DNA of 64,000 nt from Elsinoe ampelina (taxonomy: Eukaryota). Numbering within the stretch: position 1 is the stretch's first letter; each line of letters opens with the position of its first letter. Made by a program: the position numbers and the translations under genes. Below the pieces are notes generated by a model. That model saw only the letters and a list, made by a program, of their open reading frames with translations. It searched no databases and had not been told where the DNA came from. Of the stretch, positions 1 through 64,000 are shown in pieces. The DNA is taken from NCBI GenBank assembly GCA_010093995.1, contig ML992509.1:480178-544177 (forward strand). Reading direction: 5' to 3'.

Positions 1-525
1 TCTTAAAATTACTTCTTATAAGAATAAGCCTTAAGTTCTCTAATATTAGCTAGTAGTAGTAGAAGATTGTCTTTTAATTCTAGCTTAGGCTAAGTTAGTG
101 TTATTAATAGATAAGTATTAAAGGCTTAGTAATATCTAGGAGCCTTATTAGTTTATATAAAAGTAGTAATATATATTTACCTTCTTAGTTTTCTTATTCT
201 TCTTATTATAAGAATATATTTAGAAAGAAGGTTAGCTAACCTTATAGTAATTCTTTAAGGGGGTTACTTAGGCTAAGCTTTAACTAGGGTAGTTTTTAGG
301 TTAGGTTAGGTACTAGAATTACTACCTATAACCTAACCTATAGCAATACTAGTACCCGAAGCTTAGTAACTATAACTCTCTAAGCCTTAGGTAGTATTAC
401 TTAGCCTTAGGTATATAGTTAGTTATAGTGTTACTTATAACACTACCTAATAGTACCTATAGGTGCCTAAGAGTCGAGGAGTAGATATATATCTTAAAAA
501 CTTAAGATTTAGAAATTAAAATTTA

Positions 526-698
526 TATAGGGGAGACTCGGTATATAGCTCTAGCTAAGTCTATTACGTAACGAACTCTCTCTAGCTGCCTTCTATATAG
601 CCTCCGGCTACTACGAATAAAGGTAGCTATTAGTTTATCTATCTATCTAGCTTATAGATATTGGTAGTTCTATACGTTACTATATACTTACCCTTATA
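526..698 (+). repeat. 5' LTR of gypsy element 1
   Basis: Direct repeat of 7807-7979, differing by transitions; termini TATAGGGG...CCCTTATA (RIPed TG...CA inverted ends). Confidence 0.92.
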
Positions 699-3600
699 GT
701 TCTAATAGCTCCCTTTAGTTGTAGTCTATAGAATTATTACTATAGACGATTAAATTATATAAGATTATTCTAATTCGAAACTCGTCTAGATAGATAGTAG
801 TATTATTAAGAACGTTTTACGTTCTTAGTTAAGAATGTTAGAAGAGCTAGGAGATAATAGAGATAGCCGAGAGAGACATACTTCTACTAGTAGTAATAGT
901 AGCCGCGTAGCTGTTATATTAAAAGCAATAATAGCCCGGCTAGACAAAGTTAAAAATTTAGTATAGGACTATAATCGACTTTAATATACTAGTACTACTC
1001 TAGCTAGAGGCCGGATAACTACCGAAGTAGTTCCTTTAGTACCTCTAGGGCTAGCATTAATAGGTCTACCTACTATAGGTTAATCTATAACGCTAACAAC
1101 TAGAGGGCTATTAACTAAGGCTAAGAAGCCGGAGCTATATAAGGCTAAGAGCATCTCTAAGGCTTAGGCCTTTAGAAGAAGCCTCTAGATAGTCTTTAAC
1201 TACGAACTAACGTAGTTCTCTAATCCGGAGAATTCGGACTAATAATATATTACTTACGTAGTAATATACCTTTCTCTATCTCTCTAGGAGATATAGGAAC
1301 ACCTCTATACGCTAGACTTAATAAACTAGCGTTGTCTCTTATACAAAGGGGACTTCTTAAGCTTTATTAACGATTAAGTAGAAGACTCTATTAACTAAGA
1401 GATAAACGTAGTTCTATCCTATTATAGCTACTACTAGAAGAATAATAAGAGCGTCTAGAAGTTCTCTAATTAATTAGTATCTCTAGAAGAGATAATCGAG
1501 CTAAAGTATAATAGTAAGTACCTAGCTTAGTATTACCTAGCTAAACTATTGCTCGATCTACGTAAGTAGATCCTATAGTTCTCTAATGTACTAACTACTT
1601 ATATAGAGCTTATTATATAAGTCTCTACTCTTAAGAACCTTACCTAGAGTAAAGACTATAACTAATAAAAGTACTATAGAGCCTCCTTAGAGGTATCTAG
1701 TAACAATTATAGAAAGCGCTCTAGAGGCGAGAGAGGAGATAAGTAGAAGAGTAAGGGCAAGAGTAAAAGCTAGTAGGGAGGTACTTACTAGGGGGCTAGC
1801 TATTAGGCTAGCGGCGGAAACGATCCCTAAGAGAGTCTTATAGGTAAGTGTTTCTACTATTATAAGAAAGAACACTACGCCTACTTCTGTCCTAAGAAGC
1901 TAGATTCGAGCCGGAATAGTAGTAGTAAGAGAGGTAGTAACATTAGAAACGTAAAGGTAGAGAGTAGTACGCCTATACCTACGTAACATATTATAGAACA
2001 CTAGAGGAGCCTACTCTAGAGCCGTAGAGCTCCTATAGTACTTCTAGTATAGGCTTACTTAAGCCTAGTTCTTAGCCTCGATAGTAAGGTTAAGGTTAAG
2101 ATACTCTTAGATAACGTAGCTAATATTAACGTTATTAACCTAGCGTTTATACTCTAGTATAACTTATAAAAGGCAGACGTAGAGTACTCTTAGGTAAGAG
2201 ACTTCTAGGGAAAGGAGGCTTACTATTATAGCGCCTACGAAGTAGACTTATACCTTATAAATAACACTAGAGTAACGTAAGAGTCGAAAGGCATTTTCTA
2301 TATATTAGAAACTAGCTCTCCTATTATCCTTAGTAGGCCGTAGTGTTATAACTAAGGTGTTATAATAGACAGCTATACTAACTAGTAGAGATATAGCTAT
2401 AACGTCGCTAGCGTTAGAGTAGTATAAGTAAAGAAGTTTATAAACCTCCTACTCGCTAGAAACTAAGGATTTACTCTAGTAGTGCCCGATATAACACTAG
2501 ATATAATAGTTCGGAAGGTAGCTAGATTCTCTATAGAAGAATTACCTAGCGAGGCTATAAACCTACTACTCTATATAAAAGAGTTTAGTAATATATTTAT
2601 TATTAACTCTATATATATATATACTATAGATAGTGTAGTATACTCTATCGATCTAATAGAAGAGAAATAACTTCCCTTCTAACCCCTTTATAACCTCTTA
2701 GTAAAGGAACTTATAGTGCTCTATAAGTACCTTAATAATATACTAGCTAAAGGATAGATCTATAGGTTAGAGAGTCTAGCTAGCGCGCTAATCCTTTTCG
2801 TTCTAAAGAAAGATAGTAGTCTACGCCTATACGTTAACTACTATAGCTTAAACGCTATTACTATTAAGAATTAATACTCTTTGCTCTTAATTAGTAAGAC
2901 GCTCGATAGGCTAGATAGAGTAGTAGTATACTCTAAGCTTAATCTAAAGGATATATACTACTATATTAGGATTAAGGCTAGAGACGAGTAGAAAACTACT
3001 TTCTAAACTTACTATAGCTACTTTAAGTACATAGTTATACCTTTTAGCTTAACTAACACCCTAGCTATATTCTAGGCCTATATTAACTAAGCACTTATAG
3101 GGCTAGTTAATAACTTCTATATAGTATATTTAGATAATATTCTAATCTATAGTAACTCTATAGAGAAGCACGAGAAGTACCTAGAGAAAGTACTAGAGAG
3201 GTTAAGGCAGTTCGTGTTATACGCGAACCTAAAGAAGTATAACTTCTTTAAAAAGGAAGTTAAGTTCTTAGGCTTTATAGTAACTACCGAGAGAGTTATA
3301 ATAGACCCCTAGAGAGTTTTCGTAATTGTAGATTAGCTAACTTCTTAGAGCTACTACGAGGTTTAGTAGTTTCTTAGCTTTACTAACTTCTATCGAAGGT
3401 TTATCTAGAACTATTTAAAGATTATAGAGCTCTTAATAGCGTTATTTAAGAGATTATAGAAAGGAAAGTAATTAGCACTCTAGAAGTAGGCTACCCCGGA
3501 ATAAAAGGTATTTAAGGCTATCTAGAAGGCCTTTACTAAGGCGCTAGTACTTAGGCACTATAAGCTGTCTAGGCTAATTAAGATTAAGACTAATATATCT

Positions 3601-6600
3601 AAGTAGGCGCTCGAAGCAATTATCTCCTAGTTAGTTCTAGTTAGGGACACTAGTAAATAGTACCCTATTACTTTCTAGTCTTATAAGCTACTCTCTATAG
3701 AATAGAACTACGAGACCTATAATTAGGAGCTTCTCTCTATTATAGAGGTATTTAAGCAGTAGAGATACTACTATAAGAGTACTCTAGACCTAGTCCGGGT
3801 AATCTCTAATTATAATAACCTAAGGTACTTTATAACGACTAAGTATTTAAATAGTCGCTAGGCCCGGTAGGCTATATATCTATAGGTATTTAACTTTGTA
3901 ATTAAGTACTACGCGGGCTTTAAGAACCTAGCAAATACTCCCTTATATTATCTAGACCTAATAGTAGACAAGATAGGCCTTATAAATAGCCTACTAACTT
4001 TGTAGTTAAAGCTAAGAGCTAGCTAGCTAGCCGTAGGTAGTATAGTGTAGCGGATCTATATATCCTTACTAAAACGCTTAAAGGGCGCCACTTTAGAAGA
4101 AGGTATAGACGTAACTGTCTGCGTAGTATATACTAGTTATTTAGACATAAACGAGAACTAGAAGAACTCTAAGAGGTTTCTAGAAAATAAGTCTAAATAT
4201 AAAGAAGACGCTAAGGACGCTAGAGGTAGTTCCCTAGAAGCTAACTAGCCTAACTAGCTATAAAGTAAGTAGTTAAAGCGTAGAGAGGTAAGGCTATACT
4301 AATTAGATATAATACTAAGATTAATATCTTATATTACTACTATAGTAGTAATAGAAGAGGAAAATCTATAGAGAGAAAGTTCTAGTAACTAGCTTCTCGA
4401 AGCTATCTATAGTCTATAGAAGTAAGATTTAATAGCGTAGTAGCGCGCGAACCTCCCTATTTAAAGAGCTAATAGAGGCTCCTTAGTATAGTATTAGAAG
4501 AGCAAACTTCTATATAAGGATAATACTATATATATACTAGAAGATATAGTACTCCGTATAAAGTTACTATAGTAGCACTATAATAAGTTTAATAGTAGTT
4601 ACTTCGCTTATAATAAAACATATAAACTCTTAGCTAGAAAGTACTACTAGCCTAGTATATATTATAACGTCGATAACTACGTTAAGACGTGCTATGTTTA
4701 CTAAACTATAAAGACTCGAACTTATACCTCTTATAGTAAGCTTATAAATTTACTAATGCCTAAGGCGCTATAGAAAGAATTAATAATAGACTTTATTATA
4801 GATATGTCTCTAAGTAAGCTAAATAGCGTCGTATACGACGTAGTACTTATAGTAGTAAATCGACTTACTAAGATAGTAAAGTATATCCCGTGCTAGAAGA
4901 CAATTATAGCCTAGTAGCTTACCGAGCTATTTTTTAATCGAATTATACTAGAGTATAGTATTCTAGAAGGAGTAGTATTAGACTATAGAATAGTCTTTAC
5001 TACGGCCTATTAGTAAATGTTTATCTACGAATTACGATTTATAAGGCGTTTATTAACTACTTTCTACCCTTAAACGGATAGATAAATAGAATAACAAAAT
5101 AGATCTCTAATCTAGTATCTACGCTATTATAGAGCATAGGACTAATTAGATTAGTCTTACTAGTTAAAGATAGTAGCTTACGCGGTAAACATCTTCTAGA
5201 ATAAGATATTATAAATGTCCCTATTCGAGATATATACTAGTAAGGATGCTAAGGGAGATCCGAATAGAGACTAAGAGCGTTCCCCTTAGAGAGGAGTACT
5301 AGCTATATAAGATTATATAGCTGCTCTAGTCTCGATAAGGTAGAGCTTATAGAAGTGCTAGAAGTAAGCTTAGAAGTAGTAGAAGGACTCCTATAATAAG
5401 TAGTATAAGCTAATATTCTTTAATATAGAAGATAGAGTTCTTCTATCTACTAAGAATCTAAGGCTAAAGGTAGTAAAACATAAGCTAGCGCCGAAGTACT
5501 TTAGACTATTTAAGGTACTAAATTCCGTAGGAGCCTAGGTATACTAGTTGTAGTTACTAGAGAAGTCCCGTATCTACGACGTGTTCTACGTCTTCTTACT
5601 TAAGCTATATAACTCCTATAGAAGTACCGAGGTAGATCCGGGGCTAGTCGAGGTAGATAATAGTATAGAATATAAGGTAGAGTAGATCTTAGAGTATAGT
5701 CGGTAGAAAGAAGGCACATTCCTAAAGGTGCTCTAGAAAGGCTATATCTTATTAAAGGCAACCTAGGAACTAGAAGAAGTATTAGAGAATGCCTTAGAGG
5801 TAGTAACTAAGTACTAGGCGAATGTTAGCTAGAAGGCTAATAGAAGAGTTATAAAGAGAGCGTAGAGATAAATATAAGTAGTATAGACTATATATTTTAA
5901 GAATCTATCTACTATAACTCTCTAACTCTACGCTTAGAGTACTAACTACCTAGTCTTACTTAGTGCTACTCTACTTAGCGGTATAAAGGGTATTCTTATA
6001 CGTATTCTAGTAGGTAGCAACGACGGGGTTCTCTACCCTAGACCTTAGCTATAGGTTAGCCTTATAAGCTACTAGATTCTCTATAGTCTTATTACTAAAG
6101 TTAGGTATCTTATAGGTACTAACGGTAAAGGTATAGAGATTATCTATAGAGAGAATAGTAATAAGGAAGTACCTAATAGCGTAGTAGTAGTTAGCTATAG
6201 CCTAACGAGCGTTACTACCCTTAAGAAGCTTAAGAGACTTAGCTAGTAGGTCGATATAACGCTAATAAGTCTTATTACTACTAAAGAACGTAAGGGAGCA
6301 AGTCTCGAGAGCGAAGTAGTTAACTATAGAACTAGCGTAGAAGCTAACTAAATTACTAGCGGAAGCTTCGTAAGCTTAGGTACTTATAGGCAGATTACGC
6401 CTAATAGTACTACTAGAAGAGATAAAGCCCTTATTATTACTATTAGTATTAGTGTTAGCTATATTAGTGTTATAGTTTAAGTAAGAAGAGTAGTAGATAG
6501 AGGTAGCTAGCGTAGTAGCCTAGGTACCCTTACTAGAGGATATAGTAGACTTCTTAGCTAGAGTAGTAAGTTTCTTAGCCTTAGGCTTCTTAGAAGTAGT

Positions 6601-7806
6601 AGGCTTAATAGGCTTCTTAGGCTCTAGAGACCTAGTAGTCTCCTTAGCCTTATACTTCTTCCTATAGATATCTATATAGAAGAGAATTAGAGCTACTAGG
6701 AGGTTCTTACTAGAGTAGTACTATAGATAAGTTAGTAGTAAAGAATACTCTTAATAAGGTTAACACCTATAGTATAGAGAATAGTAGCAACGTTCTTAAT
6801 AGTAAGGCGTAAGCTATGTATTTTAGTAACCTTAGTATACTCTAAGTCCTCCCTCTAGAGAGAGGTAATATTAGTACTAGCGTAAGTGTCCTATATACTC
6901 TTAGTCTACTTACGTTCCTTAACGAGGTTTATAGCCTCGATATACTCGTTAGTATAGTAGTTATACTTCTTAATAGATATAAGGTTAATAGAGTTCTAGT
7001 AGATATAGTTATAGTACTAGATAGCGCTATAGGCGTTATTAACGTAGTCTAGTAGAATAGCGTTATTAATGTTATAGTAAGCGACCTTTATATACTTATA
7101 GCAAGTGTAAGTCTTAGTAACCCTTAGGTCGTAGTTATAGGGGACATCTAGTAAATATTAGTAGTGTCTCCGGAGAACTACTAGTAGAGTGCTAGAGACT
7201 TACTAATTATATCTCCGACGTAGTTACTATAGTAGTAGTAAGGGGTAATATATAGTAGTAGCGCCTAAGAAGCTCTAGGAGCTATAGTACTTACTAAGGT
7301 ATTTAAGAAGCTATATATAGAAAGGACTAATATATTAGAGCGTAAGAGGTGCCTATATAGGCGCGTTCTATTTACTATATAATATAACAAATATAGAAGG
7401 TAGATTTATACGCGTCGCTATCTCCTAGGAGATAGTAGTATTATCTAAGAATTAACGTTATAAAGTGTTAATATATAATACTTGCTCGGGACCTCTAAGG
7501 AAGTTCTATATAGTAAATAAACTAATTCTATATGTTTACTAAAGCACTAGTTATTTCTTAAAGTAATAAATACTTTAGCTTATAATATAAAGAATAGCTA
7601 TTAAAGGAGAGCTACGTTTGCCTTAATATATTAGTGTCGTTAGTAAATAAAGGTATAACAGATATAGAAAGTAAATAAAGAAGCTAAGTTCTTCCCCTAT
7701 ATAAGGAATACTAACTTACTCTTATAGGAGAGGCCTATAATAGCAATTAGAGGCCTATAAAGGATATAGTTTAATCGAGAGCGATTAAATATAGAGAGGG
7801 GATAAT

Positions 7807-7979
7807 TATAGAGGAGACTTAGTATATAGCTCTAGCTAAGTCTATTACGTAATAAACTCTCTCTAGCTACCTTCTATATAGTCTCTAGCTACTATAAATA
7901 AAGGTAGCTATTAGTTTATCTATCTATCTAGCTTATAGATATCGGTGGTTCTATACGTTACTATATACCTACCCTTATA
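7807..7979 (+). repeat. 3' LTR of gypsy element 1
   Basis: Same length (173 bp) and sequence as 526-698; preceded by a polypurine tract. Confidence 0.92.
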
Positions 7980-7988
7980 GTTATATAT

Positions 7989-9107
7989 AATATTAAGATA
8001 CGCTAGAATTTAACATATAATATATATAAGTAAGTATTAAAGCTTAAACCTTTTATTAAGAATTAGCTTAAGAATAAGACTATACTTCGAGTACTAAGAA
8101 CTTCTTCTAAGGTATTAATATCTAAACTACTCTCTAACGTTAATAACTACGACCTTACTAAGTTATTACTTAATCCGAATAAGTAGTAGCATCTTAAATC
8201 TATTATAGTAATACTAGAGAACTTTAAGAAAGTAATAATATAGCTAAGTACTAGTAGCTAACCTCTTCTTTAGTATATATAGATAATATATAATACACTC
8301 TTTAACTTCTTAGATAAAATTAAAAAGGGCCTAATTAGTACTAAGGATTATAACAATCTACTTATATAGCTAGCTACTATATAAAAGGTAGTAGTAAAGG
8401 GACAAGAGAAGCTTAAGAAATACTATATATAAACTAAGGACAGGAAGGGCATACTCTATAACTATATAACAATTCTTAACTCCTCTAAGAAGCTTATAGT
8501 ATATAATGTAAATGCCTATAGTCTTTTTAGTAAGTAGTAGCTAATAATACTTAAGATATAGAGACTTAGGAACCTTACTATAAAGACTACTATTATAAGA
8601 AGTTCTTATAGTACCTTCGTTAGTATAATAAGATAGACCTCTTAATTACTTTACTAGCCTCTACCTCTAAGCTATTATATTACTAGTAACGAGACTAGTT
8701 TAACCGACCGAAACGAAAGAAGTAAGGTTATACCCTATTACTATAAAGTAATAGTCTATACTTCTTATTTATTCCCTCGAAGCGTACTATAGTTAAAGAA
8801 GGTAAGAACTACCTTATAACACTACTAGTTCGTATTTAGAAACTTAATGTCTTATAGTAGTAGAAAGAGAAGGAGAAAGAATATCTATTACTATTACATA
8901 TAGCAAAAGATATTCTAGTAATCCTAATTATAGAGGTTAGAGTCGAGTAAGTATTTAATATTATAAAGGATATTATTAGTGCGCGGAGGTATAAATTAGT
9001 AGCCTAAACTATTTAGTAGCTTATAATATTAAAGTATAAGCTTAAAGTAGCCTCGCTATTAGGATAGATTAATATAGAACTAGAGATAGAGGATAAGGCT
9101 ACTAATG
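7989..9107 (+). pseudogene. C-terminal half of hAT transposase, RIP-inactivated
   Basis: AAT ATT AAG ATA CGC TAG AAT TTA ACA TAT = D-V-E-T-R-W-N-S-T-Y (7989-8018). Dimerisation domain W-W-K-E-K-E-K-E-Y-P..M-A-K-D-I-L-A-I-P..G-V-E-R-V-F..R-R-H-K-L (8858-9025). Confidence 0.85.
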
Positions 9108-9292
9108 NNNNNNNNNNNNNNNNNNNNNNNNNNNNNNNNNNNNNNNNNNNNNNNNNNNNNNNNNNNNNNNNNNNNNNNNNNNNNNNNNNNNNNNNNNNNN
9201 NNNNNNNNNNNNNNNNNNNNNNNNNNNNNNNNNNNNNNNNNNNNNNNNNNNNNNNNNNNNNNNNNNNNNNNNNNNNNNNNNNNNNNNNNNNN
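9108..9292. other. Assembly gap (N run)
   Basis: Run of N bases. Confidence 1.
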
Positions 9293-9836
9293 ATTTGTAA
9301 GGTATAGTAACGCGCTAAGCTATAGAGTAAGCGCTTTAACTACTAACCTATTAGGTACTATTAGGTAGGTACTAGGTTAGGTACCTCTCTCTTAAGGGCG
9401 ATACTATAACTATATACTAACTCTACCTACCTTAGTATAGTACCTAACCTAGAGTAACCCCTCTCTACTAAGCTTTTATACCTAACCCCTACCTAACGTA
9501 GTACTATATCTACCTAAAAACTACTCTAGCTTTAACTACCCCTTTAGTCTAAACTTCTATCTTATCTCCTTTAGCTTTATCTCCTCCTAGTAGTAGAGGA
9601 GATAGCTATACTACTATAGATAGTAGTAAGGCTAGAGCATTAAAGAACTATTTATTTAGTAAAGATTCCTAGATCTAAGCTAGGTTTAGATCTAGAATAG
9701 CCTTATCTAATTAGTCTAATAGAGGTAGTAACTAATCTAGTATAATAGAGTAACTTTTATCTAGCTACTAAGATAGGCTTAGTCCTTAATCTAGATTGCT
9801 CTAACTTAGAGTCTAAGATAGTATCTAGTTTAGTTA

Positions 9837-9883
9837 CTAAACTAGATTCTAAACTAGATACTAAACTAGATACTAAACTAGAT
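9837..9883. repeat. 12-bp tandem repeat (CTAAACTAGATA/T, about 4 copies) in the copia IN-RT spacer
   Basis: Directly visible tandem units. Confidence 0.7.
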
Positions 9884-9988
9884 TTAGTTTAGTTGTTCCC
9901 TCTACTTTATATACCTCTTTAGATTTATTAACCTTCTATAGAAGCCTTAGTAGATTAAGTAATCTAATTAGTTTTAGCTAAGGTTATT

Positions 9989-10639
9989 NNNNNNNNNNNN
10001 NNNNNNNNNNNNNNNNNNNNNNNNNNNNNNNNNNNNNNNNNNNNNNNNNNNNNNNNNNNNNNNNNNNNNNNNNNNNNNNNNNNNNNNNNNNNNNNNNNNN
10101 NNNNNNNNNNNNNNNNNNNNNNNNNNNNNNNNNNNNNNNNNNNNNNNNNNNNNNNNNNNNNNNNNNNNNNNNNNNNNNNNNNNNNNNNNNNNNNNNNNNN
10201 NNNNNNNNNNNNNNNNNNNNNNNNNNNNNNNNNNNNNNNNNNNNNNNNNNNNNNNNNNNNNNNNNNNNNNNNNNNNNNNNNNNNNNNNNNNNNNNNNNNN
10301 NNNNNNNNNNNNNNNNNNNNNNNNNNNNNNNNNNNNNNNNNNNNNNNNNNNNNNNNNNNNNNNNNNNNNNNNNNNNNNNNNNNNNNNNNNNNNNNNNNNN
10401 NNNNNNNNNNNNNNNNNNNNNNNNNNNNNNNNNNNNNNNNNNNNNNNNNNNNNNNNNNNNNNNNNNNNNNNNNNNNNNNNNNNNNNNNNNNNNNNNNNNN
10501 NNNNNNNNNNNNNNNNNNNNNNNNNNNNNNNNNNNNNNNNNNNNNNNNNNNNNNNNNNNNNNNNNNNNNNNNNNNNNNNNNNNNNNNNNNNNNNNNNNNN
10601 NNNNNNNNNNNNNNNNNNNNNNNNNNNNNNNNNNNNNNN
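9989..10639. other. Assembly gap (N run)
   Basis: Run of N bases. Confidence 1.
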
Positions 10640-12967
10640 AAGTCTAATATAGAGACCTAAGATAAATTAGTTAAGCTAAACTAGGCTTAGTTAGAGTTAG
10701 TTTACTACTAACTATAGTAGTTAGAAGGTAATTAATAGACTCTAAGCTTAGATAGCCTATAACTTTATACTAAGATTAATTAGTCCTTATAGTAACTATA
10801 GTAAATACTAATAGTAGATAATTATTATTATCCCTTAATACTATAGTAGTAATATTAGAAACTTTAGAGTTATTCTTAAAGATATATTAGTTATACTTTA
10901 GTATAACTAAGAAAAGCACGTTTCCTTTATAGCTAATCTCTATAGTTTAAGTGTTCTAGTAGACTCTACTATTAATAAATCTTCTAAGGCTAACTAGATT
11001 AGTTATAATTAATAGTATATAAGCTACTTTTATAAGATAGATAGTTATAAGCTTTCCTTTATAAAGAGCTATAATATTAATAGTTCTCTAACTCTTAATA
11101 CTAAGTAAGGTATTACTATAGAATAGCTTCTTATAAGGTTCTATAATTCTAGTAACCTTATATCTATCCCTTATAGTATAATTATAGATATAATTAGTTA
11201 CTCTAGAATCTAGTATCTATAAGTTAGAGATGTTACTAGTAGCTAAGATAAATACTAAGTATAATCTAATAGTAATAGCTATATTAATTAATACTAGTAG
11301 GGTTAACCCCTTCTAATGTTATACTTCCTTAGTAATAGAAGCTTTAATTCTCTCTTTAAGAGTTTTATTATTTAGCCTTTATTTAATCTCCTTTATAGTC
11401 TACTAGTTTAGTGTCTATCCTTCTAGCCTTAGATACTTATTTAAGTAATAGCACTTAATCTACTTATACTAGCCTTAGTATATATATTTAGGCTCCTTAG
11501 AGAGACTAGGTTTCTTATAAAGAACATTCTTAGTAGCTATAGAGAAGGCCGTAGCCCCCTTACTAGCCTTTATAGTACTATATAGCTTATAGAGTTTATA
11601 AAACTATCTAAACTTAGTAATTAGTTTAAGTATAGTTAGTAGAGTTAGTAAATCTAGATTAATAAGGTACTTATTAGCAAATACTAGTTTAGCCTTTAAG
11701 ATAGAGAGTAAGAAGTCTCTCTATAGCTTTAAGCCTTAAGCTTCTAGTAGATTATAGTTCCTAGCTTTATCTATAACCTCTTTCTATTACTAAAGCTAAT
11801 AGTCTATATTCTATAAGGAAGAGCTAGATAGCTACTTTCTCTAGAGTACTTTAACCTTAAGCTAAATAGCTATATTAGATAGAGTAAATCTGTTCTTTAA
11901 TACTCTAAGGATAGCCTATAGATAAGGATCCTCTTCTAGTTAGATAATAGTAAGAACTTGTAGTGTAATTAATAACTAAATAAGGCTAGCTAAATTAGCT
12001 AAGGCCTTATACTATTTATTATATTATACTTGTTTCTTCTTATATATCTAGAAGAGTACTAAGAAGTTAGTATTTACTACCTCTAGCCTTTAAGGCTTAG
12101 GGAGCCCTTCTAGTTTAATAGTCTTCTAGGGATTAATAAGGTTCTATATCTTCGTATTTAATACTCTTATTTTGATAATATATAGCTAGCTAGTCTATTT
12201 AGCTAATATAGTAAGAATAATAAGTGTTCTAGCTATTAAGGTGTTAGTATCTATAGTTGTTTATCCCTTTATTAATATCTAAATCCTGTAGTTATAGTTA
12301 AGGCAGTTCTTAATAGATTCTAATACTTAAAAAGCAAGATAGTAGAGAATTAACTAATAAATAGAGTAGGAAAGTAACTACGTAATATACTTATATAGGG
12401 GTAGTTATACCGGGCTTATAACTATTAACTTGTGTAGGGGAGGAAAAAGGATTAATTACTACCTAAACTACTAAAATAAGGTAGATTATAACTATATAAA
12501 TACTTAACCTAGTATACTAAAAGATAGCTAAATTAAAAGAACTCCTTAATAGCAATAGATTAAGACAATAACTATCTAATTTAATCATGAATTAGTAGAG
12601 TAGTAGATAAGTGTTTAGTTCCACCAGGGGATGAACTGAATCAGGGTCCTTCTTGGCGCTCCAGCTTATACCTCGGTTGACAAAAACGCTTGACGTCGTG
12701 ACGCCGTCTTTTTTTTCCCGCCTACGCCATCTGCTGCAGAAACGGCGGCAGTCCGGCACCAGACTGATGGCAACAGTTCATGAATCATTAGACTTTGATC
12801 CTTCTTTTCGCTGCACTGTCGTGACTGTACACTAGATACATGAGTTCCTCCGTCTACAGAGGATTAATGATCAGACACTCTCTATAAGGATTTCGACAAT
12901 TTGCTTGCATCGTCAGTACTGCAGTTGACACTACTGGACTTGGACAAACAAACACACGAATCAAGGC

Positions 12968-14965
12968 ATGACGGATAGCAGAGCGGATACCGAGGTCCCC
13001 TCTGCAAACAACACGAAACCACATACTCCAGATGCTGCTTCAGACAATGTAGCGGATACATCAAGCAATGGCAACCATGCACCACTAGCAGAACATAAGA
13101 ACGAGGATGTTTTGCCATCCGATTCATCAACGACATCACCCCACAACAAGGAGAGCGATGGAGCCACGCCAGCCAAACCGCCACACGATGAATCCAATGA
13201 CTTTGAGAAAAGTAGCATCGGCAAGCGTTCCGTTGTCATGTCCGCGCTATGTATGGCTGTCTTCCTCGCTGCCCTTGACGTGACCATCATCACAACTGCT
13301 CTGCCCACCATCTCATCAGAATTCCAATCATCAGCTGGATATACCTGGATCGGCTCCGCCTTCCTGCTCGGAAATGCTTCTTCAGTGCCAACGTGGGGGA
13401 AGGTCTCCGATATCTTCGGCCGGAAGCCTGTTCTACTTGTCGCCAATGTTGTCTTCTTCATCGGTTCCCTCGTGGCCGGGCTAGCAAACAGCATTGGGAT
13501 GCTCATCGCTGCACGAGCAATTCAAGGTGTTGGTGCTGGAGGTCTTGTCATTCTTGTCAATATTACCATTGCCGACTTGTTCAGTCTCCGGAATCGTGGT
13601 GCCTACTATGGGGTCATCGGTATGGTTTGGGCATTCGCCTCGGCCATTGGGCCGATCATTGGTGGTGCATTCACGCAGAGGGTATCGTGGCGTTGGTGGT
13701 AAGTACCGATGTCACTCCTAAGAACCCCAGCTGATAGCAACCAAGCTTTTACATCAATCTGCCCATTACTGGCGCGTGTCTGGGAGTCCTGTTCTTCTTC
13801 CTCGACGTCAAGACGCCCAAGACACCAATTCTAGAAGGTTTGAAGGCTATTGATTGGATCGGGTCCGTCACTGTAATAGGAGCGACCCTCATGTTTCTCT
13901 TCGGTAGGCCAATCTTTGCTAAATTCGGAGCTTCTAGCATACTAATCCTGCACAGGCATCGAATACGGCGGCGTGACCCATCCTTGGGACTCCGCCATCG
14001 TCGTCTGCCTCATCGTCTTTGGCATCGTCACCTTCGGCATCTTCGCAATCATCCAATGGAAAGTCTCCCGCTACCCGATCATGCCCCTCTCCATCTTCTC
14101 CAAACGCTCCACCTGCGCCTGCCTCTTCATCGTCTCCATTCACGGCATGGTTTTCATCGCCTCCTCCTACTACCTCCCGCTCTACTTCCAAGCCTCCCTC
14201 GGCGCCTCCCCTCTCCGCTCCGGCGTCCTCCTCCTCCCCACCTGCGGCGCCCTCTCCGTCACCTCCCTCGGCACAGGCTTCTACATCCGCAAAACAGGCC
14301 GCTACCTAGACTGCATCTACTTCGGCTTCTTCTTCATGACCCTCGGCCACGGCCTCTTCATCGACCTGACCGCCGACTCCCCCCTCGCCAAAATCGTCAT
14401 CTACCAACTCATCGCGGGTTTCGGCATCGGTCCGCTCTTCCAGTCCCCACTCATCGCATTGCAATCCCGCATCAAACCCCGCGACATCGCCACCGCGACC
14501 GCCACTTTCGGCTTCGTCCGCCAACTCTCAACCTCCATCTCCGTCGTCATAGGCGGCGTCATCTACCAAAACGAAATGCGCAAACGGAGCTCCATCCTCG
14601 TCGACGCTTTGGGTCCACAGAACGGCAACGCCCTCTCCGGCGCCGGTGCGGGCGCCAATACGCAGCTTGTCAACTCTCTCTCGGAACCCGGCAAGGGTGT
14701 AGCGCAGGGCGCGTTCGCGGATAGTCTGTCCACGATGTGGATCCTCTACGTGGCGCTCGCGGGCGTGGGACTGTTGGTTGTCCCGCTCATCGGGACGAAG
14801 GAGTTGAGCGGGGAGCATCAGGAGGCGAAGACGGGGTTGGAGGCGGAGAGGGAGAAGGAGGCGGAGAGGAAGCGGGAGGAGGAGGAGAGGAGGGCGAGGA
14901 AGGGGAGGAAGAGTTTGGGGGATGTGGAGGCGCCGCTGCCGACCACAGGGGAGAAGGGGTCGTGA
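12968..14965 (+). CDS. MFS drug/toxin efflux transporter, DHA2 (14-TM) family; introns 13699-13745 and 13904-13955
   Basis: Motifs LDVTIITTALPTI, WGKVSDIFGRK (motif A), [23 protein letters not shown] after splicing; canonical GT..AG introns join the ORFs in frame. Confidence 0.95.
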
Positions 14966-15069
14966 GAGGAAGAAAGAGGAGGATGGGATGCATAGCGCGT
15001 GGCAGGGCATGGTGGGGGGAAGTGTATCATAGATATCATAGATATCATCCATAGACGTGATATGTATTT

Positions 15070-16386
15070 CTAGGATCTTGTGTCGAGATCTTTGACCTTG
15101 GTTTCGAGTTCTTGTACCCATTTCTCCACTTCGTCGACGTTTGTCTTGAAGCCTTTCTCTGCCCGCTGGATGGCTTCTTCGACCTTTTCCATTCCCGTCC
15201 GCCAGGCTTTGAGTTCTGTGTCTGTTTCATCCTGTCTTTTCTCCAGGTCGGAGAGGAGTTGACTTGCTTGTGCTGCGTCTGTGTGTAGATGGCGCAGTGA
15301 ACGGAGACGAGCGAGGATGGCAGGAACGGAAGGACCGAGGTCGCTGAGCGTGGGGATCAGCGCGTAGAGGGAGCGGAGTTGGGTGATGTCTTCTGCCGAT
15401 AGGGACGGGGTGTTCGCATCATCATCGTCGGTCTTGATCGTTGTAGATTTAAATGTGCCAGACTGCAGTGTCTGCAGGGTCTTGAGTTTGGCTTCAAGGT
15501 TGGGCACATTGTCCGGCGAGGAAAGTAGGGCGATTTGCTGGTCGAGAAGCGAGAGCGTAGGGAGGATGGGGACGATGGAGGAGTCGGAGGATATGTCTGT
15601 GGCGTGCAGACCTAGCGAGTTCTCCAGGGTATTCAGGCGTGCATCGAAAGAGGCAATCTTAGAGAGCGTGGCCTCGTCTATCGACTCTCTAGGAGCCGCT
15701 GGCTGGGTTGCTTGGGGTGCTGCTAGGGTGTTGGAAGGTAGCGGTGTCGCGAGCTGCTTTGCTAGTCTCGCATGAGCAGAGATCGCTTGTCTTTGCGACT
15801 CGTGGATGGAGTCTAGTGCTCGGCTGAGAGCGGTGATATCTTCTGGGCCTGGGTTCTTGACATCTCCCTCGCTAGTCGCTTTTGTGCCTTCCTGCGTTTC
15901 CTCTTTCTCTGCCCGTTGCCTTAAGACGGCCTTGACTTCGGCAATTTCACGATTGAGTCTGGCGACACGTCGTGCAAGGCCTTGATCGTCATCGCCTTCA
16001 CTCTCGCTCCCCGTTCTTACATCTTCAGACCCGTTTACGACGCTCCTTGCCTTGCGACGCGTGGAAACAATATAGCTCTGCTTCTTCGCTGCCACCCGAT
16101 CCGAGAAGTCAGCAGCGGAAGCATCGACCCTAGAGCTCTCAAATCGTCCGCGGGCTTGGTCGAGCTGTAGTCGACTTCGGCTTACTCCAGTAGCGTCGGC
16201 GTCGTCTCCTTCCCCATCGCTGACCGACGGGGATCGTGCAGTATCCTGGTTGGAATCTTCTATCTCAGGACTTTCGTAGACGTCAGGAGCATCGTCCTGG
16301 ATTGTCAATTAGATTATGTGATGGCTATCGGAGATGGATATACTCACAATGTCCAGCAAATGAGCATATTTTCGGACCTGTGCCAT
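15070..16386 (-). CDS. DCTN2: Dynactin subunit 2 (dynamitin/p50)-like; intron 16297-16347
   Basis: Spliced N-terminus MAQVRKYAHLLDI-DDAPDVYESPE; ADFSDRV and RRVARLNREIAEV segments; C-terminal LARLRSLRHLH coiled coil typical of dynamitin. Confidence 0.85.
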
Positions 16387-17381
16387 GTCTTGCACAAATG
16401 TAGCTTTTTGTATATATCTACGTGAGCCGCCAGAAATTTGGGGATGGCGGCGAGCAAAGTGTGGGGAAATGCCCACGTGCCTGACACCCCATGCTTGCTT
16501 GCTCCCTATCCCACCCAAGCCTCTTCGATGCAACATTATGATCCGTCACTATTGTAGATGCGATATGCGAGCGATTCATCGAATATCACCGTGGGTATTT
16601 ACCGCACCTCGGAGCAGAGATCATCAATCGTTTAACACTGTCTTTTGCCTTTGCTTCCCCAAGGACACTTTTGGATGTGCAGCGAGGCAGCATCGCTCTC
16701 AATTGAGGAACATCACAGCGTCCACTACAAAGCACGTCTTCGCCTAGTGCCAATTTCGCGTGTCTCGCGTTTGACACTTCTGCCTGAGATGGTGGCCTGC
16801 CCTACTCAGAAGCGAGTAAGCAGGTCGATTGATGCTTAGCCATGTCTCTTCGGCCGCAGCCCGAGGCGGAGTTCATCAATTGGCTTTTCCTTGGAGCCAG
16901 ACTAACCAAATCAGTCTAGGCTTCGTTGCGGTGTCTCTTTTGGGTTCCGTCATGAAGAAAGATTCGCGCCGGGCCAGAAATTGAGCATGGTAATCTGAGT
17001 TTCCGTGCACTCTTGATAGTGAATTTGGCTCATGTCCTCATCCTAGTCATTCCACCCCCAGGTCCCGCTATCCATCAGTCGAGTCACCTCTTCCAAAAGG
17101 ATGGAACGGTGTCAGCGCTGATTTCCTCTATATCGCCGGCAAGCTGCCTCAGTATCTGCATCTTTCCTTCCTATCTTTTCCCCCCTTTCCACGTTGTTCA
17201 CCTTCGCAGCCTGAATCCCAGGCTGAACAACAGCGCGCCTTCAAGCACGCAGACAGCGTCACTAACACAGCCTGTCACCTGACTGACAAGTCAGCTATCT
17301 CTCACAACATCCCACGACGACACCCATTCACGACCAAAACTGGACTTCAATACCAATCAATTCTTCCACAACTCAATAGCA

Positions 17382-19395
17382 ATGGATTTCTTCCCGGAGA
17401 CTACTGTTCCCTCTTTCTACATTTACCGTGAAACCGGTTCTGACGAGCCCTTCGACCCCACGACTCCTCTGCAGTTCTTCCCTCCCAAGGACTCTGACGA
17501 GCTATTCTTCGCCCTCCGTAATGCGTATCCCAACGTCGCTACCCACTCTGATCGCATGCGGAATGCTGTCATTGAGTTCCTCTTGACCGAGGGTCAAGCT
17601 CAACAGCAGGTCTCGTCCTCTCAAACTTCTCCTAACATGACCATGGACAACTCGATGATATACGACAGCGCATCGACCTCATCCTACTCCCCTTATATCT
17701 CCATGGCGTCTTCCTCCTCTGCTTCCCCAGACATTCCTGCACTCAACCTGGCTGCTTCTCAACCAGTGCAGAGGACAAACTCCCAAGCGAGCGTTGCGCC
17801 TTCCCAATCAAGCGCTCCTCTGGATCAGATGACGAGCGTCTTCAGCCTCACATCTCATTCGCAACCGAAGCTGCGCGTTCGTCGGAAGATGACCGAGGCA
17901 GAGAAGGTCGAGTACCGCAAGCGACGATCTGCTGGTGCTTGCCAATCTTGCAGTTCACGTAAGCGGAAGTGCAAGCACAACAAGGAAGCCGCTTCATCCA
18001 TCACTACTACAGCCACTGCAACCAGCCACCAACGTGTTGTGAAGGCTCTCACCAAGAAACAAGGCAAACAGTCCGCCCCAGCTGCGGGACCACAAATTTC
18101 GACCATGCCACCACTGTCGAGCAAACCGCTGATCTCTTTCGACAATGCAATACCCGGAGATCTAATGAGCTTTGATGATGCAGAGCTCTTCCCAATGCAA
18201 GCCGACGCCGATTGGACTCTACTCGACTTTGACGCACCAATCCTACCAGACTTTTCTCTGAACCATCAATCGTCTTCCCGCGTACACAATGATCGAACAT
18301 CGCCAGATGGCCAACGGCAAGAAATGTTCTACGGGAGAAACGCGCTAGGATATACAAATGATCATCTCCTGGATGTAGAGGGACCGTACGACCCAGTAAT
18401 GAGCTCACAACAGCCAACTCACACGTTCCACACCCACGACACTCTATCTCCACGCAAGCAGTCCGATGGATCGACGACTCATCCAACCGGAGTCTTCATT
18501 CACGGTTTCGACCAAGATGAACCACTTCGCCACAAGACTGTGGGCATGTCCGATACAGGAAGAGGTGTAGCAGATGGCGGTCATGGCTATGCACCTACAA
18601 TGGCAGCTCCTTCGCGTATCCTAGCTAACGGAATCGCGTCTGGATTATCAGTAGATGATCCCATCGCTGCCGCGTCTGTCAAGGATAGACAATCGCTGAG
18701 TATGTTGATCCCGGTCATGCACAGTAGATCTTTACTAACCATCGTTAGCTCTACGCGACTCTGGCCAAGCACCGCTCGTCAAGGGCGGCGTCCCTCAGGG
18801 CCCACTCAAGTTGAAGGGCCCATCGCCAGGATTCTCGGTGGTATCACCAGGATCTGCACTCGTAGCCGCCTCTGAGAGTGCACCATTGACCGTGATAACA
18901 TCCGAACGTGCTGTGAGATCACGATCTGCTCTGGTCGTAAACTCGCCGCAAGATGCATCGACTATGGCCAATGGACTCAGCCGCCCAGCATCAACAAGCA
19001 CATCATCCGCGGAGACGGTCCTGGCCTCGACCGTATCATCGGGCACGTCCGCCATATCGAACTCCCACCAGACGGTAGTCACCGCCTCTCACCAAGAAAG
19101 AGGCGATAATGCATCGACATGCCCTCGCTCTGCCCCGCGCTCACCATCTATACTAGGCGTCTCCACCCGACCCTCGCCTGATTCCTTTACGGACGACTTC
19201 CACGACGTCCGACCCACTCTTGAGACATACCTCAAGACGATTGGCGAGATTCAACTGTGTATCCTTTGCACCATGCTGTCGAGTCTGCCCGTTGCACGTA
19301 TGGCCAACGAGATCACGACCTTGTCGTCGTCGAATGCTTCTGCTATCGACGATCTGACGAGCATGTGCTCGAGGATGCAGATTGCCGCTGCTTAA
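17382..19395 (+). CDS. Putative DNA-binding regulator with basic region plus CxxCxxRKRKCxH motif; intron 18700-18748
   Basis: 497-aa and 194-aa ORFs join in frame via GTATGT..CTAAC..TAG intron; motif RRKMTEAEKVEYRKRRSAGACQSCSSRKRKCKH; remainder Ser/Thr-rich low complexity. Confidence 0.7.
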
Positions 19396-19939
19396 CAGAG
19401 AGTTTTTGCAGCGGAGAAGAGATCGGTGTGGGACACGGAGTTATACGACCATGTCATTGATTGGATGTAGCTTTAGCTGCCCGAGCGTTCGAGGGATCTT
19501 TTGATGTTAGCGTGGCATCACACAGGCTGAGTCTCAATGGAGTCTTTGATGATGAAGTTCTTTCGATGTCGTGATCTCGTCAATTGGTCTATATACAATG
19601 TCCTGAACGAGCCGAGTCTGAGACTCAATCGTAGCTGTTGACCCTGTTGACCACGACTGTGCTGTACTATGACCTCGCAAATCTGCCTGGACGAGAATGC
19701 CACGGTTTCTCCTGGTGGCCTGATTTTTGTTACCACCTACCCGCTGTCCCGATACGCCAGACTCCCAGCTCCGTCCCCGTATCCCTCATGCTAATGATGT
19801 TGAGCTGATTATTCGGCTCGAATGCACATGTGAAGCTCCGCGCCACCTGCCTCGTGGCAGCAAGTACTGGTGTGCGTATAGAAGTTCACCTCTATGGTGT
19901 ACCATGACGATTCAGACATAGGTCAAGCGCTCCTTTGCC

Positions 19940-20356
19940 TCACAGAGACGCCGCAGCCTCCACCAGACCGGCTCCCTTGAACAGACCAGGGTTCGTGATC
20001 TCAATCTTGACCGGATACTTCCACTCCATGACCTTGGCCCACCCTGCTTCGCGTTAGCATTGCTCGCATCGGCCTGTTTGCCAGTACTCACCCCAATATG
20101 CAGCCTTCCGCCCAAAGTATTTACCCAAGTATGGTACCAGAACCATCGTCAACAGCAGCTCGAGCTGTTGTAACGACTCCCTCCATTCTCTTTCCGCATC
20201 GTTCTCGGCCTCTTCCTCTGATGGTGATACTGATGTTGATGAAGCACTCGTGGAGGGGAGAGAATCGATGTCGTCGCCGCTTGAGCAGGGAGCTTGCGAC
20301 AGATTGTGATAGGACGAGTCCGTCAATCCAGCTGCACCATGATCGTCCTCCATCAT
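19940..20356 (-). CDS. MIM2: Mitochondrial import protein Mim2; intron 20044-20091
   Basis: DAEREWRESLQQLELLLTMVLVPYLGKYFGRKAAYWGWAKVMEW is the Mim2 signature after an acidic N-terminus; second exon ends in TGA at 19940-19942. Confidence 0.85.
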
Positions 20357-20587
20357 GTACAACGATGCAAAGTGATGCGATGCTAACTGTCGAGCACCTG
20401 AGGTCACTGGCGGGGAGCCCTGGCGGAAGTTCCTGCCGAGGATTCACCGAGCGCATGTTTGACGACTTCGTCAGATTTATGACTCCAAGTGTCTTTGTCA
20501 CATACAACACTACAACTTCAGCGCTGTTCGGAAAGAAAACTCCACGTGCTAGCAACGAGCAAGAGAGAACTTCAACAACCACCCAGC

Positions 20588-21729
20588 ATGGCGGACACTG
20601 TACGATCGGCCTTCTCACGCGACCTCCCAGTCGCAGGAGTTACCCCTCCATCCAAAACAGAGGACTGACTTACATCACAGGAAACCGCACTTCCCGACCG
20701 CACCAAGCGAAAGTCGGTTGCCTTCAGCGAAGGCACAACGATAGTCGACAGCAATGGCGAAGTCACAGAAGTGAACGGCAACCATGGTGAGAAAGACAGC
20801 GCTGATTCGCACTCGAAACCTTGTACGACAACTACAAGTAGATCCGGCATGTACATGGCTAACAGCTAGACAGCCGACAGCAAGCCCGACGATGAGACTG
20901 CCGCCATGTTTGAAGGTCTTAAGAAGAAGAAGAAGTCTAGCAAGTCCAAGGAGAAGAGCGACGAGGCTGTAGTGGACGACGACGCAGCAGTCGCTGATGG
21001 AGAATTCGACCCGTCTGCTCTCAAGAAAAAGAAGAAGAAGAAGGTCAAGGCCGTCGATACCGAGGACTTTGAGGCCAAGCTGGCCGAAGCAGGCGCAACA
21101 GAAAACGCCGACGAGGAGAAGCCAGCAGTCGACACATCTGCCTCGCAAGAGGGCGATCCGAACAAGGGCACTGGTATCTGGGCCCACGAGAACACCACGC
21201 CCATCGAGTACACTCCTCTGCTCTCGCGCTTCTTCAACCAGCTCCACTCGCACCACCCAGATCTTGCAGGAGCGGGCACAAAGTCATACAAGATCCCGCC
21301 ACCGCAGTGTCTTCGTGAAGGTAACAAGAAGACCATCTTTGCCAATATTGCCGAGATCTGCAAGAGGATGAAGAGGACAGACGAGCACGTCACACAATTC
21401 TTGTTTGCTGAATTGGGTACTTCTGGTTCCGTGGATGGTAGTAGACGACTGGTTATCAAGGGTCGTTTCCAGCAGAAGCAGATTGAGAACGTTCTGAGGC
21501 GATACATTGGTAAGCAACAGTGTTGGCTCTGTTCACGGACTACACTGACATGATCACAGTTGAATACGTCACCTGCAAGACCTGCAGGTCTCCCGACACC
21601 GAGCTCAGCAAGGGAGAGAACAGGTTGTACTTCGTTACCTGCAACTCTTGCGGATCCCGACGATCCGTCACGGCCATCAAGACCGGTTTCTCTGCCCAAG
21701 TCGGCAAGAGAAAGAGGCAGCAAGGTTAA
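20588..21729 (+). CDS. SUI3: Translation initiation factor eIF2 subunit beta; introns 20600-20680, 20823-20874, 21510-21559
   Basis: Poly-Lys boxes, [31 protein letters not shown]2-C2 finger CKTC..CNSC. Confidence 0.97.
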
Positions 21730-21907
21730 GCGCCATGCCACCCAACCAAGCATATGTACTCAAGCGGCTACTATCATTCATGTCTTTCTTTCCTACCTCG
21801 CATAGACTGGTATCAAGAGAAAGCATGACATTACGGGCTCACGTAGCAGACAGAATGACGACATCAAAAGGTGATTACAAGCATGACATTTACTCTCTAC
21901 CTCTACT

Positions 21908-23296
21908 CTAGTCAAAAGTGACCTTCTTTCCCTGCCCCTGCACAATCGCACCACTCTGCCTTGGCGCATTCGCCAATGCCTGACCCGGGGCAATTGTCCT
22001 TGCGTCCCTAGGTCTCCTCGATCTAGCTTCCGCCTTTTGCTCCTCCGTACCTCTGACCCTATGCCTGCGCCGCTTCTCGTGCGTCTGGCCTCCTTCCTCT
22101 CCCCATTCCATAGCCTCCACAGCGCCAGTTCCAGCCCCAGCCCCAGCACCATCCTCCGCTCTCCTCCCCTTGCCAAACCGCTTCTTATACCGTGTCGACG
22201 CATCCTCAGCGTACTCACACCTCAACAACCGTCCCCTAAGCTTATTAATCCACCACTTCCTCTTCTTCGCCGGCGCGAGCTTCTTCCCCTCCTTCCCCTC
22301 CTCCTCCCCTCCCTCCTCCCCCTCTACCTCTCCCTCCCCTCCCCCCTCCCCAGCCAAATCATCCTCCACCTTCCAAACCCACCCCCTCACCGCCCTCTCC
22401 GCCTCCTCTTCCGTCCCGAACCTCACCCACCCAAACCCCTTACACTTTCCCGTATCCTCAAACGTCGCGACAAACGTATCCTCCACCTCGCCCGCCATCC
22501 CAAAATGCCCCTCCAACTCTTCGCGCGTGGTATCGAACGCCAGATTCCCCACAAACACCCTCTTACTCCTCGGCTTCCCCTCCTTGCCCTCGCCCGCCTT
22601 GCCCGCCTCACCCGCGTTGCCCGCGTTGCCCGCCGTGGCAGCAGCAGCAGCGACCACCTCAGGCCGACCGGAGAAGTTATTCGCGTCTTTGACCAGCACG
22701 TTGCGGCCGTCCAGGACCGACTCGGTCGCCTGCAGGGCTTGGAACACGCCTTCCGCCGAGTCAAAGTCGACGTACGCGAAGCCTTTGTTCTGGAACTTGG
22801 GCGGGTCTGCGGCCGGCGCGTTGGTGGGTTGTTGGGAGGAGGAGGAGGAGGCGGCGGTGATGATTTGTCGGATCTGGTGCGGGAGGAGCGGGCGGGTGGA
22901 TAGCGGGAGGTGCACGCGTGTGATCTGGGAGGGGTGCAGGGAGGCGGTGGTGCAGAGGTGGTGGCGGAGGGAGGATGGTGTGGTGAGGAAGGAGAGGTTG
23001 CCTATCCAGATGCCGTGGGGGGAGCGGGCGGGGGGAGTTGCGGTGGTTGGGGGAGGAGGGGAGGGGGAGGGGGGGAGAGGGGAGGGGGGGGCTTCTTCGG
23101 TGAGGTCGGAGATGTCGTGGAGGGAGGCTTTGGGGGCGGAGGTGGTTTTGCCCTTTTTGGCGCGGCGGGCGGCTTTCTTCGAGGGTGGTTCGGGGAGGGA
23201 GACGTCGACTTCGATTTCTTCCGTGGGTGCAGAGTTTCGTTTGCGCTTTTTCGAGGAGGAGTCGGGGGGCGGTGGGGAGGTGCTGGTGGTTGCCAT
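21908..23296 (-). CDS. NOP13: Nucleolar two-RRM RNA-binding protein (Nop13/Rnp24-like)
   Basis: IWIGNL..NKGFAYVDF and VFVGNL..CKGFGWVRF RNP2/RNP1 pairs; EIEVDVSLPEPPSKKA N-terminal motif; C-terminal GKKVTFD. Start placed at the in-frame ATG 23296. Confidence 0.85.
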   Translation of the reverse strand: MATTSTSPPPPDSSSKKRKRNSAPTEEIEVDVSLPEPPSKKAARRAKKGKTTSAPKASLHDISDLTEEAPPSPLPPSPSPPPPTTATPPARSPHGIWIGNLSFLTTPSSLRHHLCTTASLHPSQITRVHLPLSTRPLLPHQIRQIITAASSSSSQQPTNAPAADPPKFQNKGFAYVDFDSAEGVFQALQATESVLDGRNVLVKDANNFSGRPEVVAAAAATAGNAGNAGEAGKAGEGKEGKPRSKRVFVGNLAFDTTREELEGHFGMAGEVEDTFVATFEDTGKCKGFGWVRFGTEEEAERAVRGWVWKVEDDLAGEGGGEGEVEGEEGGEEEGKEGKKLAPAKKRKWWINKLRGRLLRCEYAEDASTRYKKRFGKGRRAEDGAGAGAGTGAVEAMEWGEEGGQTHEKRRRHRVRGTEEQKAEARSRRPRDARTIAPGQALANAPRQSGAIVQGQGKKVTFD

Positions 23297-23685
23297 TGTG
23301 GACGAGGGAGGAGTAAGCCGCGAGACCAGCTTCCCTGGTGATACAATTGCGGACTGACGGGCTCGCTGATCGGTGGCAAGGTTGTCGAACAGAATGTGCC
23401 CAGAAGTGGTGTGAGGTGAGGTTGTGCAGTCTCGAGAGACGAATTCTGCTTGCCAGAAAAAAATGGCGGAGCAATTCCGCTTCACATGCATGCGGATCCG
23501 TGAACCACTGCGTGCAGGAACTAATTACACCGTAAGCATTGCTCGGTTTCCACCATTGATGAAGAATACTGGTTGATTTGGTCATACACAACTAACTAAG
23601 GCGTTACACCAATCCCATCCTTAGCTGCTTGTTCCAAAGCTACAAGCAAAGTCCTTCCAGAACGTATGCTTCCCCCATCGTTGCC

Positions 23686-24807
23686 TCAAGCATCACTACC
23701 ACCTCCCAAGCTCGTCTTTGGTTTTTTGCTAGCACCTCTGCTCTCCCCATCATCTCTCTTTCGCTTACTCCTCCCACTCCTGCCGCCTTTCGGCCTATAC
23801 GTCTCATCCGCATCTCTACTCTTTCGTCTCCTCGAGGACCCATCCTCCTCCTCTTCACCGTCCACATCCCTCCCCGCGGCACTGCTCATAGGACTACCAT
23901 CGTCTCGTTCTCGCGCTCTCTCCACTGCTCGATCGCCCATCTTCTTGGCCAGATTACGGCCTCCCTTCTTCCCTCCTGCTGGCGTGCCTGCGTCTGACTT
24001 TGTATCGTCCGTTTCCGTAATGTTGATATTGTGCTGCTTCAGCCAGTTGTGGACGCTGAGCGGATTCCGCAGCTCTACTTCCCGCTCGAGCTCTCTAGCT
24101 GTCATTTGGGAGAACGCAGGCGGGCTCTTCTCTCGTGGCGCTGGCATGCCGTGCAGAGGATCGCCCCAGGTGAGGTCAAACTTGTCGAGGTAGTCGGACT
24201 CGTGTTGCGAAGTGAGATAGCCGACTGGATCCGCGACTTCGTTGACTGAGTTCAGGTCCGTGTCATCCAAGAATGTGTGCGGTACCTCCTTCTCCAGAGA
24301 CGCTAGTGATCGACTCTCCAATGCTGCGACATGACTCTCCAGACTTGTGCGCATCTGATAGACCTCTCCTTGTGATATGCGTCCTTGATGTCCCATCTCA
24401 ACGTACTGGTCCAGCATCCTGTTCGCGCGTGTGAGGGAGTCAATCCCTTCTGCCTCCGGCCACTCTTTCCTATATTCGATGTTGTAGCGAAGCTCGGCAG
24501 GGAGCTGGAGTGTCGAATTGAGCTCCAAGAGCATATCGAGGAGTTCGCTGTAATCTGTCAGTACGTGTCAAGCTGTGGAGAGGTAGTTCGCATACTCGTT
24601 CTGCTCCTGTAGGCGCTTGGCGAGTGCTTCTAGCTTCTGCTCTTCCTTGAACATGGTACTGTTGGTCTTCATCGTGTCATCGAATCGCGCCTTCATCTTG
24701 CGATACTTTTTGCGCCATGATTTGTACTTTGGTCGTGACTCGGACGACTCATTGAATGGCGCAGATGTCGATGGGGCAGCTTCCATAGCTATATCCTCTT
24801 CAGCCAT
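23686..24807 (-). CDS. IEC3: INO80 chromatin-remodelling complex subunit Iec3-like; intron 24548-24595
   Basis: YKSWRKKYRKMKARFD, LRNPLSVHNWLKQH and YRPKGG motifs; GTATGC..CAG intron joins the two ORFs. Confidence 0.85.
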
Positions 24808-25128
24808 GATGCTGATCTTTTGACTGTGGTGGAGACCAATGCTGGCGCAAGCAAGAGTGCGAGGTGAAGATGATCAGCCCTGAGTCGGGAGAAGGTGGAT
24901 GTGAAAGCACGAGACTGGCCAACCGTAGCTACCACATGCCATGTCTGGACCACCGCACTCCTGCTCGCCGATCACGGAAGCGACTCCGGCCCTTGCCCCT
25001 TGCCCACAAACATGTGGAGGGACGAGCGGGGCCACCGCTTCCAACCGAGTGGGAGTCAGACCTTCATGCTCGTTCTCTACCATGGTCACAATTTAGCATA
25101 ATTCACTACTGCACAAGTATCCCCAACC

Positions 25129-25991
25129 ATGGGCGCCTTCTTCGAAACCCTCTCCCCCACCCTCATGCAATGGATCCTTGAACAACACATGTTCTGGGTC
25201 GCCACCGCCCCCCTCTCGGGCGCCGGCCACGTGAACGTCTCCCCAAAGGGGGGGAAATACTTTGGCGTCGACGACTCGCGGACCTTCTGGTACCAAGACC
25301 TGACCGGGTCCGGCAACGAAACAATCTCCCACCTGCACGAGCCAGGCAACGGTCGCATCGTGATACTCTTCAACGCCTTCGTTGGTCCGCCCAAGATACT
25401 CCGCCTCTGGGGCCATGGGAAGGTGCTCGAGAATGGAACGCCAGAGTATGAGGCGTTTGTGAAGGCTCATCCGGGGATTGAGCTGATTCCTGGCACGAGG
25501 AGTTTTATCAAGGTGGATGTGCATCAGGTGGGGACTTCGTGTGGGTTTTCGGTGCCGTATTATGATTTCAAGGAGTATCGGCCTATTTTGAATAATTTCT
25601 TTGCCGAGAAGGCGAGGAAGTATAGGGAGGGGAATGAGAAGGAGAGTATGGATAGGTGAGTGGTGAGATGGTAGTGCTGGGTTGGTTGGCTGACGAGGGC
25701 AGGTATTGGGCTTTGAAGAATTCGTATAGTATGGATGGGTTGCCGGGTATGAAGCGAGGGCAAGCGGCGCTGCAGGTGGAAAAGGATGTAGTGCCACTGA
25801 AGAAGATGGTCGGTCCTTTGGCGCCCAAGCCTGGCTCGTATAAAGTCACAAAGGGAGTGCCGCTCGAGCATGTCGTGCTCGTGGCTTTGACCTGCTTCAT
25901 CCTCGGCATGTTCGTGGCGCTGAACGGGCCAGGACTCGTAAAGTACTTGCAAATAGGACCACAGCAACAGGATGTGCTGTTGGGTCAATGA
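25129..25991 (+). CDS. Pyridoxamine 5'-phosphate oxidase-like FMN-binding protein with C-terminal hydrophobic segment; intron 25656-25702
   Basis: FWVATAPLSGAGHVNVSPKG, DLTGSGNETISHL, VGTSCGFSVP, YWALKNSYSMDGLPG motifs. Confidence 0.9.
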
Positions 25992-26203
25992 GTACTGAGG
26001 GGACAGCATCCTTGACCCCAATGCTTGATTCACGACTACCATGAAATACGGTAACAAAAGATGCCCACTGTACATTCGCATCTCCTACATAGATACCCAA
26101 CCGAGCGATGCTATGGCCCACCACATCCCATCTCTCCTAAACGCCTCGCGTCCCTTTCCAGAACAACACCATGGTATCACAAATCAAGTACAACGTCTTT
26201 CCC

Positions 26204-29200
26204 CTACTCCTTCAACCCCTCATTCAACACCAACTCCACCACCACCTGCGTCCTCTCACTCTGCGGGTGACACATGGCCACCTTGACCGTCCTCGCCGCC
26301 ACCCCGAGAGCCCCCTCTTCCTTCCCCGCACCGATCGCCCCACCACCACTCAAACTCCCGCCACCCCCATCGTCCAAACACCTCACATCCCTGCCCGCAA
26401 TAATCTGCTTCAACCTCCCATTCTGGGCATTCCGCACCTCGACGAAATCCATATCAAACAGCAACAAATAAGGCCCGTACAATGCCGCCGACCTCGCCTT
26501 GCCGACGAAATTCATGATGACGCTGCGGCTCACGTCCCCGTGCTTGTTGACGTAAACCGCGCATTTCTCGTAGCAAAGCAGGAACTCCTGCTCGCTGAGC
26601 CGGAGCATGCCGAGCGTGTTCTGCCCCTCGATATGCGTGGCGATGTTCGCCACCTCCGGCGCCTTGAGGTCAGGCACGGAGAAGGTCTGTTTCTTGTCTA
26701 GCGTGAGGACCTCGAAGCCGCGTGACGTGGACACGGAGAGGGAGTTGCTGAAGAGGTTCATGCCGCTGCATTCGGCCGGGATGTAGAATTCGTCGTAGTC
26801 GCGGAAAAACTCGGTTTGGCCGCGCTTGAACATTGTGCGTTTCTTCTCGGTGGATTTTTGGAATACCGGCTCGAGGACTTTAAAGGTGGAGGAGAGGCCG
26901 TCGCGTTTTTTGTAGAAGACGAGGAGGCGGTCTTTCATGCGGCCGACGGCGAAGAAGCCGACGTCGCGGGTGCCGGAGAGCTTTTGGGGAGCACGACGGG
27001 CGGAGCCGTCGGTGGTGTTGTTTGTGGACGGGGAGGTGACGACTTCGAGATGGTAGGCGATGAGAGAGCCGGCGGAGATGAGGAGGAAGACGTTGAATTC
27101 TTCCAGTACGGCGATCTGTGTCACTTTGGCCATAGTGATGGCGCGACTCCAGCCGCGAGGGCTATCGATCTCGGAGATGTAGACGCCGTAGTCGGTGCCG
27201 ACAGCGATCATGTGCTTGCCGGGATAAGCGGTGGAGAATGCGCAAGCGCAATTGACTTTTGCACGACAGATGGGACCAGGTCGTGCAGTGTCCTTGTACC
27301 GGGCTTCGACTTCTTTGATTGCTCGGTCCATGGGAGTGTCTTCGATAACGAGAGGCTTTCCACCAGGCATGTATGCAGCTGCCTCATAATTGAAGGCGGT
27401 ATCCGCTATCACGCGGAGGTGGAAAGGCTCAGCATTCTGGCGATATAACGACTTTGCATGTTGTGCTTTGGCTTCAATGATCTTGACGCCCCAATCCGCC
27501 CGTTGTTGAGCGGACTGGGCGAACAGAGTGTATGTTTCGCGACCAAGATGCTTGATACGGAACGGATAGAGGATCCTTTCAGACTCTTTGCCCGCTTCGG
27601 TCGTGGTCGACATCGGTGGCGCAGATGCTACAGAGTTCAAAGATGACATGGAGTTCGAAGTCAGAGTGCGATCAAAGGTGGCCGTTGGAGATGTCGTTGT
27701 CCCGGACCGAGCTCGTGCGGCATCAAGACCTGGTCTTCCAGACACGTTCGAGACGGTGGTCAAGCCGCGGGTGTAGTGTGACTGTCGTACAGCGTCATCG
27801 TTGATACTCTCAAGCACAAGTAGGTCCATGGGGATCGGCTGAATCTTGTTAGCACGGCAATTACATAAGCGTATCTCAGTTTCGACTTACAAAGCGAGAG
27901 ACGTCATATTTCTCAATCTTCGCTCCCGTACCCCTCTGGATGACCGAGATTGCTTTTGCGAGAATCAAGTAATGATCGAACAGTAATACTTGACAGTCCA
28001 CCCAGTTGAACCTTGAGGAGCCCATACGTTGTAATGATCCTTGGTGGATGAGCCGTCTACCCAAGTGATTGAGGTTGAGTTCGACTTCCTGTTGCATTCC
28101 AGGCCTTAGAACCAGCTTTTGATTCCAGTCAGCGAGGTCGACCTTCTTCTGCATCTCCGCGACCCGAGCATCACACTCTTTCGTGACCTCCTTGACCTCA
28201 TCGATTGCCACCTGTAGATTTGTCTTTTCATCCGACTCATCCTTCATGTTCTTGTGAACGGTCATGAGGAGAAGCGAATACCTCTGAAGTCTCGTGATAG
28301 GAGCCTTTAGATAAGTATCGAGGCCCAATCTGTTAGAAGCCTTGTTTGCTCGAGCTTCATCCAAGAAGGTTCTGAACCGTACGCTCCGCTCGGATTCTTG
28401 TCGTACCATTAGCGCAGCTGCAGGAAAAGCCGCTGCGTATTCGATATAGGCGTGCTTGGCCTTCCGAATCCATTGTCGGAAGATGTCGCTGAATCCCGTG
28501 ATCCAGGGGCCTTGCTCTTCTTGTCGGTACTTCAACTGAGCGAGCAGGTGGTCTTCATTGGCTTTGCGAACGGGATCAATCTTGCCGAATACGTCTCTGA
28601 TGAATGCATTCAGTCTCTTGGGGTCCAGAACTGGCGGGTCTGCCTTTGCAATCGTGTCTCGATACACCTGCTGCAGGACGTGAATCTGACTCATAAACTG
28701 TTCTTCGGTCTGGACCACCTCATGCAAGATGTTCTGCCTTTCGATCTCTTTCTTGTCTTTGCCTTCGATATCCTCCTTTTTGAGCTTGTAGAAGGTCGCC
28801 CAATCTTCACCAGTGCGAGCTTGTGCGCCCTGCAGATTCAACTTCTTCAAGGTTCGTTGACAGAACTTGGAATAGCATCTGCCTGGAATCACATGATTGT
28901 GTAACGTTGGCGAATAGCAGCCGCCCTGACTGAGCTGGAAGATAACGCCACTCATGGGACCCGGGGCGAGCCTGACCCACTCCTCGGTCTTTCTGAGAGT
29001 GCCCGCCTCGTACATATCCTGGATCACCCGGGCAGTCAAGACCTCGGCATCGGTGATATTCATCGTCGGTACCTTGTTGGTAAAGAGTGAGACTAGCGCT
29101 TCCCGAATCATGGATTCCTTCAATTCGGTCACTTGATCCGGATTGGCAATGGTTCGCAACCACTGATTGATTGCGCTCAATGCCCATGGTTCCTCACATT

Positions 29201-31400
29201 TCTTGAAGTCAGATGCTCCAAGTTTTGACACATTGAATCGCTTCGACGGCAGACTAGGCAGATCGAGAGCGACCGTATTGGCTGCCGGTGTGGCTGGCAA
29301 ATTTAGCATGACGGAATTGCGATATTCAACAGATGTCCTTAGGGCAATCTTCCGCGAGTCCGCATCGGTCTTCGAACGCGTGGGATGGCCTACTGGAGGA
29401 GTTGAGGTATGTTCTCGTAGCGAGATGAAGCGCGGCACCGCTACGTCGGTTTGACTTGTGGAGCGCATAGAGGCGCTCGAGCTGAGAGGATATGGTGTCA
29501 TTGAAGCTGAGGTCGCTGGAGTCTCTACACCGCGAACAGAATCGGCCGAGGAGGACGGTGGTGGTGGCAATGGTCGGTACATTGAAGAAACGTCTGGCAT
29601 GAAGAACATGTCAGGAGGCTCGCTTGATTCAAAAATGTCCTCGGTGAATGAGTAAGCATCCCCGTCATCCACGCTACCTCGGTGAGCATCTCGACTAGGA
29701 TCTACCAAGCCGCCAGTGCCTCCAGAATCCACTCGCGCGACAGATTGGAATGGTGCGAAAGGTGGTGCTTCGGCGCCGGAGTCATAGGATAACTCGCGGC
29801 CATGCACAGTCGGTCTCCTGACTGACCCGGCTGTAGACGCAGGGTTGCTGCGTATCGATCCGGCACCAGCAAGAGTCTCAGGATCACCACCGTACGACAT
29901 CGATCCGTGGTAGCCGCCACCGTACAAACCCATGTCGACATTGGCGTAATTATCGCTATCGTAGTCCTGGTCAGTCGGCGCGGCTGCGCCTAGTAGACCA
30001 CCTGTCCCAGACTGGCGGCGCTTTTCTTCTTGGGCAGCTCTCTCCGAATCAAGACGCATCATCTCTAGACCTGCGAGAGCTTCTTCATCACTGTCGGCGT
30101 TGTGTCCGGAACGACCGTTGGTGGAAGCTTCCTCTCTCCGTCTATGAGATCCGAACAAAGGTCGCGGCGAATGCGAAGCGGAAGGGCTATGACGTGGTGG
30201 TACAGGACTGCTGGCTTGAAAGGCGGCGGGACTACCCGCATTCATGATGGCATTCTCAACCTCGTCAAACAATTCGTCCTGTTGTCTCATGTTGTAGTCG
30301 TAATCATCAGTCATTGTTCTCGCTGGTGGCCGATAGTAGTCGGGACCAATGTCAGGTTCCGGGGGACCAGGCAGAGGTCTTGACTGGGGATGTCTTACGG
30401 CAGGACTGTTTCTTTGCGATCCGTGCGCAGGAGGAGGGGGAGGAGCTGTCGAAGTAGTTGTTTCTGGAGTCGGAAGTGGTGACACACTTGGACGGCGCTG
30501 CGGAGTGTCCAAGAAAGTCTCGTCGTTGAAAGGGGAATATGCTGGGGGTGATGGTACATGCAAGTCGTCAGTGCGGCTTATTGCGGTCGATGTGAAACTA
30601 GAGTCAAGACTGTCATAGCCTGGCATTGCAGTGGAGGTAGTACTGTAATCCGGATAGGGAGGATTCGAGGAAGCAGTGTATGTCGAAGCCATTTGTGGAG
30701 GTGGCTGCGAATACGTTGAGTATGTTGAATACGTTTGTCTGGCTCCCGAACCTGGACGGGGAGGTACAGGAGGCGGTATTGACGACTGCGTGTCATATCG
30801 AGGACTCAGGTGCAATTCACTGTGATCGTGTGATGACTGGAACTGGTCTTGAGGTTGCTGTGGAGAATTACTATAAGGTGGTTGAGGAGAGCCGCCGTAA
30901 TGCGAAGTGGCATAGTCGCTCGGGTTGTAGGTCTGCTGCTGATAGTAACTGTTCTGGTTCGGGCTTGCCTGTGATTGCGCATAATTCCCAGAGTATGCAG
31001 CAGGGTTGTAGCCAGAATGTGTCGGGGTAAATGGTGGGTTCACATTAGCATAGGCTTGTGGGTTATACTGTGAAGATTGCGCATAAGCCTGTGGGTTGTA
31101 GGTTTGCTGCTGCTGGTACTGTTCAGTCTGATAGTACCCCGAATATGGTGCGGTAGGAGATTGAACAGCGTGGTGAGGTGCTGTGGGTGATTGGAGGACA
31201 CCATTCTGGCCAGCGTACGATCCATAACTAGCCCCGTTCGTCCATTGCTGGCCTGGCTGATATTGACCACCCTGGTTGTATCCATTCGCGACATAGTCGT
31301 CTTGCGATTGCTGAAATTGGGTATGCTGGTACTGACCCTGCTGCGGTTGCTGCTGCTGCTGATGCTGGTCACCATAGTACCCATGGTGTTGGTACGCCAT
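26204..31400 (-). CDS. Rho guanine nucleotide exchange factor, DH-PH-CNH architecture (Rgf3/Tus1/Rom2 family); intron 27839-27890
   Basis: ERQNILHEVVQTE and YLKAPITRLQRYSLLL (DH), LLFDHYLILAK and PIPMDLLVLES (PH), C-terminal citron-homology domain; Q/Y/P-rich N-terminus. Confidence 0.93.
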
Positions 31401-32674
31401 GATGGCAAGTACCGACGAATATAGTCTCAGGTTCCCATCAGCCCAAAGTATTTCAAGATGTCTCTTCTTATGTCCACGGTCTCAGACCCAACTCGGCGCA
31501 TCTGACGTGCGGCTTCCAAGCTCTTGCGGGGCGGAGGAGCAATCGTGCTCTTTGCTCATCTAAATCAGGTGGAGTGATAGGCGTTCCGAATGTAGTAATG
31601 TGTCTGTCGCATTCACTAGTCCATGCGATTCGCCAACCAGTAGATCGAAATATGTCAGCCCGCAGCTGGTAGGGCGGATGCGCGGCGGAGCTGAAGAGCG
31701 GCGGTGACAAGCGCGCGGATGATGGAGATGAGGCTAGCTGAGACTTGGGCCTCTATATCGAGCCTGAGATATTGGTTGGAAGAGGTTGGCTGACAGGTGC
31801 GTGGTCGCGCAAGTTAGGCAGATGGAGGAGTTGGTGGAGGCACAGGTGTGGTTCGTGTGGTTCGTTCTTCCTGTGGCTAGTCCTTAGTCCCTTGGATCCA
31901 TCCTTGGATCATGCCTCTGCCGTCAGTCCAAGCCCACCGCACTCGATCATTCCCAGCCCGCACATGCGATTGACAAATTGTTCACTCATCCATCTTCGCT
32001 AGTTCTCTACGGTATGACATCCGACTTGAGCGTACGACGAGATATCACAAAGGCAGCACAGCGAGAATGTGCTGAACGCACATGTCCTCAGCTGTCAAAC
32101 CTGTCAATACCCTTCTGAAACGAACCATACCCTTCTGAAAGTAGCCGGCAGAGGACATGTTGCAGCAGGCATATCTCGCATCAGACTCTACAACCTTCTT
32201 CATTCATTCCGTATCGGCGTAGGCTCCTAGACGACGCTGTCGCTCGGCCTCTTCAGTTGCCCCGGCTGTGAGCAACCACTCCGTCTGCCCTCTGCTTGCC
32301 ATCTCGAAATCAGACCTAGGATAGGTGATGATGTCGTCGCTTGCAGCACCTGGCCACTTGAAAAGAATCAAGCGGTGGCAGATGAACGACATGCCACACT
32401 GTCATCTCGCCGGTCGCGCCGGTCCTTCACAAAACGGACATGAACTGCGCCACATATAGCAAGCCACCTGCTGCGGAATCATCCCACCATTCGAGGGAGG
32501 ATCATGATCCCCGCACTTGCTCTGTACTGGAGGGACCACAAGATCCCAAGGTCAAGTGCTGTTCACACGTTGTGATTTATGTGTCGAATGAGGTATGAGT
32601 CACGACAAATCTCTCTTACCACTCTACTCTCGCTAAGGACAGACCTTCGTCCGAGCTGAATAGCATCCATAGCG

Positions 32675-34627
32675 ATGGTCATGCACCAGGAAGGTGGCGC
32701 AGGCGGTGCGTTGGGACCAGAGAATGACCGAGCACAGTCCCGCGCCCCTACCTCATGGACCGACGACCCAATCCCAAAGGCTGACACTCATGGCTACTCA
32801 ATCCTGGAGCAACCCATGGGCACGAAGAAGCACCTACGAGTGGTTTTGATGGTCGCCGGAGCGTCGACGTTGAACTTTCTGAAGCAGGCAGATGATCAGC
32901 TCACCAACGTCGATATCACTGTATATGAAAAGAATCATGACGTCGGAGGGACTTGGCTCGAAAACAGATACCCTGGAGCTGCCTGCGATATCCCATCAGT
33001 CAATTATCAATTCGCCTGGAAGACAAGGCTCTGGAGTCACTACTACTCGTATGCTCCAGAGATATGGCAGTATCTTAAAGACATTGAGCAAGAAAACAGC
33101 TTTAACGATAGGTACATCAAGCTCAAGCATCAGATCGAACGAGCCGAATGGGACGACGAGGCTGGTGTCTGGCGATTCCAGGTCAAGAATCTGGTTTCTG
33201 GCAAGGTCTTTGATGACCACGCTCACTTCTTCGTCAATGCTGGAGGAGTGCTCAACAACTGGAAATGGCCCGACATTGTTGGACTCCATGACTTCAACGG
33301 GAAGCTGATGCATTCTGCCGCTTACGACAAAGGCTATGATTTGGTGGGCAAAAAGGTCGCAGTCATTGGTGCTGGTAGCAGCGGTGTACAAATTGTAGCT
33401 GCTATCCAGCCCAAGGTCAAGCACTTGTACCATTGGGTTCGAAGTCCTATCTGGATCACGGCTGGATTTGCTCAAACGTGGGCAGGGCGAGATGGCGCGA
33501 ACTTCAAGTGTACGTACACGGCTCGTTGATCGATCAAGACTGGTACTGATCGATAAGCAGACAGCGAAGAGCAGTTGGATTATCTCCGCAACAATCCCGT
33601 CAAATATCTAGAATACCGTAAGATGATCGAGAATGAGCTCAATCAGCGATTCAAATTCATCATCAAAGGATCTCCCGAATCTGAACAAGCCAAGACCTTC
33701 TCACGAGATCAGATGGAACGAAAGCTGAACAAAGATCCTCGCTTGTGCTCAGCTATCATACCAAACGACTTTAATCCTGGTTGTCGTCGCCCGACTCCTG
33801 CGCCGGGCTACCTTGAAGCACTCACGGCACCCAATACGACTGTCTCTACTGCTGATATCAGCCGCATCACATCCACAGGCTTCATCGACGACGAGAATAA
33901 CGCCCACGACGTGGATGTCATCATCTGTGCCACCGGTTTCGATACCTCATGGCTTCCCCGTTTCCCATTCATTGCTCACGGCCACGACTTGCGCCATGTC
34001 TGGTCGGGTAAAGATAATGTGACGTCGTACCTCAGCGTTGCCATCCCCAGCTTTCCCAATCACTTTTCGTTCTGCGGACCCTACGGTGCGTATATACCGT
34101 TAACGATCATCCAAGATTTTTCAACGGCTAACGCTCCAGTTTCAGGTCCCCTCGGGCACGGTTCCTTCCTGCCCCTCATCGAGCGCTGGACACAGTACAT
34201 CTTCAAAGCTCTCCAAAAATGCCAAGTCGAGCATATCCGATCCATCTCACCTAAACTAGATGCCGCTCGAGCCTTTCGACAGCACGCTGACCTTTTTCTC
34301 CGCCGCACGGCTTGGACCTCTCCGTGTCGATCATGGTTCAAGCAAGGCCGGAAAGACGGACAAGCGGCTATATACCCTGGCAGTAGAGTGCACTTCTTCG
34401 AACTATTGAAAGACGTAAGGTGGGAAGACTTTGAGATCAAGTATGATCATGGCAACGAATTTGCCTTTTTGGGAAATGGCTTTGACTTGAGAGAAACCGA
34501 TGGTAGAGATATCACGCATTATCTTGGCTTGATGGGTGAAGACAAGCAGCCAGAGTATGATCAGAGTCTATTGGCAAGATTAGCTGGGTGGAACCTTGGT
34601 CAAGATAGCGAGATTCATGGAGGGTAG
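32675..34627 (+). CDS. Flavin-containing / Baeyer-Villiger-type monooxygenase; introns 33510-33560 and 34086-34145
   Basis: GGTWLENRYPGAACD, FNGKLMHSAAYD fingerprint, second Rossmann GAGSSG, GCRRP, ATGFD, CRSWFK. Confidence 0.92.
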
Positions 34628-35449
34628 CTGCTGATAGGTGGCGATTGGGAGACCTGTCTGCTTCAGGGGAGACAAGGTTCCAGAGGGTCTAGTTTTCCCG
34701 AGCTGGTCGTCCCGAGCCCGAGAGTAAGAATGCAATAGCTCTTCAGGTGCAAGACCTGCTAGTCTCTGACAAGTCATTGAACCAAAGACGGGTCCTGGGT
34801 ATACCGATGGACAGGGCATAGAGGTGCAATCTTCTTGGCATTGGTCGTTTTGCTTTCCACGTCATGCCAAAACGGTTCCTTGCCTTTGCAACGTCTCTTC
34901 ATTGCTCAAAAAGACGTCCGATTATCATGAAACAATAAAGCCACAACGACTTTCGCTTGCTCGATTCTCGGAAACTCACCATGCCATCATAAACGATAAA
35001 CGACAGTGCAGAACAACGTGCAGTAATTTGACGTTCTCATAACGTCCCAAAGGCAGATGCTCATCATTAGCCATACGCAGGGCTATTGGACACGCTTTGC
35101 ATTGCTGATCTTCGACCAATGCGTACATTGGCGACCTGATCTGGTCGTGGTAAGCGCACTCACAATGTGGCCCTCAGACATACACCGTCATGGACATACC
35201 ATGAATGCTTTGAGGCGGCTGGGGACTCACAAGTCACTACCATCGATCGAGTGATGTCAAGCTAGAGATCTATGATCGAAGATCTTCATGGGGATTTGGT
35301 AGGTCGTGATTGATGTTATATAACCTTCCAGGTATGCCACGAGAAGTATATCCATCCACTCTCAAGTCAATCTCAGCCTACTACTCCAGAGCAACCAGCA
35401 ACTCGATCTCAATCTCAATCAACAGATCAAGACCAAGACACCAGCAAAC

Positions 35450-36488
35450 ATGTTGTTCAACACTGTCTTCTCCGCCCTGCTCCTGCTTGGCTCTGCCGCT
35501 GCTGCTCCTACCGCAGCATGCCAGAAGAGAGCGGCTGATATCAAGAAGGTTAGGAATGCAGTCTCCAACCCTATTGCAGTCTGCAAGTGGTATGTCGCCG
35601 AGCCCGACAGGACCCGCACCATCCTCAACAACATGGACGCAAAGACTTTGAGGAATGCTTGCAAGTGTATTCTCCAGAACAACGGACAGGCAATTCCACC
35701 ATCCAACCCGACCAGCTTGCCTGCGACAGACCCCAAGGCCCTTACTTGCAACCAGGCCCAGCTTCCTAAGATCCGAGCCCAGTTCAAGCAGCCCAAGGCC
35801 CTCTGTCTGTTCCTGACTGCCATGTAAGTCTCGACCAGCGTCTTATCACTGTACTGTACTGACACATCATCACAGTCCCCGTACCACCTCCCCTGTGCCT
35901 GGTCTTGCCATCAAGCCTGCTATGAGAGGATGTCTCTGTCTCGCTTCCGCCGGAGAGTATGATACCATTGACAGGTCTTCATCCTCGACGACCGACTCGA
36001 CCACCACTACCTCTACCACCACCTCCACCACTACTTCTACCACCACCACTACCACCACTACTACGACCGAAGAACCAACCACCACCACCACTACCACCAC
36101 TACTACGACCGAAGAACCAACCACAACGACTACTACCACCACCTCTGAGACTCCTACTACTACTACCACCACCGAGACTACGACTACCACCACCAGTGAG
36201 ACTCCTACGACTACCACCACTACTACCACCAGTGAGACCACGACAACAACTACCCCAACCACCACCACTACTACTTCTGAGACTACTACCACAACATCCG
36301 AGACCACCACAACGACTACCACCTCGGACACTACCACGACCACCACTACCACTACCACTCCTACTCCTACCACTACTACCACCACCACCGACTCTACAAC
36401 CACCACCACTGAAACTCCAACAACAACCACTTTCACCACAACCACCTCGACCACTTCGACCACTACATCGACTACTACAACGGTGTAA
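35450..36488 (+). CDS. Secreted protein: signal peptide, two 4-Cys repeats, long Thr-rich (mucin-like) tail; intron 35824-35875
   Basis: MLFNTVFSALLLLGSAAAAP signal; GTAAGT..CTGAC..CAG intron joins the 125-aa and 197-aa ORFs in frame; ACC/ACT/ACG codon array. Confidence 0.85.
35988..36482 (+). repeat. Degenerate ACN trinucleotide array encoding poly-Thr with EEP/SETP spacers
   Basis: Directly visible; includes a duplicated ACCACCACTACTACGACCGAAGAACCAACC unit. Confidence 0.9.
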
Positions 36489-36872
36489 ACCAGTTGATAG
36501 TTGCCGGGTAGTGATCTAGTGATCTAAGCGCGGGTGTGAATCTTGAAATTGTCAGCATGAACGGAGGGAGTTTTCAGTCGAGAGTGAGGAGCAGTAGAGT
36601 GTAGGGGTTAGCAGGGGGATTGGAATCGAGAGATAGGCAGCAGGTAGAACCAGACTACAAGTAATGTTTAATAACAGGTCATATCCAACTTAATCCCTGC
36701 CCTAGATAGTCTTGCCACATCTTCAGCAGAGAAGCATTCACTCTACCTCATCAGGACACAACAGACGCATGCAAATATGACGAACAGGAACTCAGAATAA
36801 TACTCAAACATCTCCATTTTGTTGTGAACTAAATTCTACACCCCCTCCTCCTCCCTCCCACTCCTTCACCCC

Positions 36873-38396
36873 CTAGATAGCCACCGGCTCAGCATGCTCA
36901 TGATTACACCCACTCCTCTTCTCATTCCCGGACCTCTTCCTCAACGGCTCCGTCCTATTCCCCGCGGGCGGCAAACTATCAAAACTAACCGCGTACTTCG
37001 CCACCGCATCCGCGATCGCCCTCGTGTTGATCAGGAAAGCCTCCAAGTTCAAGTTATCCAACGTGTCCCCGACCAAATGATAGTTGGGGTCGTACGCCAC
37101 GCCCGCCTGCCCACCGTACAGCACCGCCTCTTCCGGCGTCTTGATCTGCTCCGCGCCGGTGAAGAGTCCGCCGGCGGGGATGCCCACGTCGAGGAACGGT
37201 CCGTAGTCCGAGCGGCCCGAGAATTCCGTGCCTTGGAACGGGAGGTTCTTGGACCGGAAGTAGTCCTCGAACGTCTTCTCCGCGTCGGCCGAGCCCGGGG
37301 GCCCCGTGAGGTTGAAGCTGGATCCGTCGCCGTCGTAGATGCCGTAGAAGTAGTTGGGGGAGGCGATCATGTCGAAGTTGAGGTAGAGGCGGATCTTCTC
37401 GCGCTCGGCTTGCGGGAGCGTGCGGATGTAGTATTCTGAGCCGAGCAGGCCGAATTCTTCGGCGGACCACCAGATGATGCGGACGGCGTTGTTGACTTTG
37501 TATTTGGCGAGTTGGACGGCCGTCTCGAGGATGCCGACGGTGCCGGAGCCGTCGTCGTTGATGCCGGGCCCGGCGGCGACGGAGTCGGAGTGCCCGCCGA
37601 TGACGAGGACGTTGTTTTGGTCGCCACCTTTGGTTTGGGCGATGACGTTTTGTGTGGTGCGGTTCTCGATGATGGCGTTGACGTTGAGGTCGGCAAGGGC
37701 ACCTTGTTGGGCGAGGGTGAGGAGAGTTTGCCCGGTTTGGAGGGAGACGCCGGCGGTGGGGGGATAGGGGCCTTGTGGGCGGGAGACGGAGCCGAGGGTG
37801 CCGGAGAGGGTGCCATTGATGTTGTTGTAGATGACGACGCCCGAGGCACCGGCGGCACCGGCGAGGGCGGACTTGAGACCGAATTCGCAGGAGCCGCGCG
37901 AGATGAGAGCGACGTTGCCGGCTACCTCTGCAGGGAAGTCGGTGGCGTTGCAGCCGAGGTTGGCGACGGGGATGAGAGGAGCGACGACGGCGCCGTTGGG
38001 GGAGTAAGTGAAAAGGGATGCGGGCTGGCTGCCGTTGTTCACGGAGAGGGTGGCGCTGCCTCCGGAGTAGGTCTCGACAAAGTATTGATACTCGACGGTG
38101 TAGTACTTGTCGAGCTCGGCGATGGTGTCGAAGATGTACTTGGTAGTGGCATTGTGGCCGATGCTACCGAAAACTCGATTCCGCTCGGGAGATGCGTAGG
38201 CAATGCGCTGGAGTTCTTGCGAACGTCTAAGCAGTTGGTTCTGCTTGATGGTAGCCTGCAGGCGTCTTGAGTCAACGAGACGTCCACGAGCACCGTCATC
38301 CTGACGGCGAGCGACAGGTGCATATGGCGCGGGACCAGCGGCCGAGACCGTGGTAGCGAGAAGCGCGGCAGCCGCGGAGACCTGAGTGAACTTCAT
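36873..38396 (-). CDS. Secreted M28 aminopeptidase with PA domain (aminopeptidase Y/LAP2-like)
   Basis: Signal peptide; LISRGSCEF (PA domain); GGHSDSV, GINDDGSG, AEEFGLLGS, LNFDMIAS, RSDY, YH metal-binding motifs. Confidence 0.96.
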   Translation of the reverse strand: MKFTQVSAAAALLATTVSAAGPAPYAPVARRQDDGARGRLVDSRRLQATIKQNQLLRRSQELQRIAYASPERNRVFGSIGHNATTKYIFDTIAELDKYYTVEYQYFVETYSGGSATLSVNNGSQPASLFTYSPNGAVVAPLIPVANLGCNATDFPAEVAGNVALISRGSCEFGLKSALAGAAGASGVVIYNNINGTLSGTLGSVSRPQGPYPPTAGVSLQTGQTLLTLAQQGALADLNVNAIIENRTTQNVIAQTKGGDQNNVLVIGGHSDSVAAGPGINDDGSGTVGILETAVQLAKYKVNNAVRIIWWSAEEFGLLGSEYYIRTLPQAEREKIRLYLNFDMIASPNYFYGIYDGDGSSFNLTGPPGSADAEKTFEDYFRSKNLPFQGTEFSGRSDYGPFLDVGIPAGGLFTGAEQIKTPEEAVLYGGQAGVAYDPNYHLVGDTLDNLNLEAFLINTRAIADAVAKYAVSFDSLPPAGNRTEPLRKRSGNEKRSGCNHEHAEPVAI

Positions 38397-39919
38397 GGTT
38401 TCAACAATCAGGTGATCAGTATTGGCGGGAGGTGGCCATCAAGGTAGTGAGAGATGGACAGGGTACTTATAAGGACTGGACCTACCCGCCATTTCGGGCA
38501 GAAATGTTACCATATCTCTCGGCCAGATCCTTTGAACTACCGTGATATTGCAGGAGGACCTTCTCGAACCGATTCGACAAGAATCTTCACGGCTTCGCCG
38601 CCACAGCTGCCACCGAATGAGAGGGAAATTGCTTGAATAGGCAGGCAGGCGAGCATGATTCGACCATGGCTTCTCCCGAGGCTTCGGCGGCTTCGACGGG
38701 GAAAGCGACGAGGTATGATTGACAACCAGAATACTCGCCCAAGTTGCCAGGGACCAGAAAGCAAAGCGGGCCGAGCATTGAGATCGTCGAGTCGTCGGCG
38801 GAAGCGAAGAGTGCTTCTGGCAGGAGACAAGCCTGTATGCCAAGCAGCCAAGGCGCTTACCATGTAACTTTGATTGACGGCCGCAAACAAGAGTCGACGA
38901 TGCGTAGCCGGTGAGGGGCGATAGAGGCCAAAGCTCGATAACAGAACATGCGGGAGAAATGTCGACAGGCGCCACTGGTGCACAGAATGCAGATGGTCTC
39001 GTGTTCCGGCTGGGTAGAAGCGGGTACAGTTGTGAGAGGCGAGCGACGTCGTCCAAAAATCTGTTGACAAGTGGCGTGCCTGGGATTGTACCCATGGAAA
39101 AAGGCCAGCCACCCAGAATGCTGCTCTATCTCTTGCCAGCAGTCGTAAGTTATCTGCCTGAATTGCCCTGCCCTAGTTACAGTACTGCGAAACGCGCCAG
39201 ACCTGTATTCTTCCGTCCTGCAGATCATGGCAGCTGCACCGCGAACGCAACACGCCACTGTCGAGTCAAGTCCAAAGCACCAGAAGAGAAAGGACCAGCC
39301 TGACTAAGCTCGACAGCGGTCAAGCTGGACAGTGAAAACCGCATGCATCTCCAGCATATGGACCTCGAGTCTTTCCTGATGAATGATCCGTCAAGCACAA
39401 AGAGTGGAACACTACGTTCAACCATGGCGAGGCCGTCCAGTCACAAGTCCGGCTCGTCCAGCTCGGCAGGAACCGGCCTTTTTCTCTCCGTCAATCGTTC
39501 CCTTGGTCTGTCCGCGGAACCACAGCGTGAGACCAAAGTACTCCTCCGTACCACAGGCTGAGAGGCTCTTTACTTGGGTCTCTCCAGAAGAGGCAGACGC
39601 AAGCGTGGGGGTTCTATGAAGATATTTGCGAGGTAAAAACCACCGTCATTGCCCATCCACGTCGGTCAAATTGCCTCTTCCGCTCGCAAAAGTCAAACGG
39701 TAGGCATAACTTCATCCCACTTTCAATATTTTCATTCTCGTACATTTCTCTCTGCAACGCATTTCACTTTCTAACCGGCCCGGTCCGTCAGCTGTGTTCC
39801 TCACAATTCACAATCTCACCTGACGTGTCTCCCACATCGAGACATCTCTCACAGCCAGCAATGTTCAGGAGCAGGAAACAACAACTCGAGGTCCACCCCT
39901 CCTCAATACCCCGCCAACC

Positions 39920-41002
39920 ATGATCACCGCGGTGGTCGTCGTCAACAATATTGAAAAGAATGACTATCTGATCAAGAAAGAGTACGATCTGGCATTGAAG
40001 GATCGGACCATACCAATTGTGCTGGAATATTTGGCAGAAGGAGGAGCCAATGTAGTACTACGACTCGTGCCCTTTGCGAGGGCATCGCGATTGAAGACGC
40101 CACCCGATGCCCTGGTCAACAAATTGTTGCGTGTACGCAAGGACAAAGGCTTCATCGCGAGCGCAAAGGATCAACAAGACGAATTCGAGCATACAATCGC
40201 GCCTCTCTTCCCTGCCGAGAATCTGGTCAATCCCATCCTTGTATCCGTGGACAGAGGCTTCCTGGTGGCAGTTAATCAAGAACTGGCAAACATCCAGGCC
40301 GACAACCTTCGTCCAGCGCGACGGAAAGGAGACATTGTCAACGAGCGAGAGCAGCATGCCACCCTCATGACAGACATGTCACCCATCGGCGTCGAAATCT
40401 CCCTCGAGATCAAACCCAAATGGCTTCTCCAGTCGCCCAACGCTCCTGCAAATGCGACTCGATGTCGAACCTGCGCTCTCCGAGCCCAACGTCTCAAATC
40501 CGGCAGATTGGAAGCAAAGAAGCTAGAAAAGAGCTACTGCCCCCTCTCCCTCCTCTCCGACAACCGACAAGCACATCTCCAAGCCGGCACCGCCATCCTC
40601 AAAGCCAACAAGTCCTGGGAATGGATGACCAAAGGCGACGAAGCATTCGCCAACCTCATGCCAAGTTCAATCGTACCTGTACTACAAAAGATTAGAGATT
40701 ACCAGGCCAGACTCGACCCCAATGGCATCCTGGCCATCAAAGAAGGTGAAGAGCCACCGCCAGACTACCTCCTCGCCATGACGCTGCGTGACTGTGCCAT
40801 GTTTCTGCGGACGCCAAAGTCGCTCCGACAAGGGCCTGTGGAGGTGCGACTCGCTGATCTGGACGCGAAGATGCCGCATCCTGAGAAGATCAAGAAGTGG
40901 AGGGAGACGGAGGAGACGTTGATCAACGAGGGATGGTATGAGTGCAAAGAGGAAGGTTTCGGGAAAGAAGATATTTGTCTGCTCTCCAAAGCTCAAAGTT
41001 GA
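39920..41002 (+). CDS. IPK1: Inositol-pentakisphosphate 2-kinase
   Basis: YLAEGGANVV, EIKPKW, CRTCA, YCPL, AMTLRDC and LADLDAK motifs. Confidence 0.9.
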   Translation: MITAVVVVNNIEKNDYLIKKEYDLALKDRTIPIVLEYLAEGGANVVLRLVPFARASRLKTPPDALVNKLLRVRKDKGFIASAKDQQDEFEHTIAPLFPAENLVNPILVSVDRGFLVAVNQELANIQADNLRPARRKGDIVNEREQHATLMTDMSPIGVEISLEIKPKWLLQSPNAPANATRCRTCALRAQRLKSGRLEAKKLEKSYCPLSLLSDNRQAHLQAGTAILKANKSWEWMTKGDEAFANLMPSSIVPVLQKIRDYQARLDPNGILAIKEGEEPPPDYLLAMTLRDCAMFLRTPKSLRQGPVEVRLADLDAKMPHPEKIKKWRETEETLINEGWYECKEEGFGKEDICLLSKAQS

Positions 41003-41197
41003 GAGCCAGAGGCCAGGTCGATACGTGATTATATACCCATGACAAAAGTAATCGTAATTATCCCAACGACTCCAGAGGCATCCCACATCGGCCCCGTTCC
41101 CAAGCCTGTCCGTCCCACATCTTTCCCTTTCCTCTCTGCCCCTTCCTTTCCTCCCCTTCTCCACCCTTGATCACAACCTCCCTCAAACCAACCCCCC

Positions 41198-41926
41198 CTA
41201 GAAAATCCCATTCACAATCTTCCCCCCAATCGTCGCCCCAGCCCCAAAGATAGCCGCGTTCCCCAACTTCTTCCCGAACTTCTTCCCCATCTCCTCCCCC
41301 TTGCCCGGCACCTGTCCCGTCCCATTCCCCATGCCCGACTGCTCAAGCGGCATATTCCCGTAATTGTTCCCGAGCCCTTGTCCCTGCGCCGGCATCGCCT
41401 TCTCCTCCACCCTCACGTAGCTGCGGGGGAAAATCCCCGTCGCCCCCGTCCGGGCGTTGTGCCCCTTCCACCATTCCGCGTTCATGTACTCGCTCACTTG
41501 GACCGTGTCGTTGGGGCGCAGGTCGAGGTCGCCTGCGTCTTCGCCTGCGTAGGCGTAGAGGGCGGTGGCGGTGCAGAGAGGGGGGAGGGAGGGAGGGGGC
41601 GCGTGGTAGGCTGGTGGGGCCGGGGAGGGGGCCGGGGACGGGGAGAAGGATTGTTTCTCGTTGTAGGAGGGCTGTTTCTCGTGGAGGGATGTGGCGGCGA
41701 GGGCGGAGGTGGGGGGCTGGGGCGCTCCGGGGAGGGGGGAGGCGGTGGGGACTGCGCCGACGGAGATGGGGGCGTGGAGGGCGGTTTGAGGTGGGATTTG
41801 GGAGAGGATGGAGCTGAGGGTTTGCGGGGTGATGATGGAGGCGTCGGTGAGGAATTCCAGCTCGGCTTTGATGGCGCGGATGGAGCGGTTGATCATGGCT
41901 GTGTGCATTTCTTCGGTGGGTGCCAT
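41198..41926 (-). CDS. SH3-domain protein (Pin3/Lsb1/Csh3-like)
   Basis: ALYAY..DLDL..WWKG..GIFPRSYV SH3; PPAY motif; C-terminal KKLGNAAIFGAGATIGGKIVNGIF. Confidence 0.92.
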   Translation of the reverse strand: MAPTEEMHTAMINRSIRAIKAELEFLTDASIITPQTLSSILSQIPPQTALHAPISVGAVPTASPLPGAPQPPTSALAATSLHEKQPSYNEKQSFSPSPAPSPAPPAYHAPPPSLPPLCTATALYAYAGEDAGDLDLRPNDTVQVSEYMNAEWWKGHNARTGATGIFPRSYVRVEEKAMPAQGQGLGNNYGNMPLEQSGMGNGTGQVPGKGEEMGKKFGKKLGNAAIFGAGATIGGKIVNGIF

Positions 41927-42295
41927 GGTGGGCGGTAGAAGGGCGGGGTTGGTGCCTGGTGGTGGTGTAGGTGCCTGTGGTGTTCGCTGGGTGAAATGCG
42001 TCTGGCGATATGCGCTTGAAGTGGAACAGAGGTTGATGAGTGTTCAGAGGTCGTACGTCGAAGATGAACAGTTGCGAGGAGGATTCAAGGTGAGTGACAG
42101 GCCTGAGACGTGTTGCGCAAGTGGTGGAGATCATGGTTGACCAACAGGGCACACAGCCCCAATCTTTAGTGAAACTTTCAGCTGCGGCACGGAGGAAGCG
42201 GGCATGGGCAATTGGCGGGTTCCTGCCGAGAAGATGAGGCATTGCTTGATTTCCTTCACTGTTTACCATGGATCTATCATTACATTCGTCATCTC

Positions 42296-43087
42296 TCAAT
42301 GCTGCTTCTTCATCATTTCAGTCATCTTGTGGAAGGCCTGCTGTCTCGGGGTCTCTACAGCATCATGCCATCGCTTTGCCGCCTCAACAGCAATCTCCTC
42401 CTGACCTGCAGACAGGCCCTTGTATGTCTCTTCAGTAAAGTCCTTGAGAGGAATACCAATCTGTCGGCCATTCTTGATATCAGGTTGGTGCTTCTCATCA
42501 TGAAGCTCGGTCTGCACAGCCGGCGGGAAGATCTCAAAGACCTTGATGTTCTTCGAGGTGTCCTTGAGCTGCTCACGTAGGCAGAGAATCCAATGGTGCA
42601 GAGCTGCCTTTGATGCACAGTAGTTGGCACATCTTAGGAGAGGTACAATGGCCAGTCCTGAAGTGGTGTACATGAAAGCAGACTCACGACTCTGCTTCTG
42701 AAGGTAGGGCAAGAAGGCCATGGTGAGATGGATATACGATGTATAATTGGTCGTCATCTCTGTACCCAGCACATCCAGGTCAACGCTCGAAGGATCCGCA
42801 AAGTTGAACCCTCGCTGGATGCCACTGTTGATGAAGACGCAGTCTAGATCCGAGTGCTCTTTAGTGATGGAGTCGGCGAATTTGGGGATCCCTTGAAGGT
42901 CTGTGATGTCGAATTGCACAGCGGTCGCCTTGTCTGAGCCATGACTCTGGACGAACTTGTCGAGGTTCTCCTTCCGACGGCCTACCACGATGACCTTGCT
43001 GCCTTCGGACACGAATTTTGAAGCTAGAGCTTCTCCGATACCAGAGGTCGCTCCAATCACGAGGATCTTCTTGTATTGTAGAGGCAT
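42296..43087 (-). CDS. Short-chain dehydrogenase/reductase (DltE-like)
   Basis: GATSGIG Rossmann motif, INSG, YCASK catalytic motif, PPAVQTELH. Confidence 0.93.
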   Translation of the reverse strand: MPLQYKKILVIGATSGIGEALASKFVSEGSKVIVVGRRKENLDKFVQSHGSDKATAVQFDITDLQGIPKFADSITKEHSDLDCVFINSGIQRGFNFADPSSVDLDVLGTEMTTNYTSYIHLTMAFLPYLQKQSRESAFMYTTSGLAIVPLLRCANYCASKAALHHWILCLREQLKDTSKNIKVFEIFPPAVQTELHDEKHQPDIKNGRQIGIPLKDFTEETYKGLSAGQEEIAVEAAKRWHDAVETPRQQAFHKMTEMMKKQH

Positions 43088-43802
43088 GGCGAAGAGCTTG
43101 AGAAATTGCCCGTTACAGGATATTATTCATCAGGGACTGGGATACTAAAATACTGAACACTAGGAGATCTTCTCAACTTATTCTTTGGGAACCACTTGCA
43201 TGACGTCTTGTCGAAGCATCTGGCCCTCTTGATCCGGCTGCATCGGCATCTCCTCCACTTCACGTCACCTCTTCATGGATTTCAACCACCACTTCTTTTC
43301 TGATAGTATGTCCACAATAGAACTTGACAGCAAGGAGGAGAATTTCTGCTTGCTTCGCATTACAAATCGACATGTCGGCTGCGGTCATCATTCCGAGGCA
43401 TAACAAGACTCGCCCGTTCCGCCACCGCCGCCCCGTTGCCAACAGTATACCACCAACTTCCACATTAAGCTTGTTTTAAGCGACAACGTCCCCTGGAAAC
43501 CAATGATACAGGCCGCTCACGTCCGTCTTTCGGCCGTGAATCGTCTCTCCCTGCACCCTTCTTGTATCGATCCCCAGGGCGCATCCAGCCCAGTCTGCAG
43601 GTACAGATCCCACGTCAACGATGGCCACTTTCCAAACGTTCATGCAAGTCATCGTGGTAGGAATGTACGTCGGAGGGGCACTCCGGCCCAATGCAGTCGT
43701 TAGCTATCCCGTGTCTGCCGTCCCTTGACATCTCTCTTGTATATGTCTTCATGCTTTCAAGAGGACACATAGCCCACTGGCTATCCAGTGCCAACCACAG
43801 CC

Positions 43803-45167
43803 ATGTCGTCCGAATCAGCAGAAGCACTCAGCTCGGCCAACGACACAGCTGAGCCCGCTCGCCTGACCGCCGTCATCTGCACAGCTCTCGCCATCACCAC
43901 CACGCTGGTAGTAATCCGATGCTACGTCCGCACCCGCATAATGAAGAACTTTGGCATCGACGACTGGTTCCTGATCCTGGCACAAGTACATCCCACCCCA
44001 TCCTTCGCCCGCTCCTTCAACCCTCCCTGCACCACCATCTCATTCCACCATCACTGACCCACCTCCCTCCAGATCTTCCTCATCATCAGCGCCGCCACTA
44101 CCCTCCGCAGCATCGGCCTCGGCCTCGGCCAATACCTCGACACCGTTCCAATATGGAATCAAGACGACTTACTCCTCTACCTCTTCCTCAACGAAGTCCT
44201 CTACGCCTTCCTCATCCTCCTCATCCGACTGACCATCGGCTTCCTCCTCCTCAAAATCATCACGCACCACCGCCGCGAACGAGCGTTCGTCGTCTCCATC
44301 ATCGCCTTGTCCATCGTCAACGCCGTCTTCTTCCTCATCTGGACTTTCTTGCAGTGTTCGCCCATCAACCATTTCTGGGTCCGGATGTCGCCGGGGGTGT
44401 GTCGTGAGAGGGCGTTTACGATCGTGTTGTATGTGAGCTCGGTCGTGGGGGTGATCACGGAGTGGTCGTTGGCGTTTTTGCCGGTTTATATGGCGTTTAA
44501 AATGTTGATCATGTCGCTCAAGGATCGGGTTGCGATTGCCGTTGTGTTGGGCATGGGGGCGTTGGCGAGTATCGCTACTATTGTGCGGATGGCGTATTTG
44601 GGGATGCTGTTGGAGGGGAAGGCGGATGTGAGATGTGAGTATTACGGCAAAGGAGGGATTGGAGATTGCTGCTGATGATGGACAGATATGTGCGCCGTGA
44701 TTTACATGTGGGCTACGATTGAGAACTCTCTCGCCATTTCAGCTGCTTGTCTGGCTACTTTTCGACCATTGCTGGCCAGGTTTCTGGATCTTACGGTGCG
44801 TAAAGCTTCGATTGGAGACTTTTCTGGAAGAGTATTGAGGAAACCATCGGAGACGACGCACGCGATGACTGTAAGCAAGAGAGGAGGGTCATGTGGGGTG
44901 GATGGCAGGGAAAGTCTGGTATTGGACTTCTCGGATCGAATATTGGCGGACATTGATAAGGTGGATGTGGAGCAACGAAGAGAAAGTGCTTGGGACGAGA
45001 GAAGGGAGAATGTCGCTGAAGTGGAAGCCGGTGAGAAGCTCGAAGAGATGAGGCGGGAGAGTGGGGTAGAAGGGCTGAAGGATTGGGATAACTCGATTGT
45101 AAGAGAGACGGTGGTGATTGTCTCAAGAGAGGAGGCGGAAGTAATGGAGAAGATCGAGGAGAAGTAG
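43803..45167 (+). CDS. PTH11-like 7-TM receptor (fungal rhodopsin-like domain, no CFEM); introns 43986-44072 and 44635-44685
   Basis: IRCYVR..FGIDDW, QCSPINHFW, LASIATIVRM, WATIENSLAISAACLATFRPL. Confidence 0.9.
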
Positions 45168-47285
45168 CGGGTGTGAGACACATTGTCACAGTTGGAGAGA
45201 TTTAGGATACCCTCCATACAGCTCACGGCCTGATCGATGTACCCATGAGTGGACAAGTGGGACTCTGCTCTTATGGAGACGAGTTGGGGATGGTCCCTTT
45301 GTCCAATACCAATGGGATTGAAATGACTTACCGATGTGTTCTGTTGCAAGTCCAAGCTTTGAGAAACTTCTGCCATGGTCGCCAACCTCACTGCTCCGTA
45401 CTCTGCCGTGAGATATGAATGTCATGTGCCCGTTTGCCGAGGACTGAGACACGACTCGGCCTTGGAAGTCGATACCTACAAGCGAGGTCTGCAGCATGTG
45501 CGTTGTGAGAAAATCGAGCTGATGAGTGACACCGCTGAACACCATCAACACGCTCTTGTGAAGGATATCTAGCGCTCCTACCACCGCCGAACTGGAAGTG
45601 GCTCGACGGGATCCTTGTCAGCAGTGCAAAGTCTTGTGAAGGCGTCCTTTTTCAGCTCCCCTGGGCACACCGGCTGCTTCAGACCAGTGTAGAGTCCAAA
45701 TGTGATAGGCTTCGACATGGAGTCCGCAGCCCATTCGAGTATCTTGCTGGCAGGGGGGCAATGCTGATTCCTATGTTGAAGACGTGTGACTAACTCCATT
45801 GCTCCAGGCGGGTCGTAAGTGTGCTTTTCTAAGACCATGATTGATGTCGGCCAAGCCAGTGTGTCGCCAATTAATTCTGGCGCCAGTTCAGTTCGATCTC
45901 AAAGGGGATTACGTCTAGTGACATCGAAACTCTCAAAGGAGCAGGAGATATGAGTCTGGACTGGAGAACCTGTGAGATCATGTGAGAGATAAAATCCCAC
46001 CGACGTCTTAGTCCAGGCCGAGATGGATTGAGGGGTCATCCAGACTGCTCGTGTTCCTTCCACTGGAGTTGATAAGCAGAGTGGTAGGTATAACATGACC
46101 TTCATGTGGCGGTGGGGTTGTTGGAAGTCACTGACAAACGCGAACGAGAGATTGCTGTCACTCAGAATGACATGGTCCCGATACAGGCCGGGCAGCAGCG
46201 AGGTCTGCCAATCGTTGTGTCTCAACCATCGTCGCTCTGTACCAGTGCCTCCGCTATGAGGCGTGCTCGACAAGATCCATACCGAACTACTCTGTAGTGA
46301 CGGCGAAGGAGCTCCAACAATTCGTGAGTGGGCCTCCGGTGAACCCCTGCACACAGCTCAGTCAAAACCGAGGAGCCGGAGCCAACGCCGTGACATGTCA
46401 GACTGGCATGAAATGATGCCTTTCTTATTGACCCAGCCTCCGGGAAATCGTTGATGGCTAAAAGATCGACCATTACCCCTGGTCGCCTCGGTAGCGCTTT
46501 CGTGTTTGGAGACGAGTTTGTCATGTTGTGACGACGGTCATGCCAATCAACCTTGCTTCCCAGCCTACCAGAGACCAAGAGATCTGGGACGTTGCATGGA
46601 ATTGTTCGATCTGGTGAATCTGCAAGTCAGCCTGGTTTTAGATTCCCGGTGGTTCCCCGTGTGCCTGGGAGTGAATATGCGGCGACTATATCGGATTAGG
46701 TCTTCATCTCATCACAATGAGATCTCATCTGCAACATCCCCAGCACGATCCACCCGCCAAATACGGCAGAGTGGTTTACATGATATCACGCACGATCATT
46801 CTGAAGAGACACGGAACAGATGCCGCAGCGAGCTTGACCGCAAAGGGACAAACGGCCGCTTCCAATGGACCTCGGATCTGGGGAAATGATGGGATTTTGA
46901 CGCAGGGGAACGACTTGTTGTAACTGGCAAATCGGATCGAGAGACGTGTGTTTCATTCAGAGAGTTACAATAACCGATTTATCTACTGTGCGTGCGCTGA
47001 CTCATCAGTACCAGCTCTTCAGTACCAGAGAAGCTGTACCAGCCTTCCATTACAACACGACTGAACTCCTCCACTTTCCAATCGCTTCCAACATCTCCTA
47101 CCGCATGGCGACAGATGGCACAAGGTACTGAATCGGACGATCTTGATCGTGAGATTCATCTCCACTGCTTCATCGGACGCTAATGCACGATACCGGTGTT
47201 TCTCCTGCAGGAACGCACGAGACATTCGCGAATGATGATGGCAGGATCTCGTACCTCTTGCTGAGGCGACCATGCTCGTGTTGTC

Positions 47286-47293
47286 TATATAAA
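47286..47293 (+). promoter_or_regulatory. Candidate TATA box for the small hydrophilin gene
   Basis: TATATAAA about 100 bp upstream of ATG 47396, followed by a CA-rich leader. Confidence 0.55.
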
Positions 47294-47395
47294 CAAGGTA
47301 AACCTCAAGCATAATTCTCGTCAACACAGCAACCTCTTCCAATTCAATCAACTACCAACCCAAACCACCCAAACCCACCAAACCACTTCAGCAAC

Positions 47396-47705
47396 ATGTC
47401 TGACTACAAGCCCACTGAGCACGACGGTCTCCGCAAGGACGGCCAGCCAGACCAGCGTGTCGGCACCGGTCGTACGTCTTCTTAAGTCCTCTGGTCATAC
47501 CAGCCGGGACATCTTTCTTCACACATCATGCTAAAATCACACAGAGTTCGCCCAGGGCAAGGTCGACCCCGTCGAGGCCGGCAAGCAGGGTGGCCAGAGC
47601 ACCGGTACCCCAGGTGGTTCCGACAACAGCGGCGAGGACTACAAGCCCACCGAGCATGATGGTCTCCGCAAGGATGGTCAGCCCGACGGACGTGTCAAGA
47701 ACTAG
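47396..47705 (+). CDS. 78-aa hydrophilin-like (Con-10/KGG-like) stress or conidiation protein; intron 47472-47544
   Basis: Spliced product MSDYKPTEHDGLRKDGQPDQRVGTGQFAQGKVDPVEAGKQGGQSTGTPGGSDNSGEDYKPTEHDGLRKDGQPDGRVKN; CAACATG start context, strong C-ending codon bias, GTACGT..CTAA..CAG intron. Confidence 0.88.
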
Positions 47706-49043
47706 ATGGGACTAGTCACCAAGGACGATGCCAGTAGCTATCAGTGCCAGTAGCAACAGTCCAGAGAATGGAACACAGTCAACTCATACCGCATCTTGTG
47801 TCTACCTTCTTCAATCATTCAAGCAATGCTCCCGTTCTCAGTGAAGGTAAAACCTCAATGCCTAGCTCTCACCCTCGTGACCGCATGCTTCATATTTGCG
47901 GACATGAGCGCCTGCCACCACAGTAGAAGTTCATCCATATTATTGGCATTGCATATGCTGTCACGATTATATAAGTATGTGCAAGGGTGAGCAGTTTCCA
48001 TCTCAACCACGCAGGTGATAGAGACAGATATTTCTGAAGTTGCACGAGAGCTGCCAGACAATGTATTGGAGGTAGATCACCTGCCGTATTGGGACTAGCA
48101 TCACAGCGGTACCGCCCGCGCCGCAGCACCGAGCGTCGGTACAGATTTGCGCTGCGAACCGAGTTTCCAGCTCAGCTCTCTCACCACAAGGATCTGACCA
48201 ACGAAACTCTGCCGGGGCGCTGCTTTTCTACCGATCCCTCTGGTCAACTTCCTCTTGAACACATGCCAAATAAGTCAGCAGCACCGAGGTCCAAGACACG
48301 CACAGCCCGCGCAGCGTCGCGGTATGACACATTCGAATGCACAGAAAATGATTAGCGATAACGTTGGGGTCGGGGAGTTGGCCAGGGCCTAGAGTTGGCC
48401 ACTTTAGGGTTAACCCTACTGTAAGCCAATCGGAGTGCGCAATTCTGCACCGACGCTAGGCTCGATTAGTGCTCTAGGATTTCTACCTTCTTCTTTGCTA
48501 TACTCCTCCTAAAAACCACCTTTACTAATAGTCTAATCTTAGTTAATTAAACGTAAAAAGCAGCTATAAGCTGCTATAAGTTAATATTATTAATCTAAAG
48601 GCAAGATACCTAAGAAAGAGCTTACGTAGTGTTTTCCTCTTATTACTAGACAAACTCTCTATTAGTAGATTAAGAGTATATATAAATCCTATATAAATGT
48701 ATATTCTTACTAGTAATACCTTATAACTACTTAAGAGAGTGCCTTAGTCGATTTTATTTGCTTCCTTATATACGATAGCTTTAATCTAAACAATTACTAA
48801 CTTAACCTATATACTAGATACCTCTTAAAGTCTATAGTAGATTAACTTACCTATATATAGCTAATGCCTATTAGCTAGTACTAGTACTACTACTTTAAGA
48901 GACGTTATTTAGAGGTTAATCTCTGTCGAAGGCTAGCTATAGATAGTAATTAATTAGAAGAGCTTAGAGATATTACAAAAATTAAAGCGTAGTTTAACTT
49001 TATAAAGTATACCTTTAAAGTTTATAATATTAAGCTATAGAAC

Positions 49044-49241
49044 TATAAGGACTAACGTAGTAAGTATACTACGCTAGCTTACCCTAGAGATACTATTCTC
49101 TATAGGAGAATAAAACACTTCTTGTCTATAGAATAGATAGAGTAGAGATTAGTCTTATAATAATTAAAGATATACTAGTATAATACCTATTCTACTCCTA
49201 TATACTTATCTTTCTAGCTCTAATATTATACCTTTATTACA
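49044..49241 (+). repeat. 5' LTR of gypsy element 2
   Basis: Direct repeat of 56138-56335; termini TATAAG...TTACA. Confidence 0.92.
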
Positions 49242-52200
49242 ATTCTAATCTCTCTTATATTCTATTAGATAGAGCTATATAGATAAGATAGTACCTTATA
49301 CTTAGCACTAGCGAAATAACTAACTACTACTAGAGTAGTACTAGTATAGATAACTCTCTAATAGCTTAGCTATTAGCGAGACATTTACTAAATTAGCTAT
49401 AACTCTAGAGACAACTCCTATTAAAGATCGCTAGGCCGGGGAAGAGCTAGCGCTAAGGCTATACTATACTAATATAGCTCCTATAGAAAGTATAGCTAAT
49501 ATAGGAAATAATACTATATATAAAGCGCTTTATACTTATATTACTTAGCTTAAGAATACACTTAGTAGTCGCTTCCTAGTTGTAGCGCCGGTGCTATATA
49601 GTTATTTTAACAATATATAACTTAATAACATCTACCTAATAAACCTATAAATTGTAAGAGAGTATATACTAAACTTATACTACCTTAAGGCCTTAGAGTC
49701 TACTATTATAGTAAGAGTTAAGGAATTTATATATATATATAATAACGTCTTTAAGATAGTACTAAATATCTACTTTAAAGAAGTTACTTAGTACTATATA
49801 GCTACTAGCTACTTAAAAGGTTAGCTTAGCTACAATTAAAACTTATATACTAAGAGCACTAGCATTATACTCTCATAGAGCCTAATATAGTTCTAGCTTT
49901 AGAACTAAGCCTAGAGTTCTAAAAACTATAGTAATAGCTACGTAGTAAAGTTCTTTACATTACGCTAGCATAGAGAATAGTTAATTACTAATTTCTATAT
50001 ATTTCTCAATAGTTATAAGTTCTATATTAAGATAGTACTACTCCCAGACAATATCTACTATATATAGCTTATTACCTATACTACGCCAGAGCTACACTCA
50101 GAAGTACTCTATTAAAAGAACCTATCTCTAATTAAGGTAGAACTTCTAGTATATCTATCCTATTTAGAGTAGAACCTACTAGGCTACTTCGACTCTATAT
50201 AGGGGTAGTATAAGCGTAATACTAGAGAGAAGACTAATACTTTTACTAAAAGGCCTTACTATAATAAAGACTATAAGAGCTAAAAGGACTAGTAGAGTAG
50301 CGCTAACGCTACCCCTATAGCTTCTTAACCTAGCGCTACTTACCCTTATAATATTTATAAGAGCCTAGACTATTAGGCGCCGAACTATCTCTAGAAGGAC
50401 TCTTTAAAATAGATAGTATTCTTATATTTACTAATTCTAAGTAGCTCTAGCGCGATATAGAATATATACTAAATTCGTACTAATATTATAGTTAACCTAC
50501 CTAAAGGCCCTATCGAAGAGGTAGCTCTAATAGATAGTAGCGCTAATAGTAACTTTATTAGCTAGTATTTTACTATACGCTATTATATCGCCGTTAACCC
50601 CCTAGTAGTATACTAAGTACGTAGCTTAGATAAATACGAATTAACTACCTATAGATATACTAAGTTAGCCTTTACTATTAAGGATAGTAAAGAAATAATA
50701 TAGGCGTTATACTAGTAGTTTAAAAGCGTTAATATAACTAGTTATAATCTTATATTAGGCCTACTATAGCTATTATTCTATAACTTTAAGATTTAGTAGA
50801 GCGCTAGTATATAGAGGTATTATACTAGCGCTATATAGATGTTAATTCTAGATATACTCTTCTTCTTCTAGGAGCTAAATTAGCCTAACGCCTAGCTCTA
50901 TCTAGTATATATACGCTAGGATAAACCTAGCGCTCTAACTCTACTATACTAGCTTAATAACTATATAGATGTTTTTAATAAGAGTATAGTAATAGCGCTA
51001 CTAGGTAACGATTTTACTTACTCTATTAATATTAAAGAGAAGAAATAGCTACTCTAGGGACCTATCTACTCCCTTAGTAAAAAGGAGCTTTAGGTACTTC
51101 GAGAGTATATAGATAATAGCTTAGTAATAGGTCAACTCTAGTATAGTACTAGCTCTATAGAGTCTTCTATTCTATTTATTTCTAAGAAGAATAGTTCGCT
51201 ACGCCTATATATTAACTATTATAGGCTAAATAATATTACTATTAAGAACTATTACCTCTTGCCTCTAATTGCCGAGATACTTAATTATATCGAGAGTATA
51301 TACTTGTTTAGTAAGCTAGACCTTATAGATGCCTACTACTAGGTATATATCTAGCGTAGTAATAAATAAAAGATAGTATTCTACTATTGCTATAGCTACT
51401 TTAAATATACTATTATACCTTTTAGCCTTACTAACGCTCTAGCTACGTTCTAGACTTATATATATTAGTACTTAAGTAGCTTAGTAGACTACTACTATAT
51501 TATATACCTAGATAATATTCTAATCTATGCTAGCGACAAGTAAGAGTATTACTAGGCTATTAGGAGCGTACTAGACTACCTATATAAGAATAGCCTCTAT
51601 ATAAAACTAAAGAAGTATATCTTTAAGGTAATATAGATAGTATTTCTAGACTACGTTATTAGTAGTAATAGTATTATAATAGAGTAGCCCTAGGTATAAG
51701 CCGTTGCTAACTAGCCTACCTCTACTAGCCTTAAGAAGTTATAAACCTTTCTTAGATTTACTAATTTCTACTATTAATTTATTAAGAGCTTCTTCTATAT
51801 AGCGCTACTACTAACTATACTTACGCGAGAGTTAGTCTAAGAGAAGTAAGTAGGCCTATTTCTATAGAGTAATAATATAGTATAGGCCTTTAATAGGCTT
51901 AAAGCTACCTTTACGTAAGCGCCTATACTACGCTACTTTTTATTAAGTAAGCCTCTCTAGCTTAAGACTAACGCTTTAGATTTTATACTTTCTAGAGTAA
52001 TCTTCTAGTAAAATAAAAATAACACCTCTACGTAATACTAGTACTCTATAGCGTTCTAGTTCTAAAAGCTATAAGGTATAGAACTAAACTATACTACCTA
52101 CGATAAAGAGCTTCTTACTATTATAGAAGCGGCGTAGTACTAGCGCTAGTACCTACTTAGCGCTACTACTCTAATTAAAGTCCTCTCTAACTATAATAAC

Positions 52201-55200
52201 CTTAGGTATTTCCTAACTACTAAGAAGCTTTTATAGCGCTAGGCCTACTATACCGAGGTACTAGCGTAGTTTAATATTGTTATCTAGTACTATAGTAGAA
52301 AGACTAACCTAGCTAATAGTCTATTACGTAGGCTTAACTACTACAAGTATAAAGAAGATATATAGAAAGAGTACTATATATTAGTTCCTCTCTTAAAGTA
52401 AGCGTTATAAATACGAAGCGAAGGAGTTATACTTATATCTATTATAGATAAGAAACCTAAGGCTAGTAGGGCCTAGGAAGATAGTAATAAAGCTAGTATA
52501 GCTTATATGCCTTAAACTGCTCCCTAATATAACGCACTTATATAATTCTAGTATACCTCTAGAATAGCGCCTATAAGTCTACCTATTACCTTAGGAGCGC
52601 TATAGCTATACTAAGAAGAGTTAGAGCCTCTAGAGTAAGAAGAGTAGTACCTAGAAAGCACTTATATAAATCTTCCTCTAAGTCTAACTAGTAATGTCGA
52701 ATTAGAATAATATACGCCTACTCTAGTATCCTAGGACGTGCCGCTACTCGCCTAGGAAATAATAGAGAGCTAAGGGCATAAAGATAGTATAATACCTATA
52801 TAACTCTAGGACACCTCTAGTAGAAAGCCTACTATAATTTTAGACTAGAGTTAGTAGATTATATACCTCTACGCTACGTAAGTACTAGTAGATAAGACTA
52901 TATATACCTCTTCTACTTCTATATTACTTTAGGACCTTATCTACGTAGTATAGTAAAGAGACACCTTTACTTATAGTAAGAAATAGAAACTTCTAAAAGA
53001 GAGAATCTTAACTAGTAATAGTACTACCCCTAAGTAGAGCCTATCTAGTAATAGCTTACTCTAGAATAGAGATAGGGTATATATTCTAGAAGAAACTACC
53101 TTAAGAGTAGAGCTTATATAGCACAATTATAATAACCCCTTAGAGAGTTACTTTAGCTATACTAAGACCTACCTTAATATAAGAAGGAAGTACTAGTAGC
53201 TAGGTATGTCCGTCGCTACGAAAGTATATATTAAGCGCTATAATAGCTACTAAAGGTATAAGGTAATATAGTATAAGCCTTATAGCCTCCTATAACTCTT
53301 ACTAATTCTACCTATACTTAAGGCCTTATAATACTAGTCGCTTAATTTTATTACTAGCTTACTCTTAGTAGAGCTTTAGCCCGGCGTTATTATAGACGTA
53401 ATTATCGTATATATCTATCGCTTATCTAAGTTTAGTATCTATATACCGACGTCGACTAAGCTTAATACTAGGGACTTTACTAATCTATTTAAAATAGATA
53501 TTATAATATTATTCGGAACGCTAAAGACACTAGTCTTAGATAAAGAGTCTATCTTTATAAGCAAATTCTAAAGTGCGCTATACTAGCGCTAGAAGGCGTA
53601 ATATAAGCTTAGTACTAGTTTCTATCTATAGATAGATAGCTAAACTAAAAGGTAAAACTAGACGCTAGAGTAGTACCTACGCTACTTTATTAACTATTAC
53701 TAGACGGACTAGCTATACTAGGTTAAGTAGGCGTAATTCGTATATAATAACATATATTAAGCGTTACTATATACTACGCTAGTATAGTTCTTATTTACGT
53801 AGAAGATACGCCTACCTAATAATATTAAGGCGCTAGCGCTACCTAGCTACGCGCTAGTGTATAACTTATTAGTTAATAACTAAGTATAATCTATTACTAA
53901 AACGCGTGTAGAGCTTACCTAACACCTATATAAAGTATAGAAAGACTAAGCGCTAGCCTATAATAGAGATTAATAAGCAAAAGTCTTCTATAATAGCGAC
54001 GAGGTTATACTTAGTACTAAGAACCTTTATAGCGCTAGACCTAGCTATAAGCTATTAGCTAAGTATATTAGCCCGTTTATAATTGTATAACGAATTAGTA
54101 TATAGGTATATAAGCTACACTTACTAGACAAAATAAAGCTAATCTATAACGTCTTTAACATTATACTACTAGAGCTATATAGGCATAGCGAGGGTATATA
54201 CTTACTGCCCCTAGAGGTAGAAGGGCAGGAAGAATACATTATTAAATATATCTTTAATAAGGGCTATACTAGTACTCTAAAGGCGCTATACTACCTAGTA
54301 AAGTAGTAGAGTTACCCTATAGAAGAAAGTATATAGAAGCTAGTAAAAAACCTTATAAACGCTAAGGAATTACTATATAAATATAAGGTAGCTTAGTATA
54401 AGTATAGCGCTAGCTAAATACTCTAGACATACTTAGGATTAATAAGTTAAAGGTATAAATTTTAAAGTAAAAAGTACCTAGGCGTAGCGCTAAGTTAGCT
54501 TAGAGTATTATTAGCTTACGTAGAGAGAACGCTAGCGTAGTAAAAACTATAGAATTATACTAAAGTAAAGGGGGTATAGCGTAGACGTAGCGCCCTAGCC
54601 TCCTCTATCTTAACTATCTATATTATTTACCTTAGTCTTATTCTTATTATTCTCCTTAACACTATTAATATACCTAGTTAGCGCTCTTATAGCATTATTA
54701 ATTACCTACGTAGTAGCGGCTTACTTGTTCTTAGTAACTACCTATAAGAAAGTTAGTATAGCTTAGGCGTTATAGAGGCGCACTTCTAGACTTATATAAC
54801 TAGCTAAAGCCTTAAGTATAAAGCTAGTATTACTAATTATACCTAGGCGTAGCGCCTTTACTAGCTACTTAGTATCGACTTTAGAGATAGAGGGCATAGT
54901 AATAGTACTATTATAGCGTAAAGAAGTTATACTATTACTATTACTTTTATTAACTACCTTACTCTTGCCCTTAGTATTAGACTTGCTCTACGTACGCTTA
55001 GCGCTAGCCTTCTTATATATATAGTTAGTATAGGTAGTAATCTAGCGCTTTAGAAGAATAATATTCTTCTTAGAAGTAGTAGTATTATTATAGAGTAGTA
55101 TATATATAGCAAAGTATTTATTCTAGAGCCTCTTAGTAGTAGCTTAATTCTTAGAGTTAAGCTTAGTAGGCTACTAAGGTTAGTATAAAGTAGATATAGC

Positions 55201-56137
55201 GTAGATATAGAGTATACCTAGTAGTAGTATTTATTACTATAACTATAACAATTATAGTAGATAGCCTTAGCCTTAGTAATCTAGTAGAGAGAATCCTTAA
55301 TAGAGAGTATACTATCTTCGAGCTAGAGGTACTTATCGATAGTAATAGTATAGCGTAAGTATAGTATAGAGTACTAGTTCTAGTTAGTAAAATTACTCTT
55401 ATAAGGTCTATAAAAAGTTAGCGCTAGCGTAGTATAAGTACTATATATAATACTTACTCCTTAGAAATTTTAGAAGCTATAGTTATTAAAGTATATAAGC
55501 GTATAGAAGGTAAGCTAGTATAGAGCTAGAATAATAAAGGGAAAAAAATTTACTACGTAGGTACTACGCTAGGTTAGTAAATAAATAACTAAATAGATAA
55601 GCCTAATAGCTAGATCTATAGTAGTATAGACTTAGTATATACGCTAAGCCTCCCCTACTAGCCCTTAGGCTAGTAAGGCCTAGTCTATACTATATAGTAC
55701 CTAAAATAGGTTACTAGTATAGTGTTAGACCTACGTAAGTATAGAGCTAGCGTTAAGTAGAATACTTACGCGAAGGAAGTATTATAAAGGAGAAAAGAAG
55801 AAGAGAAGAAAAAGAGAAGAATATATATCTAGCTCTAAGCTAAGACTAATCTGGAGAATAATAGGTAGTAGTATATAATAATAAGTAAATTCTTATATAT
55901 AAAGATAATAACGTAAGAGTACTATATTCTATATATAAAGAATTATACTATTGTTACTATATCTAGTATATAAAGAATAGTATAGGCTACTATAGGCGCA
56001 CTATATATATAAAGAGTACACTATGCCTAAGAGGCACTAGTAAGACGCTCTTTTCTAGTTTTCTTCTATACTAGGTTTTCTAGGTTTTATTAAGGCTTAT
56101 AGGTATAAAAGTACGCCTCTTAAAGAGGAAGAATAAT

Positions 56138-56335
56138 TATAAGAACTAATATAGTAAGTACGCTATACTAGCTTACTCTAGAGATACTATTCTCCGTAGA
56201 AGAATAAAATACTTCTTACCTATAGAATAGATAGAGTAGAGATTAGTCTTATAATAATCGAGGGTACACTAGTATAATACCTATTCTACTTCTATATACT
56301 TGTCTTTTTAGCTCTAATATTCTATCTTTGTTATA
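56138..56335 (+). repeat. 3' LTR of gypsy element 2
   Basis: Same 198-bp length as the 5' LTR, mostly transition differences, preceded by PPT. Confidence 0.92.
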
Positions 56336-58942
56336 GAAATGTTTATAATATAGATAAGATTAGCTATATACTTAGTTAATTACTTTATAAGTAGATCTAG
56401 ATAAGAAGTAAAAATAAGTACTAAGCCTTTTAATAGTAAAGTAGTAATTATAAGTAGGTAACTACTATTAAGACTCTTAGTATAGTTAGCTAAGTTATAC
56501 TACTACTCTTTATTATAAAGGGCTAGACGATTTAAGATAGCTAGTTTAATAACTTAGTGCTTCTTCTAGAGAATTTAATATATACTAATACTACTATTAA
56601 GATATCTTTAACTAGCTAGATAAATAATAAGATTACTCTTAAGTAGTTAAAAAAGCACTTTAATTCTTATACTTAGCTAGTAGATAACGCTAGAGTAAAG
56701 GTAAAAGATCTCGATTAACACTAGTAGTTACTTCTATTTAATAGTTACTACTTATACCTTATACTAAAGCTTATAAAGAAGGTATTTAGTAATTAAATTA
56801 CTTTACTAAAGCTACTAGCTTATATCTTATACTTTCTCTAGCCTCTTAATATTACTATCTTTACTAATTTAAAGCGCCTTTATAGAGAGAAGATTCGATA
56901 GATTATTTATAAAGGAGTTATATAGATTAGTAAGTACTACTTTATCGAGGCTTATATTAATAGTTATAATATAGCCTTTAGTAGCAACTATTAAATAAGA
57001 GCCTTTAAAGTAAGTAGTATTATATTAATTAATTTAACACTAGTTATTTATTAAATTTAGTATAGAGTGTCTTTATTAAGTACCTCTTAATTACTTAAGT
57101 TATTAGCCTTATAACCTTATAAAAATTTAACCTCTTAATTTACTAAGATTTTAATCTCTTTAGAGATTTTAGCCTCCTTCTCTACTACTACTACTAACTT
57201 CTTTCTAGCTACTCTCTTATACTATTTAAATGCTTTCTCCTCTAAAGCTACGCCTATTAAGTTAGCTAAGTACTTTAATAATAGACTTAGAAGGCTCCTC
57301 GATAACTAGTAGTATACTAAGTATAGTCTAGTAAGTTATTAGCGCCTTATAAGAACCTTATTTAATACTATAAAGGTAATAGAGAAGAAGGCTTATATCG
57401 CTAAAGAGAAGGCTAGTACTACTAAGAAAGAGATAAAGCTCTTAAAAAGAAAGCTCTCTACTATTAATAAGCGCGCTAAGAAGAAGAATAAATATAAGCG
57501 TAATAGTACTAGTAGTTATCTATCTAGTAGAGCGCTAATAAGCTATAAGAGAGTACTTAAATAGAGAGATACTAATAGAGAGATAGAAGAGACTAATAGC
57601 CTTAAAGTAATTACTTATAAGCGTAGAGTTAACCTTAGTAAGTAAGTTTAAGCGCTTAAGAAGTCTTTAAAGCGCCTTCTAATAGAGTATCTAGAATACC
57701 TCTATCTCTCTTAGCTTAAAGAAGAGTATAAGTAATCTAAGCTAGATTATTACGCCGCTAAAGAGAGGCTCTCTAAGTTATAGTAGCGCTGTAATATTAT
57801 TAAGAGTAGTAAGAGTAAGAGACCCCTTATACTCGAGCGTAATAGCTTAGAGATTAATAAGGCTAATACTACTATATAGCTTAATAAGCTTAATAAGCTA
57901 CTACTAGAGATGCTACTAGAGATGCTACTAAAGGTAAAAGAGAAGAAGGTAGTAGAGGAGCAGCGCTAAGCTAAGAGTAATACCTTTTATAACACTTAAT
58001 TCTAGTAGATTATTATAAATCTAGTAGCTTAAGAGGTTAGAGATAACTAGAGTACTTAGTATATAGTGCTATATAACTAAAGGATATAAGGAAGTAATTC
58101 TACACTATATAATAGGTTATTTAGCGCTTTCTAAGGTCTTAATTACAAGTTAAAAACACTAACTCTAAGCTCTAGCCTTAAAAGCCTCTATACTATTAAC
58201 ATAGGTTAATACTAAAGTTGTATAAGTTTAAAAGTACAAAAGCTCAAAGGTATGCTAAGAAGTACATCCTTCACCAAAAAAGGCAGGTCGGTGTATCTCC
58301 GGGGATATCTCACCGCTTTCCAGAAACTGGGGGTGGCCAACTCTAGGCCCTGGCCAACTCCCCGACCCCAACGTTATTGCAGCATGCATCACTTGCAAGA
58401 CCGATTTGTACAAGGTTTCGCCCTAATTCTGCAAATAAATTAAGGCAGGCTATTGCACAACCAGGATCCCGCTCCTTCACCGCTGACCGCAGCCAATTCT
58501 GACCGTCAGACACCCAAGATTGACCCTCGATCAATATACATAAGGCGGTCGGCGCGATTCAGGGTTCCACACGGCCTCAGCGACTTCTCGGTCAATTCCA
58601 CCCGCACAAGCGCCAATCACTGACATTTTCGGTCTAGCTCCGTGTCTATCTCGTCCGCTAAGCCCTACATTGCCTAACCTTGTCACGCTTGGCCGTGGGG
58701 TGGCCGTGTCGTGCCGGGCGCTTCTGCTTCGACTGGCGTCACTGCCACATGGCTCTTTCATCCTCCTCCATCCCAAGGCTTGTACCTTTCTAGGTGGCTT
58801 GTGCCTGTCGACATATATGCGGTAGGTGGCCTGAATATGCAAGACATGCAGAATATCTCTGTCTTCATGTCCATTCATATTCCTCTTTTCTCACCGGAAG
58901 ATCCAAGAACAGCCTAAATCGAGATCCAAACCAACTACCAGC

Positions 58943-61292
58943 ATGGCGGGCAAGCCGTTCCCAGAGCTGTCTTTTGTGACGGCTACCACGAATTTGGATG
59001 GCTTCAAGGACAAAAAGGTCATGCGAAAGGTCCGGAAGGTGGTCATGAAGAATTATCTCGACAAAGCCAAGGAGGACCCCAATACTACTGATGTGAGAGC
59101 GAAGAAACGGGAGAGTCCTACACCTCTGAAGAGCGAGGCGAGGACCCCTACAGTCCAGTCACCGTCCGATATGCCAGCCCCGTCGATACTCAGGCGGGAC
59201 TCAATGACCTCCTTCGAGAGGCGGACGTCTGGATATGCTCGCAGCACAAGCAGTCGTCCGTCGAGCATAGCAAGCTCCACTGGCTCGACACACTCTGGTC
59301 ATGCTATCAACCCTATGATCCCGCCCACACCGAACCAGGAATGGCTTTTCGGAATCGCGGACGAACTCAACAGAAAAGCAGCACGACCCACCGCCTTCGA
59401 TACCCGAGCCGACTTTGAAGCCATACTTGCTCCGGGTAGTAAGATCACGGCTCAGAAGATGGAGTTTTTGGTAGCATTCACACGTGGCGAAGCGGAGAAG
59501 GCATCGGCAGATGTCTTTGCACAACACACAGCGCTGCCTCCTACCGTCGACCTAGATCGACTGAAGATCAATTGTAAGATTCTTCTCCATCGCTCAGTCA
59601 ACGTAGCTCATGAATATAGGTGCGACCTTCTTCGGATCTGCCGGCATGTCAGAGCAATGGCTACCACTTATGATGCTCTCGCCGCAATCATTCCTTGCAA
59701 GCCTCTGCGTCTCAGCACCATATACAGACTTGATGACCGCAATTTATCGCGGCGACGACCCGTCAAAGTACACCGAGACAAGGCAGACCATGGAGATTCT
59801 AGACATACTACCACGCATGATCAATGATGCACTCAACGAGCACGGCTCTAGCGATGGTAACATTACCTCGGTTGCTCAACTCTTGCTAGGACAACTGTCG
59901 ACACCTTACACGGCCTTGATCGGTTCACATCAGAGTGCTTTGAAGCGCATGGTAGCTCAACGAGGTGGTCTCGACAAGCTCGGCGGCAATGGTGCATTGG
60001 CCATGAATCTTTCCTTGATCAACGCCGAGGCCAATATCCTCCGCAGTGAACCTGTCGAGCAACAGTACTTGACTTGGATATCATCACACCTCAACAGAAA
60101 CGAGAACAAGATCCAAAAGCTTCCGGCACCAGAAGGCCCTCTTCTCTGGGTATCGCGCGGCATGCTCAGTGTCAAACTAAGCCCTCTGTGCCGACCGGAG
60201 ACCTTTCAGCTTATCGAATTGATGTACGAGCTCAACGAGAAAGTTATCAGACTGCAAAGACTCGAGGAGAACGAGAAAGCCGGCAGCATGGACGTCAACA
60301 TCCTTCAGTCGACCGAGCAGGCTGAGATCCGCTTTCGAATTCGACAAATCGTTGGCCAGGTTTACGACTTCCCTCACTGTCACAAACTTGTACCTACTGG
60401 GCCCCCTGATTGGGTTTACGAGACTCTGCGCTTGTCTTCTCTCATCTTCTCACACGCAGTATTTCAACGACGACCTCTGCACATGCAGCACGAATGCACA
60501 TTCGGGCACAATTGCTGTGTGCTTCCCGACATGATCCAAGAAGCTGTTCAGCAGACACCCATCAGGCCAGTCTGGGACCACCTAGCCGGTGTTCTGTACT
60601 GGGCTCTCATGATCGCCGCAGCCTCATGTCATGATCCGGTTGGTGAGACATATGATTCTGACACTCCTTCAATCGAAACACCGAGCTCAAATAACGCAAA
60701 TCCCGTACATGCGCAACCATATCCTACCAGATCAGCAACCGTGCCTCCGCTCCCAGCGACTTCTGCGACACCAGGTACAACGATCACACCACCTCCGCCA
60801 TCATCATCAGCGCCGCCGGCAAACGATGAGCAGCGGCAAGAAGCTTTGCAATTTGCAGCACAAACCTGGAGTAAGGGCAAAAGCATGTTCGAGCAATACG
60901 TATACGCTCGCGACACAGACGTGGTTGGGGGTCTCATGTCAGGAATGAACATCTCGGAAGGTCAACCCGCACCATCATTCATGCCCACGGCTGGACCTGG
61001 ATCTCCAAGTAGCGTACCCCTCTACTACCACGACAGCGGCTTTGTCTCCATGATGGGTCCACCTGCAACCCCAAGTCCGAAGGAAGAAAACAAGCGACTT
61101 CGGCTCGAAGCACGATCACCCCAGAGCGAGGCAGAGGCGAGGAGGCAGAAAGAGAAGCGAGCGTATGTGAAGCGCTTCTTGACAGCCAATGCGGTCCGAG
61201 TAAGCATTCTTTTGCGATTTGAGCACACCACGGCTATGGTCCAGAGTGTTCAGAGACTGGAGGAGGTGACCAGGTGGCTCGCAAGGCGGTGA
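58943..61292 (+). CDS. Fungal transcription-factor-like protein (helical regulatory-type domain, no Zn2Cys6 cluster); intron 59574-59619
   Basis: Basic N-terminal KVMRKVRKVVMKNY; HQSALKRMVAQRGGLDKLG, YETLRLSSLIF and GVLYWALMI segments resemble fungal TF middle domains; intron joins the 294-aa and 560-aa ORFs in frame. Confidence 0.75.
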
Positions 61293-61718
61293 GCGAGCCG
61301 GCAAAGTGACAGTCGTGAATTGAGATACCCGGATTGTGTTTTCTAGCGAGCATGATACCATCTACTTTCATGAACAACATCAGCTTACCGATGACACGCA
61401 TCCAACTCAGAAGATGAGACCACGTGACCCGGACGTCCCGGCTGACTTGCCCTCGGAGAAACGTCACCCTCTTTGCCCTCGCTCCACTTTCCTACCTCGC
61501 GGCTCGACAAGACACTTGCATGCGCTTCACTTGCTTCCACCGCAATGCATACTTTCCTGTCTGTCGACCGCGTGGATCAAAACTGGTGTTGAACGTCAGA
61601 CTTTACTATCAATCTTGTATAAGTATCTCTACTTGCATTGTCACTCGACAGAACTACATCAGTACAAGCTAGATATCAGCAGTCTTCATTTTAGCACTCT
61701 TCCGTCACGTAATCTACC

Positions 61719-63140
61719 ATGTCATCCAACACGATCATACCTTCGTCTATGAAGGCCCTAGTGTGCGTCATGTTGCTCTCCACCGAGTCCTTCCTCATTC
61801 TGCTGCAGCTACTCGAAGCCTGAGCATTTCGAGGTTAAGCCAATACCCGTCCCTGAGCTCAAAGACGATGAAGTACTGGTCAGTGACGGGCTTTACGATT
61901 AACGGAATCTCGAATCTGAATGGCAGACTTAGGTCAAGATTGCTGCTTGTGGCGTCTGTGGAACAGTACGTGCCACGCCCAACTGGGCAAGACAATGCTG
62001 ATGGCGACAGGACTTTCACTACCACAAGGGAGAGTTCATGGCAAAGGTGTGTCCACATGGATTATACGTTACGTCACAGCACTTACACTTGACAGTATCC
62101 TCTCATACCAGGTAGGGATCACAACCCTTGCATCACCCTCCTATGCCGATGTTAGTCTCCAGGTCACGAAGCTGCCGGCACAGTGGTCGCATTGGGATCA
62201 AGCGTCAAGTCCTTCCAGATTGGAGATCGTGTAGCGGCTGATCCCATGCATCCTTGTGGCTCCTGCTTTCACTGCCAACGCACCCAGCCTTTGATGTGTG
62301 AGAACCTCACTGGCTACGGCGGGAACGGTATTCGCTTCCTCCTTCTCCCCTGGCCTTCATCTGACCTTTACTAGCACCTGGTGGATTCGCCGAGTACTGC
62401 GCCTATCCCTCACACCTCCTACACAACATCGGCGACATCCCCTTTCGTCAAGCCATCCTCATCGAGCCCGCCGCCTGCGCCCTCCACGGCATGGAACGCA
62501 TGTCCCCACGACCAGGCAGCCGTGCTCTTCTCTTCGGCTGTGGTCCCACAGGCATCCTCCTCGCTCAACTCATGCGCATGAACGGCGTCGCTCACGTACG
62601 CTCCCTTCCCCACATTCCCCATGGAAGCACCATCTAATCCCTGGCCCTCAGTTGACTATCGCCTCCCTCCCCGGCCCCAAACTCGACATGGCACGCGAAC
62701 TCGCCATCGCAGACGACTTCGTCCCCATCTCCCCCGCCGACGTCCGAGAAGCAATGGCCTCCCTTCTCGCCGCCAACCCGTACGGCTTCGACATCGTCGT
62801 CGAAGCTACCGGCTCTGTCGCCGTGCTGGAACAATCCATCCTTTTCGTTCGCAAAGCGGGCACGTTAGTCGTGTACGGCGTATACGATGAGAAGGCTAAA
62901 GTAGGCTGGAGTCCGAGTAGACTGTGGACATATGAGATCACGGTGCTGGCGAGTTTCTGCTCGACGAGGAAGTTTCCCGAGGTGTTGGAGTATGTGAAGG
63001 CGGGGAGGCTGAAGTTGGATGGGATCGTGACGGATACGTTTAGGTTGGAGGAATGGGGTGAGGTTCTAGGGAAGGTGGAGAGGCAGGAGGTCGTGAAGGG
63101 GGCTATAGTATTTGAGCGACCTGACCCGAAGCAGGCCTAG
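61719..63140 (+). CDS. Zn-dependent medium-chain alcohol/polyol dehydrogenase (D-arabinitol dehydrogenase-like); about 7 introns
   Basis: Spliced motifs MKALVY, CGVCGTD, PGHE, GDRV, structural-Zn CGSCFHC..C, GGFAEY, IEPAACALHG, FGCGPTG, FDIVVEATG. Confidence 0.9.
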
Positions 63141-63185
63141 GAGAGATCCTTGTCTCAATGTGTATCACAGTCTGTCCATGAGGAT

Positions 63186-64000
63186 CTAAGACTCTCTCTT
63201 CACCTCCTCGACTCTAGTCTCTCCCATGTCCTTCTCGTCAAATAGCCCCGTGTTGAGCTTGACATCCATCATCGCCTCATCGTGGATCGTGCTCACATAG
63301 GCATGGAACTTCCTCGCTCCGACGCGGTGCATGAACATCTCGTCGATCTCTTCGAGGGTGCGGCCCTTCATCTCCGGGATGAAGAAGAAGAAGAAAATGA
63401 CGCAGGCAAAGTTGGACCCTGCCCAGATGTAGCCGTATTGTGAGCCCTGAGGAGTGATCAGTGGTGCTTCAACGAGAGGGGTACACGTCCTACCCAGTTC
63501 AAATTCGCCGTGTTGATAAAGTACGGCGAGCAAAAGCTCGTCAACCACGCAAGCAAGTACCCAATCGCCGTCGCCGTCCCGACAGTCCAAGACCTCAGCC
63601 TCGTATTCACCACCTCTGTAGCAATCGGATACGACGCCGCGCCGACACAAGCACTGTCATCCGATCAGCAACCCCCCCATCCTCACCAGCTCAATACCAA
63701 CTCACCAATAAGCACACATGAACAAGCTCGAAAACGCAATGAGACAATTCCTCGCGCCCACCGTCCCCTCCGCCACAGTCCCACTCACCGCGACGGCCAA
63801 CATACACAACCCACAAACCGTCGCGCCAACCATACAAATGACCCTCCTACCACACCAAAACCTCATGGCCACCATGCCGAAATTCACCCCGACAAACCCA
63901 AAACAACTCTGCATGACACTAAACTTGAACGCCTCATCCACGCTCAGCCCGGACACGATGAGGAAATACGTACTGTACGCGATGAAGAACCAACTCCCGC
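63186..64000 (-). CDS. MFS sugar porter (3' part; gene continues beyond the window); introns about 63448-63494 and 63654-63705
   Basis: GRRVIC, YPIATEVVNTRLR, YGYIWAGSN and PEMKGRTLEEIDEMF sugar-porter motifs. Confidence 0.9.

Follow-up and report, generated by a model that had tools for sequence, protein, structure and literature searches.

A probable relic of a spliced antisense accessory gene between pol and the 3' LTR of a RIP-saturated Ty3/gypsy element in Elsinoe ampelina

In a degenerate Ty3/gypsy element of Elsinoe ampelina, 1.7 kb of spacer separate pol from the 3' LTR. What did this spacer once hold, and did its minus strand carry a gene? The window analysed here (64,000 nt of contig ML992509.1, assembly GCA_010093995.1) contains two such elements, of which element 2 carries the spacer in question. 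Element 2 is a RIP-saturated element of the chromovirus type with its gag-pol on the plus strand of the window, and its parts are the following:

49041..49239, plus strand: 5' LTR, direct repeat of 199 nt with 87% identity to 56135-56333
49240..54420, plus strand: RIP-wrecked gag-pol, one frame throughout, with RVT_1, RNase H, integrase H2C2 and SH3_Tf2-1
54229..54391, plus strand: chromodomain-like C-terminus of the integrase at the end of pol, recognised by eye from the translation
56122..56133, plus strand: polypurine-tract-like run AAAGAGGAAGAA, directly before the 3' LTR, read from the sequence
56135..56333, plus strand: 3' LTR, partner of the 199-nt direct repeat

The Pfam matches of gag-pol are confined to one of the six frames (RT_RNaseH_2, E = 2.8e-13; RT_RNaseH, 7.1e-12; SH3_Tf2-1, 1.2e-8; RVT_1, 2.8e-7; Integrase_H2C2, 0.038) and show the order RT, RNase H, integrase, with RVT_1 at aa 727-873 and RNase H at aa 962-1091, followed in the same frame by Integrase_H2C2 at aa 1367-1421 and SH3_Tf2-1 at aa 1667-1727. 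The Pfam Chromo domain is not matched in the RIP'd copy at E<=0.1, and the chromodomain PF00385 is present in the pol of relatives. Saturation by RIP is evident from a TpA/ApT ratio of 2.2 and a (CpA+TpG)/(ApC+GpT) ratio of 0.11; TGA counts were tried as a marker of frame, and this codon is nearly missing from all frames. Since the purine run lies at 56122-56133, the spacer is placed between pol and the polypurine tract, and the stretch of interest, 54430-55560, falls between the end of pol (54391) and this run (56122).

The spacer belongs to the element. Contigs from a second organism, B, reach a summed depth of 34-55 over 54414-56216, as compared with 34-54 over pol and 0.16-5 over the flanks, and they show RIP-type transitions all along the spacer; one contig joins 49081 to 56181, which corresponds to a solo-LTR form. 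Because these contigs cover the spacer as they cover pol, it is part of the element and not the unrelated nested insertion that the initial annotation had named as fatal to its reading, and a search for a second LTR pair or an internal repeat bounding the spacer found none. RNA contigs from three runs over 46000-64000 cover the flanking host genes, while within 48404-58019 they touch only the purine-rich 55788-55821, where they are loose-ended on either side, a coverage that cannot show absence.

The minus strand of the spacer had been annotated with four intron-like units, a Cys cluster and a Lys/Arg-rich exon. All four units were found at exactly the coordinates given, and a fifth was added to them. 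The features of this strand, in the direction of the putative gene, are as follows:

54430..55560, minus strand: candidate relic of an antisense spliced accessory gene, proposed from the strand-specific excess of intron units and from the gene found there in relatives
55408..55457, minus strand: candidate intron 1, GTAAGT..GCTAAC..TAG, 50 nt
55227..55361, minus strand: Y-x2-Y-x6-Y-x23-Y-x2-C-x6-Y, which becomes CX2CX6C..CX2CX6C if TAY derived from TGY by RIP
55171..55217, minus strand: candidate intron 2, GTATAC..ACTAAC..TAG, 47 nt, weak donor
54784..55170, minus strand: Lys/Arg-rich candidate exon of 129 codons with 19 K, 5 R and 5 TAA/TAG stops
54742..54783, minus strand: candidate intron 3, GTGCGC..ACTAAC..TAG, 42 nt
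54662..54724, minus strand: candidate intron 4, GTAAGC..GCTAAC..TAG, 63 nt
54478..54519, minus strand: candidate intron 5, additional to the earlier four, GTAAGC..GCTAAC..CCTAG, 42 nt

The intron-like units on this strand exceed chance. When a consensus-type unit is defined as a GTRNGY donor with RCTAAC and YAG within 40-80 nt, five donors and four acceptors are counted on the minus strand between 54430 and 55560 and none on the plus strand; the four acceptors stand against a mean of 0.22 in dinucleotide shuffles, and none of 2000 shuffles reaches four. The rest of the RIP'd DNA of the window contains three such donors in ~35 kb of strand length, relative to which the minus strand between 54430 and 55560 is ~40 times as dense in units. 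Moreover, the unit sizes match those of host introns, which measure 45-73 nt according to GT..AG joints in RNA contigs of the flanking genes. The splice model keeps the reading frame, as the last two bases of exon A and the first base of exon B form a split codon, exon B stops at a codon boundary and excision of the 47-nt intron 2 leads into the Lys-rich frame. Three of the five candidate introns have lengths divisible by three and, thus, frame continuity is no test of these.

The Cys cluster fared differently. The actual codons of the proposed P-C-L-R-C are CTA TAC TTA CGC TAT, that is L-Y-L-R-Y, and one of the six cluster positions is a Cys codon, the other five being Tyr codons (TAY) that had been read back as TGY. 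With a single Cys codon, and with equally good patterns elsewhere in the RIP'd DNA, the pattern of the window copy taken alone is not significant: it starts, in its [C/Y] form, at seven sites within the window's RIP'd DNA, four of them in the spacer and in various frames, and a RIP-aware motif scan ranks the site at 55227-55361 sixth with 20.7 bits, where chance reaches up to 23.9 bits and true sites score 39-52. The Lys/Arg-rich exon is present as annotated. Stop-poverty of the element 2 minus frames is weak (9 stops per 200 codons, P=0.042), and the most stop-poor of them coincides only partly with the frame of the initial annotation.

Relatives of the element in better condition were obtained as metagenome loci, 37 of which have at least 1 kb of DNA after pol. 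A minus-strand CX2CX6C follows pol in 21 of these 37 loci and a plus-strand one in 4; it lies 287-1082 nt past the pol end in 19 of the 21 loci and at 67 and 2189 nt in the others. The gene of the relatives starts near the 3' LTR, runs back towards pol and is spliced according to in silico analysis, and its protein consists of a Zn2Cys6-like cluster, then a basic tract, a long coiled coil and finally an acidic tail, often with a helix rich in E/R/K ahead of the cluster. The cluster has the spacing CX2CX6C-x(8-11)-CX2CX6C. Removal of an intron of 46-57 nt joins the half-clusters in frame with a linker of 10-11 residues in 8 of the 14 loci tested, and the six-Cys spacing is found within a single exon in 4 relative loci. 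Therefore, the absence of a conserved Cys pattern or of splicing in intact relatives, which had been anticipated as a way for the reading to fail, is not what they exhibit: both are present, antisense and at the same position. Selection, whose study had also been proposed, was assessed in the metagenome relatives, with Ka/Ks values of 0.08-0.31 in 11 of 12 pairs (Ks is saturated in the twelfth); judged by these substitution rates, the gene is under purifying selection.

The gene family comprises 105 clusters at E<=1e-3 among 1.84 billion representatives, with the full motif in 63 of the 105, and the UniRef name of one member (P0266) is 'Zn(2)-C6 fungal-t...'; named members occur in Hortaea werneckii and Sporormia fimetaria. 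The antisense proteins of different groups of relatives show no mutual BLAST similarity. The window pattern lies ~940-970 nt downstream of the pol end, and its first half-cluster, once RIP is reversed, reads P-C-x-R-C, the commonest form in relatives being P-C-E-R-C; this typical distance and this reading count in favour of the Zn-cluster kind. Its linker is of 23 residues, versus 8-11 in relatives.

Zn(2)-Cys(6) clusters (PF00172), a fungal type of domain, have the spacing CX2CX6C-x(5-12)-CX2CX(6-8)C. Pfam Zn_clus scores 13.2-16.3 bits in 4 of 10 ORFs of the relatives, below the gathering cut-off of 21 bits, and attains E<=0.01 in 5 of 75 family members (best 1.8e-4); in the window copy it has no match in any frame. 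An AlphaFold model of the relatives' protein (pLDDT 84.8) places short helices at residues 32-37 and 51-56, at the CX2C turns, and also contains a helix of 81 residues. Among its Foldseek matches, ranks 1-14, 16, 18 and 23 all belong to DNA-binding domains of the Zn2Cys6 type, with a best E of only 0.18, and superposition of the cluster with Lac9, Leu3 and Gal4 gives an rmsd of 1.6-1.8 A over 33-35 residues (VIA-align Z 2.1-3.4). A sequence profile search of the PDB gave nothing significant, Lac9 (E=6.9) and Cep3 (E=8.6) being among the eight matches listed. Judged by the order of its parts, the protein has the build of a candidate dimeric DNA-binding regulator of the Gal4 type, and it may be a transcriptional regulator of the element itself or of host genes. 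It resembles Gal4-type factors (Gal4, Ppr1, Put3, Leu3, Hap1, Pho7, Lac9) in its six-Cys spacing, basic linker and coiled coil. However, the relatives' proteins are short (~150-360 aa), encoded by a retrotransposon and devoid of the large middle domain of fungal transcription factors; their zinc and DNA binding are predictions, and the window copy keeps one Cys codon of the six. In relatives, LTRs are not denser in CGG/CCG than internal regions, nor are they in elements without the gene.

Direct comparison of the window copy with this gene family gave no match. In plain phmmer searches of 786 post-pol ORFs of relatives against the six-frame translations of the window, targets scored no better than controls. 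In a RIP-collapsed alphabet, 219 queries gave at most 3.8 bits in the minus frames of element 2 and up to 7.7 bits in controls, and RIP-collapsed HMMs gave at most 2.5 bits with the window copy, so that these searches do not support its membership in the family. As a positive control, in silico RIP'd members of groups A-D were recovered (one of them, L032, above 10 bits with 162 of the 219 queries), a control that works for well-sampled groups only; for divergent lineages the power is little, as L028 scored 3.7-6.3 bits and L001 was recovered by its own cluster only. In the pol tree, both window elements stand on a long branch beside L022 and L080, outside the gene-bearing clades. A purine/pyrimidine codon model intended to be invariant to RIP was dropped after it failed validation on the antisense genes of L019 and L008.

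Element 1 had been thought to share the layout of element 2 and an accessory module with it, and neither idea is supported at the sequence level. Their spacers match in tblastx and blastn only through low-complexity, Leu/Tyr/Thr-rich segments and give no signal in the RIP-collapsed alphabet. The spacer of element 1 contains no consensus-type intron unit, and a word-indexed search with its antisense frame (5920-6729) returned 880 candidates, none at E<=0.01.

Altogether, 54430-55560 is probably the relic of an antisense spliced accessory gene. The reading that we favour, and to which we give moderately good odds of being right, is that the 1.7 kb spacer represents the RIP-destroyed remnant of an opposite-strand accessory gene with several host-sized introns. 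The same evidence might be explained by a spacer that was never coding, an untranslated leader or regulatory DNA at the 3' side of the element, in which introns, Tyr pattern and Lys-rich frame would all be by-products of RIP. RIP makes GTA, CTAAC and TAG common and is saturated in the spacer, where CTAAC alone is hardly enriched (7 versus a shuffle mean of 5.0), loose intron units are only mildly so (5 acceptors versus 2.1, P=0.046 in shuffles), stop-poverty is weak and homology to anything is lacking in Pfam, phmmer and RIP-collapsed searches. Nevertheless, such by-products hardly account for the consensus-type units, with their absence from the plus strand, from all 2000 shuffles at this number and, at this density, from other RIP'd DNA; moreover, relatives with spacers as long as that of element 2 have the gene there, and the gene-less L040 and L027 have spacers of 42-95 nt. 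A non-coding origin is distinctly improbable. More improbable by far is an origin as a nested insertion foreign to the element, or as a host gene fragment with introns that was captured recently and is not a standing part of the family. Such an origin would agree with the dissimilarity of the two elements' spacers and with L022, the nearest pol relative with data (L080 is without data), whose spacer has just 630 nt and no motif, but the depth over the spacer equals that of pol and LTR in the contigs of organism B, with RIP-type transitions throughout, no internal repeat or second LTR pair surrounds it, and the purine tract sits directly between it and the 3' LTR.

A closer alternative accepts an antisense spliced gene and assigns it to another kind, be it brtn-like, similar to that of L067 or a lineage-specific capture, the Tyr pattern being a coincidence in Tyr-rich RIP'd sequence. 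We hold it to be unlikely, although less so than the two former explanations. Its strengths are an excess of intron units without any homology to the Zn-cluster family, a [C/Y] pattern within chance, the lack of BLAST similarity among the antisense proteins of different groups and the nearer pol relative L067, which has a different Cys-rich antisense ORF (6308-7012) missed by the family profiles. Against these, the motif is as far from pol as is typical in relatives and shares their P-C-x-R-C, a basic tract comes after it as in relatives, and the homology tests are weak for divergent lineages such as L028 and L001. Returning to the favoured reading, the window copy probably once encoded such a spliced antisense accessory gene, and that this gene was of the Zn-cluster kind is somewhat doubtful.

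In relatives, the introns of the gene presumably outlive retrotransposition because the genomic RNA contains them in antisense orientation and never has them spliced out, and the same could have held for the spacer if it was such a gene. Saturated RIP would then have turned TG and CA into TA, converting Cys to Tyr, Gln and Trp to stops and ATG to ATA, changes that imply that nothing functional remains. A broader proposal, which we regard as tentative and rather unlikely as a whole, is that a Gal4-type DNA-binding regulator, acting as a dimer, is encoded by many ascomycete chromoviruses themselves in a spliced antisense gene starting by the 3' LTR. This regulator would be the fungal counterpart of retroviral transactivators, with introns protected as antisense to the genomic RNA and with both RIP-killed elements of the window as divergent lineages, and it could have seeded host genes for Zn2Cys6 factors. 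HBZ of HTLV-1 is a spliced antisense regulator with a dimerising coiled coil, whose transcript starts at the 3' LTR; it contains a bZIP rather than a Zn cluster and belongs to an animal retrovirus, so that it may serve as an analogy only.

This kind of system, which the initial annotation had offered as its best candidate for an undescribed one, has been described before. According to papers that cite the original study (Zhao 2011, Virology 417:248; PMC7264820, PMC8365987, PMC4227169, PMC5987419), brtn of Boty, a fungal gypsy element, is a gene that lies past pol and ahead of the 3' LTR and is read in antisense. In these accounts Boty is likewise a Ty3/gypsy element with a chromodomain and with an extra gene on the opposite strand at this place; the Zn2Cys6-like protein of the relatives is compared with it by this published description of position and strand, not by sequence, and none of the 120 listed members of the family is named BRTN. 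The literature that was searched describes no Zn-cluster gene antisense to pol in LTR elements of fungi; Zhao 2011 may describe brtn features relevant to novelty. Plant Tat/Retand elements likewise have aORFs on the antisense strand, located past pol and ahead of the 3' LTR (Grande gene23, RIRE2, Retand ORF4, PvRetro13 ORF2), which, as described in a 2020 review (PMC7264820), are alike in position, orientation, conservation within families and a suspected nuclear or regulatory role, but pertain to plant non-chromovirus lineages and encode unrelated proteins. The same review states that no protein of the aORF-3R class (brtn, Grande, RIRE2) is clearly similar to known proteins, whereas the protein of the relatives is Zn2Cys6-like.

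Antisense extra genes of LTR retrotransposons are known, and their function is opaque. A Zn2Cys6 dimer under purifying selection, if true, would bring testable biochemistry to this class, with the element's own LTR or host promoters as binding targets, and would tie mobile elements to the transcription-factor family that is most expanded in fungi. The window copy is a dead relic, valuable only as a pointer to such genes. For annotation, 'hypothetical proteins' of ~190 aa beside a gypsy pol would have to be regarded as parts of the element.

The stretch at 54430-55560 on the minus strand of element 2, a Ty3/gypsy element with gag-pol on the plus strand, is probably best explained as an antisense spliced accessory gene killed by repeat-induced point mutation (RIP). 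The fungal DNA of the window alternates between blocks of ~0.53 G+C and blocks of ~0.30 G+C (1-13000 and 48400-58400). In these AT-rich blocks TpA/ApT is 2.2 versus 0.58 in host DNA and (CpA+TpG)/(ApC+GpT) is 0.11 versus 1.23; they are saturated by RIP. Expressed genes lie on either side of the 48400-58400 block, where RNA contigs cover host genes at 46600-47800 and 58800-63700 at 100% identity and show, on either strand, GT..AG joints 45-73 nt long.

When stops are translated as X, one plus-strand frame of element 2 matches the Pfam models RVT_1, two of RNase H, Integrase_H2C2 and SH3_Tf2-1, and the remaining five frames have zero Pfam matches. The main features of this element and of element 1, which has different LTRs, are the following:

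49041-49239 and 56135-56333, LTRs of element 2, 199 nt each, 87% identical
~54391, plus strand, pol end of element 2, a chromodomain-like stretch
56122-56133, purine run of element 2, adjoining the 3' LTR
526-707 and 7807-7989, LTRs of element 1
5830-7806, spacer of element 1, 2.0 kb, similar in kind to that of element 2

The pol end and the purine run thus delimit a spacer of ~1.7 kb (54400-56120) between pol and the polypurine tract of element 2. A DNA run (X3) from a second organism, organism B, provided 697 contig pieces with 80-99% likeness to the element 2 region, covering all bins of 49005-56216, spacer included, at a summed depth of 34-55 (flanks 0.16-5), with mismatches to the window copy that are overwhelmingly transitions. 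Since the spacer is covered in the same way as the rest, it is a standing part of the element 2 family and not the unrelated nested insertion that the initial annotation had named as its alternative. One organism B contig is a solo-LTR form of this family, joining 49081 to 56181. RNA contig pieces match a purine-rich tract at 55788-55821, ~300 nt inside the spacer, with unrelated sequence on either side; expression of element 2 was rejected as their source in favour of a low-complexity cross-match.

A perfect 45-nt inverted repeat (48358-48402 and 58333-58377, ATAACGTTGGGG...) encloses the entire 10 kb AT-rich block, and in one organism B contig 48359 is joined straight to 58377 with one extra G, an empty site. 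From both observations, element 2 seems to be nested in a larger TIR-bounded insertion, whose 2 kb remainder (56334-58332) gave no Pfam match in six frames.

The four intron-like units that the initial annotation had placed on the minus strand of the spacer are all there, and a fifth lies at 54519-54478 (minus strand). As GTA, CTAAC and TAG are common because of RIP, the units were checked against chance, those with a GTRNGY donor, RCTAAC and YAG in a span of 40-80 nt counting as consensus-type. Between 54430 and 55560 the minus strand holds 5 donors and 4 acceptors of such units, the plus strand zero, and the rest of the RIP'd DNA of the window 3 donors in total; dinucleotide shuffles of the region average 0.22 acceptors and reach at least four in 0 of 2000. 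When any GTNNNN donor is admitted, the excess is mild (5 acceptors versus 2.1 expected, P=0.046). The units measure 42-63 nt, and host introns, taken from GT..AG joints of RNA contigs on the neighbouring genes, 45-73 nt. The units are thus genuine and exceed what chance would give. The predicted Lys-rich exon was likewise borne out (129 codons, 19 K, 5 R). As for the proposed splice model, the frame is kept at introns 1 and 2 as originally numbered; three of the five candidate introns have lengths that are multiples of three and are hence uninformative on frame.

Using the RIP'd pol as query, 55 intact chromovirus polyproteins were gathered, and a profile of 12 of these led to 80 metagenome loci (L numbers). 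Of these loci, 37 extend 1 kb or more past pol; CX2CX6C occurs on the minus strand in 21 of them and on the plus strand in 4. For 19 of the 21, motif positions are 287-1082 nt beyond the pol end; L006 and L030, two of the 21, look like chance by position. The motif is missing from L040 and L027, loci with an LTR 42-95 nt after pol. The relatives' gene encodes, in order, often an E/R/K-rich first part, CX2CX6C, a second CX2CX6C, a basic tract, a helical region and an acidic tail. Its introns are canonical fungal ones (GTAAGT or GTGAGT .. CTAAC/CTAAT .. YAG, 46-57 nt), located between the half-clusters in three groups of these antisense proteins and, for L019 and L057, directly ahead of the cluster; group B (L021, L032) has none. 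Of 14 loci tested, 8 have their halves joined in frame by in-silico intron removal, with a linker of 10-11 residues between them; four of these eight have decayed donors. In L019 the in-frame junction is readable from sequence. Intact relatives do have the Cys pattern and the splicing whose absence the initial annotation named as refuting it, and 11 of 12 pairs have a Ka/Ks of 0.08-0.31. Among L053, L059, L050, L041 and L014, the donor of the half-cluster intron has decayed to ATAAGT, ATGAGT or GTAATT in several copies with otherwise open frames; such copies may be dying, or the changes may be sequence variants.

Among 1.84 billion representatives, a profile search retrieved 105 clusters at E<=1e-3 (63 with the full motif, 81 with at least half), and a second search 167 group-B proteins. 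Among the matches listed, the group-B members with names come from Hortaea werneckii (a hypothetical protein) and Sporormia fimetaria (a protein termed 'Zn(2)-C6 fungal-type' in UniRef), and many lie on contigs of 6.3-7.4 kb. Look-alikes in the ESM Atlas are Ascomycota clusters without names.

Its Cys spacing marks the relatives' protein as a putative Zn2Cys6 domain. The Pfam Zn2Cys6 score stays below the cut-off (13-16 bits versus 21; E<=0.01 in 5 of 75 members). In the predicted model (pLDDT 84.8) the CX2C turns bear two short helices, and a further helix spans 81 residues. Foldseek returned nothing at E<=0.001 with this model; ranks 1-14, 16, 18 and 23 are Pho7, Ppr1, Gal4, Leu3, Put3, Hap1, AlcR and Lac9, and superposition of the cluster on Lac9, Leu3 and Gal4 gives 1.6-1.8 Å across 33-35 residues, at low Z values of 2.1-2.7. 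The modelled fold is suggestive of Zn2Cys6 identity.

The 'Cys cluster' of the window copy is a reading rather than an observation: one Cys codon is real and the others are Tyr codons (Y-x2-Y-x6-Y-x23-Y-x2-C-x6-Y), codons 55364-55350 (minus strand) giving L-Y-L-R-Y. Back-reading TAY as TGY is legitimate under RIP, yet free. The [C/Y] pattern begins at 7 sites across ~23 kb of RIP'd sequence in the window, and in a TpA-revertible motif scan the candidate ranks sixth (20.7 bits; chance sites up to 23.9, true sites 39-52). Its first half-cluster lies ~940-970 nt beyond the pol end, as in most relatives, and reverts to P-C-x-R-C, their commonest form; a basic tract follows. Distance, reversion and tract favour membership in the relatives' family. 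The cluster is an unproven but well placed back-reading.

Against that family, the minus frames of the window scored no higher than controls in plain and RIP-collapsed searches. After in-silico saturated RIP as a positive control (219 queries), L032 was recovered by 162, L021 by 154, L073 by 41, L019 by 32 and L053 by 8; divergent relatives were recovered poorly (L001 via its own cluster only, L028 at 3.7-6.3 bits, L067 not at all). Because the well-sampled groups were recovered and the window was not, the window copies fall outside groups A-D; they may conceivably represent a divergent lineage of the family. The pol tree sets both window elements outside the gene-bearing clades, on one long branch that has L022 (no motif) and L080 (no data) as neighbours, a placement that RIP-biased composition may distort. 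That the window gene is a relic of the Zn2Cys6-like kind carried by relatives is a tentative possibility. The window copy itself is a dead relic, as would be left if RIP had destroyed an antisense spliced accessory gene in the element 2 spacer.

The module supposed to be common to both elements is not shown: the element 1 spacer has zero consensus-type intron units and no full [C/Y] motif, and its antisense frame has no likeness to the element 2 spacer, to the relatives' loci fetched or in one protein database search. Its minus-strand window 6121-6720, Lys-rich tract included, has 4 stops per 200 codons (shuffle mean 11.8; as few in 0 of 500), fewer than the true pol frame ever has, so that a single-exon antisense ex-ORF is likely in element 1 too. 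Past element 1, N runs at 9108-9292 (185 bases) and 9989-10639 (651 bases) of the AT-rich block are assembly gaps or masking.

For fungal gypsy elements, a gene in antisense between pol and the 3' LTR has already been published, namely brtn of Boty, cited in PMC7264820, PMC8365987 and PMC4227169, and according to the review PMC7264820 (section 7) none of the antisense proteins of such type resembles a known protein. The literature searched, where the brtn paper is represented by passages citing it, gave no description of an antisense gene of Zn-cluster type for fungal LTR elements. L067 is among the pol relatives nearer to the window elements. On its minus strand, at 6308-7012, lies another kind of Cys-rich antisense ORF, 235 aa long, which Zn-cluster family profiles did not detect; it begins N-P-C-V-K-C, has longer spacers and is followed by more open minus-strand frames.
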